This document shows positions 1 to 64,000 of a stretch of 64,000 nucleotides of DNA, piece after piece. Within the stretch, counting starts at the first letter, position 1. Each line of letters opens with the position of its first letter. Source of the DNA: Candidatus Omnitrophota bacterium (GTDB lineage Bacteria > Omnitrophota > Gorgyraeia > Gygaellales > UBA12090); contig JAUSCZ010000041.1 of the NCBI GenBank assembly GCA_030674475.1, forward strand, positions 3,481 through 67,480. Reading direction: 5' to 3'. The notes below the pieces were generated by a model. It was not told the DNA's origin. It saw nothing but the letters and a program-made list of their open reading frames with translations, and did not search any database. A program made the translations under genes and the position numbers.

Positions 1-1951
1 ACAAAGCCTCTCGCATTTTTTCAGCCAATTCCTCTTTGGTCTTCGCGGTTTTCCAATACTTCCTTGGTTTCAAAATAACAATGGGGTCGCTGATATTAGG
101 CCCCATAGGATCCGTGGCTATCTCTGCCGTCCCGATTTTTGAAACTACGGTTTCCACCTCCGGAAAGCGCATAATGATCTTTTGAGCAATTGCCTCGATC
201 TCTACGGATTCTCTTAATGAAATACTCGGTAAACGAATAATCTGGGGAGTCAGGCTTCCTTCATCTAAGGCGGGGATAAATTCTGTCCCCAGAAAAGGAA
301 TGAGTGCAAGACTCCCGCCAAACATCATTAAGGCAGAGATTATAACCGTAATTCTATGCTTTAGGGCATTCTTCAGAACAGGTAAGTATAATTTCTTTGC
401 CCAGAGTATCAGGAAACTCTCTTTTTCATTGCCGGCTTTTAAAAAAAATGAACAAAAGACAGGTATTACAAAGATAGATAAGGCTAAAGATGAAAATAGG
501 GCTATAGCAATAGTAAAAGCCAGAGGAGAAAACATCTTTCCCTCCATGCCCTGAAGGGTCATTATGGGCAGGAAGGTAATGGCTATAATCAATTCACCGA
601 GGATGGATGGTTTCCGCACTTCCATAACCGCGTTTAATATTGTGGTAAATTTGTGTTTGGAGGCACCAGACTCAGAAAGATGCCTTTGGACATTTTCCAC
701 CTGAATAATAGCGGCATCTACAACCATACCCAGGGATATAGCCAGCCCTCCTAAAGTCATAAGATTTGCTGAGAGGCCGATCATTTTCATTACAATAAAT
801 GTCGCCAAAACCGCTAACGGCAGGGTAAGAGCGACCACAAACGCGGCCCTGAAGTTTCTTAAAAACAGATAAAGGATTATAATGACGAAAATAGCGCCTT
901 CGGTAAGGGCTTTTTCAACCGTCGCCAGGCACTTCTCAACAAGTTCCGTCCTATCATAAAATGGTTTTATTTTGATTCCGGCAGGCAAAACTTTTCCATC
1001 ATTAATCTCTTGGACTTTATTTTTAACCCGCTCGACAACCTCCTTGCCGCTTTCTCCCTTAAGCATCATGACGATGCCGGCCACGCCTTCCCCTTTGCCG
1101 TCAACCACCAGCGCCCCCTGACGCGTTTCAGGCCCAATTTTAACTTCGGCAATATTGCTCACATACACAGGCACTTCTTCTTTTTCTTTAATAATAATGT
1201 CTTTGATATCGTCAATAGATTGGATCAGCCCTATGCCTCGGACTAAATATTGCTCCGCAGAATGCTCAATGATATTTCCTCCAGCATTGCTATTGTTGTC
1301 CGCTATTGCCTCAAAAACCTCTCTTACTGTCAGATCGTATTTCGCCAATTTCTCCGGATCAATGATGACTTGATACTGTTTCACATACCCGCCAAATGAA
1401 TTAACATCCGCTACGCCGGAAATAGTTTTTAAAATTGGGCGAACAATCCAATCTTGCATAGTTCTTAATTCTGTTAAGTCTTCCGTTTTATCTTTTACCA
1501 CAGCCTCTGGGGGACGCTCTAAGGTATATTGATAAATTTCACCCAATCCGGTTGAAATAGGGCCTAATGCCGTTTTCACCCCTTCCGGGAGATTTTCTTT
1601 AGCTTCAATTAACCGCTCCAAAACTAATTGCCGGGCAAAATAGATGTCAACAGTATCCTCAAAAACAACCGTAACCATGGAAAGTCCGAACTTTGACAAA
1701 GAGCGCAGCTCAACTAACTTAGGCAGCCCGGTCATTTGGACTTCTATAGGAAATGTAACTAACTTTTCGACTTCAATGGGAGAACGGCCCGGAGCTTCAG
1801 CAATCACCTGAACCTGAATATTGGTGACATCGGGGAAGGCGTCTATAGGTAATTTCTTAAAGGAATAAAATCCCAGCCCAATAAGCATGACCACCGCGAT
1901 TATAATTAACAGCCTTTGCCGTAATGAAAACGCTATAAGTTTATCCAGCAT
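1..1951 (-). CDS. HME-type RND efflux permease (CzcA/CusA family), N-terminal ~650 aa; C-terminus lies beyond the window start
   Basis: Open minus-strand frame from ATG at 1949-1951 (MLDKLIAFSLRQRLL...) to position 1. It is absent from the ORF track because no stop falls inside the window. Motifs AFPDVTNIQVQVI and GLSMVTVVFEDTVDIYFARQLVLERL are characteristic of CzcA/CusA. It lies 2 nt downstream of the adaptor gene. Confidence 0.8.
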   Translation of the reverse strand, partial: MLDKLIAFSLRQRLLIIIAVVMLIGLGFYSFKKLPIDAFPDVTNIQVQVIAEAPGRSPIEVEKLVTFPIEVQMTGLPKLVELRSLSKFGLSMVTVVFEDTVDIYFARQLVLERLIEAKENLPEGVKTALGPISTGLGEIYQYTLERPPEAVVKDKTEDLTELRTMQDWIVRPILKTISGVADVNSFGGYVKQYQVIIDPEKLAKYDLTVREVFEAIADNNSNAGGNIIEHSAEQYLVRGIGLIQSIDDIKDIIIKEKEEVPVYVSNIAEVKIGPETRQGALVVDGKGEGVAGIVMMLKGESGKEVVERVKNKVQEINDGKVLPAGIKIKPFYDRTELVEKCLATVEKALTEGAIFVIIILYLFLRNFRAAFVVALTLPLAVLATFIVMKMIGLSANLMTLGGLAISLGMVVDAAIIQVENVQRHLSESGASKHKFTTILNAVMEVRKPSILGELIIAITFLPIMTLQGMEGKMFSPLAFTIAIALFSSLALSIFVIPVFCSFFLKAGNEKESFLILWAKKLYLPVLKNALKHRITVIISALMMFGGSLALIPFLGTEFIPALDEGSLTPQIIRLPSISLRESVEIEAIAQKIIMRFPEVETVVSKIGTAEIATDPMGPNISDPIVILKPRKYWKTAKTKEELAEKMREAL

Positions 1952-1953
1952 AA

Positions 1954-2934
1954 TTATTCTCCCTCCAATTCGCCTTTTAAGAGTTCAGACTTAAGAAGAA
2001 ACGCGCCGCCAACGACAACCTCATCCCCTTCTTTAATTTGGGCATTTCTTTCTTGAGAAGGAACATCCTCAATAAAAACCTCTTCTTTGGTTTCAGCTTT
2101 TACCTTAATTTTTCTTATCATAAATTTATTATCCCCTGTTTTAAGAAAAATAATCCTATCATTACCCATCGTTTGGACAGCATCAGCCGGCACCGACAGA
2201 TATTTCTCCCCGCCTTCTGATATAATATCGCCGCTGACAAACATACCCAATTTGAGCATCATATCTTTATTATCCACAATAACCCGGATTTTAATCGTGT
2301 GGCTGGTTTCATCAACTCGCGGAGAAATAAATATTATCTCTCCTTCAAACACTTTATCCGGATACGCGACAGTACGCACCGATACTTTCTGCCCTAGCTT
2401 AATTTCGGCAATATCTTTTTCATAAACTTCAAGCGTTGCCCATAATTTCGTGAGGTCCGCGATAGTGTAAATAGACGAGACAGTATCAACCCTGTCGCTT
2501 ACTTTAGCGAAAGCGCCGATCACAATACCCGCTATCGGCGCTTTTACCTCATGCAGGGATGTTTCCCCGTTTATTTTAGATACAACACAAAGTATTTCGT
2601 CTTTTTTGACGGACCAACCAATTTGAGCTTTGGCGTCAACAATCGTACCGATAACCGGCGAAACCACATGAACTGAAGTTTCCGCGTCCTGAGCAATCTG
2701 GCCGAAGACGGAAACCTTCTTTTTGAATACGCTTAACCGCGTTATGGCTGTTATTAAGTTAATCAATTCCTGCGATTCTTTGCTTAAAGACAGCTCTTCT
2801 GCTGCCGCTGCTTCTTCAGTACGCGTTTCGGCTGCGCGATCCTTTCCTATGCTCTTATTTAAAACGCCCTGGGATACCGCTATCCCCAGCACAAAAGAAA
2901 TCAAAACCACTGATACCAATCTTAAATTTTTCAT
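1954..2934 (-). CDS. RND efflux membrane-fusion protein (periplasmic adaptor, CzcB/CusB/HlyD family)
   Basis: 326-aa ORF with an N-terminal TM segment, a coiled-coil and beta-barrel adaptor architecture. It sits in an operon between the outer-membrane factor and the RND pump and overlaps the upstream gene by 4 nt. Confidence 0.8.
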   Translation of the reverse strand: MKNLRLVSVVLISFVLGIAVSQGVLNKSIGKDRAAETRTEEAAAAEELSLSKESQELINLITAITRLSVFKKKVSVFGQIAQDAETSVHVVSPVIGTIVDAKAQIGWSVKKDEILCVVSKINGETSLHEVKAPIAGIVIGAFAKVSDRVDTVSSIYTIADLTKLWATLEVYEKDIAEIKLGQKVSVRTVAYPDKVFEGEIIFISPRVDETSHTIKIRVIVDNKDMMLKLGMFVSGDIISEGGEKYLSVPADAVQTMGNDRIIFLKTGDNKFMIRKIKVKAETKEEVFIEDVPSQERNAQIKEGDEVVVGGAFLLKSELLKGELEGE

Positions 2935-4187
2935 CGTAAATATTCCTCCTTCCGAACCGACGCGTAAACAGTCTTTTCAAGTTCGTTTATGGCTTTGTTA
3001 AGGTTAAACAGCCCTTCGTAGTATTTAATTCTTGTCTCGGCCGCGGTTTTTACCTGATCAAGAAAATTAATAAAATCTATTTCGCCTTCACTATAGCGCA
3101 GGTTTGCCAGACGCAGCAGTTCGTTTGCCTCATCCAACGACTTTTTCAGTAATTCAAGCTGACGGTGAGTAAGCTCCGCGTTTAAATAAGCCTCGAAAAC
3201 ACTAAAAGCAAGTTCTCTTTTTGCCGCCTGGGTTTTCGCAATCTGGGCGTCTTTCTCGGCTTGGGCTTTTTTAACTTCCCCTTGATTTAGATTCCAGAAA
3301 GGAACACTAAAACCCACCACCAGACTTGAGTCATTCTCATATTCTTCGGTTGTCCTTTGAAACCCGACAAAAGGAGACGGTAGGCGGGAAAGCTTTTCTT
3401 TGGTCAGATTCGCGGCCTTTAAATTTAGAGCCAAATCCTCGGATTTAATCGCGGGGCTTTTAGAAAAGGCTTCTTGGGTTAATTCCTGAAGATCGAGCCG
3501 CAATTCCTCATCCTTAAGCTCCTCTTCTATTTCAAAAAGGTTATCCATCGCGCGGCCTAAAAGCAGGTTAAGCCTCGCCTTGTTTATTTTTAACTCTTTT
3601 TCCGCGAATAAATAAGAATTCTCCGCCTCAAAAAGCGCTATCTTTGCCCTCTGAACGTCATTTTTAAGCGCCTGACCGGATTGGAAACGCTGCTGTACCC
3701 GGCTGAAAAACTGCCGCAGGATATTAAGGTTTTCGTCTGCCAATTCCAGTTCTTTTTTATTTAAAATTATCCGGGAGTAAACCTCTCTCGCCTCGGCATA
3801 CACTTGCGACCAGACGGATTTAACTAACTCCTGCTGTAGTAATACTTGATTTCGCGCTATTTTGCTTTTTGCCCCGCGCACGCCCGGCGGATCAAATTCC
3901 TGCCTGACTTCAAGGCTGTCAAGATTTGTTTTACGCTCACCTGCTTCGTTCTTTTTCAATCCCCCTATTTCAAACTCGGCCTCCGGATTGGAAAATGTCC
4001 GCGCGGTTATTAAATCGCCTTTGGCCGCGTCAACGGCTTTCTTGGCTTCTACGATGCGAGGATTAAATTCAAAAGCCAATGACAAGGCTTTCTCTAAAGT
4101 TAACGGTTCCTCAGCCTGCGCCATCTTAGGAATACTACTTACAATAAATGCTATTATCGTGATGATACTTCGTATCTTCTTGTTCAT
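2931..4187 (-). CDS. TolC-like outer-membrane efflux factor (CzcC/CusC family)
   Basis: ORF 2931..4268. The likely true start is the internal ATG at 4185-4187 (MNKKIRSIITIIAFIVSS..., signal peptide). The coiled-coil-rich two-repeat OEP layout fits the family. It is the first gene of the tripartite efflux operon. Confidence 0.75.
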   Translation of the reverse strand: MNKKIRSIITIIAFIVSSIPKMAQAEEPLTLEKALSLAFEFNPRIVEAKKAVDAAKGDLITARTFSNPEAEFEIGGLKKNEAGERKTNLDSLEVRQEFDPPGVRGAKSKIARNQVLLQQELVKSVWSQVYAEAREVYSRIILNKKELELADENLNILRQFFSRVQQRFQSGQALKNDVQRAKIALFEAENSYLFAEKELKINKARLNLLLGRAMDNLFEIEEELKDEELRLDLQELTQEAFSKSPAIKSEDLALNLKAANLTKEKLSRLPSPFVGFQRTTEEYENDSSLVVGFSVPFWNLNQGEVKKAQAEKDAQIAKTQAAKRELAFSVFEAYLNAELTHRQLELLKKSLDEANELLRLANLRYSEGEIDFINFLDQVKTAAETRIKYYEGLFNLNKAINELEKTVYASVRKEEYLR

Positions 4188-4293
4188 ATTTTTAAACCTC
4201 TTTTTAAAAATGGGAAAATAATAAAACAGGAAATGAAAAAAGACAGAATAAAGCACAATGTAATACAAATTCGTTTGTGCTTACTTCTGTCTC

Positions 4294-4563
4294 TTAGATA
4301 ATACTTTTAGGAGGATATTCGATACCGCGTAGAAACGACTCCTGGCGGAGCGCGGCATCAAATTGGATAAAAGACGCGGAAAGCGAAGGCGCGGTTGTGA
4401 TTTGCCCTGACGGTAAAACTATACCGTGACAGCCCGCGCTACAGCAGATAACACAATGGTGCCCGTTATCATCTATTGAACTTGCGGCATCACAAAATCC
4501 CGCCGCTGAGATTAAAAATACGGATATAATAACAAGCACTATTACTTTATTAAGCATGCTCAC
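4294..4563 (-). CDS. Small secreted Cys/His-rich protein (HHCVICCSAGCHG), possible periplasmic metal-binding protein
   Basis: 89-aa ORF with an N-terminal signal/TM segment and a CxxCC...C.H cluster. It lies immediately upstream of the heavy-metal RND operon. Confidence 0.4.
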   Translation of the reverse strand: MSMLNKVIVLVIISVFLISAAGFCDAASSIDDNGHHCVICCSAGCHGIVLPSGQITTAPSLSASFIQFDAALRQESFLRGIEYPPKSII

Positions 4564-4652
4564 AGAAAAATTGTAGCATATAGATAATTTTTGTCAACAC
4601 TTCAAAAAAGACTCGCCTGGAAACTCAATTTTATGGAAACCAATTCTTCGCC

Positions 4653-5891
4653 TTACCGCAGCGGGGTCATCGTCATTATCTTCTTGGCTATTTCCGGATA
4701 TTGGGCAACAAATTTCAGTTCCTCTTCCACCAGCGGTTTTTGATTATGCACGTTAGCATATCTGGCTAATTCTAAAATCCTGGCTGCCTCGGCATCGTCT
4801 TTAAAAGCTATCTCCAGTTTCTCATACACATTTCTAAAGCCCTTTATACCCGAGTATTCCCCGACAGTTATCTGCCTGCCGGTCTCAATAACCTCAGGCT
4901 CTCCCCGTCCCAGTTCTTCAAAATCATAAAGTTCATAATTACGCCGGTCTTTGAGCGCTCCGTCGGCATGAATCCCCGACTCATGGGCAAAGGCATTTGC
5001 CCCTATGCCGGGTTGATTTATCGGGATAGGGATACCGAAGGCGTAGGAGGCGTATTTACAAAGCTGCCAGGCTTTTTTTAAATCCACTTTTTCATCAAGC
5101 GTATATTTTCCCCGCATTCCGCTGGCGTAACGGACAGCCAGGATTACCGCGGCCAGATCCGCGTTTCCCGCGCGTTCTCCCATTCCATTGACACAGGTAT
5201 TAATATAGGCATCAACACCATTATCATTAGCCGCCATAGCCCCGGCCACGGAATTCGCCACCACCATCCCTAAATCATTATGGCAATGCAATTCCACGGG
5301 TATCTTTATTGCCTCAGCCAGCCTCTTAATCCGTTCGTAGATAGTAAACGGGCTATCGCAGCCGAGGGTATCGCAATAACGAAACCTGTCCGCGCCGGCG
5401 TTTTTTGCCGCCTGGGCAAAAGAAACCAGGTAATCTATCTCCGTGCGCGAGGCATCTTCCGCGTTTACGCCTATAGACTCCGCCCCTGATTCTCTCGCTA
5501 ACTTTAGCGCGCCGGTCATTTCTTTTATAACCGAGGTATGGTCTAATTTGCCCTTAAATTTATGCCTGATCATCTGCTCGGATGTGGACATGGAAAGATT
5601 TAAATGTTTTATCTTAGGGCAGTTCTTGAATGTTTCCCGGACATCTTCCTCTATTGCCCTAATCCATCCGCCTAAACGAATAGGCGCGAGGGCATTCATT
5701 TCGGCTAATTCCAAATTAGCATTCAGATAATTTGTTTCGTGATGAGTCGTGGGGAAGCCGAATTCGCTCTGGAATACGCCCATCTGATTAAGATAGCTAT
5801 TCAGGATTGTTTTTTGAAGTTTAGAGAGACATATCCGGGAAGTCTGCACCCCGTCTCTGTTAGTTACATCAATAAGATAAATTTTTGGCAT
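4653..5891 (-). CDS. LeuA/NifV-family synthase (homocitrate / citramalate / 2-isopropylmalate synthase-like, short form)
   Basis: DVTNRDGVQ N-terminal motif and LHCHNDLGMVVANSVAGA (HxH metal site) of the HMGL-like TIM-barrel family. At 412 aa it lacks the LeuA regulatory domain. Confidence 0.7.
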   Translation of the reverse strand: MPKIYLIDVTNRDGVQTSRICLSKLQKTILNSYLNQMGVFQSEFGFPTTHHETNYLNANLELAEMNALAPIRLGGWIRAIEEDVRETFKNCPKIKHLNLSMSTSEQMIRHKFKGKLDHTSVIKEMTGALKLARESGAESIGVNAEDASRTEIDYLVSFAQAAKNAGADRFRYCDTLGCDSPFTIYERIKRLAEAIKIPVELHCHNDLGMVVANSVAGAMAANDNGVDAYINTCVNGMGERAGNADLAAVILAVRYASGMRGKYTLDEKVDLKKAWQLCKYASYAFGIPIPINQPGIGANAFAHESGIHADGALKDRRNYELYDFEELGRGEPEVIETGRQITVGEYSGIKGFRNVYEKLEIAFKDDAEAARILELARYANVHNQKPLVEEELKFVAQYPEIAKKIMTMTPLR

Positions 5892-5905
5892 CTTAGCCCC
5901 TCCTA

Positions 5906-7096
5906 TTAAATAAGCGTTGCAATAAATTTCTCAATTCTATTTAATCCCTCAACAATATTCTCCATAGAAGTAGCGTATGAGAGCCGTATATAGCTATCAT
6001 CTCCGAAGACACCTCCGGGAACCACCGCGACATGAGCGGATTGCAGAAGCGCATCCGTTAAATCCATGGAATTAGCTATTTTCCTGCCGCTAATACCCTT
6101 ACTTAAGATATTGGCTATATTTATCCAGCAATAAAAAGCACCCTGCGGCTTTATCGTGCGCAGGCCCTTTATTGAATTCACCCTATTTACCATAAAATCG
6201 CGTCTTTTCTTAAACTCCGCCACCATCTTAGTCAAATCGCCCTGATTACCGTTCAATGCCTCTACGCTGGCGGCCTGAGCAATTGAGGTTGGATTAGAGG
6301 TGGAATGATCCTGGAGATTTGACATTGCCTGAATAATCTCCTTTGGCCCGGCGCAATAACCGATGCGCCAGCCGGTCATAGAATAGGCCTTAGAAACCCC
6401 GTTTACCACCATGGTTTTTTTCTTCATCTCTTCATCCAGAGACGCGATACTGACATGCCCCTCATCATAAATTACCTTCTCGTAGATCTCATCGGAAAGA
6501 CAGTAAATTCCGGACTTGAGGATAATTTTACTTAATTCCCTGAGCTCCTTCTCACTATACACCATCCCTGTGGGATTAGAGGGAGAGTTAAGGATAAGCA
6601 GTTTGGTTTTAAGATTTATCGCGCTCTCCAATTGTCCCGGGGTTATCTTGAAATTTGTTTCTTGCGTAGTATTGAGGATAACGGCTTTTGCCCCCGCAAC
6701 CCTCACAATCTCCGGATAACTCACCCAATAAGGCGAGGGCAAAATCACTTCATCGCCATCCCCGCACAATGCCACCACCGCGTTAAATATAGAGTGTTTT
6801 GCCCCGCAGGAGACAAGTATTTCCTCGGCGCTATAGTCCAGCGCGTTATCTTTTTTGAACTTTACGCGGATAGCATCTTTTAACTCTTTCGTTCCGCCAG
6901 TGGGCGTATATTTAGTAAATCCTTTATCAATTGCCTTTTTGGCGGCTTCTTTGATATTAACCGGCGTATCAAAATCCGGCTCGCCCGCGCCAAAACCGAT
7001 AACGTTAATCCCTTCCGCCTGCATTTTCTTTGCTTTGGCAGTTATGCTTAACGTGGGCGATGGGCTGATTTGACTTATTCTCCTTGATATTAACAT
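5906..7096 (-). CDS. Class-I PLP-dependent aminotransferase (aspartate aminotransferase-like)
   Basis: 396 aa, with GEPDFDTP near the N-terminus and the SKAYSMTGWRIGY lysine motif typical of AspB-type aminotransferases. Confidence 0.8.
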   Translation of the reverse strand: MLISRRISQISPSPTLSITAKAKKMQAEGINVIGFGAGEPDFDTPVNIKEAAKKAIDKGFTKYTPTGGTKELKDAIRVKFKKDNALDYSAEEILVSCGAKHSIFNAVVALCGDGDEVILPSPYWVSYPEIVRVAGAKAVILNTTQETNFKITPGQLESAINLKTKLLILNSPSNPTGMVYSEKELRELSKIILKSGIYCLSDEIYEKVIYDEGHVSIASLDEEMKKKTMVVNGVSKAYSMTGWRIGYCAGPKEIIQAMSNLQDHSTSNPTSIAQAASVEALNGNQGDLTKMVAEFKKRRDFMVNRVNSIKGLRTIKPQGAFYCWINIANILSKGISGRKIANSMDLTDALLQSAHVAVVPGGVFGDDSYIRLSYATSMENIVEGLNRIEKFIATLI

Positions 7097-7288
7097 TGTT
7101 TAACCTCCATTTTTTAATAAATTAGTTTATCCTATTATGGTTTACCCTCGCAGGAGGCAGGTCGGAAGCGATATAGCGCCTCAAATGTCCTTATCGTCGT
7201 CTGGTCATCATACTTAAGATTCGCAGCATAAAGACTACCAAAAGAATCAGTAAAATAATGATTAAGATGCGTATCATTAGCGTTCCTA

Positions 7289-8182
7289 TTACTTTTTAGC
7301 CGGTTCGCTTATCGGTAAGTGGGATTTTTCCAAATATTTCAGCAGATCGGAATCCGCGTCCAAAACAATCGTGGTGCCCGCGCCCAGTGAGCGCTCGTAA
7401 GCTTCAAGGCGCCGCAAGAAAGAATAAAATTCCGGATCTTTCTCGTAGGCCGAAGCGTAAATCGCCGTGGCCTGGGCGTCCCCCTCACCCATTAACTTCT
7501 GGGCTTGTTCGTAACTCTTGGCTAAAACGATTTGCGCTTCTTTATTAACATTGGCTCGAATCTCGCGAGCCTGCTCTTCGCCTTCCGCCCGGTACTTTTT
7601 GGCGATGCGCTGCCGCTCCGCCTGCATCCTGGCGTAAACACTGGCCTGGACCTCTCTTGGCAAATCAAGCCGCTTAATGCGAACGTCGATGAGTTCAATA
7701 CCGAACTGCTGCTTCACCGATACGCGGGCATCCTGGCTTACAGCTTGAACAATCGCCTCGCGCTGTTCCCGGACAAAATCAATAAAAGTGCGCTTGCCGA
7801 TCTCTTCCCTTAGACGTCCGGATACCACATCATTTAATCGGATCAAGGCCCCTGCTTCGGTCCGAACCGTGCGGTAAAACTCCAGCGGGTCCGTGATACG
7901 CCACCGTGAAATGTGATCCACTACGACCCGCTTCTTATCCGAGGTCAGATATTCAACCGCCTGCGCGTCCGATGAAAGCACTCGCTTGTCAAAACGCTGC
8001 AAGCTGTGAATAAAAGGAACTTTTATGTAAAGACCGGGTTCACGCACAGTGCGCATGGGTTGACCGAACATCGTGACAATCGCTTGTTCGCGCTCATCAA
8101 CGATGTAGAAAATATTTGATACGGCTAAGAGGGCGATATAGCCCGCTATTAAAAACAGTAATTTGAGTGATTTGTTTTTCAC
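7289..8182 (-). CDS. hflC: HflC (SPFH/band-7 protease modulator)
   Basis: 297 aa with an N-terminal TM and an SPFH domain. It overlaps the upstream HflK gene by 4 nt. Confidence 0.8.
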   Translation of the reverse strand: MKNKSLKLLFLIAGYIALLAVSNIFYIVDEREQAIVTMFGQPMRTVREPGLYIKVPFIHSLQRFDKRVLSSDAQAVEYLTSDKKRVVVDHISRWRITDPLEFYRTVRTEAGALIRLNDVVSGRLREEIGKRTFIDFVREQREAIVQAVSQDARVSVKQQFGIELIDVRIKRLDLPREVQASVYARMQAERQRIAKKYRAEGEEQAREIRANVNKEAQIVLAKSYEQAQKLMGEGDAQATAIYASAYEKDPEFYSFLRRLEAYERSLGAGTTIVLDADSDLLKYLEKSHLPISEPAKK

Positions 8183-9222
8183 GGCTTCACCTCTTTCAAT
8201 TTTTGGGAAGTAATTGCGGGCATCTCATGCGGCGCCTGCGCTTTCTTAAGAGGAAGCCACGGTAAGACGGAGCCGGTAGACTGCGAGGGCAATATCACTT
8301 TCTCTGTGTGGGGAAGTATACGCTCCATCATCTCAAGATAAAGTCTCTCTCTTGTCACCGTGGGTGATTTTTCATAGGATTCCCGCACATCCAGAAACCT
8401 TTCGGCTTCGCCCTGGCTGCGGATAATGCGTTGTTCTTTGTAGCCTTCTGCTTTGCGCACGGCCTCCGCGGCTTCTCCGCGGCTTCTGGGCAGAATATCC
8501 TCGGCGAATCCTCGCGCTTCTTGTATAAGCCGTTCGCGGTCTTCCCAGGCGCGCACCACATCGTGAAACGCGTCCTTTACGTCTAAAGGCGGGTCCACGA
8601 CAAGAAGCCTCACTTCCGTTGCCAGAAGACCTGTTCGATAGTCATCTAAGAGGCGCTGGAGCTGTTCCTTGGTCTGCTCTTGCACTTGAAAACGCCCGTC
8701 GGTCATCGTAAAATCAATGGTATTGCGCCCAACCACATTACGCAAGGCGACTTCCGCGGCCGTCGTAAGCATTTGTTCCGGATCCCGGGCGCGAAAAAGA
8801 AAGGCGGAGGGATCTTTTATGACATACTGCACAAAAAGCTGACTGGCGACGATATTCTCGTCACCTGTCAACATAAGAGACTCCTCATCAATAACCATGG
8901 TCTGCCGCCCGCCTTCACTACGAAATCCTATTTCGGCTCTGCGTACCCTTGCCACATCTACCACATCGCGGCTTTGAATCGGCAGCGGCAGATGAAACCC
9001 GAGTCCCGGACCGGTTTGAGAATGTATTTTCCCAAACTGCCTGATGACGCCCTGCTCCCCGGGACCGACCACATAGAGCCCCGAGGCCAGCCATAAAACC
9101 AAGCCAAGTCCACCAAGCGCCAAAAGCATCGGCGGCCGCAACACTGTCTTAAATATTTTCTGCAGGTCCTCAATAAAAGACTCCACGGCAGAAGATATTC
9201 CACCCCATTCCGGATTTTCCAT
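8179..9222 (-). CDS. hflK: HflK (SPFH/band-7 protease modulator)
   Basis: 347 aa with a TM segment, an SPFH domain and a C-terminal extension. Classic hflK-hflC pair. Confidence 0.8.
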   Translation of the reverse strand: MENPEWGGISSAVESFIEDLQKIFKTVLRPPMLLALGGLGLVLWLASGLYVVGPGEQGVIRQFGKIHSQTGPGLGFHLPLPIQSRDVVDVARVRRAEIGFRSEGGRQTMVIDEESLMLTGDENIVASQLFVQYVIKDPSAFLFRARDPEQMLTTAAEVALRNVVGRNTIDFTMTDGRFQVQEQTKEQLQRLLDDYRTGLLATEVRLLVVDPPLDVKDAFHDVVRAWEDRERLIQEARGFAEDILPRSRGEAAEAVRKAEGYKEQRIIRSQGEAERFLDVRESYEKSPTVTRERLYLEMMERILPHTEKVILPSQSTGSVLPWLPLKKAQAPHEMPAITSQKLKEVKP

Positions 9223-9315
9223 TATTTCGCCCCCTTCCTTATTTTAGTTGCCACTTTTTAGAACGGTAACTACTTTATGTTATTATCACGGATTTCCCGC
9301 GGTTATCCAAAATTT

Positions 9316-9362
9316 GCCTGCCTGACGGCCCTCGGCTTCGCCGCGAGGCGAGCAGTCAGGCG
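9316..9362. repeat. Imperfect hairpin of the gcctgcctg family, just downstream of the purE stop
   Basis: gcctgcctgacggccctcggcttcgccgcgaggcgagcagtcaggcg. Flanking cctgac/gtcagg arms plus inner ctcg...cgag pairing. Confidence 0.45.
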
Positions 9363-9874
9363 TTAGGATAAGTGCGGCAAATTTTTTTGTTCTTTTCTTC
9401 TACTTCCTTAGCCATCTGTTCTTTATATTGTTTCATCTTTTCTCTGAACCGCGGATACTTAATGCCCAGAATTTGGGTTGCCAGCAGCGCCGAATTTTTC
9501 GCTCCGGCTTTTCCGGTAGCAACACACGCCACCGGCACACCCGACGGCATCTGAACCATAGAAAGAAGCGAATCCAGGCCTCCGGAAAGCTGCGTCTGCA
9601 TAGGGACTCCGATAACCGGAAGCGGCGTCCAGGCCGCCATAACTCCCGCTAAATGCGCGGCTCCCCCCGCGGCAGCGATAATGACTTCCAGGCCCCTCCC
9701 TTCCGCGGAAGAAGCATATTCGTGCGCTCTTTGCGGGGTGCGGTGCGCGGAAATAATATTCATCTCGTAACCAATACCAAATTTTTCTAATGTTTTCGTA
9801 GCCTCTTGCATAGTTTCTAAATCCGAATCGCTCCCCATAACGATGCCGACAAGAATATTATGTGCCATATTCAA
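9356..9874 (-). CDS. purE: N5-carboxyaminoimidazole ribonucleotide mutase
   Basis: 172 aa. ILVGIVMGSDSDL and the AAGGAAHLAGVMAAWTPLPVIGVP motifs are typical of PurE. Confidence 0.9.
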   Translation of the reverse strand: MNMAHNILVGIVMGSDSDLETMQEATKTLEKFGIGYEMNIISAHRTPQRAHEYASSAEGRGLEVIIAAAGGAAHLAGVMAAWTPLPVIGVPMQTQLSGGLDSLLSMVQMPSGVPVACVATGKAGAKNSALLATQILGIKYPRFREKMKQYKEQMAKEVEEKNKKICRTYPNA

Positions 9875-9939
9875 ACCTCCCGCGCCTTATCATCCATTTC
9901 ACAATTTCCAAAACCGGCACAACTATGATCCCGGTATTT

Positions 9940-10515
9940 TCAATCTTGGCTTTTACCGCAATTCGCTACCGCAGCCGCGTTTAAGCGCGTGTTCGCGTCC
10001 ACGACTTGCTGAATGAATTTTTCCTGCTCTCGCGATATCATTTTCAAAACCTTTGTTTTCTTTTTATGGTTAATCACGGAACCGGAAGGAACACACCGCT
10101 TTTCCGGAATAGCTGCCCCCTCTACTACCGCGAGATGTCCGACAAATACTTTATCCGCTAACGCGGATTTAAAAACCACGGAACCAAAACCGATAAAACA
10201 CTTCTTCCCGATTTTACACGGGCCATGAACAATACAACCGTGCGATAAAGAAGCGCTTTCTCCGATGATTACGGAGCTGTCCCCTAAAGCATGAATAATA
10301 ACCCTGTCCTGGACATTGCAATTATCGCCAATGGAAATAGAACTCCCGGGCTCATCAGCCCTGATAACCGCGCCGGGCGCGACGAATACGTTTTTGCCGA
10401 TACTGACTTTTCCGATAATTACGGCCAAAGGATCAATATAGGCTGTTTTGTCAATCTTCGGATAGCCGCCGCTGGAATTACGCCGTATCATGCCGGCTCC
10501 TTCATTATTAAACAT
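9940..10515 (-). CDS. Left-handed beta-helix (hexapeptide-repeat) protein, gamma-carbonic-anhydrase / PaaY-like
   Basis: Repeated [LIV]GxxxxI hexapeptides (VIIGKVSIGKNVFVAPGAVIRAD...SIGDNCNVQDRVIIH). Start uncertain; an internal ATG is possible. Confidence 0.65.
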   Translation of the reverse strand: MFNNEGAGMIRRNSSGGYPKIDKTAYIDPLAVIIGKVSIGKNVFVAPGAVIRADEPGSSISIGDNCNVQDRVIIHALGDSSVIIGESASLSHGCIVHGPCKIGKKCFIGFGSVVFKSALADKVFVGHLAVVEGAAIPEKRCVPSGSVINHKKKTKVLKMISREQEKFIQQVVDANTRLNAAAVANCGKSQD

Positions 10516-11563
10516 CTTTTTCTGACACCACCGAGGCTCTACGTAACCTGTCCATTATTGCCGCGCCCAATCCTTCTTCCTTCACGCCTTCGGCGATAAT
10601 AACGTCTACTTGGTCTTGGTCAAAATCTCTTAGCGCGGAAAACAGATTAGCGGCACAAAGAACAGCGTCATTTCCGGGACCAAATAACTTTACGTTGAAA
10701 TCTCCGTATCTATCTTTATTTTCAAATTTTGCCAGTATCCCGAAACGATACCCCCGCAAATCAAACTCGCGCGCCAAGTCTTTTACTTTCTCTACCTGCG
10801 TCTTGCCATTGCCTTCCACAATCAATATCTTCGCGTTCGGAGCATAATGCCGCGGATACATCCCCGCGGATAAAATACCGTCTTTTTTATAGAATTCAAT
10901 TTGAGGAATTATTCTTCGCAACTCCTCTATCCCGATTCCGCCGGGACGTAAAATAGAGAAAGGCTCCCGCGTCAAATCCACAATGGTTGATTCTACTCCG
11001 ATATTCGCGCTTCCACCGTCAATAACCAAATCGATTTTGCCATCTAAATCTTCGAGCACGTGTTGCGCGCTTGTCGGTGATGGCCTGCCGAAAAGATTAG
11101 CGCTGGGCGCGGCTACAGGAGTTTTGGCTTCTTTAATAAGGCTTAAGGCAATCTTATAATTAGGCATTCGCACCGCAACCGTATCTAAGCCGCCAGTCAC
11201 GATATCGGGAATTGCCTCCTGCTTTTTAAGAACAAGGGTAAGCGGCCCTGGCCAAAATTCGCCTATTAAGTCTAAGGTTATCTTGTCTACCTCACGCGCG
11301 ACTTTAAACAAATCCTGCTTATCGGCAATATGCACTATCAAGGGGTCTTCCAGAGGCCGTTTTTTTGCCTGAAATATTTTCGCGCAGGCAACCGGGTTCA
11401 AGGCATCCGCGCCTAAACCGTAGACGGTTTCGGTGGGAAAAGCAACTAAGGCGCCTTCTTTAATAATTTGGCTTGCCTTTTTAATTTTGGAAATGTCTGG
11501 CGCGTAAGCATCAATCTTTAAAATCTCCGTAACCATCTTATAAGCCTTAAAAAACAAATCCAA
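10508..11563 (-). CDS. tsaC: L-threonylcarbamoyladenylate synthase (Sua5/YwlC type: YrdC domain plus Sua5 domain)
   Basis: AFPTETVYGLGADALNP YrdC signature and a ~350-aa length consistent with the Sua5 C-terminal domain. The true start may be the internal ATG at MVTEILK. Confidence 0.8.
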   Translation of the reverse strand: MDLFFKAYKMVTEILKIDAYAPDISKIKKASQIIKEGALVAFPTETVYGLGADALNPVACAKIFQAKKRPLEDPLIVHIADKQDLFKVAREVDKITLDLIGEFWPGPLTLVLKKQEAIPDIVTGGLDTVAVRMPNYKIALSLIKEAKTPVAAPSANLFGRPSPTSAQHVLEDLDGKIDLVIDGGSANIGVESTIVDLTREPFSILRPGGIGIEELRRIIPQIEFYKKDGILSAGMYPRHYAPNAKILIVEGNGKTQVEKVKDLAREFDLRGYRFGILAKFENKDRYGDFNVKLFGPGNDAVLCAANLFSALRDFDQDQVDVIIAEGVKEEGLGAAIMDRLRRASVVSEKDV

Positions 11564-11623
11564 TTACAAATATTAATACAATTAACCTTTGCATGGCTCC
11601 TCCTTTTTATCTGGTTATTAAAT

Positions 11624-11989
11624 TCAAAAGCCATCTTTCAAATCTTTATTTAAAGTAAACATCTCAACCCTCTCTCCTGTTTCCGGATTAAAGCTTGAAT
11701 GGACATCAACCACTTCAGCGCCGGTTAATTCTTTTATGGTTTGTTCTAACAAAGGTTTAATCTTTTCGATAAGCTTTTCTTTTAATTCCTTTATCAATTC
11801 CATCCCCTCTTCTTTTTTGACCATCATTCTTTCTGCCGGAGGCAAGACCCCTTTAAATCTGACGATTATCGTATCGCCCGCCACTTCGGCGGCTGCTGTT
11901 TCAACCTGCTCGCCAATTTGCTCTTTTAATATCATAGTTAACTTCTGGCAAATCATCACTTCAACATCCTGTTTTGACTTAATAGTCAT
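11624..11989 (-). CDS. DUF2294 / MpsC-like small protein (paralog 1)
   Basis: 121 aa. It shares the IIVRFKGVLPPAE ... VVDVHSSFNPETGERVEMF pattern with the ORF at 15173..15544 (VLVRLKGVLTPAE ... VRSLHTDISTRTGERVIIF). RBS ggagg lies upstream. The family name is from memory. Confidence 0.5.
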   Translation of the reverse strand: MTIKSKQDVEVMICQKLTMILKEQIGEQVETAAAEVAGDTIIVRFKGVLPPAERMMVKKEEGMELIKELKEKLIEKIKPLLEQTIKELTGAEVVDVHSSFNPETGERVEMFTLNKDLKDGF

Positions 11990-12094
11990 AGTGCGGCCTC
12001 CTTTACATCAAGCAGGTTCCTCAATTCTCTTTTTTGCCCCTTTTATAGCCTCTTCATCATTAGTGCTCCGTCAAATTAATTCTTATGGGTAAGC

Positions 12095-12243
12095 GGAATT
12101 TGACTCCGCACTTCCGCTAGGGGGGCAAGCCCCCCCATTCGGCGCTCACTTCGCTGAGCACCCCCCAAACGTGGGGGACGGTCTCCCCCACACCCCCTTT
12201 AATGCACTGTCCAACACATAAGAATTTATTTAACAGTGCATTA
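12095..12243. other. GC-rich structured intergenic element (multiple hairpins; G-tracts on the minus strand) between purC and the DUF2294 gene
   Basis: gggggcaagccccccc and gtgggggacggtctcccccac hairpins, gcggagtcaaattccgc, and a 10-bp inverted repeat aatgcactgt...acagtgcatt overlapping the purC stop. The composition is strongly atypical for the surrounding AT-rich intergenic DNA. Confidence 0.4.
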
Positions 12244-13140
12244 GAATAATTTTAGCGCTTCTCCCGTAAACATCTCGAGGGCCTGTAAGTATTTTTCAGA
12301 GGTCTTTAAAACTATTTCTTCGGGCAATTCCGGAGCCGGTGCTGTTTTATCCCAATCCAACGTCTCAAGATAATCCCTCACGAACTGTTTGTCAAAGCTC
12401 GGCTGCGCCTGGCCCGGCCGATAGCGGTCTTTCGGCCAAAAACGCGAAGAATCCGGGGTTAACACTTCGTCAATAAGGATGACCTCGTCCTGGTATAAGC
12501 CAAACTCGAACTTCGTATCGGCAATAATTATGCCTTTTGGTTCAGCATACGCGCTTGCCTTTAAATACAGAGCCAGACTCAATTCTTTTAGCTGGGTAGT
12601 GATTTCTTTGCCCAGTTCCCGCTCTACGTAATCCTGCGAAACGTTAATGTCGTGACTGACATCTTCTTTGGTTGAGGGAGTAAAAATAGGCTCCGGCAGC
12701 TTATCCGACTCCTTAAGCCCGGAGGGCAATTTTAGGCCGCAAATTGACCGGCTTTGCTGATATTCTTTCCAGCCTGAGCCGGAAAGATAACCTCTTACAA
12801 TACATTCAACCGGTATGGATTTGGCTTTTTTGACCAGCATGGAGCGGCCTTTTAGAATATCCTTATATTTTGATAATTCTTCAGGGTAACCGTTGACCTC
12901 CGCGGTAATCAAGTGATTAACAACAATATCTTTGGTAAACTCAAACCAAAACAGGCTCAACTTAGTTAAAACTTCCCCTTTATGCGGTATGCAAGTAGGC
13001 AAAACCACATCAAAACAGGATATTCTGTCGCTAGATATAATCAAAAGCTTATCTTTTAAGTCATAGACATCTCTTACTTTTCCTCTTTTGAAAAAATCAA
13101 TCTCGGAAAAATTGGTCATTCGCAGTGGTTCAGCAGCCAT
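12241..13140 (-). CDS. purC: Phosphoribosylaminoimidazole-succinocarboxamide synthase (SAICAR synthetase)
   Basis: 299 aa, with the N-terminal GKVRDVYD motif and a SAICAR-synthase fold pattern. Confidence 0.85.
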
Positions 13141-13141
13141 C

Positions 13142-14971
13142 TTAAGCGCCGCCCCTATCTGTAAACCTTATAGAATCTTCTATATCTTCAGCAGGCCTGT
13201 TGTTATTTAACTGCTCTAATAACGCCTCGTACTCTTGCAATATCTCTTGAGGCAGGCGCCCGGAAAACTGGCCTAAGAACTTTTCAATATCCTGCAATTC
13301 TGCCTGCCATTCCTTAGGATTAACCTCAAAGAGTTTATCCAACTGCCGCGGCGGGATATTTAACCCCGACAACTCTAAGTCTTTGAGGCGAGGGATTAAT
13401 CCTATAGGGGTCTTATGGGCTTCAAGCTTGTTATTTACCCGGTCTAAAATCCATTTTAATACCCGGATATTCTCGCCAAAACCCGGCCAGATAAATTTAC
13501 CTTCATCATCAACTCTGAACCAGTTGACCGAGAATATCTTTGGCGGATGCTTTAATTTCTTACCGACGTTCAGCCAGTGCCTGAAATAATCGCCCATGTT
13601 ATAGCCGCAGAAAGGCAGCATTGCCATCGGATCCCTTCTTAATACCCCTTCCTTATGAATAGCAGCCGCGGTAGTTTCCGAGCCGGTCCTGGCCCCCAGG
13701 AACACGCCGTGCTGCCAATTAAAGGCCTCGGTAACCAAAGGGATCAACTGGGTCCTGCGTCCGCCCAGGATTATCGCCGAAATCGGCACGCCTTTAGGAT
13801 TATCAAATTCCTTGGAAAGCGTGGGTGAATTGTATATAGACACGGTAAAACGGGAATTGGGATGCGCGGCTTTTGTGTCTTTCGCGCTATCCCAGGGCTT
13901 ACCCTGCCAATCCAGCAAATTCTTAGGCACCGCCCCATCCAGGCCTTCCCACCACGGCTCATTATTGCCGGTATCTAAAGCGGTATTAGTAAAAAGGGTA
14001 GGATAGAATTTATCCGTTTTTAAAGTCCTAAGCATATTAGGATTGGTTTTCATTGAGGTGCCGGGAGCTACCCCGAATAATCCTGCTTCCGGATTAATCG
14101 CCCAGAGCCTTCCGTCGGAGCCGACGTTGAGCCAGGCAATATCATCTCCTAAAGTCCATACCTTATATCCGGGCAGCGCCGACTCCAGCATGGCAAGGTT
14201 AGTTTTCCCGCAGGCGGAAGGCAATGCCGCGGTAACATAGGTTACGTTTCCTTTAGGGTCCTCAATGCCCAGAATTACCATATGCTCGGCAAGCCAGCCT
14301 TCCTGAAAGCCCAGCCAGGAAGCGATTCTTAGAGAAAAACACTTCTTGCCTAATAAGGCATTCCCTCCATAGCCGGAGCCGATGCTCCAGACCAAATGTT
14401 CATCCGGGAAATGCATAATGAAACGTTTATTGGGATCCAGGTCGCCTATGGAATGCAGTCCCTTGACAAAATCTTCAGACTTTCCTATTTTCTCTATTGA
14501 CTTCTTGCTCATCCGGGTCATTACGCGCATACTTATGGCTACATAGGAAATATCGGTAAGCTGGACACAGGCCTTGGCATACGGCGAATCCGGATGCCCC
14601 ATCATATAAGGCAAGACATACATAGTCCTGCCGCGCATACAGCCGGAGGATAACGCGCGCATTTTTTCTTTTGCCTCGTCAGGCGCCATCCAGTTATTAT
14701 TCGGCCCGGCGGTCTCCTTATCAGAATGACAGACATAGGTCAGGTGCTCGGTGCGAGCCACATCAGTGGGATGGCTGCGATGATAATAACCATTCGGCCA
14801 GTCCTTCTGATTGAGTTTGTGAAAAATAGCCTGCCCGTTAATCTTCTCTTCCTTCATCCCTATCTCAATCAGCCTGCGGGCCTCTTCTTCCGAACCGTCA
14901 CACCAATAAATCTTATCCGGACAGGTCAGCCTTGCCTGTTCCTCAACCCACTTCTCAAGCGCTGTAGCCAT
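13142..14971 (-). CDS. pckG: Phosphoenolpyruvate carboxykinase (GTP)
   Basis: 609 aa with [21 protein letters not shown] (kinase-1a/P-loop region) and the overall GTP-PEPCK layout. Confidence 0.9.
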
Positions 14972-15007
14972 TTGTTCTTTTCCTCCTATTTTTTAAAATT
15001 AATGCCC

Positions 15008-15075
15008 AATAAAAAAGCCAACATCTTTTTCCGCTTTTTCACCAAAATGAAAAAGCGGAAAAACTGATGTTGGCT
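15008..15075 (-). terminator. Rho-independent terminator-like long hairpin downstream of the DUF2294 paralog-2 gene
   Basis: Minus-strand reading gives aagccaacatc-a-gtttttccgcttttt / aaaaagcggaaaaa-gatgttggctt, a stem of about 25 bp, followed by ttttttatt. Confidence 0.55.
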
Positions 15076-15172
15076 TACTTTATAGCAGCCCCCTTTAATT
15101 CAAGGGCGTCTACCGAAGTCTTCCAATCATTACTCAATAGATATTACACTAAAATCCTGATTTTGCAAGGGT

Positions 15173-15544
15173 TTACTCTTGGAACCTGGTTTCCAAATCC
15201 TGATCCAGGATAAAAATAATTACCCGTTCTCCGGTCCTGGTGCTGATATCAGTATGCAAGCTCCTTACCTGACAGCCGGTGATATTGACCACGATATTCT
15301 CCAATAAATGCCTGGCCGCGTCCAACAGGCTGACCCGGGTCTTTTTAATCAAATCCGCGCCCTCGGCGGTCTTGGCCAGCTGTTCTTCAGCCGGGGTAAG
15401 CACTCCTTTTAGGCGCACTAAGACCATATCCTTGATGATATAGGTCCGGGTTTCCGTAGGGCCCCGCCCCATATAATCCTTTTCAAACTTTATTATCGCC
15501 TCGCTTACCTGGGCCTCAGTCTGTCCTTTGGTTATCGCGCTCAT
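15173..15544 (-). CDS. DUF2294 / MpsC-like small protein (paralog 2)
   Basis: 123 aa and a clear paralog of 11624..11989. Its ATG at 15542-15544 abuts the duplicated feoA-tail repeat. Confidence 0.5.
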   Translation of the reverse strand: MSAITKGQTEAQVSEAIIKFEKDYMGRGPTETRTYIIKDMVLVRLKGVLTPAEEQLAKTAEGADLIKKTRVSLLDAARHLLENIVVNITGCQVRSLHTDISTRTGERVIIFILDQDLETRFQE

Positions 15545-15640
15545 TTTATCAGCCTCACATAAATGCTGGAGGCCAACTCCTTATCCACGGCAAACTGGGA
15601 CTGGCCCAACTGCAGGACATTAGGAAGGGACTTTTTGAGG
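15545..15640. repeat. ~95-bp direct repeat: non-functional duplicate of the 3' end of the dtxR-feoA gene (partner 16635..16728)
   Basis: About 93% identical to 16635..16728. It would encode ...LQLGQSQFAVDKELASSIYVRLIK* with the stop overlapping the ATG of the downstream DUF2294 gene. Confidence 0.8.
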
Positions 15641-15643
15641 ACT

Positions 15644-16216
15644 CTATCCATTTTTCATCAGTTCTTTCAACGGCCTTTCAAATCTATCAAGGATTTCCGG
15701 CATTTCCAGCACATCGGAAAATTCCTTAAGCCATTTTCTAAGATAAGCTACATCTAGTTTCTTTCCCTGACGCATGATTACGCTTTCTATATCAGCCAAA
15801 TCCCGCGGCCTTCCTGCCACCGCTTTATGAATAATGAGATCTTCCGCGGAGCATATTTTTACGATATGCCCCTTTCCTAGTTTACATTCTACTGCCCGGC
15901 TTATTACTTCTTCTTCATACCCGGGAATACCGAGGGAGATATCTACTTCATAGTCTTCTTTACTCCTGATAAGGCATATTCTGTTTCTAAGGGCAAATTC
16001 CATGGCATCAGGAATACGGGCGGAAAAAACCGAAAGAATTTTTTTTATAACCTTTTTTTCTTCACCTAAATTGACCAGGATGGTAACATCCACATCGCGG
16101 GTAAATCTCGGTTCTCCCCACCATTGAAGCGCAATTCCGCCAATAAGCGCGTAGGGAATACTTTCTCGCGTTAAAAATTCGTGAACCTCCCGCATTGTCT
16201 TTAACTGCGGATTCAT
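15644..16216 (-). CDS. Pol-beta-superfamily nucleotidyltransferase (MNT / AbiEii-like), putative toxin-antitoxin component
   Basis: 190 aa. ALIGGIALQWWGEPRFTRDVDV matches the hG[GS]-x9-13-Dh[DE]h NTase motif, and the C-terminal KAVAGRPRDLADIESVI resembles MNT/AbiEii C-terminal helices. It overlaps the upstream small ORF by 4 nt. Confidence 0.55.
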   Translation of the reverse strand: MNPQLKTMREVHEFLTRESIPYALIGGIALQWWGEPRFTRDVDVTILVNLGEEKKVIKKILSVFSARIPDAMEFALRNRICLIRSKEDYEVDISLGIPGYEEEVISRAVECKLGKGHIVKICSAEDLIIHKAVAGRPRDLADIESVIMRQGKKLDVAYLRKWLKEFSDVLEMPEILDRFERPLKELMKNG

Positions 16217-16470
16217 TGTCCTCCCCTAAATCTTCCTGCCCGGTTAAAAAACTGTCTTCTTTTTAGAAGGAACTCGATTTTTTTCTTCTGAAGTATTTCC
16301 CAACTTCCCTTCCTGGTTCCTTTTTCAGCTAATTCGCATAAAGCAATATACTCGCGAGACGAATCCTCTCCCGATAGCCGGGTGAGTCTCTTCTTCTTCT
16401 CTTCAGCAATCAGTTCATCAGCCCTTTTATGGCCTTCAAGAAAACTTAATATCGTATCTTTCCTAATCAT
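16213..16470 (-). CDS. Small hypothetical protein, co-transcribed partner of the nucleotidyltransferase
   Basis: 85-aa ORF with charged, helical-looking sequence. It has a 4-nt overlap with the downstream NTase gene. No recognisable family. Confidence 0.4.
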   Translation of the reverse strand: MIRKDTILSFLEGHKRADELIAEEKKKRLTRLSGEDSSREYIALCELAEKGTRKGSWEILQKKKIEFLLKRRQFFNRAGRFRGGQ

Positions 16471-16629
16471 CTTATCCTGCCCCTAACCTCTAAATCAGCT
16501 TTTAACCCGCCCGGAATTTGCGATAGAAACGGCACTCTTCTCTTTAGTCCTTATTTTAACACTATTTTAGATTAGTTCAATGCCGTTTTTCCTTTCACTT
16601 TTATTCGCTCTTTATAAAAAGGAAAAAGG

Positions 16630-17277
16630 TTATTTTATCAGCCTCACATAAATGCTCGAGGCCAGTTCCTTATCCACGGCAAACTGGGACTGGCCCAACT
16701 GCAGGACATAGGAAGGGAATTTCTGGAGCAGGTTTACCGACATACCCGGCAGGACCCCGATGCTCATTAACTTCTGCATTTGGGAATTGTCTTTAGCGTG
16801 CAGGTAGGCAATCTCGCCCTTGTCCTTAACTTCCAACTCTGAAAGAGAAGAGACAAATTTCATCACCCTGCCCTTCTTATTCTCTTTCGCCCCGCAGCAC
16901 CTTCCAGGCGGAATAGGTTTTCCGTGCGGGCAGACCTTAGGATGGCCCAAGACAATACAGACATTCTCCTCAACTCCCTCATGAAGAAGATGTTCAAACT
17001 TACAGCTGACTTCATTGATCCCCTTATCTTTGATATCCAGGACATCAACCAATAGCCGTTCCGCCAGGCGGTGGCGGCGCAGGGCCTTCTGGGCTTCGGT
17101 CTTTCCCTTATCCAAGAGATGGATATGGTCAACATCCCGGCGGATATAGCCTAATTTCACCAACTCTTCAATTGCCGGGTCATCCCGGCCCATCCCTAAA
17201 TCCAGGGGTTTCTTGCCCTGCTCCTCCATCTGCACTGCCAGGGCCTCTAATATTTCCTCCGCGTGTTCGGAAAGCAT
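16630..17277 (-). CDS. DtxR/MntR-family metal-dependent transcriptional regulator with C-terminal FeoA (SH3-like) domain
   Basis: RRHRLAERLLVDVL dimerisation/metal-binding region of DtxR. The C-terminal VKDKGEIAYL...LMSIGVLPGMSVNLLQKFP..YVLQLGQSQFAVDKELASSIYV is the FeoA pattern. Confidence 0.75.
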   Translation of the reverse strand: MLSEHAEEILEALAVQMEEQGKKPLDLGMGRDDPAIEELVKLGYIRRDVDHIHLLDKGKTEAQKALRRHRLAERLLVDVLDIKDKGINEVSCKFEHLLHEGVEENVCIVLGHPKVCPHGKPIPPGRCCGAKENKKGRVMKFVSSLSELEVKDKGEIAYLHAKDNSQMQKLMSIGVLPGMSVNLLQKFPSYVLQLGQSQFAVDKELASSIYVRLIK

Positions 17278-17295
17278 ATTTCCTCCCTTAATTAA

Positions 17296-18765
17296 TTATA
17301 ACGCTATATGCAAAAGGTTTAAAATAAGATTTACCAAATACCCTATACTAAAAGAAAAAAACAGGATAAATATTGACATCCCGATCCCCATTTTTATGCC
17401 CCGCTCCTTAACATTCATAAGCAACTGGGCAATGCAGGGCAGGAACAAAGTCAAGGTGATGCAGGATACCACTAACTGATTCCCGGAGAGCAATCCGGCC
17501 TTCTTTAAATCATACAGCCCGGCGGCCCCGTAATCCCGGCGGAAGAAACCGAACAAAAAGGCCACTGCCGCCTGATCCGGCAGGCCGAGGGCGCGGATAG
17601 GGTGTTCCAGGATTCTTACGCAGACACCAAAGATCCCTGTAATCTGGCCTAACCAGATAAGCAGGCTGGCAAAGATGAATAAAGGGAATATTTCTTTGAA
17701 ATACCACTTCAGGCGGCTCCAGGTCTTGCGCAGGACATTGGAAAACTGCGGCAGTCGTAATGGCGGTATCTCCATATAAAAGGTAGGCAGTTCCCCAGGC
17801 ATAATCTTAGCCGCCAAGAAACCCACCAGCAGGAAAACCAGAATAATTACCCCCAGCCAGACCACCAGGCCTAACGGACTACCCTCTAAGAGGGCAAAGA
17901 TCACCCCCATTTGTGCCGAGCAAGGAATAGCCAAAGCTAAAAGCAAGGTAGCAATAATCCGCTCCCTTTTAGTAGGCAGTGTCCGGGTAACCATTGTAGC
18001 CATAGTATCGCAGCCAAAGCCCAAAACCAAAGGTATCACTGCCCGGCCGGAAAGGCCTATCCTCTTAAACAACTGATCCACCAGCATTGCCAGTCTCGGA
18101 AGGTATCCGGTATCCTCCACAATGGCAAAGGCAAAGAAAAAAGTAGCCACTATCGGCAGAATTATAGCAAAGGCATAGCGCACCCCCAGGGTTATCACCC
18201 CGTATTCCCCCACCAAGAGATCCTGCAAAAGCTTAAACGGTATCAGGGCAGTTACCCACTGGGTTACCCAGGGATTGATATGATTTATAAAAACCTTGTT
18301 TTCCAGGAAATCCACCAGGAACCCGGAGCCAAAACTGCCCACGAACTTATACAGCCCGTAGTAGAGAACAAATAAAAGTATGGGCGCTCCGGTCAGCGGA
18401 TTCATCATAATCCGGCTCAAGCGCTCCTGTATGCCCATTTTAGGCTTACTCCCAAAAACCATCACCCGGCCGGAAATTAAGCTGGCCTCCTCTTGGCGGC
18501 GTAGGCTAATAAGATAGTTCAGCGGCTGAGAATAATGGGCCTTGGCCTCGCCAATAGCCTTTTCTATCTCAAAAAAATTCCCGGGCTCTTTTTCCTTGAC
18601 CAATCCCAGGATTTCCGCGTCCTCCTGTAAAAGCAGAAGGGCCAAGGAGCGCTTGGTTATTTTATAGCCGCTTCCCTGAAGCAAGGCCTCAATCCGGGAA
18701 ATATAGACCTCAATGGTATCGTTATATCCTACATTACAGCTATTTTTCGGCTCGGTTTTTGACAT
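17296..18765 (-). CDS. feoB: Ferrous iron transporter FeoB, helical and membrane domains (split gene, part 2)
   Basis: About 490 aa and polytopic. An N-terminal soluble helical segment (YNDTIEVYISRIEALL) is followed by the FeoB core membrane domain. The likely ATG is at 18763-18765. It overlaps the G-domain ORF by about 26 nt in another frame. Confidence 0.8.
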   Translation of the reverse strand: MSKTEPKNSCNVGYNDTIEVYISRIEALLQGSGYKITKRSLALLLLQEDAEILGLVKEKEPGNFFEIEKAIGEAKAHYSQPLNYLISLRRQEEASLISGRVMVFGSKPKMGIQERLSRIMMNPLTGAPILLFVLYYGLYKFVGSFGSGFLVDFLENKVFINHINPWVTQWVTALIPFKLLQDLLVGEYGVITLGVRYAFAIILPIVATFFFAFAIVEDTGYLPRLAMLVDQLFKRIGLSGRAVIPLVLGFGCDTMATMVTRTLPTKRERIIATLLLALAIPCSAQMGVIFALLEGSPLGLVVWLGVIILVFLLVGFLAAKIMPGELPTFYMEIPPLRLPQFSNVLRKTWSRLKWYFKEIFPLFIFASLLIWLGQITGIFGVCVRILEHPIRALGLPDQAAVAFLFGFFRRDYGAAGLYDLKKAGLLSGNQLVVSCITLTLFLPCIAQLLMNVKERGIKMGIGMSIFILFFSFSIGYLVNLILNLLHIAL

Positions 18766-19243
18766 ATTCCTCAATCTTTCCCCTTAAGACATCTATGCCT
18801 TTGCCGGTGGTAGAAACCGTCCCGGCGACCGGGATATTTAATTCCTTCTCCAGCCGGGCAATATCAATCCTTATTCCGGCTTTCTGGGCCTCATCCATAA
18901 TGTTTAAAACCAGGATAACCCCAAGGCCCGCCTCTAATAATTGCAGGGTCAGAGGCAGCATCCGCTCTAAATTCCGGGCATCAATCACATGCAGGATGAC
19001 TACCGGGCCCTCATCCAGCAAGATTGACCGGCCCACCCTTTCCTCCTCGGTTATAGAGAATAGGGAATACATTCCTGGGGTATCCACAATCTCAAACTGC
19101 TCATCCCCTATTTTGCATTTTCCGCGGGAGACCTCCACCGTTGTCCCGGGATAATTGGAGACCACGGCGTAACTGCCGGTGAGGCCATTAAAGAGGACTG
19201 ATTTACCTACATTAGGAGAACCGACTATGGCTATTTTACGCAT
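18740..19243 (-). CDS. feoB: FeoB N-terminal GTPase (G) domain (split gene, part 1)
   Basis: MRKIAIVGSPNVGKSVLFN P-loop (G1), DTPG (G3) and NIMD (G4). 167 aa ending ...YVKNRAEK*. Confidence 0.85.
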   Translation of the reverse strand: MRKIAIVGSPNVGKSVLFNGLTGSYAVVSNYPGTTVEVSRGKCKIGDEQFEIVDTPGMYSLFSITEEERVGRSILLDEGPVVILHVIDARNLERMLPLTLQLLEAGLGVILVLNIMDEAQKAGIRIDIARLEKELNIPVAGTVSTTGKGIDVLRGKIEEYVKNRAEK

Positions 19244-19887
19244 TAGCTTCCCCTTAAATCACTTACTATTTTTAGCGCCTTTTTCACCGCGGAGGCGGCA
19301 GCCCGTGAAGATATAGTTGCCGAAGTAACCGCGTCTATATTCCTGCCGACTACGATCTGGTCATTTAGGGACTTATCGCGAAACTGCTTCAAGAAAGACC
19401 TCCGTTTTATTTCCGAGCCGAATAGGTCGCGAAATTCCAGAACAAATATATCCACTACTTTTTCCTTATTATCTATGCCCACCAAAAAGGTGATAGGCTT
19501 AACCTTTCCCATCTCATCAAGCACAACTGCCCAACCGATGGTTTTCCCCTCTTGAATAATGGTGGAAATCTCAACCGGCTGGGCATTTAAAACTCTTTTT
19601 TCTGTTTTATGCTCCTGAAACAAAGGGAAAATCCTTCTTATCGCCTCTTCTCTTGTTATATATACTTCAGCGAAACTGATAGCTGAAAATAACCAAGACA
19701 AGATTGCTAAACTCAAGAAAAATCTGCCCTGCAGAGCAGAAACTTTTGGCAGATTTTTCTTGATCCTGAAGCGCTCGTTTCTATAACTTGTTGAAGCGCC
19801 GAAGGATCTGATATGGGTAACCTGATATACTTTCCTATGCTCCAAGAAACCTGCCTTTAAAAATTTAATCATAATAATTAGGGACAA
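19243..19887 (-). CDS. FMN-binding domain membrane protein (RnfG/NqrC-like FMN_bind)
   Basis: TM/signal segment plus the C-terminal VTSATISSRA motif, the conserved Thr/Ser flavinylation site of FMN_bind domains. It is co-oriented with feoB. Start uncertain. Confidence 0.6.
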   Translation of the reverse strand: MSLIIMIKFLKAGFLEHRKVYQVTHIRSFGASTSYRNERFRIKKNLPKVSALQGRFFLSLAILSWLFSAISFAEVYITREEAIRRIFPLFQEHKTEKRVLNAQPVEISTIIQEGKTIGWAVVLDEMGKVKPITFLVGIDNKEKVVDIFVLEFRDLFGSEIKRRSFLKQFRDKSLNDQIVVGRNIDAVTSATISSRAAASAVKKALKIVSDLRGS

Positions 19888-19898
19888 ATTCCTAATTG

Positions 19899-21299
19899 CT
19901 AGAATCCTATGGCCATTGAAGCCATTGCCCCGTCTTTATCCCCCCGTTCCAAGACCTCGTTGCTTGAAGAGTTCCGCTGGTATTCTAATTTGAAAACCCA
20001 GGACTCAATCGGCCGGTAATTTATCCCCAAGGTGTAGCGTTTTTCCTTATTACTGCCGATCCCGGCATCGCCGTCGTCGGCAATATCCACCCAGTCATAA
20101 CGGCCGACCAGGGTAAACTTGGGGTCCTTAAATCCCCGGCCTAAAAAGGTGTTATTCAGGAACTTCGGCCAGAAATGATACCTCGGTTCAAGGTAAAAAC
20201 CCCGCATATATTTGGGGGCGGAGAGCTCATCCGCGGCATTGTCATTATCATGGTCAATCAGGGCCCCATTCTCAAAATACCAATAGGCATAATCACCCAC
20301 CAATTCAAAAGGGCCGCGTTTAAAACTTATATCACTAGCAAATCCCAGGAGATGGTCGTCGCCGTTTCTGGAGGCAGAGCCGGAACGGCCGTATCTGCCG
20401 GTATATCCGCTAAGGCCAAGCTCCAGGTTTTGGTTTAAACCCAGACCCAGCCGGCCGACAAAGGCCTTATTGTTATTCTCATCAGCCTCTATAGCCCCCT
20501 TGGCGTTGCGCAGTCCGGTATCGGAGATATCCTCATCCAGGCCGTTGATAATATACCCCTCGTAATTAAGGTAAGAATCCTCAAGAGGCCCCCATTTTAA
20601 AGCCTCTCCCAATTGGGTTTCCCCGAATAAACCAAAGCCTGCCTCCATCCAGGTGGCAGCTCCCAGCCTGCGGGATACCAACGGCCTTTCGGTCAGGTCC
20701 TGGATATCGGAATCATGCAAGAGGTTGAATCTTCCGAAGGGGACCAGGACAATCCCGCCCCGGGCATTTATCCAGTCATTGATAAGATAGCTGGCCCAGG
20801 CCTGCTCTACCTTAGCCTCTCCCACATCCGAGGCGTTAGGGCCGCCGTGCTCAATCTCGTATTCGCTGTAAAAAAGCAATCTTTCATGCGGCTGGGCGCC
20901 TATATTTAGGATAAACCTGGTCTGGTCAAAGGTGGAATTAGAATTCTCAAAGTTTTCAAACTCTATATCCGCGTAACCGCCAACACTTACATTGCCGAAT
21001 CCCGACGGATTCTTGATCAAAAGCCCTCCCTTGCCAAACGGGCCTTCGTAGCGGCCGACATAATCCAGGCTGATACTTTTTTCTTCAATCTTTTTCTGAA
21101 GTTTTTCTTCAAGCTCTCCCTGGGCCGTTTCCTGCTTTTGGCTTAATTCCTCAATTTTCTGCTGTAGGCCTTGAATCTGGGTTTCATAATCCTGGCGCAG
21201 CTCTTTAACCTGCTGTTTTAAATCCCCCATTTCATCCGCGCAAGCCAGATTGACCCCGCCCAGATAAAGCAAAAACGCCACCATAACCCTCTTACACAT
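19899..21299 (-). CDS. Putative outer-membrane beta-barrel porin with N-terminal coiled-coil
   Basis: Signal peptide MCKRVMVAFLLYLGGVNLACA (alternative start of ORF 19899..21344), a heptad-rich coiled coil, then alternating amphipathic beta strands rich in aromatic residues. C-terminal ...ASMAIGF ends in Phe. Confidence 0.5.
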   Translation of the reverse strand: MCKRVMVAFLLYLGGVNLACADEMGDLKQQVKELRQDYETQIQGLQQKIEELSQKQETAQGELEEKLQKKIEEKSISLDYVGRYEGPFGKGGLLIKNPSGFGNVSVGGYADIEFENFENSNSTFDQTRFILNIGAQPHERLLFYSEYEIEHGGPNASDVGEAKVEQAWASYLINDWINARGGIVLVPFGRFNLLHDSDIQDLTERPLVSRRLGAATWMEAGFGLFGETQLGEALKWGPLEDSYLNYEGYIINGLDEDISDTGLRNAKGAIEADENNNKAFVGRLGLGLNQNLELGLSGYTGRYGRSGSASRNGDDHLLGFASDISFKRGPFELVGDYAYWYFENGALIDHDNDNAADELSAPKYMRGFYLEPRYHFWPKFLNNTFLGRGFKDPKFTLVGRYDWVDIADDGDAGIGSNKEKRYTLGINYRPIESWVFKLEYQRNSSSNEVLERGDKDGAMASMAIGF

Positions 21300-21359
21300 C
21301 TTATCCCTTTCCTCACCGTAAAGATTACGGCAAAACTCCCACATACCTCCAAGAAATAC

Positions 21360-21569
21360 TTAGTCAGTCAGGGTTAATTCTTTTTTTGCCTCTCCTTTTA
21401 TGGAGTCAGCTGTCTTTTCCAAACGGATCTTCTCGTGCTTCTCTACTGCCACAATATGGGCATCCTGGACCTTGATGATCAACTCGCCAAAACGCAAATC
21501 CCCGGCCAGGCTGATGATATTTCTAAGATTGGCTTCGCTGATATTCATTTCTTCCCGCACTCCCGGCAA
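21360..21569 (-). CDS. YezD/DUF2292-like small protein
   Basis: 69 aa. MNISEANLRNIISLAGDLRFGELIIKVQDAHIVAVEKHEKIRL resembles the YezD family. The start may be the internal ATG at 21546-21548, directly after the fur stop. Confidence 0.4.
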   Translation of the reverse strand: MPGVREEMNISEANLRNIISLAGDLRFGELIIKVQDAHIVAVEKHEKIRLEKTADSIKGEAKKELTLTD

Positions 21570-21976
21570 TAGCCGAAGATTTCCATCTTATGCCGGACCG
21601 GGGTAAAGTTTTTCTTTTTGGCTAATTTATCCTGCAATGCCTCTATTTCCGGCTCATAGACCTCAAAAAACTTCCCGCACTTAAGGCAGACCATATGGTC
21701 ATGATGTTGGTGGCCGTATTCATGCTCCAGGCGGCTGACCCGATCCCCGAAATCCACCTCCCTGGCCAGGCCGGATTTCTGGATAAGCTTCAAGGTGCGA
21801 TAGACCGTGGTATAGCCTACCTCCGGGGCATTACGATGCACGATCAAAAACAGCTCCTCGCAACTAAGGTGTTTTTCGGTCTTTAAGAATGCCTCTAACA
21901 CCTTCAGCCTCTGTGAGGTAACCTTAAGGTTTATCTTCTTAAGGTGTTCTTTAAATAACTCTATCTCTTTTTGCAT
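21545..21976 (-). CDS. fur: Ferric uptake regulator family protein
   Basis: 143 aa. N-terminal wHTH (TSQRLKVLEAF), HEYGHQHHDH metal site and paired CxxC motifs (CLKCG...CRECG). Confidence 0.85.
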   Translation of the reverse strand: MQKEIELFKEHLKKINLKVTSQRLKVLEAFLKTEKHLSCEELFLIVHRNAPEVGYTTVYRTLKLIQKSGLAREVDFGDRVSRLEHEYGHQHHDHMVCLKCGKFFEVYEPEIEALQDKLAKKKNFTPVRHKMEIFGYCRECGKK

Positions 21977-22026
21977 AGTTTCGCGTTTTTGCGGTTTAGC
22001 GGTTCCGCGTCTTTTGCGATTATGAA

Positions 22027-22045
22027 ATTGAAAATCATTTTCAAT
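22027..22045. promoter_or_regulatory. Fur-box-like perfect 9-1-9 palindrome upstream of fur
   Basis: ATTGAAAAT-C-ATTTTCAAT, close to the TGATAATNATTATCA Fur-box architecture. It lies about 55-70 nt upstream of the fur start. Confidence 0.5.
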
Positions 22046-22094
22046 TATACTTGAAAAAAAAATTATGTCAAGTAAAATCTGCCTCTGGCGCTTA

Positions 22095-22159
22095 CCCCGT
22101 TAGAGATAGGTTGCCAAAGGCAACCGTCGGACACCTTCGGTGTCCCATCTCTAACGGGG
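22095..22159. repeat. 65-bp structured palindromic element, family P1, copy 1 (intergenic)
   Basis: ccccgttagagatagg ... cccatctctaacgggg outer arms enclose hairpins ggttgccaaaggcaacc and ggacaccttcggtgtcc. Flanked by ctta/ctta. Confidence 0.8.
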
Positions 22160-22174
22160 CTTAGATTTTACTTG

Positions 22175-22194
22175 CCTGCCTGCCGGTAGGCAGG
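22175..22194. repeat. cctgcctgcc...ggcagg hairpin (family P3)
   Basis: cctgcctgccggtaggcagg. Related copies at 25723..25744, 26683..26706 and 9316..9362. Confidence 0.55.
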
Positions 22195-22303
22195 ATTCTA
22201 AAGCTCTGCGAAGAATCTTAAGTTTTTTAAAAAAAATCCCTACGGTTTTACCGCGCGTGTTTATAGCATCCTATTGCTCTGTGAAATTAATTTTTAGCAG
22301 TGT

Positions 22304-22379
22304 GTCATTCCCGTAATCTTTTAGCGGGAATCCAAAAATGAGTTTATCTGGATGCCCGACTAAAACATTCGGGCATGAC
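22304..22379. mobile_element. MITE-like element with gtcattcccg ... cgggcatgac terminal inverted repeats (family P2, copy X)
   Basis: gtcattcccgtaatcttttagcgggaatcca...ggatgcccgactaaaacattcgggcatgac. Same ends and internal hairpins as 47243..47345. Confidence 0.65.
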
Positions 22380-22436
22380 AAAATTATCAAGAACTAATTA
22401 CACAATGTACTAGTTCAACTGATATGCCTGGCCTTT

Positions 22437-23228
22437 TTACTTCCGGGCATTTAATATCAGCTCAATCTCACTCTTAAGGCTGTCAATGCTGCGGGCTTTG
22501 GTTTTACGGCCGTTAATATAAATAGTAGGCGTACCCCGGACCTCAACCTTGTTGCCTAAAGATATATCTTTTTGGATATGTTCCTGCCATTGGGCATCTT
22601 TATCTTTGTAATCTTTCTGGAATTTTTTCATATTCAATCCCAGATTCTTAGCCAATGTATTAAATTCCTTCTCATTTAGATTTGAACTATTTTTTAACAA
22701 CCCGTCCAGCATTTCCCAGTATTTACCCTGCTCTCCGGCGGCCAGGGCGGCCTTGGCCGCGGGGATGGCCTGTTGATGAAAAGGCAAGGGATAATTCTTG
22801 ACCACTGCTTTTACCTTATCCGGAAAGGCATTTACCGCCTCTACCACCAAAGGATGAAACCTGGCGCAAAACGGGCATTGGATATCTATAAACTCCACAA
22901 TAGTTACCGGCGCTTCTTTCTTGCCTAAGAGAGGAGAGTTATCAATATTTATTTCATGTATCTTTAGATAATCTTCTTGCTCCCGCTCCTCGCCCGGCGG
23001 TGATTTTAATTTCTTAATGGCCGCCTGCAACTCTTTTCCCTGTTTTTCCATATTCCCGAGGCGCTTTTCAATCTTTTCCTGAACCAGCAGTATTTCTTTC
23101 TGCTGACGGAAAAGTTCTCCGAATAATGGATTTTTTACCTGAAATCCGATAATGCCGATACCGATAAAAACACCGATAAGGATACCGGCAACAACCGCAA
23201 AACCCGCGAATAAGCCTTTTTTATCCAT
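22437..23228 (-). CDS. DsbA-like thioredoxin-fold protein (thiol:disulfide oxidoreductase) with N-terminal TM and coiled-coil
   Basis: 263 aa with a CPFC active site in FIDIQCPFCARFHP and a thioredoxin-fold layout. Confidence 0.7.
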   Translation of the reverse strand: MDKKGLFAGFAVVAGILIGVFIGIGIIGFQVKNPLFGELFRQQKEILLVQEKIEKRLGNMEKQGKELQAAIKKLKSPPGEEREQEDYLKIHEINIDNSPLLGKKEAPVTIVEFIDIQCPFCARFHPLVVEAVNAFPDKVKAVVKNYPLPFHQQAIPAAKAALAAGEQGKYWEMLDGLLKNSSNLNEKEFNTLAKNLGLNMKKFQKDYKDKDAQWQEHIQKDISLGNKVEVRGTPTIYINGRKTKARSIDSLKSEIELILNARK

Positions 23229-23357
23229 CGTTACGCCTCCGATAATTTTGTTACTACTTTTTAGGAGAATTTAAGGTTTCGTATTTAGAATTTTTCTATG
23301 ACTACATCAAAATAGCATAACTGGAGGCTTATGTCAAATAAGGAAAGGCGGGGGGTT

Positions 23358-25625
23358 TTAATTCGGCGAATACCTCTCTTTGCCCTGCTCCACAAACAGC
23401 CCGGTATCCGCGATCAACAGCACTGCCCGGAAGTCCGGGGTAGTTTCTACTCCTCGCTCTTCCTTCAGCCAGCAAAGCCGCAGGAGAAGCGGTAATAATT
23501 GGATCTCTCTTTGCGCGTTAAAGGCGTCCTTCTGGGACATCGCCGCCAGTAAACGCTTAAGCCGGTCGGTTGAAACCTCTATCTTGGCATTAATCATCTG
23601 TTCCATTGCGGCCATTTCCCGGCTTATATCAATCCCCTCCAATTCCGCCTTACTCAACAGCGGCAGGCGCAGGTCCAACCCCTGGAAGCTTCCCATCGGC
23701 CGGGTGAGGTAGTTGATTCGGGTGAAGTCAATACCGCCGGTAGTTAACGGTGAATTACTATTTTGAGATAAGTCTTGAGTTAATGCCGAAGAGACCTCAT
23801 CCGATTTCAAAAGACCTAATTTATTGGCGGCGGCTTTTGATAAATTCTTGAATCCATCAACCAACGGTTTCAGCGCACTTTTAAGTTCTGGATCTGTAAT
23901 CTTCCCCACATCTTTAACTAAATTGCTTATCGCGCTATTTAAAACATCTAAATCTTTATCTTTCTCTATTCTAAGATCGGCATAATGGAAGTAACCATTA
24001 AATATCTCTCTCCATTTCGGATGATCCTTATAGCTACGAGATAATAAAGTAAGCTGATCCTTAATCGTTTTCTTGGTCTCCTCTACCGTCAGCGGCGAAG
24101 AGCCGGTCTCTTTCTCCTTCTCCAAATATTCTTGAGCTTCATTAAAAACATTAATTAGTTTTTTATCATTCGCATAGGTTCTACTCAGGGATTCAATTGT
24201 GTTGTTTAAGGCCTCAACAACCTTTTTTCTTTGCTCCCTATTCAAATCAGAGAAAGCACGCTTCAAATTTATCTTCCAACCTATATACGCGAACTCTACT
24301 CCTTCCCCATTACCTTCTCTCGCTATTTTTTCCAAATCAATAAGAAAACCATGATTAGCTGATGCTATTGCGTTCAATCTTTCTTGGCTTTCTATGATCC
24401 CAGTTGGCTCAGATAAATGGTTATGTATTGAACCGCCCACAAAAGCACCGCTCACGATAAGTATCGCAAGTCCGACAAGCGTAGACTTTTTCATCTTTGT
24501 TAATAGTGGACTTCCTGCCTTAAAACCGCCTTCAATTAAAGGCTTAGAGTTCCCGGTCATATCTGTTCCCCCGCTGACATAGCTCCTGATTACCTGGCCG
24601 GTGGGAGTGGTTATCTGTTCCTTAAGGTTGTATTCACCCTGCTGGAAGGACTTTTTGTATTCGCTAAAGTAGTAGTCCTTGGTCCAGGCCTCTTTTGAAA
24701 TAAGATTATCTAAGTTATGGCTGTCAATCAGGCTGGAGTATTGGCCGGGCTGGCCTCTGAACTTGTCCTTAAACCAGCGGGAAAGGATGAGCGAGAAAAA
24801 GACCTGGCGGAGTTGGGCGTATTTCTTGGAGGTATTGACCTCCTGGGTGAGCTTGGGCAGGATGAGTTCTCTAATTAGCTGGGTAGAGTATTGGTTGAGT
24901 TTCTTCATCCTTTGGTCATTAAAATTATACTGGTGACCTGGTGACATGGTGTCCTGGCGACTTTTAATGTAATCTTCCTCCAGCATCACTTTCAGGTTCG
25001 CCTTGTAGATATAGGATGAGTCTTCGCTTTCTCTGATTATTACCTCTCCCGGCACTATCCAGGGCCGAGTGATGGTGGGGATAGTAATGTTTTCAGTGCC
25101 GAATAATTCCCCAGCCCTCTTATACAGCTTATCCCAGTATTCTTTGCCTTCAGGAGTTTGGGGCGAGGTCCAACCGGCAGTATCTTTCTTTAGCTGTAAG
25201 TCCGCCTCCAGCATTATCTTACCCATATCGGTCTTTTCTAACTCCGGGTCTATAATCTGCTCCGGGGCATCCGGCCTAAGATTTACCCAAAACTTGTCGT
25301 TGGGTAAGGATAGACCTATCAAGAAATAATTGAATAGCTTCTTGGTCTCATTCTTAAGAGCATTCTCCGATTTCTCCGGTGACCTGGTGACCTGGTGACC
25401 TGGTGACTTCTCGAAGTCACCCTGGTCTAATAACAGCTTAAAGTCATTGCTTTTGATATCGTAAGAGATATACCGTAGGTGAGGGGGACGAAAGCTATCC
25501 GTATTCAAGGCCGACATTTGGTTCAGGTATTTGCCGATATTCAGCTCGGCTACTCCCTGAGCAAAGATGGGTTGGGTTAAAATCAGGCTATGGGATAGAA
25601 TTAAGGATATGGCTTTTTTGAACAT
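23358..25625 (-). CDS. Large hypothetical secreted/membrane protein (755 aa)
   Basis: Signal peptide and an internal TM (LVGLAILIVSGAFVGG). No recognisable catalytic motifs. It carries two in-frame copies of the octamer-repeat element. Confidence 0.5.
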   Translation of the reverse strand: MFKKAISLILSHSLILTQPIFAQGVAELNIGKYLNQMSALNTDSFRPPHLRYISYDIKSNDFKLLLDQGDFEKSPGHQVTRSPEKSENALKNETKKLFNYFLIGLSLPNDKFWVNLRPDAPEQIIDPELEKTDMGKIMLEADLQLKKDTAGWTSPQTPEGKEYWDKLYKRAGELFGTENITIPTITRPWIVPGEVIIRESEDSSYIYKANLKVMLEEDYIKSRQDTMSPGHQYNFNDQRMKKLNQYSTQLIRELILPKLTQEVNTSKKYAQLRQVFFSLILSRWFKDKFRGQPGQYSSLIDSHNLDNLISKEAWTKDYYFSEYKKSFQQGEYNLKEQITTPTGQVIRSYVSGGTDMTGNSKPLIEGGFKAGSPLLTKMKKSTLVGLAILIVSGAFVGGSIHNHLSEPTGIIESQERLNAIASANHGFLIDLEKIAREGNGEGVEFAYIGWKINLKRAFSDLNREQRKKVVEALNNTIESLSRTYANDKKLINVFNEAQEYLEKEKETGSSPLTVEETKKTIKDQLTLLSRSYKDHPKWREIFNGYFHYADLRIEKDKDLDVLNSAISNLVKDVGKITDPELKSALKPLVDGFKNLSKAAANKLGLLKSDEVSSALTQDLSQNSNSPLTTGGIDFTRINYLTRPMGSFQGLDLRLPLLSKAELEGIDISREMAAMEQMINAKIEVSTDRLKRLLAAMSQKDAFNAQREIQLLPLLLRLCWLKEERGVETTPDFRAVLLIADTGLFVEQGKERYSPN
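24930..24961. repeat. Degenerate copy of the ggtgacct-octamer element inside the 755-aa CDS (encodes ...SPGHQYNF...)
   Basis: ctggtgacctggtgacatggtgtcctggcgac flanked by attaaaa/ttttaat. Confidence 0.6.
25370..25409. repeat. 40-bp octamer-repeat element inside the 755-aa CDS (encodes SPGHQVTRSP)
   Basis: atttctccggtgacctggtgacctggtgacctggtgactt, followed by the hairpin ggtgacttctcgaagtcacc. Near-identical to 63157..63197 in leuS. Confidence 0.85.
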
Positions 25626-25722
25626 TTTTGTCCTTACTTAAATTTCCCAAATAAAAAACCGGACTTGGTCTTTCCTCGCATAAGGAAAAACCAAATCCGG
25701 CTGGGATATTCCGTGGCGTTTT

Positions 25723-25744
25723 GCCTGCCTGCCGGCAGGCAGGC
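25723..25744. repeat. Perfect 22-bp palindrome gcctgcctgccggcaggcaggc (family P3)
   Basis: Intergenic between the 755-aa gene start and the ZIP gene stop. No U-tract follows, so it is not a classic terminator. Confidence 0.6.
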
Positions 25745-25834
25745 CTACTGGTATTTCAGACAGGCAAAAAATAAATCAGCCAACACAATATTTATTAAAT
25801 ATTTAATAAAGTATACTACATAAACCCAAAATCG

Positions 25835-26569
25835 TCAACTAAATTTCTTTAAAACATACATCAAGACGATCCCAAACAGGAAAAAGGCTAAGGAAAGGGC
25901 GGATTTTCGGGCATCGGTTTCCTTATGAATCTCCGGGACCAGGTCGGCGCTGGAGATATAAATAAAACCGCCGGCGGTTAATCCCAGCAGGATGTGGGAA
26001 AAACCGCCGATTTTATGGGAGAGAAAATACCCCAGGATCGCTCCTCCAAAGGCGCACAGACCGGAGAGAAAATTGTAAAACAGGGCCTTTTGCCGGCTGA
26101 ACCCCCCATACACCAGGACCCCGAAATCTCCTAACTCCTGGGGGATTTCGTGGATAATCACCAGCAAGGTGGTAAACAGTCCCAATCTGACTGAAACCGC
26201 GAAACTCCCGGCAATCACCAGGCCATCAATAAAATTATGCAGGCCGTCGCCGAAAAGGTTCAGATAGGTAAAGGTATGCTGGTGGCAGACCCCGTCGTGG
26301 CAGTGGCGCCAGTAGAGGTATTTCTCCAATAAAAAAAACAAAACGAACCCGCCGATCACAAAGATAAATACGCTTTGCTGACTGCCTTGCTCTATGGCCT
26401 CGGGGATAAGGTGCAGAAAAGCCCCTCCAAACAGGGCCCCCGCGGAAAAAGCTACCAGCAGGAAAAGAATGGCCTTTAGTAATTTCTCCTTAACCGACAG
26501 GGTCAGGGCCCCAACAAGAGAAATCACGCTTACCAACAACGTGCTTAATAATATAAGTAAAAGCCGCAT
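25835..26569 (-). CDS. ZIP-family divalent metal transporter (ZupT-like)
   Basis: 244 aa and polytopic. Carries the ZIP signature HEIPQELGDFGVLV and His-rich segments. Confidence 0.85.
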   Translation of the reverse strand: MRLLLILLSTLLVSVISLVGALTLSVKEKLLKAILFLLVAFSAGALFGGAFLHLIPEAIEQGSQQSVFIFVIGGFVLFFLLEKYLYWRHCHDGVCHQHTFTYLNLFGDGLHNFIDGLVIAGSFAVSVRLGLFTTLLVIIHEIPQELGDFGVLVYGGFSRQKALFYNFLSGLCAFGGAILGYFLSHKIGGFSHILLGLTAGGFIYISSADLVPEIHKETDARKSALSLAFFLFGIVLMYVLKKFS

Positions 26570-26682
26570 TAACCTAAATTCGGCTTTCTGCCTTTATTGG
26601 CCTTTTTAGAACGCCAATTGAGCTTTCCTCTTCTTTTACGTTTACTCATTTCTTTCTTGTCTCCTTTCTAAACGCTAATTTA

Positions 26683-26706
26683 CCTGCCTGCCTGTAGGTA
26701 AGCAGG
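26683..26706. repeat. cctgcctgcc...ggtaagcagg hairpin (family P3) in the divergent intergenic region
   Basis: cctgcctgcctgtaggtaagcagg. Confidence 0.5.
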
Positions 26707-26746
26707 CATGAATAGTGCTCTTTATTATATATTACTCGTTATATTC

Positions 26747-26788
26747 GGTCAATAAGTATTGACAAAGACAGGCTTCTTTCCTATAATA
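26747..26788 (+). promoter_or_regulatory. Consensus sigma-70 promoter (TTGACA-17-TATAAT) with an overlapping 7-2-7 operator palindrome GTCAATA-AG-TATTGAC
   Basis: ttgaca at 26759-26764 and tataat at 26782-26787, with a 17-nt spacer. aggagg RBS at 26798-26803 precedes the ATG at 26812. The palindrome at 26748-26763 overlaps the -35. Confidence 0.6.
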
Positions 26789-26811
26789 AAAATACAAGGA
26801 GGATTTAAAAA

Positions 26812-27117
26812 ATGAGAAAACAGGTCTTTTTATTGTCATCACTGGCGCTTAGCGCGGCGTTATTAGGCTGTACTACCACTCAAAAAGGAGCGGCTCTGGG
26901 CGGATTAGGCGGAGCGGCCTTAGGCGGGATAATCGGCCACCAATCCGGCCACGGAGTTGAAGGAGCATTGATTGGCGCCGGAGCGGGAGCGGTAGGCGGG
27001 GCGCTGATTGGAGAACAAATGGACAAAAAATTCTGCCCGGTCTGCGGGGCGGAATATACTTCCGGAGTCCAATACTGCTCTAAAGACGGCACCGAACTGA
27101 AACTTAAACAAAAATAA
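26812..27117 (+). CDS. Glycine-zipper lipoprotein (17-kDa surface antigen / Gly-zipper family) with C-terminal Cys4 zinc-ribbon-like motif
   Basis: Lipobox LLGC, GxxxG repeats (GAALGGLGGAALGGIIG...GALIGAGAGAVGGALIG) and CPVCG...YCSKDG. Strong promoter and RBS upstream. Confidence 0.7.
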   Translation: MRKQVFLLSSLALSAALLGCTTTQKGAALGGLGGAALGGIIGHQSGHGVEGALIGAGAGAVGGALIGEQMDKKFCPVCGAEYTSGVQYCSKDGTELKLKQK

Positions 27118-27118
27118 A

Positions 27119-27778
27119 CTATAAGATTTTCATTAAAGAGGCCGGGCTTTTTATTATTTTAAAAGGCCCGGCTTTCTTTATTTCTGCTAATGAGCTTGAA
27201 CCGCCGCCTACGGCTATTGCAATAACCCCGGCGTTACGCGCGGTTTCCACATCAATAGTCATATCTCCCACATACATAACTTGTTCGGGCTTAATCTTCA
27301 GCTTCTTCATAATCCTTAATAAAATCTCCGGATGAGGCTTTCCTTCAGGTAATTTATCCGCGCAAAGCACATAATCAAAGTATTTTCTCAAATCAAGGCA
27401 CCTCAAAATAATATGGGTAAACTCCGTGGGCCGATTAGAGGCGATAGCGGTTTTAAAATCACGCTGCTTTAAATATTCCAACAGCTCTTTAGCGCCGGAA
27501 AGCAACTTAGTATATTTTGTAAGCGCTATTCGATGGTGACCACGATAAATAACCAAAGCCGGATTCAAATCCTTCTCTTCAATAAAGGCGCCCAGTAATT
27601 TTCTATCCCCCCAACCTACCGCCAAGCGAATTCGCTTAGCCGGAGCTTCTTCATAGCCTAATTTCTTAAGGGTAAAATTCACGCTTTGGGTGATGGCCTC
27701 GTAGGCGTCTACCAATGTCCCATCCAGATCGAAAATTACCAGTTTAATTCTTTCCTGAATATTTTTAAGGTTTTTCAT
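27119..27778 (-). CDS. HAD-superfamily hydrolase (phosphoglycolate phosphatase-like)
   Basis: VIFDLDGTLVD motif I and the C-terminal YVGDMTIDVETARNAG motif IV. Confidence 0.8.
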   Translation of the reverse strand: MKNLKNIQERIKLVIFDLDGTLVDAYEAITQSVNFTLKKLGYEEAPAKRIRLAVGWGDRKLLGAFIEEKDLNPALVIYRGHHRIALTKYTKLLSGAKELLEYLKQRDFKTAIASNRPTEFTHIILRCLDLRKYFDYVLCADKLPEGKPHPEILLRIMKKLKIKPEQVMYVGDMTIDVETARNAGVIAIAVGGGSSSLAEIKKAGPFKIIKSPASLMKIL

Positions 27779-27876
27779 AAAGCCATTACTTCAATTGACG
27801 AGAAAATCTATTCCCTGGATAAAAAAACCCAGCATTATTTTAACGGTAAAACAATGCTGGGTGGAAAAATCTAAGC

Positions 27877-28353
27877 TTAGCGCGCTTCTGGTTCCGGCTG
27901 GGCCTCTATTGCCGCTATTTCATCCGGCTGGATTGAAGAAGACGCTTCCGGAGAGGAAACTTCAGACGGTTCTTCTAGTTTCTCAACTGAGATATTCTTG
28001 GCGATATTATTGTTCGCGTCAAAAAAATAATCAATCCCAACGGTATCGCCCGCCTTGAGAGAATTAAAATCATTTATCCCCTCAAACTTTGTATCCTGGT
28101 TAACAGTTAAGACAAGTTCTTTTTCATCATCAGTCTGATAATCCATATAGAGAATATTGAATTTTGAAGATATGTAATCAACATTCTTAACCTCTCCCCA
28201 AACCCAGGAGATATTTTCATCAACCAACCCTATCTCAGAAATAATATTTTCATCAATAGGCACCTGTGGTTCCTGCTGGCAGAATCCTAAAACCCCATAT
28301 CCAACGCACGCCGCGCCTATAATCAGACCCGCGGTCAACAGTTTACTTTTCAT
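27877..28353 (-). CDS. Hypothetical secreted protein
   Basis: ORF 27877..28398. The likely start is ATG at 28351-28353 (MKSKLLTAGLIIGAACVG signal peptide) with a ggagga RBS upstream. Acidic C-terminus. Confidence 0.5.
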   Translation of the reverse strand: MKSKLLTAGLIIGAACVGYGVLGFCQQEPQVPIDENIISEIGLVDENISWVWGEVKNVDYISSKFNILYMDYQTDDEKELVLTVNQDTKFEGINDFNSLKAGDTVGIDYFFDANNNIAKNISVEKLEEPSEVSSPEASSSIQPDEIAAIEAQPEPEAR

Positions 28354-28522
28354 ATTATTGTCCTCCTCATTAAATTCAAAGGTCAAATACCAAAACACAA
28401 AACATTTATTTTTGAATTTATCATTTAAATTCTGCCGGTAGACAGGAATTTATTTTGTGCTTTGGATTTTGTCGTTTGTCATTGATTGTATTTGTAATAT
28501 ATAGCAAATTCCGGCCTTTTTG

Positions 28523-29830
28523 TCAAGGCAATGTTACTACTTGTTCATATAAGCTCTCAATATCTTTTATCAGCCTTTTTTTGGCGAATCTTTCCCGGAC
28601 GAATTCGCGGCCGGAGGCGGCCATCTTCCTTCTTATCTCTTCATTCCTCAGTAAGAAGTTCAAGGCCCCGGCAAAACTATCCGCGTCGCCAGGCCTCACC
28701 ATTATTCCTCTTTCGCGCGCGCTAAACCCCGTTAGAGGCAGGACGCCAGAGGCGTCCGACGGTTGCCTTCGGCAACCTGCCTCTAACGGGGTAAACCCAA
28801 GCTCATCCTTAGGTCCTTCTAAGCTCTCACCAACTAAATCCTTTACCCCGCCGGCATCGGTAGCCGCGATAACCTTACCTGAAGCCATTGCTTCTATTAA
28901 AGATACCGGCGTGCCTTCGTTGATTGAAGTCAGACAGACAATATCCAAATCCGAGTAAACTTCGGATAAATCCTTTTGCCAGCCGTTAAACTCCACCACC
29001 GAACTTAAATTCAGCTTTTGGGCAAATTCTTCAAGCTCAGCCCTTAATTCTCCATCGCCTATAATCTTAAATCTTAAATCCAGCGCGGGATTATCCCGGA
29101 TAACCTTGGCCGCGCCTTCCAAAAACAAACGATGATTTTTAATAGGCACCAGTCTTCCCACTATGCCGATATTTAAACAACGGTTGGCTTCTTTTCCCGA
29201 TGAAGCGGGATCCCGCATTCCTTGTATCGGGAGTCGGGAAAACGGAAGCCCTAAGAATCTATCTAATTCTAAGCCCAGAGGAATAACCTTAATCTTATCT
29301 GAACCGCTGATTCGTAAAGAAACCAGCTCTTTCTTAACCGCTAAACTTACCGTGATTATCCTTGAGCTAAAACAAGCTAAGAAGCGCTCAATAAAGATAA
29401 ATAATCGCGTTTTAAATCTGCCGAAATAGCCCTCAAAGACATGGCCGTGAAAGGTATGAATAAGCTTTGTTCGCCTCGCGGCCAAGAGATTATAAAATAT
29501 CCCGGCCAGCCTGCCTAATGTTCCGGCCTTGGCGGTATGGGTATGGATAATATCCGGATTTTCCCTCCTTATCAGTTTATATATTTTTAAAAACGCGATT
29601 ACATCATTCAGCGGATTTAATTCCCGTCTAAGCTCAGGGATAATATAAGGGACAACATTCCTGGCCCGGGCGTAATAAAGCATATCTCCTTCATCTTGAG
29701 CGATAGTGCCGCAGACCAAAAGCGAGTCAAATTTATCCTTGTTAAGACCCTCAGTGAGTAAAATCGCGTGAATTGCCGGGCCTCCGATATTAAGCCGGGC
29801 AATGACCCTTACTACCTTTATTTTCTTCAC
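28523..29830 (-). CDS. GT4-family glycosyltransferase carrying an in-frame 69-bp repeat-element insertion
   Basis: 435 aa with the N-terminal GGPAIH and C-terminal EGTPVSLIEAMASGKVIAATDAGG ... VRPGDADSFAGAL GT4 motifs. An extra 23-aa segment PLEAGCRRQPSDASGVLPLTGFS is encoded by P1 copy 2. Confidence 0.8.
   Translation of the reverse strand: MKKIKVVRVIARLNIGGPAIHAILLTEGLNKDKFDSLLVCGTIAQDEGDMLYYARARNVVPYIIPELRRELNPLNDVIAFLKIYKLIRRENPDIIHTHTAKAGTLGRLAGIFYNLLAARRTKLIHTFHGHVFEGYFGRFKTRLFIFIERFLACFSSRIITVSLAVKKELVSLRISGSDKIKVIPLGLELDRFLGLPFSRLPIQGMRDPASSGKEANRCLNIGIVGRLVPIKNHRLFLEGAAKVIRDNPALDLRFKIIGDGELRAELEEFAQKLNLSSVVEFNGWQKDLSEVYSDLDIVCLTSINEGTPVSLIEAMASGKVIAATDAGGVKDLVGESLEGPKDELGFTPLEAGCRRQPSDASGVLPLTGFSARERGIMVRPGDADSFAGALNFLLRNEEIRRKMAASGREFVRERFAKKRLIKDIESLYEQVVTLP
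28727..28791. repeat. 65-bp structured palindromic element, family P1, copy 2, inserted in-frame inside the GT4 CDS
   Basis: ccccgttagaggcagg...cctgcctctaacgggg are perfect 16-bp arms. Inner hairpins ggacgccagaggcgtcc and ggttgccttcggcaacc are in inverted order relative to copy 1. Flanked by taaa/taaa. 65 + 4 = 69 bp = 23 codons. Confidence 0.85.
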
Positions 29831-29860
29831 TATTTTGGGTGAGGCGGGCAGGCGAGACTC

Positions 29861-30829
29861 CTAAAGGTTCTTATTGCTTATATAACCTACGATATCTTTT
29901 ATTATGCTTTCTAAGGAATGATGCGGTTTAAAGCCGATGAGCTTATTAAGTTTATTAGTATCCGGGATCCGTCTTTGCATATCCTCAAAGCCTTCCTCGT
30001 AAGCCTGTTCATAAGGAATGTGTTTTATCACCGAGCGGCTCTTGGTTATCTTGATTATCTTCTTAGCCAAATCATCAATAGTTATCTCATCCTGGTTTCC
30101 GATATTAAAGACCTCGCCCACTGCCTTAGGCTCCTCAACTAATTTTATCAAGGCCTTGACCACATCCTTGACGTGGATAAAACAACGGGATTGTTTTCCC
30201 GTCCCATACACCGTAACCGGCTCATTCTTCAAAGCCTGTCCTATAAAACGGGGAACTACCATTCCATAGTAACCGGTTTGACGGGGCCCCACGGTATTGA
30301 ACAAGCGCACAATTACCGAAGGCACGCCTTTTTCCTTCCAATATACATAGGCCAGCATCTCATCCACAGCCTTAGCCGTAGAATAGCTCCATCTGGTTTT
30401 AAGCGGTGAGCCTAATATCCGGTCATCGCCCTCTTTTAAAGGGCCGTTGGTATTTTTTCCGTAGATTTCCGAGGTTGAGGTTATCAAAACCTTTTTATGG
30501 TATCTATAGGCCATCTCTAACACCACTTCGCTTCCTTTGATGTTGGTGGTTAAAGATTCTAAGGGCTTTTTGACTATCAGCTCCACCCCCACTGCCGCGG
30601 CCAAATGAAAAATGACCTCGCATCTTTCAACTAATTTATCAACCAGGGTTTCATTCAGAACAGTCCCAATAACCAGCTCAAAATCAGGGTTTTTTTCTAA
30701 ATGGGCCACATTCTCCAACCTGCTGGTAGATAAGTTATCCAGAACCGCGACTTTATGGCCGGCCTTAAGCAATTCATCCGCCAGATGCGAACCGATAAAT
30801 CCCACTCCACCCGTGATTAGCGCTTTCAT
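29861..30829 (-). CDS. NAD-dependent sugar-nucleotide epimerase/dehydratase (extended SDR)
   Basis: N-terminal ITGGVGFIGSHL Rossmann motif and YSTAK catalytic Y-x3-K. 322 aa. Confidence 0.8.
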   Translation of the reverse strand: MKALITGGVGFIGSHLADELLKAGHKVAVLDNLSTSRLENVAHLEKNPDFELVIGTVLNETLVDKLVERCEVIFHLAAAVGVELIVKKPLESLTTNIKGSEVVLEMAYRYHKKVLITSTSEIYGKNTNGPLKEGDDRILGSPLKTRWSYSTAKAVDEMLAYVYWKEKGVPSVIVRLFNTVGPRQTGYYGMVVPRFIGQALKNEPVTVYGTGKQSRCFIHVKDVVKALIKLVEEPKAVGEVFNIGNQDEITIDDLAKKIIKITKSRSVIKHIPYEQAYEEGFEDMQRRIPDTNKLNKLIGFKPHHSLESIIKDIVGYISNKNL

Positions 30830-30898
30830 ATTTATTTATCTCCTTAAATGGTCTATGGTTTTTTTCTTTATCGACTATTAATTTTTATTTGTTAAATA

Positions 30899-31489
30899 CT
30901 ATGGCTTAAGAATTCCGCCTGAAATAATCAGCCTTATCCCATCCTCGATTGATATATCCAAGAATTTTATATCTTTCTTAGGCACTAAAACCAGGAAACC
31001 GCTCCAGGGTGAAGGAGTGGTAGCAATAAGAACATGAACCAATTCCTCTCCGGTTTTCTTCTGGGCCTCTTCAAAACTATCGTTAGTGATAAAGCCGACT
31101 GACCATAATCCTTTAGAAGGATATTCTACCAAAGCCACCTTCTTAAAAGAAGCTCTATCTTTGGAAAAAAGGAAACTGATTATTTGTTTAGTGGAAGGGT
31201 ATATCTGGCGGATTCCGGGTAGCTTAAGAAACCATTGCTCCAGCGCCGGCAGGGCTTTTTTTCCTAAAAAATGAGTGGCCAGAAATCCCGAAAATAATAC
31301 TATGGCTCCCCCTAAAATAAAACCTATACCCGGGATAAAAAATCCAAAATTTGCCTTGAGATAACTGTTAATAAGCCCGCCGAAAATACCATCCACAAAT
31401 CGGAAAACAACAAAAAGGATATAGAAACTGATGAATATGGGAAGAAGCAAAAGCAATCCGGTAATAAAATAACGCCTGATTTTTAACAT
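30899..31489 (-). CDS. DUF502-family membrane protein
   Basis: 196 aa with two N-terminal TM segments plus a C-terminal VEYPSKGLWSVGFIT...PSPWSGFLVLVP pattern matching DUF502. Confidence 0.55.
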   Translation of the reverse strand: MLKIRRYFITGLLLLLPIFISFYILFVVFRFVDGIFGGLINSYLKANFGFFIPGIGFILGGAIVLFSGFLATHFLGKKALPALEQWFLKLPGIRQIYPSTKQIISFLFSKDRASFKKVALVEYPSKGLWSVGFITNDSFEEAQKKTGEELVHVLIATTPSPWSGFLVLVPKKDIKFLDISIEDGIRLIISGGILKP

Positions 31490-31490
31490 T

Positions 31491-33044
31491 TTATTTTTTA
31501 TCCTCTAATCTTTCGCTCAAATACCCTCCGGTAAGCCCGTCAATTGAGGCGGTAAGTTCCTCAAGCCTTAACTCCTTTTCACTCCTTGCCTTCGGACTCA
31601 AGGAATCCTGACTTGCTAATTCTATCTGCAGGCGCCGGCGCTCAAAGTAAAGCCGGGTTACCTCATCCAGAATATCATCGCGCAATTGCACCATCAGCCG
31701 CGAACGCACATCAATAGAAGTTTGCTCCGTGCTAAAAACCAAATCCCCTAAATCCCAGCTTAGACTAATTCCCCAATCCAAAGGCCCGACAAAGCCGCGG
31801 CCCTGAGGAAAACTGGTTGAGGTAAAAACTGTCTTATCATAACTCAAATCCAATTCCGGCAGGAAAGCCTTTAAGCGCGCCTGTTTCCTCCAATCAGAAA
31901 TCTTTTCCGGATATACCTCAGCATATCTGATTGCCTTTTGTTGAATCTCTCTTATGCCCGGCTCCCCGGAAAACAAAACGATATTTGTATTATTTCTCAA
32001 TTCAGGCCCGGATTCAACGCGCTTTGCTTCTTTATTCTCATTTACAGATATTACATAGAGACCCTGATCGCAAGCAGAGTAAAGATTACCGCCGGAATCT
32101 AAGGCCAACTGACCGCAATTCTTAAAATCCGCGCCCTGATAAAGCTGTTTACAGGAATCATCTTCACAGTCAAATACGCCGTTCTGAACAGCTAAGAACA
32201 TCCTGCCGCGGACAATTAGGGCATAATTTATCTTTTCATCCAGTAAACCGCTGAATATCCGCTTTTGCCAACTTTTACCGGCGTCTTGGCTCAAAAGCAA
32301 ACCCTCCCGGCTGGACAAATATAATTTATCGCTGTTATCGGGGTCAAAGGCTAAATGTTTAAGAAAACTCTCCTCAGTATACGGCTCTTCCTCGCTTGAG
32401 TCTATATCATTAGCCGCGTCTTCCGGCTCCGGGTTAAATCCGGAATACAGCCTCTCATGAGAAGATAAACGGTTATCACTCTTAAATAATCCTTTGCCGG
32501 AGACCACAAAAAGGCCTTCCGGATTGTCCGGAGCGGGAACAATAAAACTAATATTAGCGTCAGTCAGCTTACCGGATATTTTCTGCCAGATGATTCTATT
32601 TATCGGACTAAAGAACATTCCGGACTTAGTTCCTATAAATATGCTTTTCGGCGGAGCGAATATAAGCTCTATTGACGTTACATCGCGTTCTAAGGCATCC
32701 TTGCCTAAGAATATCCTCTGCCAGTTCATACCGCTGTCCTGGCTCCGGAAAAGCCCATTTTTGGCGGCCGCGTAGATAACATCAGGGCTACTTCTATCAA
32801 TATAGATAAAATTAACTTCTTTGATTAAACCCGCGCCTGAAGATTCCCAGGATTTACCCCTGTCAAGGGTTTTATATAAACCTTCTTCTGTGGCCGCGTA
32901 GATTATCCCTGGATTATTGCTATCTAAGGCAATAGCCCGAATGTCTGAGGCAGCGGATTTTATTTCCAGGCGCCGCCAGCTGTTTTGGGCGCAGGCTATC
33001 TCAGTTAAAGCCATAAAGAGAAGAAAAAACGCCAGGCAATTCAC
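31491..33044 (-). CDS. BNR/Asp-box repeat protein (sialidase/Ycf48-like beta-propeller) with C-terminal extension
   Basis: Signal peptide and repeated SxDxGxSW Asp-box motifs (TLDRGKSW, SQDSGMNW, SQDAGKSW). Confidence 0.6.
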   Translation of the reverse strand: MNCLAFFLLFMALTEIACAQNSWRRLEIKSAASDIRAIALDSNNPGIIYAATEEGLYKTLDRGKSWESSGAGLIKEVNFIYIDRSSPDVIYAAAKNGLFRSQDSGMNWQRIFLGKDALERDVTSIELIFAPPKSIFIGTKSGMFFSPINRIIWQKISGKLTDANISFIVPAPDNPEGLFVVSGKGLFKSDNRLSSHERLYSGFNPEPEDAANDIDSSEEEPYTEESFLKHLAFDPDNSDKLYLSSREGLLLSQDAGKSWQKRIFSGLLDEKINYALIVRGRMFLAVQNGVFDCEDDSCKQLYQGADFKNCGQLALDSGGNLYSACDQGLYVISVNENKEAKRVESGPELRNNTNIVLFSGEPGIREIQQKAIRYAEVYPEKISDWRKQARLKAFLPELDLSYDKTVFTSTSFPQGRGFVGPLDWGISLSWDLGDLVFSTEQTSIDVRSRLMVQLRDDILDEVTRLYFERRRLQIELASQDSLSPKARSEKELRLEELTASIDGLTGGYLSERLEDKK

Positions 33045-33141
33045 CTTCTAAGTCTCTGGGGACAAAATAAAACCCCGCGCCTTTTCATATTCATGTTTTT
33101 CAAACTAAAATACATAGAATACATAAAAGGCACGGGGTTAA

Positions 33142-33208
33142 CCCCGTTAGAGGCAGGTTGCCGAAGGCAACCGTCGGATGCCTCTGGCGTCCTGCCTCCA
33201 ACTGGGTG
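33142..33208. repeat. Structured palindromic element, family P1, copy 3 (right arm degraded)
   Basis: ccccgttagaggcaggttgccgaaggcaaccgtcggatgcctctggcgtcctgcctccaactgggtg. One hairpin reads ggatgcc/ggcgtcc, a G-U-compatible pairing. Confidence 0.75.
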
Positions 33209-33229
33209 AACACGAATAATTTTTAAAGC

Positions 33230-33466
33230 CTATTCTTTAGCTATGGCTAAGGTAATTACCCCTGCTAAAACCAGGATTAATCCCAAAGAGCCTTGAGCTA
33301 AGTGAATCAAATGCCACCACCATCTAATTACCAGGTAGCCGCCAAGCGCTAAAAACGCGATACCTAATAAAACCTTTAAAGCGGTCTTAAAAGCCTTGCC
33401 TGAGTCGGCTTTTTCTGTTTCCTTGGTTTCCTTGGTTTCCTTTGTCTCTTTTACTTCTTCTGCCAT
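33230..33466 (-). CDS. Small membrane protein with KETKETKET N-terminal repeat
   Basis: 78 aa and two TM helices. The N-terminus is encoded by three tandem 9-mers (ggtttcctt at 33417-33447). Confidence 0.4.
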   Translation of the reverse strand: MAEEVKETKETKETKETEKADSGKAFKTALKVLLGIAFLALGGYLVIRWWWHLIHLAQGSLGLILVLAGVITLAIAKE

Positions 33467-33499
33467 TTTCCACCTCCTTTTAATTTGCTAATTAATTTA

Positions 33500-34414
33500 C
33501 TAATTTGACGGCCGGCTTTTCCACCGGCGGTGAATCCAGCCCCACTCTTGAGGATACTTCCTGATGTAAAATTCAATAATTGAGGTTATCTTCTGGATAT
33601 TATACCGCAATGTCTCATCGGACGCATCTTTTTTCTCAATCTCTACCTGTGGCTCGATAATCAGCTTATGGCGGCCGTCTGCCTGGCGGACTATGAAAAG
33701 CGGGACTATGGCGGCACCGGTACGCAGGGCAAAGACTACCGGCCCGGTGGCCGTGGCCGCCTGACGGCCAAAAAAATTCACAAAAACCCCGGCTGTGCCG
33801 AAGTTCTGGTCAAGTTGGATAAAAAGTATTTCGTTGCGGCGCAAGGCCTTGACTGAATCCTCCACACAAGCCTGCCTGGGAGCGCTATGGATAAAATTTA
33901 TTCCTACTTTGCGGCGCCGGCTTTCCAGGAATTCTTCCACCTTATCATCGCGCATCCGCCTTAAGATGACATTAACCCCGTAACCTTCCTGCTTAAGCCG
34001 GGTAAGGGCCAAAGGGAAATTTCCAAAATGAGCACTCACGGCAACCACTCCCTTACCTTTAGAAAAGGCCTCATCTAAATATTCCTGGCCTTCAATAATA
34101 ACCAGCTTTTTAGATAATTCCGGATTATCCATAGCATACAACATCTCCACCCCGCTTTTAGCCATATTCCTAAAGCAGTCTTGGGCAATCCTAGTAATTT
34201 CTTTCTGCCCCAAACTATCGGCAAAGGCTATACTTAGACTCTCGCGGGCAATGTTACGTTGTTTAACCGCGATATAATAACCCAGAATAGCGATAAAATC
34301 GGCAAAACCACAAAGCCAGCCGCGGGGTAAGAATTTAACTATCAAAGAACAGAAAAATAATGCTTGTCTGGCAAGCAAACGGCTAAAACGCTTGCCAACT
34401 TCTTTTGATGTCAT
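33500..34414 (-). CDS. Lipid A biosynthesis (Kdo)2-lipid IVA acyltransferase family protein (LpxL/HtrB-like)
   Basis: 304 aa with an N-terminal TM and the LABLAT family layout (FPLALTRLKQEGY...HF GNF region). Confidence 0.65.
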   Translation of the reverse strand: MTSKEVGKRFSRLLARQALFFCSLIVKFLPRGWLCGFADFIAILGYYIAVKQRNIARESLSIAFADSLGQKEITRIAQDCFRNMAKSGVEMLYAMDNPELSKKLVIIEGQEYLDEAFSKGKGVVAVSAHFGNFPLALTRLKQEGYGVNVILRRMRDDKVEEFLESRRRKVGINFIHSAPRQACVEDSVKALRRNEILFIQLDQNFGTAGVFVNFFGRQAATATGPVVFALRTGAAIVPLFIVRQADGRHKLIIEPQVEIEKKDASDETLRYNIQKITSIIEFYIRKYPQEWGWIHRRWKSRPSN

Positions 34415-34476
34415 CTAATCTCCTACTGATTATAGCAAAATTACTTTTCTCTGCAAGAAAAATCTTTAACCTAAGA

Positions 34477-34962
34477 TTAAAGTTTGTATCCTATTTTACG
34501 CAGCAGGTCCTTGCGCCAGCGAACATCCGCTTCTTTTTCTACCCCCTTAGGGCTGGCGCCATCAATAACCCCCATTATTCCCCGGCCTGAAGAAGTCTGG
34601 GCCACAACCACTTCCAGCGGATTAGCAGTCGCGCAATAAATAGCGCAGACCTCAGAAATCATTTTTAAGGCATTCAGGATATTTATCGGGTATCCCTGAC
34701 GCAAGGCCAGAATAAAACAATGGCCAGAGGCGATATCTAAGCAGGCATTTTTGGCTATCTCTTTAAGCTCTGTGTCGTTTCCCTCAATACGCACCAAGCA
34801 GGCGCCTGAAGACTCGGAAAAGGCCAGACCGAATTTAATCTGCGGACCTGTCTGGACTATTGCTTCATAAATATCCTCCACCGACTTAATAAAATGCGCC
34901 TGGCCGATAATCACATTTACATCATCAGGTTTTTTGATCGGAATAGTTTTAAATTCAAGCAT
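34477..34962 (-). CDS. Adenosine-specific kinase family protein (Pfam Adenosine_kin-like; family name from memory)
   Basis: MLEFKTIPIKKPDDVNVIIGQAHFIKSVEDIYEAI...IKFGLAFSESSG..LVR...YPINILNALK...IYCATANP matches my recollection of the ~160-aa family. ORF 34477..34992 with an internal start. Confidence 0.45.
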   Translation of the reverse strand: MLEFKTIPIKKPDDVNVIIGQAHFIKSVEDIYEAIVQTGPQIKFGLAFSESSGACLVRIEGNDTELKEIAKNACLDIASGHCFILALRQGYPINILNALKMISEVCAIYCATANPLEVVVAQTSSGRGIMGVIDGASPKGVEKEADVRWRKDLLRKIGYKL

Positions 34963-34984
34963 ATCCACCTCCCGCGATCTGAGC

Positions 34985-35512
34985 TTATTCAATAAATTTC
35001 ATTGGGTCCAGGGGCATGCCGTTCTTTCTTATCTCAAAGTGGAGGTGGGGAATAACTCCCCGATGATTGGCATTCCCGGTTTTACCCACCGCGCCTATCT
35101 TCTGCCCCTGGCGCACCAATTGGCCGGCGCGAACCTCTATCTTAGATAAATGGCCGTAGATAGTAACATATCCTCCCGAAGGATGCGAAATTTCAATAAA
35201 ATTACCCATCCCCCGGTGAAACTGCGCCCTGGTTACCTTGCCGGCGCGGACCGCGTAAACTGCCGCCCCGAACTTAGCCTGCAGGTCTATCCCGTTATGT
35301 TTCCGACTACCGCCGCGATTAGATAAAAAATCTCCGCTTCCATAAGAGTCGTGGCGGATGATTACGGTATCCTGCTTGTATTCAACAGGACAAAAAAAGA
35401 AAATTTTATCCAGATAATAAAGCTGATAACTTAAATAAAAAGGAAAAACCAACAAGAAAACAAATAATAAAGAAGTCTTTACCCTTTGACGCGATAGGTC
35501 ATACTTTATCAC
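34985..35512 (-). CDS. M23-family metallopeptidase
   Basis: HNGIDL (HxxxD) and the GHLS...IPHLHFEI (HxH) zinc-ligand motifs. N-terminal TM. Confidence 0.8.
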   Translation of the reverse strand: MIKYDLSRQRVKTSLLFVFLLVFPFYLSYQLYYLDKIFFFCPVEYKQDTVIIRHDSYGSGDFLSNRGGSRKHNGIDLQAKFGAAVYAVRAGKVTRAQFHRGMGNFIEISHPSGGYVTIYGHLSKIEVRAGQLVRQGQKIGAVGKTGNANHRGVIPHLHFEIRKNGMPLDPMKFIE

Positions 35513-35524
35513 TTTAGGCTAAAA

Positions 35525-35547
35525 TTGAGGTTGAGGTTGAGGTTGAG
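35525..35547. repeat. Tandem hexamer (ttgagg)x3.5 in the M23 peptidase-lnt intergenic region
   Basis: ttgaggttgaggttgaggttgag. Related gaggtt/aacctc hexamer palindrome at 52633..52700. Confidence 0.6.
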
Positions 35548-35565
35548 AATTACTCAGCCTAAACC

Positions 35566-37131
35566 TTAACCTTTTTTTATTTTGCTCATTATACCATAAA
35601 AACACATAAGCGCAAAACATCCCAAGACAAAAACATCACCGATACTTTGATAAAGACTTTTTGATTTTGGGCTCAGAATAATGTCCTGAGTTTTTATGCC
35701 GGAGACAAAAATGTCTTTACCATTTTGAATAAGCCTGGAGATAACCCTGCCGCGGGAATCAATAAAACAGGATATTCCGGTGTTGGCCGAGCGCGCTAAA
35801 GGAAGCCTGTTTTCTACAGCCCGAAATACCGAAGCCGATAAATGCTGATAGGGAGCGGTAGTCTCTTTGAACCAGGCGTCGTTAGTGATATTCACCAAAA
35901 AGTCCGCTCCTTCTCTGGCGAAATTACGCGAGAGCTCAGGCAGGGTATCTTCAAAACAGATAAGCGCTCCAAATTTAGCGGATAGCGGATAGCGGATAGC
36001 GGATAGCAAAAATAAAGTATAATTATTACCAGCAGTAAAGTCTCCGATCGGAACGATACTCTCCAGAAATTTGAATGCGCCTTTTAAGGGAATATATTCT
36101 CCGAAAGGCACTAAATGCAGTTTATCATAACGGCCGGATATCCCAAATTCATTTATCAGCAGGGCGCTGTTAAAATATTTCCTTTTTTCTTTGACTACTG
36201 AGCCAACCAGCAGGGGAATTTTTATCTCCTTGGCCAGGTTAAAGATATTTTCGTTTACCCGCGCGTCAGACTCATCACCCAAGAAGCCGGGATTGGACGC
36301 CTCCGGCCAAATTATTAAATCCGGCTTAGCCAAAGCCGCTTCTTTAGTCAAACGGATGTATCTATCTAAAATAAAGGCCTGTGAACCAGAAGCCCATTTT
36401 AACTCCTGGGGAATATTGCCCTGGATTAAAGAAATTTTAAACAGCTTTCGGCTTTCGGCTGGCCAGAAGGCCGTGGTTGGGCCTCCGATGGCCCAAGCCA
36501 CTTTCGGCTTTCGGCTTAATTGATAATAGCCATAAACTAAAATTATAGAAAAACTTAACACGAAGACTGAGCATTTTCTTATTTTGCTTGAGGCTGAAAG
36601 CTTGAGGCTGAAAGCTGAGTATATTACTATATTCGCCATTACCACCAAAAAAGAAACACCGTAGGCGCCGAAAAGATCGGCAATCTGAATAATCGGAAGA
36701 TTTAAATATTGGGAATAGCCTAAAAGCGCCCAGCCGAATCCGGTCAAAAGATGAGCCCGCAGATATTCCAGGACAACCCAGAGGGAAGGAAGAAACAAAT
36801 AGTTGATAGTTGATAGTTGATAGTTGATAGTTGAGAAACATAAACCAAAAAATCCAAAATATAAAGATAAATATAAAATCAGGAGGATTTGGCCAAGCAG
36901 GGTAACGTGGACTAACCAATAGATGGTCAATGTCCAGAAAATTAGTCCGGTTAGATAAGATAATAAAAAGGCTTGAAGTTTAGATTTCTTCTGGAAGGAG
37001 AAAAATAAAGGCAGGAAGGCAAACCAGGCAAAAAACCAAAGCCGGCCCTCGAAAAACGGCAGGCTTAATAATACTCCGGAAATGATACTAAGAATTAAGG
37101 AACCGCGTTTACTAAGAAGGCCATAAACCAT
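35566..37131 (-). CDS. lnt: Apolipoprotein N-acyltransferase
   Basis: 521 aa with an N-terminal polytopic domain and a C-terminal CN-hydrolase domain (ICFED, Cys). It contains several in-frame tandem heptamer repeats. Confidence 0.8.
   Translation of the reverse strand: MVYGLLSKRGSLILSIISGVLLSLPFFEGRLWFFAWFAFLPLFFSFQKKSKLQAFLLSYLTGLIFWTLTIYWLVHVTLLGQILLILYLSLYFGFFGLCFSTINYQLSTINYLFLPSLWVVLEYLRAHLLTGFGWALLGYSQYLNLPIIQIADLFGAYGVSFLVVMANIVIYSAFSLKLSASSKIRKCSVFVLSFSIILVYGYYQLSRKPKVAWAIGGPTTAFWPAESRKLFKISLIQGNIPQELKWASGSQAFILDRYIRLTKEAALAKPDLIIWPEASNPGFLGDESDARVNENIFNLAKEIKIPLLVGSVVKEKRKYFNSALLINEFGISGRYDKLHLVPFGEYIPLKGAFKFLESIVPIGDFTAGNNYTLFLLSAIRYPLSAKFGALICFEDTLPELSRNFAREGADFLVNITNDAWFKETTAPYQHLSASVFRAVENRLPLARSANTGISCFIDSRGRVISRLIQNGKDIFVSGIKTQDIILSPKSKSLYQSIGDVFVLGCFALMCFYGIMSKIKKG
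35979..36006. repeat. Tandem heptamer (cggatag)x4 inside lnt CDS (encodes LSAIRYPLSA)
   Basis: gcggatagcggatagcggatagcggatagc. In-frame within the lnt reading frame. Confidence 0.85.
36445..36514. repeat. Paired ctttcggctttcgg direct repeats flanking a 42-bp hairpin-containing segment inside lnt CDS
   Basis: ctttcggctttcgg ... ttgggcctccgatggcccaa ... ctttcggctttcgg. Encodes SRKPKVAWAIGGPTTAFWPAESRKL in-frame. Confidence 0.7.
36585..36618. repeat. Tandem 14-15-mer (cttgaggctgaaag)x2 inside lnt CDS
   Basis: gcttgaggctgaaagcttgaggctgaaagctgag. Encodes FSLKLSASS in-frame. Confidence 0.7.
36801..36835. repeat. Tandem heptamer (agttgat)x4.5 inside lnt CDS (encodes STINYQLSTINY)
   Basis: agttgatagttgatagttgatagttgatagttgag. 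Confidence 0.85.
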
Positions 37132-37150
37132 AAACTATAAACTATAAACT
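37123..37150. repeat. Tandem heptamer (ataaacy)x4 spanning the secA-lnt junction and the lnt ATG
   Basis: ataaaccataaactataaactataaact. The lnt ATG (37129-37131) lies within the second repeat unit. A related ctataaactatcaactataaac lies at 40071-40093, between prfB and secA. Confidence 0.75.
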
Positions 37151-37154
37151 TTTT

Positions 37155-40028
37155 CTATTTTCCACAACACTTCTTATATTTTTTTTCGCTTCCGCAAGGA
37201 CAAGGCTCATTGCGGCCCACATCAGGCTGAGGTATCAACGATGCTGGAGGCGCCGCGGGGACCCGGGAAACAGCTTCAGCCGGACGCTCAGCGCGCGAAG
37301 CAGTGTTTTCCTGAGGCCGGAATCTTTCCGCTTCGGGGTGAATAAATTCCTGATTAATTGAAGAAAATACGCCTTTTATCTCTTTTACTTCCTGGCGGAC
37401 CTGGAGCTTAAAAATGATATCCACCACATCGGCCTTAATGGAATTAACCATTTGGCTAAACATCTCATAAGCGCCACGTTGATATTCTACCAAAGGATCG
37501 CGCTGGCCATAAGCCCTCAAGCCTATTCCCTCGCGAAGATAATCCATCGCGTAAAGATGGTCCTTCCATTTGCTGTCAATAACCTGTAAACAGACCATTC
37601 GCTCTAAATGACGCAGGACATCACCTCCGGCCGACTCTTCCTTAGAAGAATAAATATCCAAAACTTTCTTTAAAATATCTTCAACTATCTCTTCATGGGC
37701 GCGCTCAAAGAAGCTTGCCTCAGGCTGTAAGGAAAAATTAATCTTCAGCCAACCGGAGAAACCCTCAACATCCCAGGCCTGAACCGGGGCATCTTGGGAA
37801 ATATACTGTACAGCCGCGGATTCAATAATTTCCCGGGCCATCTCCAGGATGTGTTCTTTTAAATTATCCGACTCCAAAACTACCCGGCGTTGGTGATAAA
37901 TGACCTCCCTCTGCTTATTCATCACATTATCGTATTCCAAAAGTTGCTTTCTTATCTCAAAGTTATGCTGCTCCACCCTCTTCTGAGCAATCTCAATGGA
38001 TCGGCTTACCCAGGGATGCTCAATAACCTGGCCCTCCTCCAGGCCCAGGCGGGTCATCATCCCCACCAACCGGTCTGAGCCGAACAAGCGCATCAAATCA
38101 TCCCCTAAGGAGACATAAAAACGCGATGAACCGGGGTCTCCCTGCCTGCCACAGCGGCCGCGTAGCTGATTATCAATACGCCTGGCCTCGTGGCGCTCGG
38201 TGCCGAGGACATGCAGGCCCCCTAATTCCACTACCTTATTATGTTCATCCTCTGTTTCTTTTTTATACCTGACCATAAGGTTTTGGTATTCGCTGAGATA
38301 ATTATCGTCTTGAGGATTAATGTCCTTTTGTTTTAATATGCTCTTAACAATAAAATCGGCATTGCCTCCCAGTAGTATATCGGTTCCCCGTCCGGCCATA
38401 TTGGTAGCAATGGTTACTGCCTTATATCTGCCGGCCTGAGAAACAATAGCCGCCTCCATCTCGTGGTATTTGGCATTAAGCACCTGATGCGGGACGCCCT
38501 TTCGCTTAAGCATATCTGAGAGAAGCTCAGACTTACGGATAGAAACCGTTCCCACCAGCACCGGACGGCCCTGCTTAGAACATTCGGCTATTTCTTCAAC
38601 CGCCGCGTCAAACTTTTCCTTCTCGGATTTATACACCCGGTCAGGGGAATTCTGACGAACCAGCGGACGGTTAGTCGGAATAGAAACGACATCTAAGGAA
38701 TAAATATCCTTAAATTCCGCTGCCTCAGTAAGCGCGGTTCCGGTCATACCGGATAATTTCTCATACATCCGAAAATAGTTCTGAAAGGTAACGGTGGCCA
38801 AGGTCTGATTTTCCCGTTCAATCTTTAAACCCTCATGGGCCTCCACCGCCTGATGCAGGCCGTCGGACCAGCGCCTTCCCGGCATAAGCCGGCCGGTAAA
38901 CTCATCCACGATAATTACCTGGCCGTCTTTGATCACGTAATCCACATCCCGTTTATAAAGGTTGTGCGCGCGTAAGGCCTGGGTCAGGTGATGGCGGTAT
39001 TCCATGGTCTCTATCTCATGAAGATTATCTATCCCCAACAGATTACAGGCATTAATCTCGCCCTCATCGGTTAAGGAAGCGGTGTGGGATTTCTCGTCAA
39101 TCATATAATCGTAGCCCTTGGTCAAATCCACCCCTTTATACTTGGCGTCAATCTCATCCTTTTCCAGGATGATTCTTCCCTTAAGCTTAGAGACAATTTT
39201 ATTTATGCTGTAATATTTTTCGGTGGATTCCTCGGCCGGGCCGGAAATAATCAAGGGGGTGCGGGCCTCATCAATCAGGATGGAATCCACTTCATCAACT
39301 ATGGAATAATAAAACGGCCTTTGGACCATTTCATCTTTGGAGACTACCATATTGTCGCGCAGATAATCAAAACCGAATTCATTGTTGGTGCCATAGGTGA
39401 TGTCGCGGGCGTAAGCCTGTCTTCTGGCGGCCGGCGGCATATCGTGCTGGATAACCCCGATACTCAAACCTAAAAATTCATAAATCGGCCCCATCCACTC
39501 TCTATCGCGCCGGGCTAAATAGTCATTAACCGTAATTATATGCACGCCTTCGCCCAAAAGCGCGTTCAGACAGGCCGGCAGGGTTGCCGCCAGGGTCTTT
39601 CCTTCGCCGGTAGACATCTCGGCAATCTTACCTTCGTGCAAGACTATCCCGCCGATAAGCTGAACATCAAAATGGCGCATATTCACCGCGCGTTTTGCCG
39701 CTTCCCGGACACAGGCAAAGGCCTCAGGCAAAATTTCCTCAAAAATACTATTGCGTAAACCCTTAAGCCTGAATTTAAGTTTGGCCTTTTCGGTATTGGA
39801 GGTAGCTTCCCGGATCTGCTCTTGTAGGCTTAGAAAATCTTCTTTCAGGGCTTTGGATTTCTCTAAGAGGATATTTCTAAATTCACCCGTCTTGGCCCGG
39901 ATTTGAGCGTCGGAAAGCTGTTGAATCTTAGGCTCCAAAGAATTAATCTTCTCCACTATGGGCCGGAGGCGCTTAAGCTCCCGGTCATTCTGAGAACCGA
40001 TTAGTTTTCTAGTAATAAATTTAATCAT
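37155..40028 (-). CDS. secA: Preprotein translocase ATPase SecA
   Basis: 957 aa. N-terminal [18 protein letters not shown]-like motor motifs, and the C-terminal [14 protein letters not shown] zinc-binding tail. Confidence 0.95.
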
Positions 40029-40095
40029 CTTATGCGTTAAAGCAGAGGCGGTTTCTGATTTACAGGTTTGCTATAAACTATCAACTATAAACGGA

Positions 40096-41197
40096 TTACT
40101 TTTTCACTTTCTGCATTTTTAAATAAGCTTCAATAAACTTATCCAACTCTCCGTCCATTACCGCGTTGACATTGCCGGTTTCATACTCCGTGCGGTGATC
40201 CTTGACCATGCTGTAAGGATGCATTACATAGGAACGGATCTGGCTTCCCCACTCAATCTTTTGCTTCTTGGCGTATTCGGACTGAATCTTTTCTTCCTGC
40301 TTACGGCGCTCCTCTTCATAAAGCTTGGCCTTTAAGATATTCATGGCCGTCTGTTTATTCTGATACTGCGAGCGCTCATTCTGGCACTGCGCCACAATGC
40401 CGCTGGGCAGATGGGTTATCCGGACCGCTGAATCCGTGGTATTAACCGATTGCCCTCCGGGACCGCTGGAACGATAGACATCAATCCTTAAATCCCTCTC
40501 CTCGATTTTAATGTCAATCTCGCCTTCAATCTGGGGAACAACATCCACCGAGGCAAAAGAAGTATGCCGACGCTTATTGGAATCAAAGGGAGAAATCCGC
40601 ACCAGCCGGTGCACACCTGCCTCAGCCTTTAAGTAGCCGTAGGCATAAGGGCCTTCAATCAACAAAGTTACATTTTTTATCCCGGCCTCTTCCCCGTGCA
40701 GAATATCCGCGACCTTGGTCTTATAGCCTTTGGATTCGGCAAAACGGCAATACATCCTGAACAGCATATCCGCCCAATCGCAAGACTCCGTTCCTCCGGC
40801 CCCGGCATTTATGGAAAGAATAGCGCTGTTGGCGTCAAACTCCTGACTCAGAAGAAGCTTAAACTCTAAAGAATCTATGTCTTTTACTACAAGATCTAAA
40901 TTCTTATTTAATTCCAGGATTAACTGGGAATCTCCGGCAGTGGATATTTCCCCAAGCTCTTTTATGTCTTTGAGTTTAGCCTCGGCATCCTTAAAAGGCT
41001 GGATTCGGGTTCTTAGATTTTTTAACTCCCCAATTACCTTAAGCGATTCTTGGGATTCCTGCCAGAAATCCTGGGCGGACATCCGGACATTAAGTTCGTT
41101 TATCCGGCTTTCAGTATGAGCCAGGTCAAAGATAACCTCTAAGCTCATCGAGCTTTTTTTCTAAAGCGGCTATCCTGGTTTTAATCTCATCAAGCAT
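40096..41197 (-). CDS. prfB: Peptide chain release factor 2, with programmed +1 ribosomal frameshift at CTT-TGA-C (in-frame UGA at 41126-41128)
   Basis: ORF0 ATG at 41195-41197 encodes MLDEIKTRIAALEKKLDELRGYL. It is then followed by UGA within AGAGGTTATCTTTGAC, where an SD-like GAGG lies 3 nt upstream of the CUU slip site. The +1 frame continues DLAHTESRINELN... with a GGQ-containing body to 40096. The MSLEV start in the ORF track is an artefact. Confidence 0.9.
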
Positions 41198-41210
41198 TCT
41201 ACGCCCTCAC

Positions 41211-42281
41211 TTATTTTTTGATTCCCTTGAGCATCAAATCCAGCTCGTCCTTGTTATCGCTGAAACGCATTGCCTCTTCAAGTGAAATCTTGTCTTCTTT
41301 AAAAAGTTTAGTTAAAGACTGGTTAAAGGTCTGCATCCCGAATATCCCACCCTCCTGCAGATAGCGCGGTATTTCCCAAACCTTACGCTCGCGGATAAGC
41401 CGGGAGATGGTGGGAGTTAAAACCATAGATTCATAAGCCGGGATACGCCCGGACTTTTCTTTATAAGGAACCAGCCTTAAAGAAATTACCCCTTTCAGGA
41501 GGCTAGAAAGCTGAATAGCCACCTGTTCATGCTGATAGGGAGGAAAAAAGTTGATTATCCGCTCAACAGTCTGGGCGGCATTAATAGTATGCAGGGTGCT
41601 TAAGACCAGAACCCCGGTCTCCGCCGCGGTCATCGCCGTGGCCATGGTTTCGTAATCGCGGATATTACCGATGTAAATGACATCCGGGCTCTGCAGGGCA
41701 AACGCCTTCAAGGCTATCTGATAGCTAAAGACATCCGGGCCTAATTCCCTTTGATTGATTACCGATTGCTTATCGCCAAAGGTAAATTCTATCGGCTCTT
41801 CAATAGTCAAAATGTGCTTTTTGTGGCGGGTATTTATATATTCAATCATCGAGGCAATAGTGGTGGATTTGCCTGAACCGGTTGAACCGGTGAGTAACAC
41901 CAGCCCCCTGGACTCGTTACAGAGTTTTTCTAAGGCATCTTTAGGCAGGCCCATCTCTTCAAAAGAGTTCACGGTACGGCTAATCTGGCGGACGACTATT
42001 GAGGGGGTATTACGTTGGGTGAATATGCTCACCCGAAAGCGCTGATCAATATCATCTAAAAACAGGCCGAAATCAACATCCAGATGCTCCTTAAACATCT
42101 GCCTTTGGTTTTCGGTGGTAATCGCCTCTACCGCGGAAATAGCATCCTCAACCCCCAATTCTTTATCCGATACGGAAACAATCCTACCGTCAATACGCAT
42201 GCGCACCGGCCCTCCGGCGCGGTAAAAAAGGTCCGAGGCGTTTTTCTCACCCATCATCTTCAAATATTCTTTAATATTCAT
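41211..42281 (-). CDS. pilT: Type IV pilus retraction ATPase PilT
   Basis: 356 aa. Walker A GSTGSGKST, Asp box, Walker B and His box in a PilT/PilU arrangement. Confidence 0.85.
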   Translation of the reverse strand: MNIKEYLKMMGEKNASDLFYRAGGPVRMRIDGRIVSVSDKELGVEDAISAVEAITTENQRQMFKEHLDVDFGLFLDDIDQRFRVSIFTQRNTPSIVVRQISRTVNSFEEMGLPKDALEKLCNESRGLVLLTGSTGSGKSTTIASMIEYINTRHKKHILTIEEPIEFTFGDKQSVINQRELGPDVFSYQIALKAFALQSPDVIYIGNIRDYETMATAMTAAETGVLVLSTLHTINAAQTVERIINFFPPYQHEQVAIQLSSLLKGVISLRLVPYKEKSGRIPAYESMVLTPTISRLIRERKVWEIPRYLQEGGIFGMQTFNQSLTKLFKEDKISLEEAMRFSDNKDELDLMLKGIKK

Positions 42282-42316
42282 TTTCCCTCACTCCGTTTAG
42301 CCGCGATAAAACAGTA

Positions 42317-42637
42317 TTATTCTATACTGATATCCCCTTTTAGGCAAAACATATTTTTCATCCCCTTCTCAAGCTCAAGCAACTGCTCCTTGGCCTTGCG
42401 GCCCCGCGAATACCCGCCGATATCTCCGTTAGATTTTACCACCCGATGACAAGGGATCACTAACGGATAAGGGTTATTCTTTAAAGCCGTCCCTACCGCC
42501 CTTACCGCCTGAGGCGAACCAATACGTCTGGCAACCCAGGAATAACTGCGCGTTGAGCCAAAAGGAATCTTGAGTGCCGCCTCCCACACCCGCAGCTGAA
42601 AAGCACTAAAACGAATACTATCCGCCTTTTTCTTCAT
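42317..42637 (-). CDS. ogt: Methylated-DNA-protein-cysteine methyltransferase (Ogt/MGMT DNA-binding domain only)
   Basis: 106 aa with the PCHRV active-site motif (VIPCHRVV). Confidence 0.8.
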   Translation of the reverse strand: MKKKADSIRFSAFQLRVWEAALKIPFGSTRSYSWVARRIGSPQAVRAVGTALKNNPYPLVIPCHRVVKSNGDIGGYSRGRKAKEQLLELEKGMKNMFCLKGDISIE

Positions 42638-43853
42638 TAAGAAATCTCTTTTTTCTCAATAAGCGGTGATACTTCAAAGCAAAGCGGTGAGACTCATCCC
42701 GGATACATTGAAGCAAGCGCAGAGCCGGGGAATTATTCTTCAGCCTTATCGGCCTGGGAGTAAAAAGGGTATATATCTCTTCTTCTCTTTTAGCTAAGCT
42801 TACAATGGGAATAATTAATCCCAAATCCTCTAATTCCTTTTTAGCCGCGCAAAGCTGGCCCCGGCCTCCGTCTACCAGGATTAAATCCGGCAAAGGCAAA
42901 TTCTCCTCCTTAAGCCGCGAGTACCGCCTATGCACGGCCTCAGCCATCATCTTATAATCATCGCTCTGCTTAACTGTCTTAATCCGGAAGCGGCGGTAAT
43001 TATCCTTATCAGCTAAACCATTATAAAAAGATACCATTGAAGCGGTGGCCTGTCTACCTAAAATATTAGAAACATCAAAAGCCTCTATTCTGCGCGGTAT
43101 AACCGGGAGCCTCAAAACTTCCCTTAACTCGCTAAGCGCTGACTCCGTGTTATACAAAGATGGCTTGAAGGTATTTAAAGCAATCATCTTATCCCGTAAC
43201 AGTGCCGCTTCTTCAAACTTCCGCTCTTTGGCTTTCTGCCGCATTTCCCGGGATAACTCCTTAGCCAACTCCTCGTTCTTGCCTTCCAGGATCAGGCTGA
43301 TTTGCTTTATGGTTTTGGCGTAATCGCTCTTACTGATTTTCCCGATACAAGGAGCAGGTGAAAGCTTTATACGATAATACATACAGGCTTTTTTGGGAAG
43401 CACCGGACAGGAACGGTAGGGAAAATCGCGGCGGATAATCTTTAACGCTTCTCTCAATAAGCCGGCGCTGATATAGGGGCCGAAATATTGAGCGCCGTCG
43501 TCCTCCCGTTTACGGGTAACATAAATCGCGGGAAATTCCTCATTGGTGATCTTGACTAAAGGAAAACTCTTATCATCCCGAAGCGAGACGTTATATTTCG
43601 GCTTATGCTCTTTGATAAGGCTTGCCTCTAATAAAAGCGCCATACTTTCGCTGGCTGTGGTCCTATATTCAATATCAACCACATTCATCATAAGGCGCAG
43701 GGTCTTTGCCGAAAGCCCGCGCGCCAGATAACTGCTCAGGCGTTTTCGAAGCGAAAGCGCTTTACCGATATAAATAATCCTGCAGGATGAGTCCTTCATT
43801 AAATACACACCCGGAGAATCCGGAAATAGGCTTATTTTTTCCTTAATATCCAT
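42618..43853 (-). CDS. uvrC: Excinuclease ABC subunit C-like protein (GIY-YIG + UvrC core, lacks C-terminal HhH2)
   Basis: True start MDIKEKISLFPDSPGVYLMKD...IIYIGKA (GIY-YIG) at 43851-43853. The ORF track extends it 45 codons into the duplicated junction repeat. The LILVDGGRGQL motif of the UvrC endonuclease domain is present. Confidence 0.75.
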   Translation of the reverse strand: MDIKEKISLFPDSPGVYLMKDSSCRIIYIGKALSLRKRLSSYLARGLSAKTLRLMMNVVDIEYRTTASESMALLLEASLIKEHKPKYNVSLRDDKSFPLVKITNEEFPAIYVTRKREDDGAQYFGPYISAGLLREALKIIRRDFPYRSCPVLPKKACMYYRIKLSPAPCIGKISKSDYAKTIKQISLILEGKNEELAKELSREMRQKAKERKFEEAALLRDKMIALNTFKPSLYNTESALSELREVLRLPVIPRRIEAFDVSNILGRQATASMVSFYNGLADKDNYRRFRIKTVKQSDDYKMMAEAVHRRYSRLKEENLPLPDLILVDGGRGQLCAAKKELEDLGLIIPIVSLAKREEEIYTLFTPRPIRLKNNSPALRLLQCIRDESHRFALKYHRLLRKKRFLNEEKGG

Positions 43854-43886
43854 TGCATGACCTTTTTGATTTATGATTTCGGGGGA
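43806..43886. repeat. Left junction repeat of the inserted island (about 85% identical to 51021..51092); contains the genuine uvrC start
   Basis: cacacccggagaatccggaaataggcttattttttccttaatatccattgcatgacctttttgatttatgatttcg aligned against cacgccggctgaatccggagaaaggcttattttttccttaatatccattgaatgacctttttgatttcg. Confidence 0.8.
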
Positions 43887-43983
43887 CACGATAGTTATTG
43901 AGCTTTGCATTTGTAATGGGAATGACAGAGGCTCCGGCTGCGTCGGAGATAAAGGAAAGATCGCTCCTATTAGTTTCGCAAAG

Positions 43984-44102
43984 CTCAATAATTATTGATT
44001 TTATTATTCGATCCCGAATTTATTTTCTTCAAAGGTATTCCTAATATGTTTTCCCATGCCTGGAAAGTAACCATCAAATTTCAAGACTTAACTCTTTTCT
44101 CC
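43984..44102. repeat. Island modular repeat, copy A (right two-thirds of the ~170-bp unit)
   Basis: aattattgattttattattcgatcccgaatttattttcttcaaa...gcctggaaagtaaccatcaaatttcaagacttaac. Shared with 48340..48472. The ORF-track entry 43995..44321 lies on it and is spurious. Confidence 0.8.
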
Positions 44103-44221
44103 CTATTATTATATATTTCGTTTTTTGTGTCTAACGATAAAGTTAAGCCGCCATTTTCCGCAGAGCAAAACGACGCGGGAAATGGCGGCTTCAACGCTTT
44201 GTTAGATGGTAATTTATTGTT

Positions 44222-44422
44222 TTATTCGATATCTATCTCTTTTTTTACGTCATTGAACGAAGTGGTAGGAATATCGGCTTCTTTTGATTTAGCGTCCCGC
44301 AGTGCTTTTAGAGCTTCGTAATCTTCAAGCTCTTCCTGAATTTGGACGAATTCCTCATAAGGCAATACGACGAATTCTTTTTTTCCATCTTTTTCTAAGA
44401 TTTTTGTATGTAACGATACCAT
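44222..44422 (-). CDS. Phd/YefM-type antitoxin
   Basis: 66 aa. KEFVVLPYEEFVQIQEELEDYEALKALRDAKS resembles YefM/Phd. Located 12 nt downstream of the RelE/ParE toxin gene. Confidence 0.6.
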   Translation of the reverse strand: MVSLHTKILEKDGKKEFVVLPYEEFVQIQEELEDYEALKALRDAKSKEADIPTTSFNDVKKEIDIE

Positions 44423-44433
44423 TTTCTTCCTCC

Positions 44434-44682
44434 TTATCGATATGCTTCTTTTCTATGCATAATACGGTAGATAATTATTTTATCCTTTTCTGTTTCAAAA
44501 AGAACCCTATAGTCACCTGCTCGCAGGCGATATTCGGGAGAATAATTAGTTAATTTTTTGACATCGCCTTGTAAATCATCGGATAAAACCTCAACTTTTG
44601 AAAATATCAATTGTAATGTTTTCTTATCGATCGATTTGCAGTCTTTTATAGCTTTGGGTTTAAACTCAACTTTATACTTCAT
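44434..44682 (-). CDS. RelE/ParE-family type II toxin
   Basis: 82 aa. YRLRAGDYRVLFETEKDKIIIYRIMHRKEAY is the characteristic C-terminal RelE/ParE motif. Confidence 0.7.
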   Translation of the reverse strand: MKYKVEFKPKAIKDCKSIDKKTLQLIFSKVEVLSDDLQGDVKKLTNYSPEYRLRAGDYRVLFETEKDKIIIYRIMHRKEAYR

Positions 44683-44866
44683 AAGATAATTATACCATAT
44701 TTTGGTGTAATTTCAGTATTTTCATCTAACGAAAAGCTCAGCGTTGCCAACCCCGGGCATTCGCTGGAGCGTCTTGTTAGGAATTTTTACTTTCTTCTAT
44801 TTCTTTTTCTAATCTCAGTTTTATGTCTCTCCTCTAAACCCGCGCCCGTGCTTACTGCCTCAAATA

Positions 44867-45274
44867 TTAGGGTTCGATGGGTACAATTCGCAGCATATCC
44901 TTCGTAAGCTCAGTCACTCTATATGACTCCGTTATATCACCTTTAATTATCTGAAGGATACTTTTGCGCGGATCAAATCTCCACTTTCCAGACTTGAAAT
45001 GGTGAGCATCGTCGGGAGACAAATAATACCATTCACAATCACCATTTTTGTAGAAGATATATTGCATTCTGAATCGGCTTCCCGGAAATTCTTTGAAATC
45101 TTTCGGGCGGTATATTGAGTCTTTATCAGCTTGCTGTTGTTCCTCGAACGAATGGACCCAGTGCTGATATAAGTACTCTGGCGTCTTGGGTTTTGGAGAG
45201 GCGGATGGTGGGCTGTCTTCTGCCAATAAATATGATCCGCCAATGAGCATCACGATAAGTAGCAATATTTTCAT
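44867..45274 (-). CDS. Hypothetical secreted protein
   Basis: 135 aa with a signal peptide (MKILLLIVMLIGGSYLLA). No family recognised. Confidence 0.4.
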   Translation of the reverse strand: MKILLLIVMLIGGSYLLAEDSPPSASPKPKTPEYLYQHWVHSFEEQQQADKDSIYRPKDFKEFPGSRFRMQYIFYKNGDCEWYYLSPDDAHHFKSGKWRFDPRKSILQIIKGDITESYRVTELTKDMLRIVPIEP

Positions 45275-45282
45275 ATTTTGAT

Positions 45283-45440
45283 TTCAGCCTAACGAAATGG
45301 CTAACCCGCCGGGGCATCCACCATCGCAAAAAACTTTAGGGGTCAAACCCGGACATTAGACATTATCTCATCTTTTCCTTAAAAATTACACAATAGTTAT
45401 TGATTTTATTATTCAATTCCGAATTTCTTTTCTTCAAAGC
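45283..45440. repeat. Island modular repeat, copy B (left two-thirds of the unit)
   Basis: ...ctttaggggtcaaacccggacattagacattatctcatcttttccttaaaaattacacaatagttattgattttattattcaattccgaatttcttttcttcaaa. The upstream part (tttcagcctaacgaaatggctaacccgccggggcat) recurs at 44713..44790. Confidence 0.8.
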
Positions 45441-45573
45441 TAAAAACTCTCGCGCTTTATCACTACACCATTGCCTTAACCCACCCGAATAATCATTAAT
45501 TGTCTTCTATTCATCATCCCGCGTATTGTTTTTCAGACCAACCATACATTGCTCAAATGTTTTGATTATGAAT

Positions 45574-46380
45574 TCAGGAGGGCGTAAGGCCTAAATTTTT
45601 TAGTTTACTTATTTCATTCTGATTATATACCCCACTTTTTTCAAGAAGAAATCCTATTGCCTGATGATAAGGATAAACAAAAGCTAACTTCTTTAAAGTT
45701 CTTATTAGATTTTCAATAGAAATCCCTTCTTTTGCTAGTTTATAACAATTTAATATTTCTAATATACCATTCGTATATGATGGCCGAACAACAATATCAA
45801 TTAATGTTCTTTCTAAATTTGTTACTAATACCTTATTTTGATTGAAATATGCTTCTATAACACCGCACATATTAGTATTTTGGCCATTCAATAAATAAAC
45901 CTTATATTCCTTAAAATTAGCTATGTTGGTTGTGACTCGCTGTGTTCTTGAAAATGCAAAATCAATTCTCCCTTGGGATAAGGAAGAGGAATAATTGGAC
46001 GCGGAACTTCTTCTTTGCTCAAAATTTACATAAATTTTGTCTGGTGGGTCATTAATTAACTTGTGAATATATAGCGCTGTTCGGTGTGTATAATATAGAT
46101 TTTTTATAAATGAGAGACAGTATACCCATACGGAAACATCTCCCCAGCTAAAAAGAGAATATTCACGGTTAGGGAATTTAATTGAGGTCTTCTTTAAGTC
46201 TGTACGTTTTAGTAATAATTCTAAAAACTTGAAAGCTGTCATGGTGTTAGGTAGGTCCCATTCCAATCTTTTATCTTCTAGAATGTTCACTATTTCGGTA
46301 AAGGTAAAGATTGATTTCTTGGCTTGTTTGAAATAGTTTTTAATTACATCAAGTTTTGTCTCAAATTTTGAAATTTTCAT
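45574..46380 (-). CDS. Uncharacterised 268-aa protein (possible Abi-like/HEPN-like defense component)
   Basis: No transmembrane or signal features. It contains an R-x5-H segment (HRTALYIH) compatible with, but not proving, a HEPN Rx4-6H motif. It stands alone between island repeat B and the hipB promoter region. Confidence 0.3.
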   Translation of the reverse strand: MKISKFETKLDVIKNYFKQAKKSIFTFTEIVNILEDKRLEWDLPNTMTAFKFLELLLKRTDLKKTSIKFPNREYSLFSWGDVSVWVYCLSFIKNLYYTHRTALYIHKLINDPPDKIYVNFEQRRSSASNYSSSLSQGRIDFAFSRTQRVTTNIANFKEYKVYLLNGQNTNMCGVIEAYFNQNKVLVTNLERTLIDIVVRPSYTNGILEILNCYKLAKEGISIENLIRTLKKLAFVYPYHQAIGFLLEKSGVYNQNEISKLKNLGLTPS

Positions 46381-46638
46381 TTTTTAGATAAGTTTTAAGT
46401 TAAAATTGAGCTTAACTCCTACCGGTATAGTATAAATACTATATCGGTAGAAAGTCAAGTATTTTCTCATTTTCTTCAGTTTAATTATACCCTTTAAGGT
46501 GTAATTATCAAATTTTTTAAATAAAACATTGGCTATTATGCCCTTTAAGGACTATTTGTTTATAATAAAACCCTATCAGGTATAAAAATTTAAAAAATAC
46601 TTGCAATTATACCCGAAAGGTGGTATATTCTTATCACC

Positions 46639-46890
46639 ATGGCCCACTTTCCAATTAATATACAGATTAAGAATCTACGAAAAAAGCTGGGTTTAACTCA
46701 AGTCGATTTCGCGAAAAGAGCAGGGGTAGGTTTGCGTTTCTTAAGAGAGCTGGAAGAAGGCAAGCCTACGGTGCGGTTAGATAAGCTTAATCAAGTTTTG
46801 GATTTCTTGGGTGTTCATCTGGAAATAGCGCGCAATGAAAATATAAAATCTGAATGGACAGATAACAACAAACTTGAAGCAGAATTATGA
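46639..46890 (+). CDS. hipB: HipB-like XRE-family HTH antitoxin/regulator
   Basis: 83 aa with an HTH (LRKKLGLTQVDFAKRAGVGLRFLRELEEGK). The stop overlaps the start of the next gene (ATGA). Confidence 0.7.
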   Translation: MAHFPINIQIKNLRKKLGLTQVDFAKRAGVGLRFLRELEEGKPTVRLDKLNQVLDFLGVHLEIARNENIKSEWTDNNKLEAEL

Positions 46891-47210
46891 AAGAACTTAG
46901 AAAAGGGCAGGTTTTTTTCAATAAGGACTTGGCCGGGGACATTAGCGAAACGAAAGACGGCTATCTTTTTGAATATGATAAAGATTTTTTAAAAAAAAAT
47001 ATACCTGTTTCTATGTCGTTACCTCCCAGAGAAGAGCCTTATGAATCTAAAGAATTATTTCCTTTTTTTAAAGGCCTTTTGCCTGAAGGCTGGTATTTAG
47101 ATATTGTTACCGCTACCCAAAAGGTTGATAGGGAAGACTTGTTTGGTATCCTTCTTTGCACTACGAGCGGTGATACCATTGGCGCGGTAACGGTTCGCAA
47201 GATAGAATGA
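46887..47210 (+). CDS. HipS-like protein (HipA N-terminal subdomain homolog)
   Basis: 107 aa. The YLFEYDKDF...PVSMSLPP... pattern matches the HipA N-terminal (Couple_hipA) region, here as a separate ORF in a HipB-HipS-HipT gene order. Confidence 0.6.
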   Translation: MKELRKGQVFFNKDLAGDISETKDGYLFEYDKDFLKKNIPVSMSLPPREEPYESKELFPFFKGLLPEGWYLDIVTATQKVDREDLFGILLCTTSGDTIGAVTVRKIE

Positions 47211-47242
47211 ACATCATTGCTGTCCAGGTTAGCCATTACAGC

Positions 47243-47345
47243 GTCATTCCCGCAATCTTTTAGCGGGAATCCACGACGAGAGTATTTTCTGGATACCCGC
47301 TTTTCCCGCATAGCGGGATCCCGTAAAGCGGGACGCGGGTATGAC
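47243..47345. mobile_element. MITE-like element (family P2, copy Y) inserted between hipS-like and hipT-like genes
   Basis: gtcattcccgcaatcttttagcgggaatcca...ggatacccgc[ttttcccgcatagcgggatcccgtaaagcgggac]gcgggtatgac. Same termini as 22304..22379, with a nested extra hairpin module. Confidence 0.65.
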
Positions 47346-47407
47346 AAATTCAATATCTCAAAATTCCGTTCCAGTCGACAAGTAATAACTAATTTGGACA
47401 CGAGTGA

Positions 47408-48274
47408 ATGAACATAAAACTTATTAAAGAGATGTTTAATACTTCTAAACTGCCGATAATAGATTTCGGCTTGGAAGATGTTTCTCAAAAAGCGCAGAAA
47501 TCGGCGGGGAAGTTATCCATTTCCGGGGTTCAGCCGAAATTATCCATGAAGCTTGATAAGAAAAATAATGCGTTAATTTCTGTTGCTGAAGGCGGAGAAT
47601 ATATTTTAAAACCCCAAACCGTGGCTTTCCCGAATATTCCTGAGAATGAACAGTGTTGTATGGACATAGCGGCGGAGTTTAAGATAGCTGTTCCTCCTCA
47701 TTGTCTCTTGCCTTTAAAAGATAAAAGCTGGGCGTATATTGTGAAAAGATTTGACAGGGAATCAGGCGTGAAAATCCATCAGGAAGAATTCTTTCAAATA
47801 TTAGAATCAGGAAATAAATACCAAGGTTCCGTTGAACAAATTGGGCGTAAATTAAAAGAAATATCTACCGCGCCCGGATATGACGTGCAATTATTTTTTG
47901 AGAGGGTTGTCTTTAATTTTATTATTGGAAACGGAGACGCCCATTTAAAGAACTATTCAATCGCGTATAAGGATAAAGAAACTATCCGCTTAACGCCGGC
48001 CTATGATATGGTATGTTCAAAATTGGTGATTCCGGATGAAGAAGATTCCGCCTTATCTATCAACGCCAAAAAGAATGAACTGAAAAGAGATGATTTTGAT
48101 AAGTTGGCGGAGTATTTAAATATACCGATAAGAATTCGCTATGAAAAATTCGAAAAGAGCTTGATTTTAATGGAAACAATAATTAAAAATTCAAAAATTA
48201 AGCAAGAGATTCAGGAGCGATTTATTAACATCATTAAAGAGCGCTTATCACGTATGAACATAGCGGCAGAATAA
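47408..48274 (+). CDS. HipT/HipA-like serine/threonine kinase toxin (kinase core)
   Basis: 288 aa with the ISGVQPKLSM P-loop-like motif and the catalytic GNGDAHLKN (D-x-H-x-K-N) motif of HipA-family kinases. Confidence 0.7.
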   Translation: MNIKLIKEMFNTSKLPIIDFGLEDVSQKAQKSAGKLSISGVQPKLSMKLDKKNNALISVAEGGEYILKPQTVAFPNIPENEQCCMDIAAEFKIAVPPHCLLPLKDKSWAYIVKRFDRESGVKIHQEEFFQILESGNKYQGSVEQIGRKLKEISTAPGYDVQLFFERVVFNFIIGNGDAHLKNYSIAYKDKETIRLTPAYDMVCSKLVIPDEEDSALSINAKKNELKRDDFDKLAEYLNIPIRIRYEKFEKSLILMETIIKNSKIKQEIQERFINIIKERLSRMNIAAE

Positions 48275-48283
48275 AGAAAAGTT

Positions 48284-48472
48284 TAAAAAGCTTTAAGGGC
48301 CACCCGGACATTAGATACCATCTAATCTTTTCCTTAAAAATTAGAGACAATACTTAATTATTGATTTTATTATTCGATCCCAAATTTTTTCTTCAAAAAT
48401 ATCCCTTATTTGCTTTCCCCTGCCTGGAAAGTAACCATCAAGTTTCAAGACTTAACCTTTTTCTTTTCTCCG
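48284..48472. repeat. Island modular repeat, copy C (full-length ~170-190-bp unit)
   Basis: ctttaagggccacccggacattagataccatctaatcttttccttaaaaattagagacaatacttaattattgattttattattcgatcccaaatttttt...gcctggaaagtaaccatcaagtttcaagacttaacc. The ORF-track entry 48361..48591 is spurious. Confidence 0.8.
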
Positions 48473-48833
48473 GCATAGATGCTTTTAGCATCTCAAACAG
48501 CCTGTCTTTGATATTCAGCGATTCCCGCTCCGCTTTTTGGATATTCTTATTTTTTACCATTTCCCGGTCTTTCTTTCAACAATTTCTCTAGGTGATAACT
48601 TTGCATCTTGTTAGGCTTCGATTTACTGTTGAACCACCTATTAACTGTAACGCGGAAAATCTGCGATAGGTTTCTTACTTTCTAAGATATTTATGATCAA
48701 AATAAAAAGGATAAATTTTATCCCTTAACAAGATGGTTCCAATTGCTATGAGAGCTATACCACAATATGTTAAGAATGTTCCCATGTCTTCCTTTTCTCC
48801 GTTTCGAACTCTCCGCGCGTGTTCTCTTTACGC

Positions 48834-49475
48834 CTAAGAAGTTAAGAATCGATTTAATTCATTTACTAAAAAATGCACAGTCGTAGAAGGTCTCCTTAAG
48901 CTAGCTGTATGAATAGGCAGATATTGTGACATTAGTTTTTCAGCGTTTCTTATGCCATCATTCTGTTTGCTTAGAATAAGATCATACATTTCTATGCTAT
49001 TCTTTGTATAGGGCTTCCCTAATAACTCACTTAGTCTTTTGATGTATTCGGGACGATTCCTAGCATTTTGCGTATAATGGAAATGAAGCAAATACCATAA
49101 TTCAAAACACTCATTTGAGTAAGCAATATTGATTTTGTGTTTTCTTGCTAGTGAAATAGCCTTTTCAAAATTTTTATCCGGGTTGTCGTCTTTATCAAAC
49201 ACACACCAAATTTGGTCAAATTTTATACCATATCTTGCAGCCGCTTCTTTATGCTTTATTGTTTTTTCTACAAGAGACACTGTGTTATCGCCTATCCCAA
49301 ATATTTCATCTTCTACCTGAGAGGAAGTTAAACGAAAACTTCGAAAATAATTTGGTTCAGTTTTTTCGCCCTCACAGATAATTAGAAACGTTTCTCGCAC
49401 AGGTTTGACAGCGACCCTTCGCTTAAGAATTCCCGACTGTTTTCTTTTCCAAAACGCGCTATCCGGCTCTTTCAT
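48834..49475 (-). CDS. RloB-like protein (AbiLii-like; Toprim-like)
   Basis: 213 aa with the N-terminal FLIICEGEKTEPNYF signature of the RloB family. It overlaps the upstream ATPase gene by 4 nt. Confidence 0.65.
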   Translation of the reverse strand: MKEPDSAFWKRKQSGILKRRVAVKPVRETFLIICEGEKTEPNYFRSFRLTSSQVEDEIFGIGDNTVSLVEKTIKHKEAAARYGIKFDQIWCVFDKDDNPDKNFEKAISLARKHKINIAYSNECFELWYLLHFHYTQNARNRPEYIKRLSELLGKPYTKNSIEMYDLILSKQNDGIRNAEKLMSQYLPIHTASLRRPSTTVHFLVNELNRFLTS

Positions 49476-50722
49476 CTTTTAAATAAAGAATTGGTTCCTT
49501 TTACAACTGGGATCGCTCCGTATTTTCCTGCTATATAATCTTTCTCAAAAGATGCGTCATTCCTAACCTTGTATTCTACTAAAGAGTATAAATCTGTGGC
49601 TCCGTATTTATTTTTTTCGGTAAGCCATATTTGATCTCTCCTAAAAATGGCCCGGTTAAATAAATTGGTGTTATGCGAAACAAAAACTAGTTGAGCATTA
49701 TTAGGGTTATTCTCCCTGGAATTAAATAACTCTATTAAGAATTTAATTAAAATAGGATGCAATTTGGCATCCAGTTCATCTATTACTAACACATTGCCTT
49801 TTTTTAGCGTATCTAATATTGGAGCTGAGATAGCAAAGAATTTTTTTGTGCCAGCCGATTCTTCGAAATCAAAATCAAATTTTTCTAACTGAAAGGTTTT
49901 ATTATCAATATCGTACTTCTTATGAAAAGCATTAATTTTAAAGTCTACAAGCTCATCATCGGGTTTAATTTTGGTTTTTATTCCATCGGGCAGATCCTCA
50001 ATCCTTATTTTTGTTTCCTCAATACCAACATCCTCTATGCCTAAATCCGCAAATTTCGTAAATTTCATAATTTCATTTTTGAATTCAGTATCTTGAAGTT
50101 TTCTTAATGTAAATTCTAAATAACTAGTATCTGTTAAGGCGGTAAGGACCTTAAATTTTTTAAACCACTGGAATATTTTTCCGGCTATCGGACCATTAAA
50201 TTGAGCAACAACGGATAGAAAAAGTGCATTATCCCTGGTTTTATCTTTAAGCCCCTTGCCTTCCTTGAAATGGCCCCCAATAGTAAAATTATCAGGCTCT
50301 CTTATAAATAATCTTGTTTCTTTTCTTATTGGAACATAGAAAAGCCACTCTCTATGTATTTTTTCTTTATCGGCCTGAAAGCCATATCGGTATCTAATTC
50401 TTTCATGCATAAAAATAATTTCAAAGGTGCTGGGTTGATTTTCTGTTTCAGTACTAAGCTTAAATCTAGTAACTTTTATTTTGTCGGTAACATCTTTTGT
50501 CGAAAACAGAACAAAGGATTTTACAAAACGCATTGCTTGGATTAAATTAGACTTTCCGCTAGCATTTGCGCCATAAATAACAGCGTTCTTCAACAGCCTT
50601 AATTTATCTTTGGCAATAAATGTATTCGTTTCTTCATGCTCTTTCCTTGCTGTTGCCATCAGACTTATGGTGGCTATGTCTTTAAATGATTTAAAGTTGC
50701 CTACGCTAAATTGTATTAGCAT
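49472..50722 (-). CDS. AAA_21/OLD-like ATPase (AbiLi-like)
   Basis: 416 aa. Walker A GANASGKSN at the N-terminus, with a distant Walker B/D-loop (VLVIDELDAKLHP), typical of ABC/OLD-type AAA_21 ATPases paired with RloB. Confidence 0.65.
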   Translation of the reverse strand: MLIQFSVGNFKSFKDIATISLMATARKEHEETNTFIAKDKLRLLKNAVIYGANASGKSNLIQAMRFVKSFVLFSTKDVTDKIKVTRFKLSTETENQPSTFEIIFMHERIRYRYGFQADKEKIHREWLFYVPIRKETRLFIREPDNFTIGGHFKEGKGLKDKTRDNALFLSVVAQFNGPIAGKIFQWFKKFKVLTALTDTSYLEFTLRKLQDTEFKNEIMKFTKFADLGIEDVGIEETKIRIEDLPDGIKTKIKPDDELVDFKINAFHKKYDIDNKTFQLEKFDFDFEESAGTKKFFAISAPILDTLKKGNVLVIDELDAKLHPILIKFLIELFNSRENNPNNAQLVFVSHNTNLFNRAIFRRDQIWLTEKNKYGATDLYSLVEYKVRNDASFEKDYIAGKYGAIPVVKGTNSLFKR

Positions 50723-51020
50723 GATTCGCTCCTTTTCCAGTATTACGTGTCATTAATTATATAATAGATGGCTAATTTCACCTAAAATTGCAAAAAATGA
50801 GTTTATAGTCTACTTTTTTAAGTATATAACAAATATACATCAAAAATTTAAAATGTCAACATTTTTTGTGAAATATTCTCAAAAAATAAGTTTATTTATA
50901 TATGCGCGGCTAGATAGCCGTCCTAATTTCTATGTGAATTCAAGAGGTAGGAGGTTTCAGGGTTATTCCGCGAGAGGCTCGGCATGCCACACCACCGAGT
51001 TTTGCAACAGTCCCAAGATG

Positions 51021-51092
51021 CACGCCGGCTGAATCCGGAGAAAGGCTTATTTTTTCCTTAATATCCATTGAATGACCTTTTTGATTTCGGCT
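51021..51092. repeat. Right junction repeat of the inserted island; contains the genuine murJ 3' end plus a degenerate uvrC-start pseudo-ORF
   Basis: Partner of 43806..43886. In this copy the uvrC-like frame reads MDIKEKISLSPDSAGVHLGTV... and diverges after 16 aa. Confidence 0.75.
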
Positions 51093-52588
51093 AAATCCAG
51101 GATAAGCGCGCCTAAGATAAAAATTAGCAGGCCGGAGAGCGCCGCGGCGCTTACTCTCACTAAAGGCGGGGCGCTAATTAGACACCGGCCATAAACATAA
51201 AAACTGGCCCCGGAGGCTATCAAAGAAAAAAAGAGAATCTTGGCGAAAACCTGGCTTAAATACCGGCCGTTAAGCGGGCCGATCTTTTTTCTTAAAGAAT
51301 GAAAAAGGATAAAAAAATTAATGCCTCCGGATAAGCTGGTAGCTAAAGCCAAGCCCTTTAATTTTAAAGGATACATCAGGATAAGATTAAAAACGATATT
51401 GACTAAAAGCGAGGCCGCGGTTATCTTAAGCGGGGTTTTGGTATCCTTAAGAGAAAAGAATCCCGAAACCAGCACCTTGTTGGCGGCATAAAAACTCAAG
51501 GATAAGGCGTAAAACAAAAGCGCTCCGGAGGTAATCTCGGTGGAATAGGCGTCAAATCTCCCCCCTTCAAACAAGGCCGCGACTATCGGCTTAGCCAAAA
51601 CGGCTATTAGGGCGGAAACCGGAAGCATAATCAAAAAAACAGCAATTAAGGAAAAATTCAGGGTCTTCTTAAAATTATCCAGATTATCCTCCAGCGCCTG
51701 ATGAGATAAAGACGGTAAGGCCGCCTGGGCAATGGCTATCCCGAATATGCCTAAGGGAAATTGAAAAATCCGGTTGGCAAAATATAAGGCGGAAATCGCT
51801 CCCTGGCCTACGATATGAGCCAGAGAACCGAGTATCGTATCCACAAAGAGATTAAGCTGATAAATACAAGAACTGAATATCCGGGGGAGAATCAGTTTTC
51901 CGATTTGCCTGATCCCGGGATGCCGCAACTCCAGTGCCGGACGGTAGCGGAAGCCTTTTTTATAAAGCATCGGTATCTGCACCGCTAACTGTCCTACCCC
52001 CCCGGCCAAGACTCCCAAAGCCAGGCCTAGTGTTCCCTCTCCGTAAGCAACAGCAAAAACGATTATAGAAATATTCAAAAGGCAGGGGGCCAAGGCTGAG
52101 ATAGTGAAAGACTTAAGAGAATTCAACACCCCCATACAATAGGCGCTCAAGGCAATCAATAGTAAATAAGGATAGATAATTCTGGTCAGCCGGACTGTTT
52201 CCTGGAACTTTAACGCGTCAGAGCTAAAACCGGGGGCAATCAGGCGCACAATCCAGGGAGAAAACACTACCCCCAGGATAGTAAGCGCCGCCAGGATGAC
52301 CAGGAGGATATTCAATAAGCAATTAGCCAAATGCCAGAATTCCTCTTTTGATTTTTTGGCCGCGTATTCGCTGAATACCGGGACAAAGGCCGCGTTCACC
52401 GCTCCCTCGGCCACCATATCCCGCAAGAGATTAGGAATCCTGAAGGCCACCACAAAGGCCTGAGAATACATACCCGTGCCGAAGAACCGGGCAATCACCA
52501 CATCCCGGATAAAACCGAGTATCCGCGAGCACAAAGTAAAAAAACCGATTAAGGAAGCCGATCGGGCAATTTCTTTATTGGTTGACAT
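51047..52588 (-). CDS. murJ: Lipid II flippase MurJ
   Basis: 513 aa with 14 predicted TM helices, the N-terminal MurJ pattern (FFTLCSRILGFIRDVVIARFFG) and MOP-superfamily features. Confidence 0.85.
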   Translation of the reverse strand: MSTNKEIARSASLIGFFTLCSRILGFIRDVVIARFFGTGMYSQAFVVAFRIPNLLRDMVAEGAVNAAFVPVFSEYAAKKSKEEFWHLANCLLNILLVILAALTILGVVFSPWIVRLIAPGFSSDALKFQETVRLTRIIYPYLLLIALSAYCMGVLNSLKSFTISALAPCLLNISIIVFAVAYGEGTLGLALGVLAGGVGQLAVQIPMLYKKGFRYRPALELRHPGIRQIGKLILPRIFSSCIYQLNLFVDTILGSLAHIVGQGAISALYFANRIFQFPLGIFGIAIAQAALPSLSHQALEDNLDNFKKTLNFSLIAVFLIMLPVSALIAVLAKPIVAALFEGGRFDAYSTEITSGALLFYALSLSFYAANKVLVSGFFSLKDTKTPLKITAASLLVNIVFNLILMYPLKLKGLALATSLSGGINFFILFHSLRKKIGPLNGRYLSQVFAKILFFSLIASGASFYVYGRCLISAPPLVRVSAAALSGLLIFILGALILDLAEIKKVIQWILRKK

Positions 52589-52632
52589 TTTAGGTTAAAT
52601 ATGCTATAAAAATAACCAATATGTAATTATAA

Positions 52633-52700
52633 AGGTTAAGACCAAGGTCAAGGTTAAACTTGTCTCAACCTTGACCTCAACCTCAACCTTTTCATTTAAC
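52633..52700. repeat. Imperfect inverted repeat built from ggtt/aacc hexamers in the murJ-rpsT divergent promoter region
   Basis: aggttaagaccaaggtcaaggttaaac...tctcaaccttgacctcaacctcaacct. Confidence 0.5.
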
Positions 52701-52726
52701 AATTTACTGTAACACAGGAGGAATAA

Positions 52727-53011
52727 ATGGCTCCACGTAGACGCCAATCGCTAAAAGCGCAGCGCAAGGACAAAAAAAGACACACCCGCAATCACCAGGT
52801 AAAAACAGCACTCAAGAAAACCCTCAAGAAATTAGAAGTTTCTTTCACCGAGAAAAAAACAGCAGAGGCCGCGCAAACGCTTAAAGAGGCAATTTCTAAG
52901 CTGGCTAAGGCCGCCAAAAAAGGCGTCCTGCACAAAAACACCGCCCAGCGCAAAATCTCCCGTCTAAGCAGAAGATTAGTTAAAATAGTTAAATTAGGCC
53001 AGGCCGCATAA
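52727..53011 (+). CDS. rpsT: 30S ribosomal protein S20
   Basis: 94 aa, basic, with the KKGVLHKNTAQRKISRLSRRL C-terminal motif typical of S20. RBS aggagg lies upstream. Confidence 0.85.
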   Translation: MAPRRRQSLKAQRKDKKRHTRNHQVKTALKKTLKKLEVSFTEKKTAEAAQTLKEAISKLAKAAKKGVLHKNTAQRKISRLSRRLVKIVKLGQAA

Positions 53012-53689
53012 TTTCACTACCAGGACCTCTAAGGCAAACTCGGGTTTAACTTTGCCGGTTTTTAGGTTAAGGTCGGCTTCCATCAAGAGGCCGACCTTTT
53101 CTTTTTTCTCTTTTAACTTTAAGCTGTCTGTGGCGGATGAGAAAGAATCGCTTTTAACAAACCGATAACGCAAAGCTCCCAAAATCATCTCCGGCTTTTC
53201 TCCGTTTCTAAACAAATCTACCAGTAGATTTAAAGCAAAGGATGCGTCTTTTCTCTCAATAGCCCTGGCTAAACCAAAGGCGTCAATCTTATCTTTAGCC
53301 TTAAAAGGAATGACTTTGCCGTATCTGGAGATTTTATTAAAAAACGCGCTTTCCGCTTTAGGGATAAGGGCGGCCTCTAAAATCAGGATTAAGTCTTCAG
53401 GCAGTTTTTCTATTTGAGCCGCGAAATAATCCTTGAGCTCGTCTTTAAGTTTAAAGACATCTTTAATTACCATTATTCTTTGGGGGGATTCCAGGGGTAG
53501 GCGGCTGAGGGCTTCTTTAAACAGGGGGAGGGTTAGTTCTTTAGCGTAAAAGGATTCACAATTAAAATCCTCAAAGCCTTTTTTAAGTAACTCACTTTTT
53601 AAAGAATTTATTTTTTCCTGCTTGGCGGGTTCATCTTCTCCGATAAAAAAATAAAGCATCTTAACGTAGGCAAAATTACCAATTCTCAA
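52994..53689 (-). CDS. holA: DNA polymerase III delta subunit-like protein (short HolA)
   Basis: 231 aa. N-terminal YFFIGEDE and the overall helical pattern resemble HolA. The conserved lptE-holA adjacency supports the call. It is shorter than typical HolA. Confidence 0.5.
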   Translation of the reverse strand: MRIGNFAYVKMLYFFIGEDEPAKQEKINSLKSELLKKGFEDFNCESFYAKELTLPLFKEALSRLPLESPQRIMVIKDVFKLKDELKDYFAAQIEKLPEDLILILEAALIPKAESAFFNKISRYGKVIPFKAKDKIDAFGLARAIERKDASFALNLLVDLFRNGEKPEMILGALRYRFVKSDSFSSATDSLKLKEKKEKVGLLMEADLNLKTGKVKPEFALEVLVVKLCGLA

Positions 53690-54233
53690 CTAAGCGCTCC
53701 AGCACCCGCCGGGCCAAATCGGCTATGGCCAGGTCAAGAGCGGCCTTCTCGGTCTTAGCCTGGGTGCCGGTGATAAAATAAGTCGCGTCTCCCACAAAAT
53801 TAGGTTCCTCCCAGAGAGGGGTTTCCTCCCCCTTTTTTAAGAGGACCAGGCGCATTATCAGGCTAACGCGGTATTCGGCAACATCCTCCTGGTTATTCTC
53901 ATAACGCAGGGCATCCCGCTGGTAGTTAATCAAATCGCCCTTGAGAACTATATCCGCGTCTTCTTTCTTGGCCACGCGCATTCCTCCATCAAACATGAAA
54001 CGGTTGATAACCGCGGCGCGGATGTCATTTTCTAACAGCGGATGATAGGTCCGGAATCTCTGCCCCAGTCCGGTGGCATCCTCGGAAAGCAGATCAACCT
54101 TATTAGCAAATGGCTCAACAAAGATAGTTTTATACGGTCCCCGGTAAATCGTGCGGCTGGTATAGCCGCAGCCGAACAAAGCAGAAAGCAGAAAGCAGAA
54201 AGCAGAAAGCGAAAAAAGATTGCGTTTTTTCAT
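53676..54233 (-). CDS. lptE: LPS-assembly lipoprotein LptE-like
   Basis: 185 aa with lipobox LFGC. Its size and position upstream of holA match the leuS-lptE-holA arrangement of E. coli. Confidence 0.55.
   Translation of the reverse strand: MKKRNLFSLSAFCFLLSALFGCGYTSRTIYRGPYKTIFVEPFANKVDLLSEDATGLGQRFRTYHPLLENDIRAAVINRFMFDGGMRVAKKEDADIVLKGDLINYQRDALRYENNQEDVAEYRVSLIMRLVLLKKGEETPLWEEPNFVGDATYFITGTQAKTEKAALDLAIADLARRVLERLVENW
54181..54208. repeat. Tandem heptamer (gcagaaa)x4 encoding the LptE signal-peptide hydrophobic core (FSLSAFCFLLSA)
   Basis: gcagaaagcagaaagcagaaagcagaaagc. Reads in-frame on the minus strand. Confidence 0.85.
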
Positions 54234-55219
54234 TGTGTCTCCAATTCTTTAAGCGCCTCTCTGGCCGGGGTGGCGCTGGCGCAATAAGGGCATTTTTCTA
54301 TTATTTCCTGATAATAAACCTTGGCCGCCGCGTATTTTTTCTGCTTCTTGTAAAAATCAGCTATTTTTAAATTGCCCGCGGCCTCTTTTTCCTTTAAGCT
54401 GTCAATCTGTTTACCCGCGTCTTTGGCCAGATTCTCCTGGGGGCGCGATTTAACAAACTCTTCAAATTCTTCCCTGGCCTTCTTGGTAAGCTCCTGGTCA
54501 TAGTCTGCCTTGGGAGCTATCCTGGTGGCGCAATCAGCCGACTGAAATCTTGCCTGGGAGGCCCATTGGCTTTCCGGATAGGTAGTCCCCACCTTATCAA
54601 ATTCCTCCCGGGCCTCCTGGAAGCGGCTGGAATCCTTTAAGGTCATTCCCAGAAGATACTGGGCATAGGCGGCTTGCTTTCCATACGCTGAATTGTCTAC
54701 CACTTTGCGAAATATCTCAATGGCCGGATTTTCTACCGGAAGCTCCACTCCCATGGCCTTTCTTTTTTCACCCGACATAAAAACCTGGGCTATTTTTAAT
54801 TCCTTCTCAATTATCTGATCCATCCGGCCGGAAAACGGATATTTATCAATCACCTTCTGATAAGCCAGATAGGCCTCGTAGAGCTTCTTGTTGTCAGCCT
54901 CAAGGCTCAAGCCGATATAAAACTGGGCGTCAGGCGCCTCAAAGGCCTTAGGGTAATACTTAATCAGCTTGCGGCATTCCTCAATCGTCTCTTTGTATTT
55001 GGCCTGCTGGTAGAGTTCCTGGATGAATTTCAACTGCTCTTTGGGATTAGGTTTGACGCTGGCCTTGGGGTTCGCCCAGCGGCTGGATTCGGGGGTCCAG
55101 ATCCAAAAAGGATAAGCGGATTGAATACTGCAGGATAAAAAAAGAGTGAAAACCGCTAATATCAAGCCAATTCTTCTCATAGCGATTTTTACTCTATCAT
55201 AGAAAAGAGATTTTGTCAA
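54230..55219 (-). CDS. bamD: Outer-membrane protein assembly factor BamD-like TPR lipoprotein
   Basis: 329 aa with lipobox LFLSCS, TPR-like repeats and a YfiO-like organisation. Confidence 0.6.
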   Translation of the reverse strand: MTKSLFYDRVKIAMRRIGLILAVFTLFLSCSIQSAYPFWIWTPESSRWANPKASVKPNPKEQLKFIQELYQQAKYKETIEECRKLIKYYPKAFEAPDAQFYIGLSLEADNKKLYEAYLAYQKVIDKYPFSGRMDQIIEKELKIAQVFMSGEKRKAMGVELPVENPAIEIFRKVVDNSAYGKQAAYAQYLLGMTLKDSSRFQEAREEFDKVGTTYPESQWASQARFQSADCATRIAPKADYDQELTKKAREEFEEFVKSRPQENLAKDAGKQIDSLKEKEAAGNLKIADFYKKQKKYAAAKVYYQEIIEKCPYCASATPAREALKELETQ

Positions 55220-55275
55220 ACCAAAGAGAAGCGCTATTGTAATGCGTCAGCGAAAGGGGGCAATTTATAAAATGT

Positions 55276-55340
55276 GTCATTGCGAGGCGCGAAGCGAAGC
55301 AATCCCGTCGGAAAGATTGCTTCGCTTCGCTCGCAATGAC
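55276..55340. repeat. 65-bp near-perfect palindrome (26-bp stem) with gtcatt...aatgac termini
   Basis: gtcattgcgaggcgcgaagcgaagcaatc-ccgtcggaaa-gattgcttcgcttcgctcgcaatgac. The left flank tgtgtcatt is shared with P2 copy X. The overlapping ORF-track entry 55242..55424 is spurious. Confidence 0.75.
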
Positions 55341-55373
55341 GCCAGCCGCCCCCGTTTAGTGACCGATTACGCG

Positions 55374-58300
55374 CTATTTATTCTTCTTTTTTACCTCTAT
55401 ACCGTTAGAATGGCCTCCTTTTGACCATTGGCCGGCGCCGTTTTTAGCCTTGACATTAAAATAATACTCTTTCCCGGTCTTAAGCTTTAGGCTAGGGACA
55501 GTAACCGAGGTATTTGTCCCGGCAGAGGTCCAATCCAGGGCATTGGTTTTGCCTTTAGCAGTGCCGATGGAATACTGATATTCGCTAATCCCGGATTCCT
55601 TGTCTGAGCTTGACCAGGAAGCGGAAAGCTTATTATGTGAACGGGTATGCTCTTTACCGTCCTTAACCTTGGGCTTTTCCGGGACAGAGGTATCCACAGT
55701 AACGGTATCGCTGTATACGGAAGACCAGTTACCGGCGGCATCCTTGAATTTAGCATAGACTGTTTTCTTGCCGCTTCCAAAAGATAAACTCCAAGTCTTG
55801 GCCGTAGAATAGGTTTCAGCGCTGGACCAATTACTGTTATCGTTAGAAAACATCATTTCTGACAAGCCGCTGGAAGAATCCGAAGCGGAAAGCATTAAAA
55901 CAACATCGGATTGGGCCGTATAAGAGGCATTATTATTTATCTTTATTGAGCCGCTGGGGGAAGCAGTATCAATTTTAATGGCTGACTCAGCACTCTTAAC
56001 TGTTTCAGAGTTGCCGGCTTTATCAATAGAATAGTATCTTATGCTATAAGTGCCTTCCGTGGATAAAGTAAAGGGAGAGCTATAGGTGAGTGCCGGGTCA
56101 GAACCGTCGGTGGAATAATAGGTCTTGTCCACTCCGGAGACGGAATCCGAGGCAGTTAAAGTAATGGTTACCGAGGCCTTATTCCAGCTATCCGAATCTA
56201 CCCCGGATAATTCCGTGGAAGGCGCGGTCTTATCAATCTTAACCGAAGCAGTCTTGGTTGACTCGGAATTCCCGGCCTTATCCTGAGAATAATATTTTAT
56301 GTTATAACTGCCGTCCTCGGCCATGGTAAAAGGGCCGCTATATGCGCCTACAGCGCTGGAAACATCGGTAGAATAATAGGTCTTGTCCACTCCGGAGGCG
56401 GAATCCGAGGCGGTCAGGGTAATTGTAACTGCCTCTGTATGCCAATCCTCACTATCTCCTAAACCCGACATAGCCGTAGAAGGCGCGGCCTTATCAATCT
56501 TAACTTGATAATCCGCGGTTTTAATTGATTCAGAGTTTCCGGCCTTATCAATAGAATAATATTTTATGGAGTAGGTTCCATCGTCAGATAATGTAAAAGG
56601 CCCGTCATAGGTAGCTGTGGGGTCAGAACCGTCGGTGGAATAATAGGTCTTGTCCGCTCCGGAGACGGAATCCGAGGCGGTTAAAGTAATGGTTACCGAG
56701 GCCTTATTCCAGCTATCCGAATCTACCCCGGATAATTCCGTGGAAGGCGCTGTGCTGTCAACGGTAATTCCGTCAGAATACCCCGTGTCCGACCAAAGCT
56801 CAGCTTCATTTTTGGCCTTGACGCTAAAATAATAAGTCGCGCCCTCGCTTAAGCTAAGCCCGGACTTAGTTACGGATATATCCGTTCCGGCGGATGTCCA
56901 GCCAGTCATATCTGTCGCGCCTGAAGAAGTACCAATGGCATATTGATATTCCAAGATCGCGGATTCATTGTCGGAGCTCGACCAGCCGGCATAAAGCAGA
57001 TCGGTTTTAACCGTATATTGGCCTTCATCCGTTACTTCAGTGGTAGAGGGAGCGGTTGAGTCTTGGGTATCGCTGTCAGCGCCAACCTCAGTTACATAAA
57101 CATTAAAGGTATCCGCCTCGTCTTCCCTGATCCAGACAACCTTATTCCCGGATATGGCCACACCCTGATCCGCCTGTTCACTCACAGTAAGCCTTTTTTC
57201 TTCATCCGTATTCAAATCGTAAAGATAGATATCGGAGTTTCCATTTCTCTCATCCAGATACACAATCTTCTTACCGGATATCGCGCAATACCAGGGATTG
57301 GCCTCATCGCCGGTAATCCTCTTTTCCTCTTTAGAATCCAAATCATAGAGATAGACATCGGTATGGCTGTTACGGCTGTCCAGATAAACCACCCTTTTGC
57401 CGGAAATCCGCGGGCTATAAGGCGAACCGCTGGTATCTGAATTGATTTTGGACTCTTCAGCGCTTTCTAAATCGTATAAATAAACATCACTGCCGACGCG
57501 CTTATCCTGCCAGACTATCTTTTTTCCGGATATCGCGGGGTCCGAAGGATAAGATTCCGCGGAGTTCATTGCCTGCTTTTCTCCTTTATCCAGGTCATAG
57601 AGATAGACGCTTGCGCTATCGCCGTCAGAATCCTCAAGCCAGACGATCTTACTCCCGGAAATGGAAAGGTAATATTTGTCGGATTCGGTTTCGCCGGTAA
57701 TCAGGGTCTCTTCTTTGCTATCCAAATCATAAACATAAATCGGCCACTTGTATTTGTAAGAAGTCTCGCTATCCCGGCTATCATAGAAAACCACCTTGCT
57801 GGCGCAAAGGAAAGGAAACCTCCGGTTGGCCTGAGAGGAAGAGCTAAAAGAAAGTTTTTCTTCCTGGTTAGCCTCTAAATCATAAGAATACAACTCGTAG
57901 TAATCCCCGCTCTTATAGGCCCAGATAATCTTATCTCCGTCAATGGCCGGGCGATTTTCTTCCAGGGCGTCTTTCGCGCTCGCGGAATTAAGCTTCTTTA
58001 TCCCTAAGTGGGTCTGAATATTCAGGGTTCTATCGTCACTTCCCAGCGCGGTCAGGGTTAAAGAAAAATCCACTATCTTCTCGCCGGTAAAAGAAGAAAC
58101 CGCCTTAAACTTAAAAGGGCTGGCGGAATTACTTAGAGAGCCGTCTTTCTTAATTGTGCCGTATTCATAAGAGGATGCGCTTATATTCACATCCGAGTCC
58201 TCTGTGCTCAAAGCGCCCTGCACTGAATAGGCGTCGCCTCCGGTATTCTTGATTTCCACAGTCAGGATAGCCTCTTCATCCTCTTCCACCATCCCATCCC

Positions 58301-60002
58301 CATCTCCGGAAGATTCGCTCACCGCAGCCGAAACAATCTCAAAAGCAGGATCTTCATCGGCAAGCAGGCCGTTAAAGACATTTACCCGGCCTGAGCCCAA
58401 TTTCCCGGAGTATCCGGAATTAAGGCTGTCTATATTATCGGCTGAAGAGGTAATTTTGGCCTTAATCTCACTCTGGGTATAGTCAGGATACTGGCTGATA
58501 ATTAAGCCAGCCAATCCGGCAACATACGGAGAGGCCATAGAAGTGCCTTCAATCGGATCACCCTGGTAAGAACTGCTATAACCCGAAGAATCCGCCAAAA
58601 ATCCCGATGTAGGAACCGTGCTTAATATCCCGCTGTCTTTGGTGCTGTCGCCTCCGGGAGCAAAAACATCCACCCAATCACCGTAATTAGAATAACTGGC
58701 CTTGGTATCATCTTTAGCAGTCGCGCCTACCGCTATAACATTATCAAAAGCCGCGGGATAACAATATGTCTTATCTTCTGTTTCCTCATTTCCGGCGGCC
58801 ACGACAATTATCACGCCCTTAGAATAGGCGTCATCTATTGCTTCTTTTACGGTTTTCAATTTTAAGGATGTTCCGCCGCCAAAACTCATATTCATCACAT
58901 CCGCGCCGTTATCCGCGGCATATTTTATAGCTGAAGCCACATCATCAACTTCAAACAATCCATAGACGTAAGTATTGTCGCTTATGGCAAAACCGGCTCT
59001 CACCGGCATTATCTTACAATCATAACATACCCCGGCTACTCCGAGGCCATTATTCCCCTTGGCCGCGGCTATCCCCGCGACATGCGTGCCGTGGCCGTAA
59101 TAATCTTTTGGCTCATAATCAATTTCCGCGTAATCCTCATCTGAAAATAACACATAGCCCTTATCGGTATAACTGCTAGTTTCAATATTCACAAAGTCCT
59201 TACCCGGATTACCGTCGGCATCATTCCAGATGTTGTCCTTTAAATCCTCGTGATTATAATCAACGCCCGAGTCAATGACCGCGATAATCGTATCCGAATC
59301 ACCGGCATTTATCTCCCATCCGCTTTCAGCCTGGGTATTCTGATGCGCCCACTGCTGGCTGTATTTGGCGTCATTGGGAGCTAGATTGGCCCTGAGAACA
59401 TAATTCGGCTCAGCGTATTCCACCGCCGGACTTTCTTCATAATCAGCCGTCATTTGGGATATATCAGCATCCGAGTCCTGAGTCTTTAAGAGATAAATGC
59501 TTTCCAGGCTGGAAGAGGCCTGTCCACTGTTAAGCGCGCGCTTCTGTCTCTTTTCCAGGCGCAAGATCAGCTCCTCCTGCTTCTTAATCTTTCCCCGGAT
59601 TTCTTCCTTATCCTTTTCTATCCTTTGTTGATAATCCTTATATTCCTGGGAGTCTTTATCCAACTGCCAATACCATCTTTGGTGTTCAACATCAAGCTTG
59701 GCCAAATCCTCTTTAAGGCCGGACAGGACATTTTCCGGATTAGGGGCATCCTTAAATACCCCTTCCATAGAGCTTACTTTATATTTGGAGTTTAATTCTT
59801 GCAAGTCAGTTGTAGTTTTGCTTTCTTTCAGCTTAACTATCAACTGGCCGGGGACATAACTCGCGGGGTCTAATTTTTTAGCCGATATGCCGGAAGGAAG
59901 ATGAGCCTCTTCTGCTAATGCTATGGGAAACAGTGTCAACAGCAGACTTAATATTGCAGTTTGATAAAGTTTTAATTTTGTATTTTGCGAAAATGTCCTC
60001 AT
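55374..60002 (-). CDS. Giant secreted subtilisin-like (S8) serine peptidase with beta-propeller repeats and tandem Ig-like (chitobiase/hexosaminidase C-terminal-like) domains
   Basis: 1542 aa. Signal peptide, a peptidase_S8 triad context (VIDSGVDYNHEDL Asp, HGTHVAGIAA His, GTSMASPYVAG Ser), six ~45-aa YLYDL...IVW repeats, then three ~92-aa repeats (TYYSTDGSDP...YSIKYYSIDKAGNSE). Confidence 0.85.
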   Translation of the reverse strand: MRTFSQNTKLKLYQTAILSLLLTLFPIALAEEAHLPSGISAKKLDPASYVPGQLIVKLKESKTTTDLQELNSKYKVSSMEGVFKDAPNPENVLSGLKEDLAKLDVEHQRWYWQLDKDSQEYKDYQQRIEKDKEEIRGKIKKQEELILRLEKRQKRALNSGQASSSLESIYLLKTQDSDADISQMTADYEESPAVEYAEPNYVLRANLAPNDAKYSQQWAHQNTQAESGWEINAGDSDTIIAVIDSGVDYNHEDLKDNIWNDADGNPGKDFVNIETSSYTDKGYVLFSDEDYAEIDYEPKDYYGHGTHVAGIAAAKGNNGLGVAGVCYDCKIMPVRAGFAISDNTYVYGLFEVDDVASAIKYAADNGADVMNMSFGGGTSLKLKTVKEAIDDAYSKGVIIVVAAGNEETEDKTYCYPAAFDNVIAVGATAKDDTKASYSNYGDWVDVFAPGGDSTKDSGILSTVPTSGFLADSSGYSSSYQGDPIEGTSMASPYVAGLAGLIISQYPDYTQSEIKAKITSSADNIDSLNSGYSGKLGSGRVNVFNGLLADEDPAFEIVSAAVSESSGDGDGMVEEDEEAILTVEIKNTGGDAYSVQGALSTEDSDVNISASSYEYGTIKKDGSLSNSASPFKFKAVSSFTGEKIVDFSLTLTALGSDDRTLNIQTHLGIKKLNSASAKDALEENRPAIDGDKIIWAYKSGDYYELYSYDLEANQEEKLSFSSSSQANRRFPFLCASKVVFYDSRDSETSYKYKWPIYVYDLDSKEETLITGETESDKYYLSISGSKIVWLEDSDGDSASVYLYDLDKGEKQAMNSAESYPSDPAISGKKIVWQDKRVGSDVYLYDLESAEESKINSDTSGSPYSPRISGKRVVYLDSRNSHTDVYLYDLDSKEEKRITGDEANPWYCAISGKKIVYLDERNGNSDIYLYDLNTDEEKRLTVSEQADQGVAISGNKVVWIREDEADTFNVYVTEVGADSDTQDSTAPSTTEVTDEGQYTVKTDLLYAGWSSSDNESAILEYQYAIGTSSGATDMTGWTSAGTDISVTKSGLSLSEGATYYFSVKAKNEAELWSDTGYSDGITVDSTAPSTELSGVDSDSWNKASVTITLTASDSVSGADKTYYSTDGSDPTATYDGPFTLSDDGTYSIKYYSIDKAGNSESIKTADYQVKIDKAAPSTAMSGLGDSEDWHTEAVTITLTASDSASGVDKTYYSTDVSSAVGAYSGPFTMAEDGSYNIKYYSQDKAGNSESTKTASVKIDKTAPSTELSGVDSDSWNKASVTITLTASDSVSGVDKTYYSTDGSDPALTYSSPFTLSTEGTYSIRYYSIDKAGNSETVKSAESAIKIDTASPSGSIKINNNASYTAQSDVVLMLSASDSSSGLSEMMFSNDNSNWSSAETYSTAKTWSLSFGSGKKTVYAKFKDAAGNWSSVYSDTVTVDTSVPEKPKVKDGKEHTRSHNKLSASWSSSDKESGISEYQYSIGTAKGKTNALDWTSAGTNTSVTVPSLKLKTGKEYYFNVKAKNGAGQWSKGGHSNGIEVKKKNK
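55865..56705. repeat. Three tandem ~276-bp intragenic repeats (domain duplications) within the S8 peptidase gene; units 1 and 3 are near-identical at DNA level
   Basis: gtcttgtccactccggagacggaatccgaggc...ccggataattccgtggaaggcgc occurs near 56120 and near 56650. Confidence 0.7.
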
Positions 60003-60100
60003 TATGACTAAAGTATACCATACTTTTTGCCTTTTTCAAGGCCCGGAAGGCGATTTTAGGAAAACGCTTCCTTATCAATAGGCTATTATTTACCATATTG

Positions 60101-61474
60101 TTACATTCCTATATAAAAGCAAGAGAATGGTAAGCCGCTTAATTGATGCGCAATCTTAAACAGCCAAAGCATAGAAAAGTCTATAGTTACCGCTATTGGT
60201 AAGGCTATGGCCGGACAAATCAGTGCCGATACACAAAGAGTAAACCCCAATATTATCACCAGGCTAACCAGAGGCACAATAATCAGGTTAGCCAATATGG
60301 CTACGGGAGTTATAATCCGGAAATAATAGAGGATAAGCCAAAAAGTAGAAAGCCAGGCCGCCAGGGAAACCGCCAGGCTGTTTACCATAAACCTGATTGC
60401 CGGACTTGTTTTGGGTTTTAATTTAAACCAGCCAATAATCCGGGGAGATAATGACACAATCCCTAAAACGCTGATAAAAGAAAGCTGAAAACCGATGTCA
60501 AATATCTGCCTGGGGCTATAACCCAGGATTATCAGGGCGGATAGGCTTAAACTATTAATTATATCCGTATCTCTTTCCAGCAGATATCCGATTAAAACCA
60601 CTACCGCCATCAAAGTAGCCCTGGCTACCGAGGCCTGGGCCCCTACCGCGCACATATGAATAAACAAAATTGGAATAGCCAGAAAATAACGGCATTTGCG
60701 CTTTATTCTTAGAGCCTTCAATAAAAAGAGAACGGTAAAAACCACTATCCCCACATTAAAACCGCTGATGGCAATGATATGGGCGGTGCCGGTGCGGGTA
60801 AAATCCTCCCGGATCTGGGCCGGGAGGCCTTGCCGGTCTCCCAGGGTTATCGCCGATAAAACCGCGCTGTTAAGCGGTTGGAGATATTTTTCAAATATCC
60901 CCTTCAGCCGCTGTTTAATCCTAAAAGCTAAAGAAATAAATAAATTCCCCTTATCCCGGCCTAAAAAGATAATTTCCCTTTCTTTGCCCACCTCCAGAAG
61001 ATAATAAATCCCCTGGCTTTTCAGATACTCCGGGTAGGAAAAACTTGGGTTCGCGCTAAAATTAAACGGCCTATGCAGGGATCCCTCTAAAATCAGCTCA
61101 TCACCATAATAAAAATCATGGCGGCCAAAGGCATTAACCAGAATCTCTCCGCGGACAGGATAAAATTTGTCCGAAATAATCAGTTTTTTAGCCTGGAAGT
61201 GAAAGCTGGTCTTGCGCCTGGTGGATGCCGGGTCATTATCCACAATACCCTGGATCCGCGCGCTTAAGCTTCCCTTAATCTTTAAAGAGCCGATATGCCC
61301 CGGCGGCAATAAATCATAATTCCGGATATGCATTGACCCCAAGGAGAGGCAAAACAATAAAAAGACCCAGAAAAAAACCGCCTTTTTATTTATGAATAAA
61401 AAAGCGGTTAAAAGCATGGCCGCGGATAAAACCAACCAGGCCCAAAAGTGGATATTGATAAAACTACCCGCCAA
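60101..61474 (-). CDS. comEC: ComEC/Rec2-family DNA internalisation membrane protein (no metallo-beta-lactamase domain)
   Basis: 457 aa and polytopic. N-terminal DUF4131-like region plus the competence domain pattern. Confidence 0.65.
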   Translation of the reverse strand: MAGSFINIHFWAWLVLSAAMLLTAFLFINKKAVFFWVFLLFCLSLGSMHIRNYDLLPPGHIGSLKIKGSLSARIQGIVDNDPASTRRKTSFHFQAKKLIISDKFYPVRGEILVNAFGRHDFYYGDELILEGSLHRPFNFSANPSFSYPEYLKSQGIYYLLEVGKEREIIFLGRDKGNLFISLAFRIKQRLKGIFEKYLQPLNSAVLSAITLGDRQGLPAQIREDFTRTGTAHIIAISGFNVGIVVFTVLFLLKALRIKRKCRYFLAIPILFIHMCAVGAQASVARATLMAVVVLIGYLLERDTDIINSLSLSALIILGYSPRQIFDIGFQLSFISVLGIVSLSPRIIGWFKLKPKTSPAIRFMVNSLAVSLAAWLSTFWLILYYFRIITPVAILANLIIVPLVSLVIILGFTLCVSALICPAIALPIAVTIDFSMLWLFKIAHQLSGLPFSCFYIGM

Positions 61475-61529
61475 TATCCCCAGGGTAAAAGAAATCGCGA
61501 TAAAGGTTACTATGGAGATTTATCCTCCT

Positions 61530-61868
61530 TTATTCCAGGATAAGATAATCTTTGAGCCGCTTAAGCTTCTTAGGGCCAAGGCCTTGGACCTTTTGCAGTT
61601 CCTCAAAGCTCTTAAATCCGCCGATAGAATTACGGTATTCTATGATATTTCCGGCCAGGACCGGGCCAATCTCCGGCAGGCGGATTAATTCTTCCAGGCT
61701 GGCTTTATTCGGGTTTATTTTTTTCTCTATTATTGAATGGGGACTTTGCGGCAGGATGACTTTGAATCCGGGGTTTATCTTCTGCAGGTAATTTATAATT
61801 ATCCCGGCCAAGACCACAGCCCCCACAAACAACAAGACCTGTTTTTCCTGGCGGGTCAGATTAAGCAT
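61530..61868 (-). CDS. comEA: ComEA-like helix-hairpin-helix DNA-binding protein
   Basis: 112 aa with an N-terminal TM and the [53 protein letters not shown] tandem HhH motifs. Confidence 0.8.
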
Positions 61869-61877
61869 ACCGCGATT

Positions 61878-64000
61878 TTAAATTACTATGTTTACCAATT
61901 TTCCGGGAACCACGATAATTTTCTTTGCCGGCTTATCCTCAATCCACTTCTTTATTCCCGGCTCGTTCAGACAACGCTGTTTTAATTCCTCTTCCGCGAT
62001 ATCTTTGCTGACCACGATAGTGCCTCGGTGTTTACCGTTTATCTGAATCACGATGGTGATATTTTCTTCCGTCAGCAGGCTTTCATCGGCTCGCGGCCAT
62101 GGGGCTCGCGTTATGCTTTCGCTGTGGCCTAAGCCCTGCCAGAGCTCCTCGCTAAAGTGCGGGGCAATCGGAGAAATTAAGACAACTAACTGGGAAAAAA
62201 CCTCTTTATCCGCTCCTGACTGATATATGGCATTAACCAACTCCATCAGGCCGGCGATAGCGGTGTTGAATTTAAATTCCTCTATATCGGCGGTAACCTT
62301 TTTGATGGCCTTATGCAGAGCGCGGTAAACTTGAAGGTCGGCCTTTTCTTTTAAGTTATCCTGGATGCGCCAGAGGCGGTTGAGAAATTTAAAGGCCCCC
62401 TCTATCCCCCGGTCATCCCACTCCAGCTCAGTCTCCGGGGGAGCGGCAAAAAGGATAAACAACCTTAAGGTATCCGCGCCGTATTTCTGAATTATGGAAT
62501 CCGGGTCAACAATATTGCCCCGGGATTTTGACATTACCTCGCCGTCTTTTAAAACCATACCCTGGGTGAGCAGGGATTTAAAAGGTTCGTGGAAATCTAT
62601 CATTCCCAAATCCTGAAAGAACTTGGTGAAAAAACGCGAATATAACAAATGTAGGATGGCGTGCTCAATCCCGCCGATGTATTGATCAACCGGCATCCAA
62701 TATTTGGCTTCTTTAACGTCAAACGGATTATTCTCATCTTGGGGTGAACAGAATCTCAAGAAATACCAGGAAGAATCAAAGAAGGTGGCCATAGTATCGG
62801 TTTCCCGGCGGGCTTTTTCCTGGCATTTAGGACAAACGGTATCCACAAATTCCTTAACCTTGCCTAAAGGACTACCCCCCTCACCGGTAAAAGGCGCATC
62901 TTCAGGAAGCTCCACCGGTAGGGCCTCGTAGGGCACCGGAACAATCCCGCATTTCGGGCAATAAACAATCGGAATAGGTGTTCCCCAATAACGTTGGCGG
63001 GAGATAAGCCAATCCCGAAGCCGCCAATGGGTTACAATTTTACCCATACCCTCTTTCTCCATCCATTGGGCAATTTTAATCTTAGCCTCTTGGTTCGCCA
63101 GGCCGTCAAACTCCCCGGAATTAACCTGTAGACCATCACCCTCATAGGCTTCCCTCATTTCTTCCGGTGACCTGGTGACCTGGTGACCTGGTGACTTTAT
63201 CACAATTCGCATTGGCAAATTGTGTTCTTTAGTAAACAAGAAATCCCTCTGGTCATGGGCAGGCACAGCCATAATCGCGCCTGTGCCGTATTCCATCAAC
63301 ACATAGTCGGCAATCCAGACCAGAATAACTTCCCGGTTAACCGGATTAATGCAATAGGCCCCGGTCCAAACCCCTTCTTTTTTTACATCTTCTTTAACCC
63401 GGGATATTTTGCTCTCCTGAGATACCCTCTCTATAAAGGTTAAGGCCTCTTTTTCTTGCGGTCTACCCCGGATAATCTCTTTTACTAAGGGGTGTTCCGG
63501 CGCCAAAACCACATAGGTTGCCCCGAAAATAGTATCCGCTCGGGTGGTAAAGACCGTAATTACCTTATCGCTATCTTTCAGGCGAAAATATATTTCCGTC
63601 CCCTGGCTCTTTCCAATCCAGTTGCTCTGCATGGCGATAACCCGCGGGGGCCATTTATCCAACTGCTTCAAATCCTCCAGCAGACGCTCCTTGTATTCGG
63701 TAATCTTCAGATACCACTGTTCCAGCTCTTTCTGCTCCACCGGACTGTGGCACCTCCAGCATTCACCCTCAATAACCTCTTCATTGGCCAGAGTGGTTGA
63801 GCAGGAAGGGCACCAGTTAACCCCGGAGGCCTTTTTATACGCTAAGCCGCGCTCAAACATCTTCAGGAATATCCACTGGTTCCATTTATAATAACTGCTG
63901 TCGCAGGTGGAAAGCTCCCGCTCCCAATCATAGGAAAAACCCATCTTCTTTAATTCCACCTTCATCCACTCAATACACTTATGGGTCCAATCATCCGGCT
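61878..64000 (-). CDS. leuS: Leucyl-tRNA synthetase, C-terminal ~700 aa (N-terminus beyond the window end); carries an in-frame octamer-repeat insertion
   Basis: Editing-domain and anticodon-binding regions with a KMSKS motif (VMSKSRGN). The ORF-track start at 63965 is internal. The inserted segment SPGHQVTRSP is encoded by 63157..63197. Confidence 0.9.
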   Translation of the reverse strand, partial: PDDWTHKCIEWMKVELKKMGFSYDWERELSTCDSSYYKWNQWIFLKMFERGLAYKKASGVNWCPSCSTTLANEEVIEGECWRCHSPVEQKELEQWYLKITEYKERLLEDLKQLDKWPPRVIAMQSNWIGKSQGTEIYFRLKDSDKVITVFTTRADTIFGATYVVLAPEHPLVKEIIRGRPQEKEALTFIERVSQESKISRVKEDVKKEGVWTGAYCINPVNREVILVWIADYVLMEYGTGAIMAVPAHDQRDFLFTKEHNLPMRIVIKSPGHQVTRSPEEMREAYEGDGLQVNSGEFDGLANQEAKIKIAQWMEKEGMGKIVTHWRLRDWLISRQRYWGTPIPIVYCPKCGIVPVPYEALPVELPEDAPFTGEGGSPLGKVKEFVDTVCPKCQEKARRETDTMATFFDSSWYFLRFCSPQDENNPFDVKEAKYWMPVDQYIGGIEHAILHLLYSRFFTKFFQDLGMIDFHEPFKSLLTQGMVLKDGEVMSKSRGNIVDPDSIIQKYGADTLRLFILFAAPPETELEWDDRGIEGAFKFLNRLWRIQDNLKEKADLQVYRALHKAIKKVTADIEEFKFNTAIAGLMELVNAIYQSGADKEVFSQLVVLISPIAPHFSEELWQGLGHSESITRAPWPRADESLLTEENITIVIQINGKHRGTIVVSKDIAEEELKQRCLNEPGIKKWIEDKPAKKIIVVPGKLVNIVI
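63157..63197. repeat. 40-bp octamer-repeat element inside leuS (encodes SPGHQVTRSP), followed by the hairpin cacaattcgcattggcaaattgtg
   Basis: atttcttccggtgacctggtgacctggtgacctggtgactt. Identical core to 25370..25409. Confidence 0.85.

Follow-up and report, generated by a model that had tools for sequence, protein, structure and literature searches.

The locus at 46419-48274 raises the question of what becomes of a tripartite toxin-antitoxin operon when a mobile element settles between its antitoxin and toxin genes. It lies in a window of 64,000 nt, the whole stretch analysed (GCA_030674475.1, JAUSCZ010000041.1:3,481-67,480, forward strand), from a Candidatus Omnitrophota bacterium, the sequence being the consensus of a metagenome-assembled genome (MAG). 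Comparison with related sequences makes it nearly certain that the locus is a HipBST-type tripartite toxin-antitoxin operon with a MITE insertion at the hipS-hipT junction. The whole explanation, which joins the HipBST identity and the insertion to a damped output of HipT, is given a probability of roughly 0.8. Taken alone, the locus is an ordinary HipBST module of a known family; the insertion is lineage-specific.

The original prediction of an XRE-HTH protein, a homologue of the HipA N-terminal subdomain and a kinase core, in the order hipB-hipS-hipT, is borne out by domain models and by the same order in about 90 related loci, where it is held wherever the contig extends far enough upstream. 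The three genes are co-oriented on the plus strand. hipB (46639-46890) comes first and encodes a predicted 83-aa XRE-type HTH repressor, which matches Pfam HTH_3 (2.8e-11) and TIGR03070 couple_hipB (79.3 bits, cutoff 71.65); its C-terminal tail is variable, with no conserved Trp. hipS (46887-47210) encodes a 107-aa homologue of HipA N-subdomain 1, the predicted antitoxin (Couple_hipA, 2.6e-24), and shares with hipB the expected ATGA overlap at 46887-46890. The predicted toxin is the product of hipT (47408-48274), a HipA-like Ser/Thr kinase core of 288 aa in which the HipA_C match (1.8e-47) spans residues 36-238 and the GNGDAHLKN motif occupies residues 174-182. On sequence comparison with PDB entries, the best matches of HipT and HipS are solved HipT and HipS chains, far stronger than full-length HipA. 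HipT matches HipT(Lp) of Legionella pneumophila at 2.4e-44 (aligned over residues 15-285) and HipT of Escherichia coli O127 at 4.3e-23 (only residues 6-203), as against ∼4e-5 for HipA; HipS matches HI_0666 at 7e-16, HipS(Lp) at 2e-13 and HipS of O127 at 6e-12, as against ∼0.04 for the HipA N-terminus.

These comparisons bear on the possibility that there was never a true three-gene system here, and that the mobile element or a frameshift cut the full-length hipA of a hipBA module in two. HipS and HipT do jointly resemble full-length HipA, and the TIGR03070 HipB model also goes with HipA-type loci; yet the reading is scarcely credible and is already refuted by comparative sequence data, as hipS ends at a stop codon of its own before the insertion is reached, uninterrupted relatives keep hipS and hipT as separate overlapping genes, kinases of 286-293 aa are standard across hundreds of homologues, and the HipT and HipS matches stand far above those to HipA. 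As judged from its homologues, the operon is a member of a large, well-conserved HipBST clade of Omnitrophota, which has thousands of homologues in metagenomes and goes unmentioned in the Hip kinase phylogeny paper PMC8262856. The rule in this clade is that hipB, hipS and hipT adjoin or overlap by a few bases.

The three reading frames are intact, together with the catalytic and regulatory residues that can be recognised in the alignments. Only one of the 109 conserved columns of HipT deviates, by a conservative change, and none does so in HipS or HipB; dN/dS is 0.07-0.15 across the operon genes (0.07-0.14 for hipT). HipT lacks N-subdomain 1, and retains the Gly-rich loop, the ATP-binding Lys and the catalytic and Mg-binding motifs. 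Residues S37, I38, K68, D177, H179, N182 and D200 are invariant in the family alignment, with D177 aligning to the catalytic D210 of O127 HipT and D200 to the Mg-binding D233. The putative dual autophosphorylation motif of the Gly-rich loop (S-psi-S), S37-I38-S39, which aligns to (S57A)-I58-S59 of 7ab3, is kept in 74-76 of 76 relatives. A structural model of HipT, built with 42 close homologues, had a mean pLDDT of 48.9, too low for similar folds to be sought with it, and the assignment relies instead on sequence comparison with solved chains. By analogy with the systems of E. coli O127 and Legionella, free HipT would arrest growth by phosphorylating an essential translation factor, which in E. 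coli is an aminoacyl-tRNA synthetase; the Legionella enzyme does not act through TrpS or GltX (bioRxiv 10.1101/2022.11.26.518041).

The assignment of the 107-aa protein is also supported by its predicted structure (pLDDT 74.5), for which the top five fold matches are all HipS or HipA-N chains, those of HipS ranking first; the TM scores are modest (0.42-0.52). E67 and W69, which all 67 HipS sequences share, lie in a PEGW motif that aligns with PEGW of O127 HipS (Glu63/Trp65). By the same analogy, HipS may neutralise the HipT kinase through insertion of the conserved W69 near the Gly-rich loop. One relative (L008) has an apparently truncated hipS, owing to two single-base deletions in T runs; this is probably an assembly error and not a case of a relative without HipS.

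The closest solved relative of both HipT and HipS is HipBST of L. pneumophila (Lpg2368-2370; PDB 7vkb, 8ezr), which shares the hipB-hipS-hipT order and in which HipB binds the promoter region. Other open reading frame boundaries there overlap by 4 bp, like those of uninterrupted clade members (bioRxiv 10.1101/2022.11.26.518041), whereas hipS and hipT of the Omnitrophota locus are separated by a MITE. The Legionella Gly-rich loop has S-psi-Q with a single phospho-site, whereas the Omnitrophota kinase has S-I-S, as in E. coli O127, and is about 20 residues shorter at its N-terminus. The HipBST of enteropathogenic E. coli O127:H6 (PDB 7ab3-7ab5) likewise has three genes, an SIS motif (S57/S59, corresponding to S37/S39) and a HipB without a conserved C-terminal Trp, and its overlapping genes suggest translational coupling (PMC6581861). 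It is more distant, with a HipT of 335 aa against 288 and a HipB of 107 aa against 83; TrpS has been shown as the target there, and the Omnitrophota copy differs in its 197-bp spacer. E. coli K-12 HipBA has a homologous kinase core and an HTH repressor, but HipA is a single 440-aa protein, HipB with its C-terminal Trp is the antitoxin, and the target is GltX.

Comparison with empty sites reveals how the toxin gene came to be separated. In L001-L005, in the relatives that are 94-96% identical and altogether in about 90 related loci, hipS and hipT meet in an uninterrupted ATGA overlap, which is the ancestral state as read from the alignments; of 87 related loci, 84 have a distance of −8 to +8 bp between the two genes, as against 197 bp here. 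An element of 192 bp (47215-47406), absent at the same site in relatives, together with a 9-bp target-site duplication, accounts for the full difference of 201 bp, close to the 200 bp or so predicted originally. On this sequence evidence, the MITE landed exactly on the ATGA in which the hipS stop and the hipT start overlapped, in this genome alone, and apparently recently. The left copy of the duplication (47206-47214, AATGAACAT) contains the hipS stop and the originally coupled ATG, and the right copy (47407-47415, AATGAACAT) provides the hipT ATG (47408-47410); hipS stop and hipT ATG are thus both preserved. A duplication of 10 bp (GAATGAACAT) was considered and rejected because its G belongs to the element end, which reads ...GAGTG in three copies, leaving 9 bp. 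The old coupled ATG now opens an ORF of 18 codons (47207-47263, plus strand), which encodes MNIIAVQVSHYSVIPAIF up to its stop and reads into the left arm of the MITE; it is a by-product of the insertion, and any function is speculative.

The core repeat of the element is present in high copy and often lies at contig ends of other assemblies, so that a repeat-induced misjoin in the MAG could be suspected of having placed it at the junction. Such an artefact is very improbable, since the sequence on either side matches that of uninterrupted relatives base for base in its order, and the element is bracketed by a perfect 9-bp duplication, which a misjoin would not make. As the sequence is a MAG consensus, the insertion is possibly not fixed in the population.

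The 103-bp MITE described originally (47243-47345) is real and does separate hipS from hipT; however, it is merely the hairpin core, with GTCATTCCCG...CGGGTATGAC ends, of the 192-bp element. The terminal inverted repeats of the latter are 18 bp long (CATTGCTGTCCAGGTTAG at 47215-47232 on the left and CTAATTTGGACACGAGTG at 47389-47406 on the right), and TGTCCAGGTTAG at 47221-47232 has its inverted partner at 47389-47400. The arms were found by BLAST against loci retrieved through a 30-mer of the core; an exact 22-mer search of metagenome contigs with the left arm gave no match. Three copies (this locus, L052 and L067) have the same ends, the latter two standing at unrelated sites as the whole 192-bp element with 9-bp duplications of one mismatch each. 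The alternative of two nested elements, a 103-bp MITE inside an outer one of 88 bp, was rejected, as L052 and L067 show the whole unit moving with its own duplications, and members of the wider family are likewise built of a core between two inverted repeats. The window contains a second copy (about 22271-22413, core near 22304). In GTDB representative genomes the core 30-mer occurs at least 80 times, mostly in Omnitrophota, with more than 40 of these copies in one MAG. In its size, lack of coding capacity, inverted repeats of about 18 bp, 9-bp duplication, structured core, copy number of dozens per genome and empty site in relatives, the element resembles bacterial MITEs, the non-autonomous derivatives of insertion sequences (IS). 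The Omnitrophota family, with its GTCATTCCCG...ATGAC hairpin core, could be assigned to no named family or parent IS. As RNA, the MITE is predicted to fold at −76.1 kcal mol−1 (z = −6.9), and an Rfam scan of 46300-48500 gave sub-threshold chance matches only.

Sequence and predicted folding suggest that the insertion would break the termination-reinitiation coupling of hipS to hipT, and translational uncoupling of the two genes is a reasonable inference. The hipT start now lies 197 nt downstream without a Shine-Dalgarno motif, and would be paired in the terminal stem of the MITE; the predicted mean unpaired probability of the start region is 0.18, as against 0.50 at the uninterrupted junction. 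Shine-Dalgarno motifs precede 17 of 36 long ORFs, against a background of 14%, which indicates that the organism uses them; none was seen upstream of hipB, hipS or hipT. With coupling lost, no Shine-Dalgarno motif and a buried start, reduced translation of the toxin is the likeliest outcome: HipT synthesis would fall relative to HipS, giving a damped or partly disarmed toxin arm. Such damping without any broken gene, as suggested by the folding and the missing motif, is favoured with some reserve, and would account for the tolerance of the insertion.

The same loss of coupling, missing Shine-Dalgarno motif and start within a stem of −76 kcal mol−1 are also what would be expected if hipT were fully silenced, an early-stage pseudogene, with the locus acting as HipB and HipS only; the orphan pair could then neutralise HipT copies elsewhere in the genome. 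As the insertion is unique and apparently recent, the intact hipT ORF is no proof of use, and nor is the low dN/dS, which mostly reflects pre-insertion history. Nevertheless, full silencing appears doubtful, though worth keeping in view: hipT is intact apart from the one conservative change, translation of the new short ORF might continue to bring ribosomes over the left arm of the stem, and there is no second hipBST among the window ORFs examined.

Another outcome, in which the insertion leaves the proportion of HipT to HipS unchanged or even increases it, is improbable. MITE hairpins can stabilise flanking mRNA, so that the hairpins might protect the hipT part of the transcript, or a weak outward promoter might act; toxin expression would then be freed from HipS translation, as the original prediction had proposed. 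Against this, no plus-strand sigma-70-like site was found within 47215-47406, the predicted fold pairs the hipT start region, and an excess of toxin should be counter-selected. Nor was any intrinsic terminator or terminator-like site found inside the insert.

Beside the favoured damping, it is conceivable, as a long shot, that the MITE rewired rather than merely broke the hipS-hipT coupling. Ribosomes ending hipS would reinitiate at the ORF at 47207-47263, melt the MITE stem and transiently expose the hipT start, for which the predicted probability of being unpaired would increase from 0.18 to 0.44 when the 18-codon ORF is translated, the ancestral junction having 0.50. If this holds, HipT synthesis would still depend on translation of HipS, through a structure-gated relay created in one transposon step.

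The locus amounts to an experiment of nature, precise to the base, on what translational coupling does in a toxin-antitoxin system of three components. The operon is found both with the 201-bp spacer and without it, every codon being kept, and so it is directly testable how coupling contributes to the HipS:HipT ratio. The locus also puts on record a MITE family of an uncultured phylum that is present in high copy, and of which the target-site duplication is defined and an empty site is available; among the top literature matches, no paper linked MITEs, toxin-antitoxin operons and translational coupling.

Upstream of hipB, the predicted hipBST promoter (46601-46629, plus strand) consists of a −35 TTGCAA, a 17-bp spacer and an extended −10 TGgTATATT, the latter only 9 nt from the hipB ATG, so that the transcript, with a predicted start at about 46635-46639, would be near-leaderless. 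The promoter is nearly invariant among loci whose kinases are 62-95% identical. The region upstream of hipB carries four operator-like palindromes of 18-20 bp, of the form TATACC-N6/8-GGTATA. Three upstream repeats had been noticed before, and those at 46488-46500 and 46539-46550 do fit TRCCCNNNAAGG; the one at 46610-46625 has a spacer one base shorter than first given, and a fourth site was overlooked. Site A (46486-46503, TATACCCTTTAAGGTGTA) has one mismatch to TATACC-N6-GGTATA and lies within 51 bp that are found in the window and in L008 and are missing from L001-L004. Site B (46537-46554, TATGCCCTTTAAGGACTA) has a degenerate right half and a position conserved in relatives, and the overlooked site C (46567-46584, AAAACCCTATCAGGTATA) carries the motif CCCTATCAGG. 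Site D (46608-46627, TATACCCGAAAGGTGGTATA) is a perfect TATACC-N8-GGTATA, lies between the −35 and the −10 and overlaps the latter (TATATT at 46624-46629), as had been claimed; it is the most conserved non-coding block of the family.

The loose palindrome pattern is not enriched across the window (12 matches against 12.7 expected in shuffles), and window-level statistics were therefore set aside as evidence; the significance of the sites rests on their clustering and conservation across loci. In the clade, arrays of 2-5 such palindromes cover the promoter, and over 50 loci their density upstream of hipB is 16.5 per kb against a background of 0.24 per kb, an enrichment of about 68-fold. This phylogenetic footprinting supports well the proposal that the repeats are candidate HipB operators. 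By analogy with E. coli O127 and Legionella, in which HipB alone represses or binds the promoter (PMC10627512; bioRxiv 10.1101/2022.11.26.518041), HipB dimers would bind the palindromes and repress the hipBST promoter. The clade sites, of TATAC-N8-GTATA type, share the 18-bp geometry of the E. coli HipB operators TATCC-N8-GGATA (PMC3920265), four of which lie over the promoter of K-12 hipBA. The unusually clean and conserved array makes the clade suited to studies of HipB-DNA recognition.

Outside hipBST, a divergent gene on the minus strand (45574-46380) encodes a 268-aa AbiEi-like protein (PADLOC AbiEi, 4.8e-18; no Pfam match). No AbiEii-sized gene was seen after it among the ORFs, and it appears to be an orphan without an AbiEii nucleotidyltransferase partner. 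The 32-bp near-palindrome at 46419-46450, with 15-nt arms that are 93% complementary and 2 nt apart, is real and faces this gene as originally described; it is, however, probably not a HipB operator, because its sequence is unlike the TATACC...GGTATA sites and it shares bases with the −10 of a promoter on the minus strand (TTGACT-18-TATACT, 46458-46429). The AbiEi family is autoregulatory, and the palindrome is probably the operator/−10 region of the AbiEi-like gene promoter. The palindrome is retained, its arms altered, in L001, L008, L093 and L100, where it has a conserved AAGTCAAG beside it; L093 and L100 also have AbiEi-like homologues in divergent orientation upstream of hipB, and remnants of them are found in L005-L007.

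The three-ORF layout of the original prediction is borne out: hipB (46639-46890, 83 aa) encodes an XRE-type HTH protein, hipS (46887-47210, 107 aa) overlaps it in ATGA fashion, and hipT (47408-48274, 288 aa) carries GNGDAHLKN at residues 174-182. The window sequence is a MAG consensus, and its proteins are 100% identical to entries of one Candidatus Omnitrophota MAG; functional assignments at the locus are drawn from homology, comparative genomics and RNA folding. Family models assigned HTH_3 to HipB (2.8e-11), which also scored above the curated cutoff of TIGR03070 ('couple_hipB'), the HipA N-terminal domain Couple_hipA to HipS (2.6e-24) and the HipA_C kinase core to HipT (1.8e-47). Among solved structures, HipT matches Legionella HipT (2.4e-44 over residues 15-285) and HipT of E. 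coli O127:H6 (4.3e-23), the match to full-length HipA being far below both (only about 4e-5). TrpS is not assumed as the HipT target, as the closest solved relative, Legionella HipT, is itself without a known target. HipS matches H. influenzae HI_0666, Legionella HipS and O127 HipS (7e-16 to 6e-12). The five best fold-search hits of its AlphaFold model (pLDDT 74.5) are solved HipS or HipA-N chains, followed by the HipA N-terminus and then noise; the TM scores are modest (0.42-0.52), and together with the Couple_hipA match these hits uphold the claimed homology to the HipA N-subdomain. The HipT model was too poor for use (pLDDT 48.9).

Residue-level alignment placed S37-I38-S39 of HipT on the Gly-rich-loop motif S57-I58-S59 of O127 HipT, and D177 and D200 on the catalytic D210 and the Mg-binding D233, so that both the Ser-Ser P-loop and the catalytic Asp singled out for checking are present. 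HipS E67 and W69 align to O127 E63 and W65, a pair demonstrated to block the kinase (PMC10627512). These key HipT and HipS positions are invariant or nearly so in 67-76 family members. The C-terminal tail of HipB is variable in the family alignment and has no conserved Trp, like the reported HipBST repressor and unlike the K-12 HipB antitoxin. As judged from sequence, the locus appears to possess every sequence-testable defining feature of HipBST except the tight hipS-hipT junction.

HipT has 3638 homologues at E <= 1e-20, the best 120 of which are 262-311 aa long (mostly 286-293 aa), a range indicating that it is not truncated. The Hip kinase phylogeny lists 48 clade III HipT kinases and makes no mention of Omnitrophota (PMC8262856). 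Ninety-one related loci, partly redundant, were gathered, and the order hipB-hipS-hipT holds wherever the contig extends far enough upstream. The tight coupling claimed for HipBST systems was recovered in 84 of the 87 main-survey loci with both genes readable (gap -8 to +8 bp); the 40-53 bp gaps of the other three are probably an effect of start-codon choice. The three closest relatives (kinases 94-96% identical) all display a 4-bp ATGA overlap, and the 197-bp gap of the window is the sole real outlier. In another related locus, L008 (2650-3000), hipS has lost one base at each of two points within T homopolymer runs, and hipB has a 30-bp insertion close to its end; to judge from the contig name the assembly is a long-read one, and these are probably sequencing errors rather than signs of a HipS-less module.

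The junction of uninterrupted relatives reads ...AAGATAGAATGAACAGAAAACTT..., and that of the window ...AAGATAGAATGAACAT[192 bp]AATGAACATAAAACTT..., with 201 extra bases, in agreement with the predicted addition of about 200 bp by a MITE. The 103-bp segment first taken for the MITE (47243-47345, ends GTCATTCCCG...CGGGTATGAC) is real and has a relative at 22304. It is merely the core of a 192-bp element (47215-47406), flanked by a 9-bp target duplication, AATGAACAT (47206-47214 and 47407-47415), since the whole unit, with common ends and architecture, is seen elsewhere. Other Omnitrophota MAGs carry elements with these ends (CATTGCTGTCCAG...GACAYGAGTG) at two unrelated sites, one between glutamine synthetase and glutamate synthase genes (L052) and one at another place (L067), each with its own 9-bp duplication containing one mismatch. 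GTDB representative genomes contain an internal 30-mer of the element in at least 80 stretches, most of them from Omnitrophota. A single MAG accounts for more than 40, many lie at contig ends, and the copies have the architecture inverted repeat-hairpin core-inverted repeat in common. A second, shorter family member lies at ~22271-22413 in the window (inverted repeats CTATTGCTCTGTGAAATTA...TAATTACACAATGTACTAG, 79-bp core), closely like one in the element-bearing locus L081.

The element went in exactly where the hipS stop codon and the hipT start codon overlap, and therefore the duplication left hipS its TGA and regenerated the hipT ATG and first codons. The original coupled ATG now starts an 18-codon ORF running into the MITE. 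The tight junction was lost through a datable insertion, at the one position that would uncouple toxin from antitoxin translation yet spare both genes. The genes show no decay: HipT departs from the family at one (I201M) of its 109 highly conserved columns, HipS and HipB at none, and dN/dS is 0.07-0.15, the underlying divergence being mostly older than the insertion. The picture is that of a well-behaved HipBST operon of an under-studied phylum, bearing a lineage-specific MITE.

Only 9 nt separate the promoter -10 from the hipB ATG, which makes a near-leaderless hipB probable. A Shine-Dalgarno-like 4-mer precedes 17 of 36 long ORFs of the window (background 14%) but none of the three hip genes. 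Expression of hipS and hipT therefore plausibly hangs on ATGA coupling, which has been proposed for O127 (PMC6581861). Neither a plus-strand promoter-like nor a terminator-like site was found inside the insert, which folds as a long stem closed by its own inverted repeats (-76.1 kcal/mol, z = -6.9). The mean unpaired probability of hipT -18 to +6 is 0.18 in the window versus 0.50 at the junction of L001, a close relative, and reaches 0.44 when the new short ORF is held single-stranded. The best-supported reading is that the stem and the lost coupling would lower HipT translation relative to HipS; a change towards less toxin is the safe one, and would account for the insertion being tolerated.

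The repeats predicted upstream of hipB are present, at four sites rather than three and with a larger motif: A (46486-46503, TATACCCTTTAAGGTGTA), B (46537-46554, TATGCCCTTTAAGGACTA), C (46567-46584, AAAACCCTATCAGGTATA) and D (46608-46627, TATACCCGAAAGGTGGTATA). The -35 (TTGCAA) and the extended -10 (TGgTATATT) flank site D, which overlaps the latter, as predicted. Window and L008 share the four-site state; in L001-L004, 51 bp are missing and with them one site. In more distant relatives the upstream sites are near-perfect palindromes, e.g. TATACCCTTTAGGGTATA. Across 50 non-redundant loci, the 200-bp stretches preceding hipB contain 165 sites, a density of 16.5 per kb compared with 0.24 per kb elsewhere in these loci; the sites are regularly placed, with 2-5 per promoter and 3 or 4 the commonest numbers. 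A loose operator pattern showed no enrichment across the whole window, and the case for candidate HipB operators is thus made by this clustering and conservation. E. coli hipBA has four TATCC-N8-GGATA operators of the same 18-bp geometry (PMC3920265), and in O127 (PMC10627512) and Legionella (bioRxiv 10.1101/2022.11.26.518041) HipB represses or binds the promoter by itself.

The 32-bp palindrome (46419-46450) exists, with 15-nt arms 93% complementary, and overlaps the -10 of a minus-strand promoter, TTGACT-18-TATACT (46458-46429). In L001, L008, L093 and L100 it is kept with altered yet complementary arms, and the adjoining AAGTCAAG (reverse complement TTGACT) is conserved. The divergent 268-aa gene (45574-46380 (-)) matches the PADLOC AbiEi model (4.8e-18) and gave no Pfam match. 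AbiEi proteins autoregulate via inverted repeats in their own promoters. The -10 overlap, the conservation and this autoregulation make the palindrome more likely the promoter/operator of the AbiEi-like gene than the proposed HipB site. Homology between window and L001 begins near the palindrome and ends about 30 bp past the hipT stop. The AbiEi-like gene appears to be an orphan with no AbiEii adjoining; in several further metagenomic loci (L093, L100, L005-L007) homologues or remnants of it stand divergently upstream of hipBST, a possible sign of a repeated association.

The module is part of a TA/defence island. On its upstream side, beyond the AbiEi-like gene, is a RelE-like pair (44222-44682), an 82-aa ORF assigned to RelE/ParE by reading the sequence alone (44434-44682 (-)) and then a 66-aa ORF (44222-44422 (-)); a palindrome, TATACCATATTTTGGTGTA (44691-44709), lies just upstream of the former's start, and the pair is probably another autoregulated TA pair. 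Directly downstream of hipT are AbiLii (RloB-like, 213 aa) and AbiLi (AAA_21 ATPase, 416 aa) (48834-50722 (-)); in L001-L003 the same pair is found ahead of hipB, and the surroundings of hipBST have thus been rearranged. A direct repeat of 110-170 bp occurs three times (43986-44100, 45330-45442, 48284-48464; AAAAARCTTTARGGG.C.ACCCGGACATTAGA...ATTATTGATTTTATTATTCGATCCCGAATTT...TTCTTCAAAG...). Its copies bracket the RelE-like cassette and the segment that holds the AbiEi-like gene and hipBST, and suggest a cassette-like array or a repeated junction element of the island. HipT and HipS weakly match the PADLOC candidate defence system PDC-M03 (A: 1.6e-9; B: 8.7e-6); pairs of HipA-like kinase and HipS-like protein have thus already been flagged as candidate phage defence.

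Other repeats in the window include an 8-bp unit, CCTGGTGA, in short tandem arrays (24921-24971, 25367-25417, 63155-63213), and a different, dispersed family of three 82-nt GC-rich copies with internal hairpins (CCCCGTTAGAGGCAGG...CCTGCCTCTAACGGGG; 22083-22164, 28715-28796, 33130-33211). A 1542-aa ORF (55374-60002 (-)) contains, at 55967-56761, a ~260-270-nt unit present in three tandem copies that are 61-83% identical, indicating that the predicted product is a repeat-domain protein.

What the first reader, a model, noticed from the sequence alone, without database searches (positions are those of the whole stretch)
63157..63197. A 40-bp element built from (ggtgacct)x3-4 octamers inserted in-frame into leuS and, twice, into an unrelated 755-aa protein gene, adding the same SPGHQVTRSP peptide
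The sequence atttct(t)ccggtgacctggtgacctggtgacctggtgactt occurs at 63157-63197 within leucyl-tRNA synthetase and at 25370-25409 within the 755-aa secreted protein. The core is identical, and each copy is followed by a short hairpin. A degenerate copy lies at 24930-24961, flanked by attaaaa/ttttaat.

All three preserve the reading frame. Identical flanks (atttct ... ctt) in different genes show this is a transposed or templated element, not local slippage.

Insertion into an essential aminoacyl-tRNA synthetase implies the extra decapeptide is tolerated, probably in a surface loop.
Basis: seen in the sequence. Interest (0 to 1): 0.8.

Follow-up and report, generated by a model that had tools for sequence, protein, structure and literature searches.

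The report
In-frame octamer repeat cassettes in genes
The 40-bp element is real: it is one of many ~33-base blocks made of four copies of a 7- or 8-base unit that sit in frame in surface loops of essential proteins of Omnitrophota bacteria, in old, fixed positions whose contents change quickly.

Summary
(GGTGACCT)x3.75 is exact at 63166-63195 (leuS) and 25378-25407 (755-aa gene). A degenerate copy lies at 24930-24962. All three are in frame.

The leuS copy is not a recent transposition. About 100 Omnitrophota LeuS orthologues carry a tandem array at the same codon position. Each has four units, usually perfect, with a lineage-specific 7- or 8-nt unit. The "shared flanks" are native codons.

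AGGTCACC arrays of four units also sit in frame in more than 20 housekeeping genes of other Omnitrophota-type MAGs, including pheS, topA, purM, dxs and recG. Because 7 and 8 share no factor with 3, only three-unit changes keep the reading frame. Coding arrays have four units in 24 of 30 cases; non-coding arrays range from 2 to 9.

Strains with 98% identical leuS differ by concerted changes inside the array. One strain pair differs by a whole 33-nt cassette that is unrelated to its flanks.

Best reading: frame-locked, SSR-like repeat cassettes living in permissive loops. They appear to be maintained by slippage or conversion, with some copying between sites. The mechanism of dispersal is unresolved. 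The closest known relatives are dispersed heptamer SSR families (STRR, TAACTGA, GGGAATC).

The parts
63165..63197 (-). leuS cassette: AAGTCACC(AGGTCACC)3G, 33 nt = 11 codons (KSPGHQVTRSP). It lies in the variable loop after ...AHDQRDFLFTKEHNLPMRIVI.
61878..64000 (-). leuS (leucyl-tRNA synthetase); the N-terminal ~95 codons run off the window.
25377..25409 (-). Slot 1 cassette of the 755-aa protein: the same 33 nt (KSPGHQVTRSP). It adds 11 codons compared with paralogues of the same genome.
24930..24962 (-). Slot 2 of the 755-aa protein: a degenerate AGGTCACC-type array (AGTCGCC AGGACACC ATGTCACC AGGTCACC AG), 33 nt. It replaces a native 33-nt loop (SSQPSALSSQQ, an old heptamer array) with no change in length.
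23358..25625 (-). 755-aa secreted protein, no Pfam hit. It is Q7J72_09795 of an NCBI Omnitrophota MAG and belongs to a large Omnitrophota paralogue family.
35976..36007 (-). Same class of cassette in lnt: (GCTATCC)x4.6. The orthologous slot holds (AGGTCACC)4 in L075 and a different array in L040.
36799..36834 (-). Same class in lnt: (TCAACTA)x5.1. The orthologous slot in L040 holds (GAATTAC)x5.7.
36586..36616 (-). lnt slot holding a 14-mer x2.2 (31 nt). The orthologous slot in L040 holds (AGGTCACC)4.
54178..54214 (-). Same class: (CTGCTTT)x5.4 in the LptE signal peptide. An orthologous array is present in L121 at 18053-18089.

Best explanation
The element is a frame-locked tandem-repeat cassette of about 33 nt: four copies of the octamer AGGTCACC on the coding strand. 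It is one member of a genome-wide class of 7- and 8-nt tandem arrays. These arrays occupy fixed, permissive surface-loop 'slots' in housekeeping proteins of Omnitrophota.

Shown:
- The slot in leuS is ancient and shared by almost all Omnitrophota orthologues.
- Its content is usually a perfect four-unit array whose unit differs between lineages.
- Coding arrays are held at four units, while non-coding arrays vary freely.
- Only one orientation is free of stop codons.
- Between 98%-identical strains the array changes in a concerted way without changing length.
- A whole 33-nt cassette can be present in one strain and absent in another.

Inferred:
- The arrays are neutral or selfish DNA tolerated as loop filler.
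- They are kept homogeneous by slipped-strand mispairing, template switching or intra-array conversion.
- Selection removes every change that is not a multiple of three units.
- The same unit appears in unrelated genes because arrays are occasionally copied into other slots by a non-homologous, templated process whose enzyme is unknown.

The leuS copy is therefore an old resident of a hypervariable loop, not a fresh transposon insertion.
For: - Same-site arrays in leuS DNA from 7 other genomes, all with 4 units: (AAGTCACC)4, (AGAGCACC)4, (AGTCCAC)4, (ACCGTCG)4, (ACTCCCA)4, plus a one-unit state.
- 32 of 106 LeuS loops have at least 3 identities at offset 7 or 8 aa, against 4.1 expected. Loop length is 15 or 16 aa in 87 of 106.
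- lnt, purM, topA, the EPSP-synthase gene, leuC and an ABC ATPase show arrays at orthologous slots in different species, with the same or different units.
- Unit count is 4 in 24 of 30 coding arrays and 2-9 in non-coding arrays.
- Tandem arrays in low-GC loci are almost all of period 7 or 8.
- L119 and L136 leuS are 98.2% identical, yet 5 of their 44 differences fall in the 33-nt array and homogenise units to AAGTCACC.
- The octamer has expanded independently from the P450 ...LPVTW* seed in seven actinobacterial loci; seven of them were checked against Pfam and all are P450.
- For copying between sites: the same unit, ends and codon phase occur in leuS and an unrelated gene of the Hainich MAG, (AGTCCAC)4AG; (ATACGCA)4ATACG+ATATA occurs in two genes of CAYHAI01; about two thirds of coding AGGTCACC arrays share the end ...CACCAG|.
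- Isolated GGTCACC seeds occur only at the expected frequency, 33 observed against 34 expected.
- L134 and L135 differ by a 33-nt insert unrelated to its flanks.
Against: - Plus or minus three-unit slippage alone cannot homogenise all four units, so another step (conversion or rewriting) has to be assumed.
- Several filled-versus-empty comparisons differ by 33 nt rather than 24 nt: slot 1 against paralogues, slot 3 in L067 against the window, and L134 against L135. Heptamer and octamer arrays also share a ~33-nt length. This fits insertion of pre-formed cassettes better than local +3-unit expansion.
- The exact unit AGGTCACC is conserved at orthologous slots across 60-78% aa identity and recurs in distant LeuS lineages. 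That is more than neutral drift predicts.
- No enzyme or donor template was identified.
- Whole genomes could not be scanned.
- Phylum labels of some MAGs come from record titles only.
Confidence: 0.55

Rival explanations
1. A mobile, pre-formed ~33-nt cassette. A dedicated trans-acting system writes or pastes 4 x 7/8-nt cassettes into slots and overwrites earlier ones. Candidates are a Y1/HUH transposase of RAYT type, a telomerase-like reverse transcriptase using a short template, or an integrase.
For: - 33-nt gain or loss of non-local sequence between 98%-identical strains.
- 33-nt differences between filled and empty slots.
- purM slots of exactly 33 nt with unrelated octamers and identical boundaries.
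- Slot 2 was overwritten with no change in length.
- The same unit, phase and ends occur in unrelated genes of one genome.
- The same units recur across genomes and record-title phyla.
- A Y1_Tnp gene flanked by inverted repeats lies next to leuS in L122.
Against: - No terminal inverted repeats or target-site duplications were found.
- The short leuS form differs from the full form by 24 nt, i.e. 3 units.
- Units at the leuS slot of close relatives are graded variants of the local K/R-S/A-P codons.
- There is no genome-wide homogenisation. The Hainich MAG has AGTCCAC in leuS but keeps the AGGTCACC type in the 755-aa orthologue.
- No Y1_Tnp was found in the window or other loci.
- Heptamer units cannot form the hairpins that HUH enzymes need.
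Confidence: 0.25
2. Pure local slippage. Each array arose independently where a chance seed existed. AGGTCACC recurs only because its near-palindromic core (GGTNACC) makes it unusually prone to expand.
For: - The P450 ...LPVTW* seed expanded independently in seven actinobacterial loci.
- Non-coding arrays have variable copy number.
- Concerted change is seen inside arrays.
Against: - Isolated seeds are at the expected frequency, and their number is of the same order as the arrays. That would imply an implausibly high conversion rate at sites that must also tolerate 8 extra residues.
- Array ends are non-random.
- Non-palindromic heptamers also recur within genomes.
- The L134 insert is not derived from its flanks.
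- The step from 1 to 4 units in an essential single-copy gene would have to pass through lethal frameshifts.
Confidence: 0.12
3. A selected function. The repeat would be kept because the peptide (a flexible S/T/P-rich linker or modification site) or the nucleic acid (a protein-binding site on DNA or mRNA) is useful.
For: - The unit is conserved at orthologous slots beyond neutral expectation.
- Arrays are perfect in old slots.
- Loop length is conserved.
- Related heptamer families have been proposed as regulator or G-quadruplex sites (PMC4679880, PMC4692102).
Against: - The same slot holds unrelated units, and so unrelated peptides, in close relatives.
- One genome carries many different units.
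- Host genes are functionally unrelated.
- Nothing links the arrays to gene starts or ends in Omnitrophota.
Confidence: 0.07
4. An assembly or sequencing artefact.
For: Short tandem repeats can break or confuse assemblies. Several arrays sit at contig ends (L056, L091; L040/L075).
Against: - Arrays are found at the same codon in independent assemblies from ENA, JGI and NCBI made with different assemblers.
- They always preserve long ORFs of conserved enzymes.
Confidence: 0.01

Closest known systems
Dispersed heptamer SSR families (LSSRs of Mrazek et al. 2007 as cited in PMC4679880; cyanobacterial STRR heptamers; TAACTGA repeats of Beggiatoaceae/Cyanobacteria/Bacteroidetes, PMC4679880; GGGAATC of Xanthomonas and GGGGA(C/T)T of Nostoc, PMC4692102)
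   Same: - Head-to-tail arrays of a 7-nt-class unit.
- The same unit at many loci of a genome and in scattered phyla.
[quoted passage not shown]
- One orientation can carry stop codons in all frames.
- No dispersal mechanism is known.
   Different: - Those families are mainly intergenic and under-represented in ORFs.
- Here the unit is 8 nt (alongside 7-nt relatives).
- These arrays sit in frame inside essential genes, at conserved slots.
- One genome carries many different units.
- Unit turnover at a fixed site has not been described in the papers read.
Rickettsia palindromic elements (RPE): in-frame insertions in protein genes (from my own knowledge, not checked in a paper here)
   Same: A short repeat dispersed into unrelated, even essential, ORFs. 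It keeps the frame, adds a peptide and lands in tolerated surface regions.
   Different: RPEs are about 100-150 bp, palindromic and not tandem arrays. The cassettes here are 33 nt of 4 direct units, with no palindromic ends.
Phase-variable contingency SSRs (Haemophilus, Neisseria)
   Same: SSRs inside ORFs whose unit length is not a multiple of three. Slipped-strand mispairing is the mutational engine.
   Different: Those switch genes on and off through single-unit changes in surface or virulence genes. Here copy number is locked at four in housekeeping genes, and no out-of-frame alleles were seen.
REP/REPIN elements mobilised by RAYT (Y1) transposases
   Same: Very short (20-40 nt) non-autonomous repeats in many copies per genome. 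GC-rich hairpin inserts found inside two arrays (L134; window 36444-36517) and inverted array pairs in Acidobacteria/Chthonomonadaceae resemble them. A Y1_Tnp gene lies next to leuS in one relative.
   Different: REPs are extragenic imperfect palindromes. The leuS and 755-aa cassettes are direct repeats in ORFs. No RAYT was found in the window.

Membership tests
Dispersed long SSR (LSSR/STRR-type) family | Head-to-tail copies of a 5-11 nt unit, longer than chance allows | tested here: met
   3.75 exact units, twice; 0 hits in 100 shuffles
Dispersed long SSR (LSSR/STRR-type) family | Same unit at many unlinked loci of a genome and in several genomes | tested here: met
   3 loci in 64 kb of the window. 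At least 7 loci in CAYHAI01, at least 9 in CAYNFH01 and 4 in JACRHO01.
Dispersed long SSR (LSSR/STRR-type) family | Predominantly intergenic location | tested here: not met
   30 of 48 low-GC arrays lie inside long ORFs of conserved enzymes
Phase-variable contingency locus | Copy number varies by single units between strains and switches the frame | tested here: not met
   24 of 30 coding arrays have 4 units. Cluster members at 90% identity or more and two pairs of strains with 98%-identical leuS keep the frame
Transposon / MITE (including RPE-like in-frame elements) | Terminal inverted repeats and target-site duplication, with conserved element ends outside the repeat | tested here: not met
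   The flanks are native codons. attaaaa/ttttaat is present in paralogues that lack the array. Flank listings show no TSD
Transposon / MITE (including RPE-like in-frame elements) | Presence/absence polymorphism of the whole element at an otherwise identical site | tested here: inconclusive
   Seen for a different 33-nt cassette (L134 vs L135) and for slot 3 (L067 vs window). Not seen for the leuS AGGTCACC copy.
REP/RAYT system | Imperfect palindrome, extragenic, associated with a Y1 transposase gene | tested here: not met
   The arrays are direct repeats in ORFs. tblastn with the L122 Y1_Tnp found no copy in the window or other loci
Diversity-generating retroelement target | Template repeat plus reverse transcriptase nearby; adenine-specific variation | not tested
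   No second copy that could serve as a template lies near either gene. The window's ORFs were not fully annotated.

The most novel reading that the evidence does not exclude
Omnitrophota, and possibly other phyla, have an undescribed 'cassette-writing' process. A sequence-programmed enzyme would install or overwrite ~33-nt blocks built from four 7/8-nt modules, direct or alternately inverted, at pre-existing array slots inside essential genes. Candidates include a telomerase-like reverse transcriptase or a polymerase that copies a short template reiteratively during break repair. This would continually rewrite protein surface loops.
Probability: 0.2. Interest if true: 0.9.

Novelty: new variant of a known kind. 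Interest (0 to 1): 0.66.

Why it matters
Tandem repeats whose unit length is not a multiple of three are expected to be excluded from essential genes. Here dozens of core enzymes (LeuRS, PheRS, TopA, RecG, PurM, Dxs, Lnt and others) carry them, held at four units by the reading frame. The positions are conserved across a phylum while the sequence is rewritten on strain-level timescales.

This has three uses:
- It provides a natural system for a question open since the 1990s: how dispersed heptamer/octamer repeat families (STRR, TAACTGA, GGGAATC) spread. Filled/empty and before/after states can be compared codon by codon in alignable proteins.
- It marks permissive insertion sites in many enzymes.
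- It warns that such loops are hypervariable markers, and assembly breakpoints, in MAGs.

Tried and rejected
- **Literature string search** for the repeat sequence: no paper holds it. 'Omnitrophota' plus 'tandem repeats' returned nothing relevant.
- **Viral origin:** the pattern occurs in 3 IMG/VR contigs, against 2, 1 and 0 for three composition-matched control octamers, so there is no enrichment. One viral contig only has a long higher-order repeat.
- **Actinobacterial hits as evidence of a cross-phylum mobile element:** rejected for 7 loci. They are P450 3' ends where ...LPVTW* supplies the seed.
- **Flanking attaaaa/ttttaat as terminal inverted repeats:** rejected. They are conserved codons.
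- **Hairpin after the leuS copy as part of the element:** rejected. It is built from conserved H-N-L-P-M-R-I-V codons, and the third copy has no hairpin.
- **Genome-wide homogenisation of units:** rejected. The Hainich MAG has AGTCCAC in leuS but the AGGTCACC type in the 755-aa orthologue.
- **Chi, KOPS, uptake-sequence or restriction-site ideas:** single octamers are not over-represented outside arrays. Not pursued further.
- **AlphaFold model of LeuS:** too poor (mean pLDDT 64) to say more than 'coil, lower confidence' for the loop.
- **First MAFFT run** timed out.
- **P0194,** a paralogue from the window's own genome, could not be located as DNA.
- **Not done:** the metagenome scan for conspecific reads was not spent, because the best LeuS relative in the protein collection is only 92% identical.
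Full report
**1. Observation**

The + strand carries exact (GGTGACCT)x3.75 at 63166-63195 and 25378-25407. A four-unit copy with three mismatches lies at 24930-24961. None is expected by chance: 0 hits in 100 shuffles.

Nearly all genes of the window are on the - strand, so the coding unit is AGGTCACC. Both perfect copies read AAGTCACC(AGGTCACC)3GGA. They encode KSPGHQVTRSPE in leuS (61878..>64000) and in a 755-aa ORF (23358..25625).

Two properties follow from arithmetic alone:
- 8 shares no factor with 3, so all three frames of the coding strand give the same cyclic peptide RSPGHQVT without stops.
- The complementary strand has TGA in every frame. Only one orientation can sit in an ORF, and only changes of three units keep the frame.

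**2. Organism and gene context**

The best LeuS hits (92-74% identity) are all Candidatus Omnitrophota. The 755-aa protein is 100% identical to Q7J72_09795 of an NCBI Omnitrophota MAG. It belongs to a large paralogue family with no Pfam domain.

**3. The leuS site is an old slot, not a new insertion**

In 106 orthologues, the segment between ...MRIVI and EAYEGDG is hypervariable in sequence but 15 or 16 aa long in 87 cases. In 32 of the 106 it shows at least 3 identities at an offset of 7 or 8 residues, against 4.1 expected from shuffling.

DNA from seven orthologues shows what this means. Each carries a perfect four-unit array at the same codon:

| Locus | Array at the leuS slot |
|---|---|
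| L120 | (AAGTCACC)4 |
| L119 | AAGTCACC AGGTCACC AGGTCACC GGGTCACC |
| L122 | (AGAGCACC)4 |
| L121 | (AGTCCAC)4AG |
| L123 | (ACCGTCG)4ACCG |
| L125 | (ACTCCCA)4ACTCCC |
| L124 | one-unit state (IEPPEEL), exactly 8 codons shorter |

The 3' 'flank' GAAGAAATG is the native E-E-M/L of LeuS. An orthologue only 74% identical (P0120) has the identical KSPGHQVTRSPEE.

The loop aligns to ERPGEPL---PEPLERAYEEPG of T. thermophilus LeuRS (1H3N, about residues 367-377). This is about 20 residues after the AHDQRD motif. From memory, and not tested here, that places it in the C-terminal part of the CP1 editing domain. The AlphaFold model was poor (mean pLDDT 64) and shows the segment as coil with pLDDT about 56.

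**4. The phenomenon is general**

About 0.07 would be expected by chance, by my estimate from the collection size. Many loci come from a few MAGs:
- Omnitrophota;
- low-GC MAGs labelled Planctomycetes;
- one Chthonomonadaceae MAG;
- one Acidobacteria MAG;
- Bacteroidota.

In the low-GC genomes, 30 arrays lie inside long ORFs. The 21 of these checked against Pfam, or against solved LeuRS structures for leuS, are core enzymes: NuoM-type antiporter, PurM, PurQ, GltD-like, an ABC ATPase, the EPSP-synthase family, PheS, RnfC, PrmC, UDG, IspD, Tgt, LeuC (two genomes), RecG, TopA, a Mur ligase, KdtA, Dxs, Lnt and LeuS.

Tandem arrays in this DNA are almost all of period 7 or 8. They are 28-45 nt long with 4-5 copies.

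Coding AGGTCACC arrays have exactly four units in 24 of 30 cases; the others have 3, 5 or 13. Non-coding arrays range from 2 to 9. This is the pattern a reading-frame filter predicts.

**5. Slots are conserved while their contents turn over**

- *lnt* of the window (35566..37131). Four slots carry arrays in both this genome and JACRHO01, with different units. Examples are STINYQLSTINY against ITNYELRITSYEL, and SAIRYPLSA against QVTRSPGHQVT.
- *purM.* L020 has (AGGTCACC)4AG and L050 has an AAAGAACT array. The boundaries are identical and each slot is exactly 33 nt.
- *topA, the EPSP-synthase gene, leuC and the ABC ATPase.* These share AGGTCACC/AAGTCACC-type arrays at orthologous slots across 60-86% aa identity.
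- *The 755-aa family*:
  - Slot 1 is 11 codons longer than in paralogues of the same genome. In the L067 orthologue it has 13 or more units.
  - Slot 2, the 'degenerate copy', replaces a native 33-nt loop with no change in length. The native loop is an old heptamer array, SSQPSALSSQQ, conserved in all paralogues.
  - Slot 3 is empty in the window. L067 has a 33-nt AGGTCACC-like array there, and other paralogues have SPQSTVHSPQ.

**6. Evidence on mechanism**

For local slippage and conversion:
- Seven actinobacterial loci checked against Pfam are 3' ends of P450 genes. There ...LPVTW* (CCGGTGACCTGGTGA) supplies a 13-nt seed, and extra units follow the stop codon.
- L119 and L136 leuS are 98.2% identical. 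Five of their 44 differences lie in the 33-nt array and convert units AA/AG/AG/GG into AA/AA/AA/AA without changing length.
- Members of one 90% cluster show three array variants.

For copying of whole cassettes:
- In the Hainich MAG, (AGTCCAC)4AG occurs in leuS and, with one mismatch, in an unrelated paralogue gene. The codon phase and ends are the same.
- In CAYHAI01, (ATACGCA)4ATACG followed by ATATA occurs in two genes.
- About two thirds of coding AGGTCACC arrays end at ...CACCAG|.
- Isolated GGTCACC seeds occur only at the expected frequency, 33 observed against 34 expected.
- L134 and L135 leuS are 98% identical and differ by a 33-nt GC-rich insert, CCACCGCCAAGGCGGGGTGCCGCCAAGGCGGCA. 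It sits exactly between units 2 and 3 of an (AAACCAG)4 array and is unrelated to its flanks.
- A 42-nt GC-rich hairpin likewise splits an array in the window's lnt.

Against genome-wide homogenisation: the Hainich MAG keeps an AGGTCACC-type array in the 755-aa orthologue while its leuS has AGTCCAC.

A logical difficulty for pure slippage: changes of plus or minus three units cannot homogenise four units. In addition, going from one unit to four in an essential gene would pass through frameshifted intermediates.

**7. Conclusion**

The finding is real. It is one visible tip of a class of frame-locked 7/8-nt tandem cassettes in permissive loops of Omnitrophota proteins.

I commit to this reading:
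- The arrays are neutral or selfish SSR-like DNA.
- They are maintained by slipped-strand or template-switch processes under a strict frame filter.
- Cassettes are occasionally copied between slots.

A dedicated 'writer' or mobilising enzyme is a serious rival, at about 0.25.

The closest described systems are dispersed heptamer SSR families (PMC4679880; PMC4692102, which also reports a preference for four units). Those are mainly intergenic. In-frame residence in essential genes at conserved slots with rapid unit turnover was not found in the literature searched.

**8. Limits**

- Whole genomes and reads could not be examined.
- Loci were chosen by the pattern, which biases counts of period-8 arrays.
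- Coding status rests on long ORFs.
- The LeuS tree is star-like, so ancestral states are uncertain.
- Phylum names come from record titles.

Noticed in passing
window 36444-36517 (- strand, lnt): A heptamer array (AGCCGAA, about 4.4 units in all) is split in the middle by a 42-nt GC-rich in-frame insert containing the hairpin TTGGGCC-ATCGGA-GGCCCAA. It looks like a miniature REP-like element that landed inside an array.
   Followed up: partly
L134 4137-4169 vs L135 (leuS of two 98%-identical strains): A 33-nt GC-rich cassette lies between units 2 and 3 of the (AAACCAG)4 array in one strain only. It holds two copies of the hairpin-forming CCGCCAAGGCGG. No other copy was found in the DNA held.
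   Followed up: partly
window 37123-37150: (AGTTTAT)x4 overlaps the ATG start codon of lnt (…AGTTTATGGTTTATGG…). This is an array at a translation start, like the TAACTGA repeats described upstream of start codons in Beggiatoaceae.
   Followed up: no
window 54178-54214 and L121 18053-18089: (CTGCTTT)x5.4 encodes the hydrophobic core of the LptE signal peptide (FSLSALSALSAL…). It is conserved as an array in a relative whose LeuS is 88% identical.
   Followed up: partly
L122 3903-4565: A 220-aa Y1_Tnp (IS200-like/RAYT-like) gene sits immediately after leuS. It is flanked by the inverted repeats TTAGGGACAGACAC / GTGTCTGTCCCTAA and is absent from the window.
   Followed up: partly
L032, L074, L066, L053, L051, L061, L076, L009 (Actinobacteria): Cytochrome P450 genes ending in ...LPVTW* carry 1-2 extra GGTGACCT units just after the stop codon. 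This is a natural example of octamer slippage from a coding seed.
   Followed up: yes
L101, L018, L090, L016, L022, L083, L117 (Chthonomonadaceae and Acidobacteria MAGs): In these high-GC genomes the same octamer occurs mostly as inverted pairs of arrays: (GGTGACAG)n, a loop, then (CAGGTCAC)n. These form long hairpins in apparently intergenic DNA. Some share a longer left flank (ACAGGGTGACAAGGACTCG.AGCGC).
   Followed up: partly
L119 vs L136, leuS nt 1287-1485: A 198-nt patch holds 30 of the 44 differences between two otherwise 99.6%-identical leuS genes. It looks like a homologous-recombination import about 170 nt downstream of the array.
   Followed up: no
window 23358-25625 and paralogues P0128, P0129, P0137, P0145, P0189, P0194, P0220: The 755-aa protein belongs to an Omnitrophota-specific family with a signal peptide and a conserved ~370-aa N-terminal domain with no Pfam hit. 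At least 8 paralogues occur in this one genome, fused to very different C-terminal regions.
   Followed up: partly
L127 1-290 and L129 10560-10939 (IMG/VR contig 3300042504_001487): A viral contig carries a long higher-order repeat. Blocks of (GACCTGGT)n alternate with GCTGCTGTT at periods of 41 and 57 nt, next to G-runs and (TA)n.
   Followed up: no
L126 7512-9551: A TPP-enzyme (pyruvate:ferredoxin oxidoreductase beta-type) gene carries an intein, with Intein_splicing, Hint and LAGLIDADG hits in the precomputed Pfam list.
   Followed up: no
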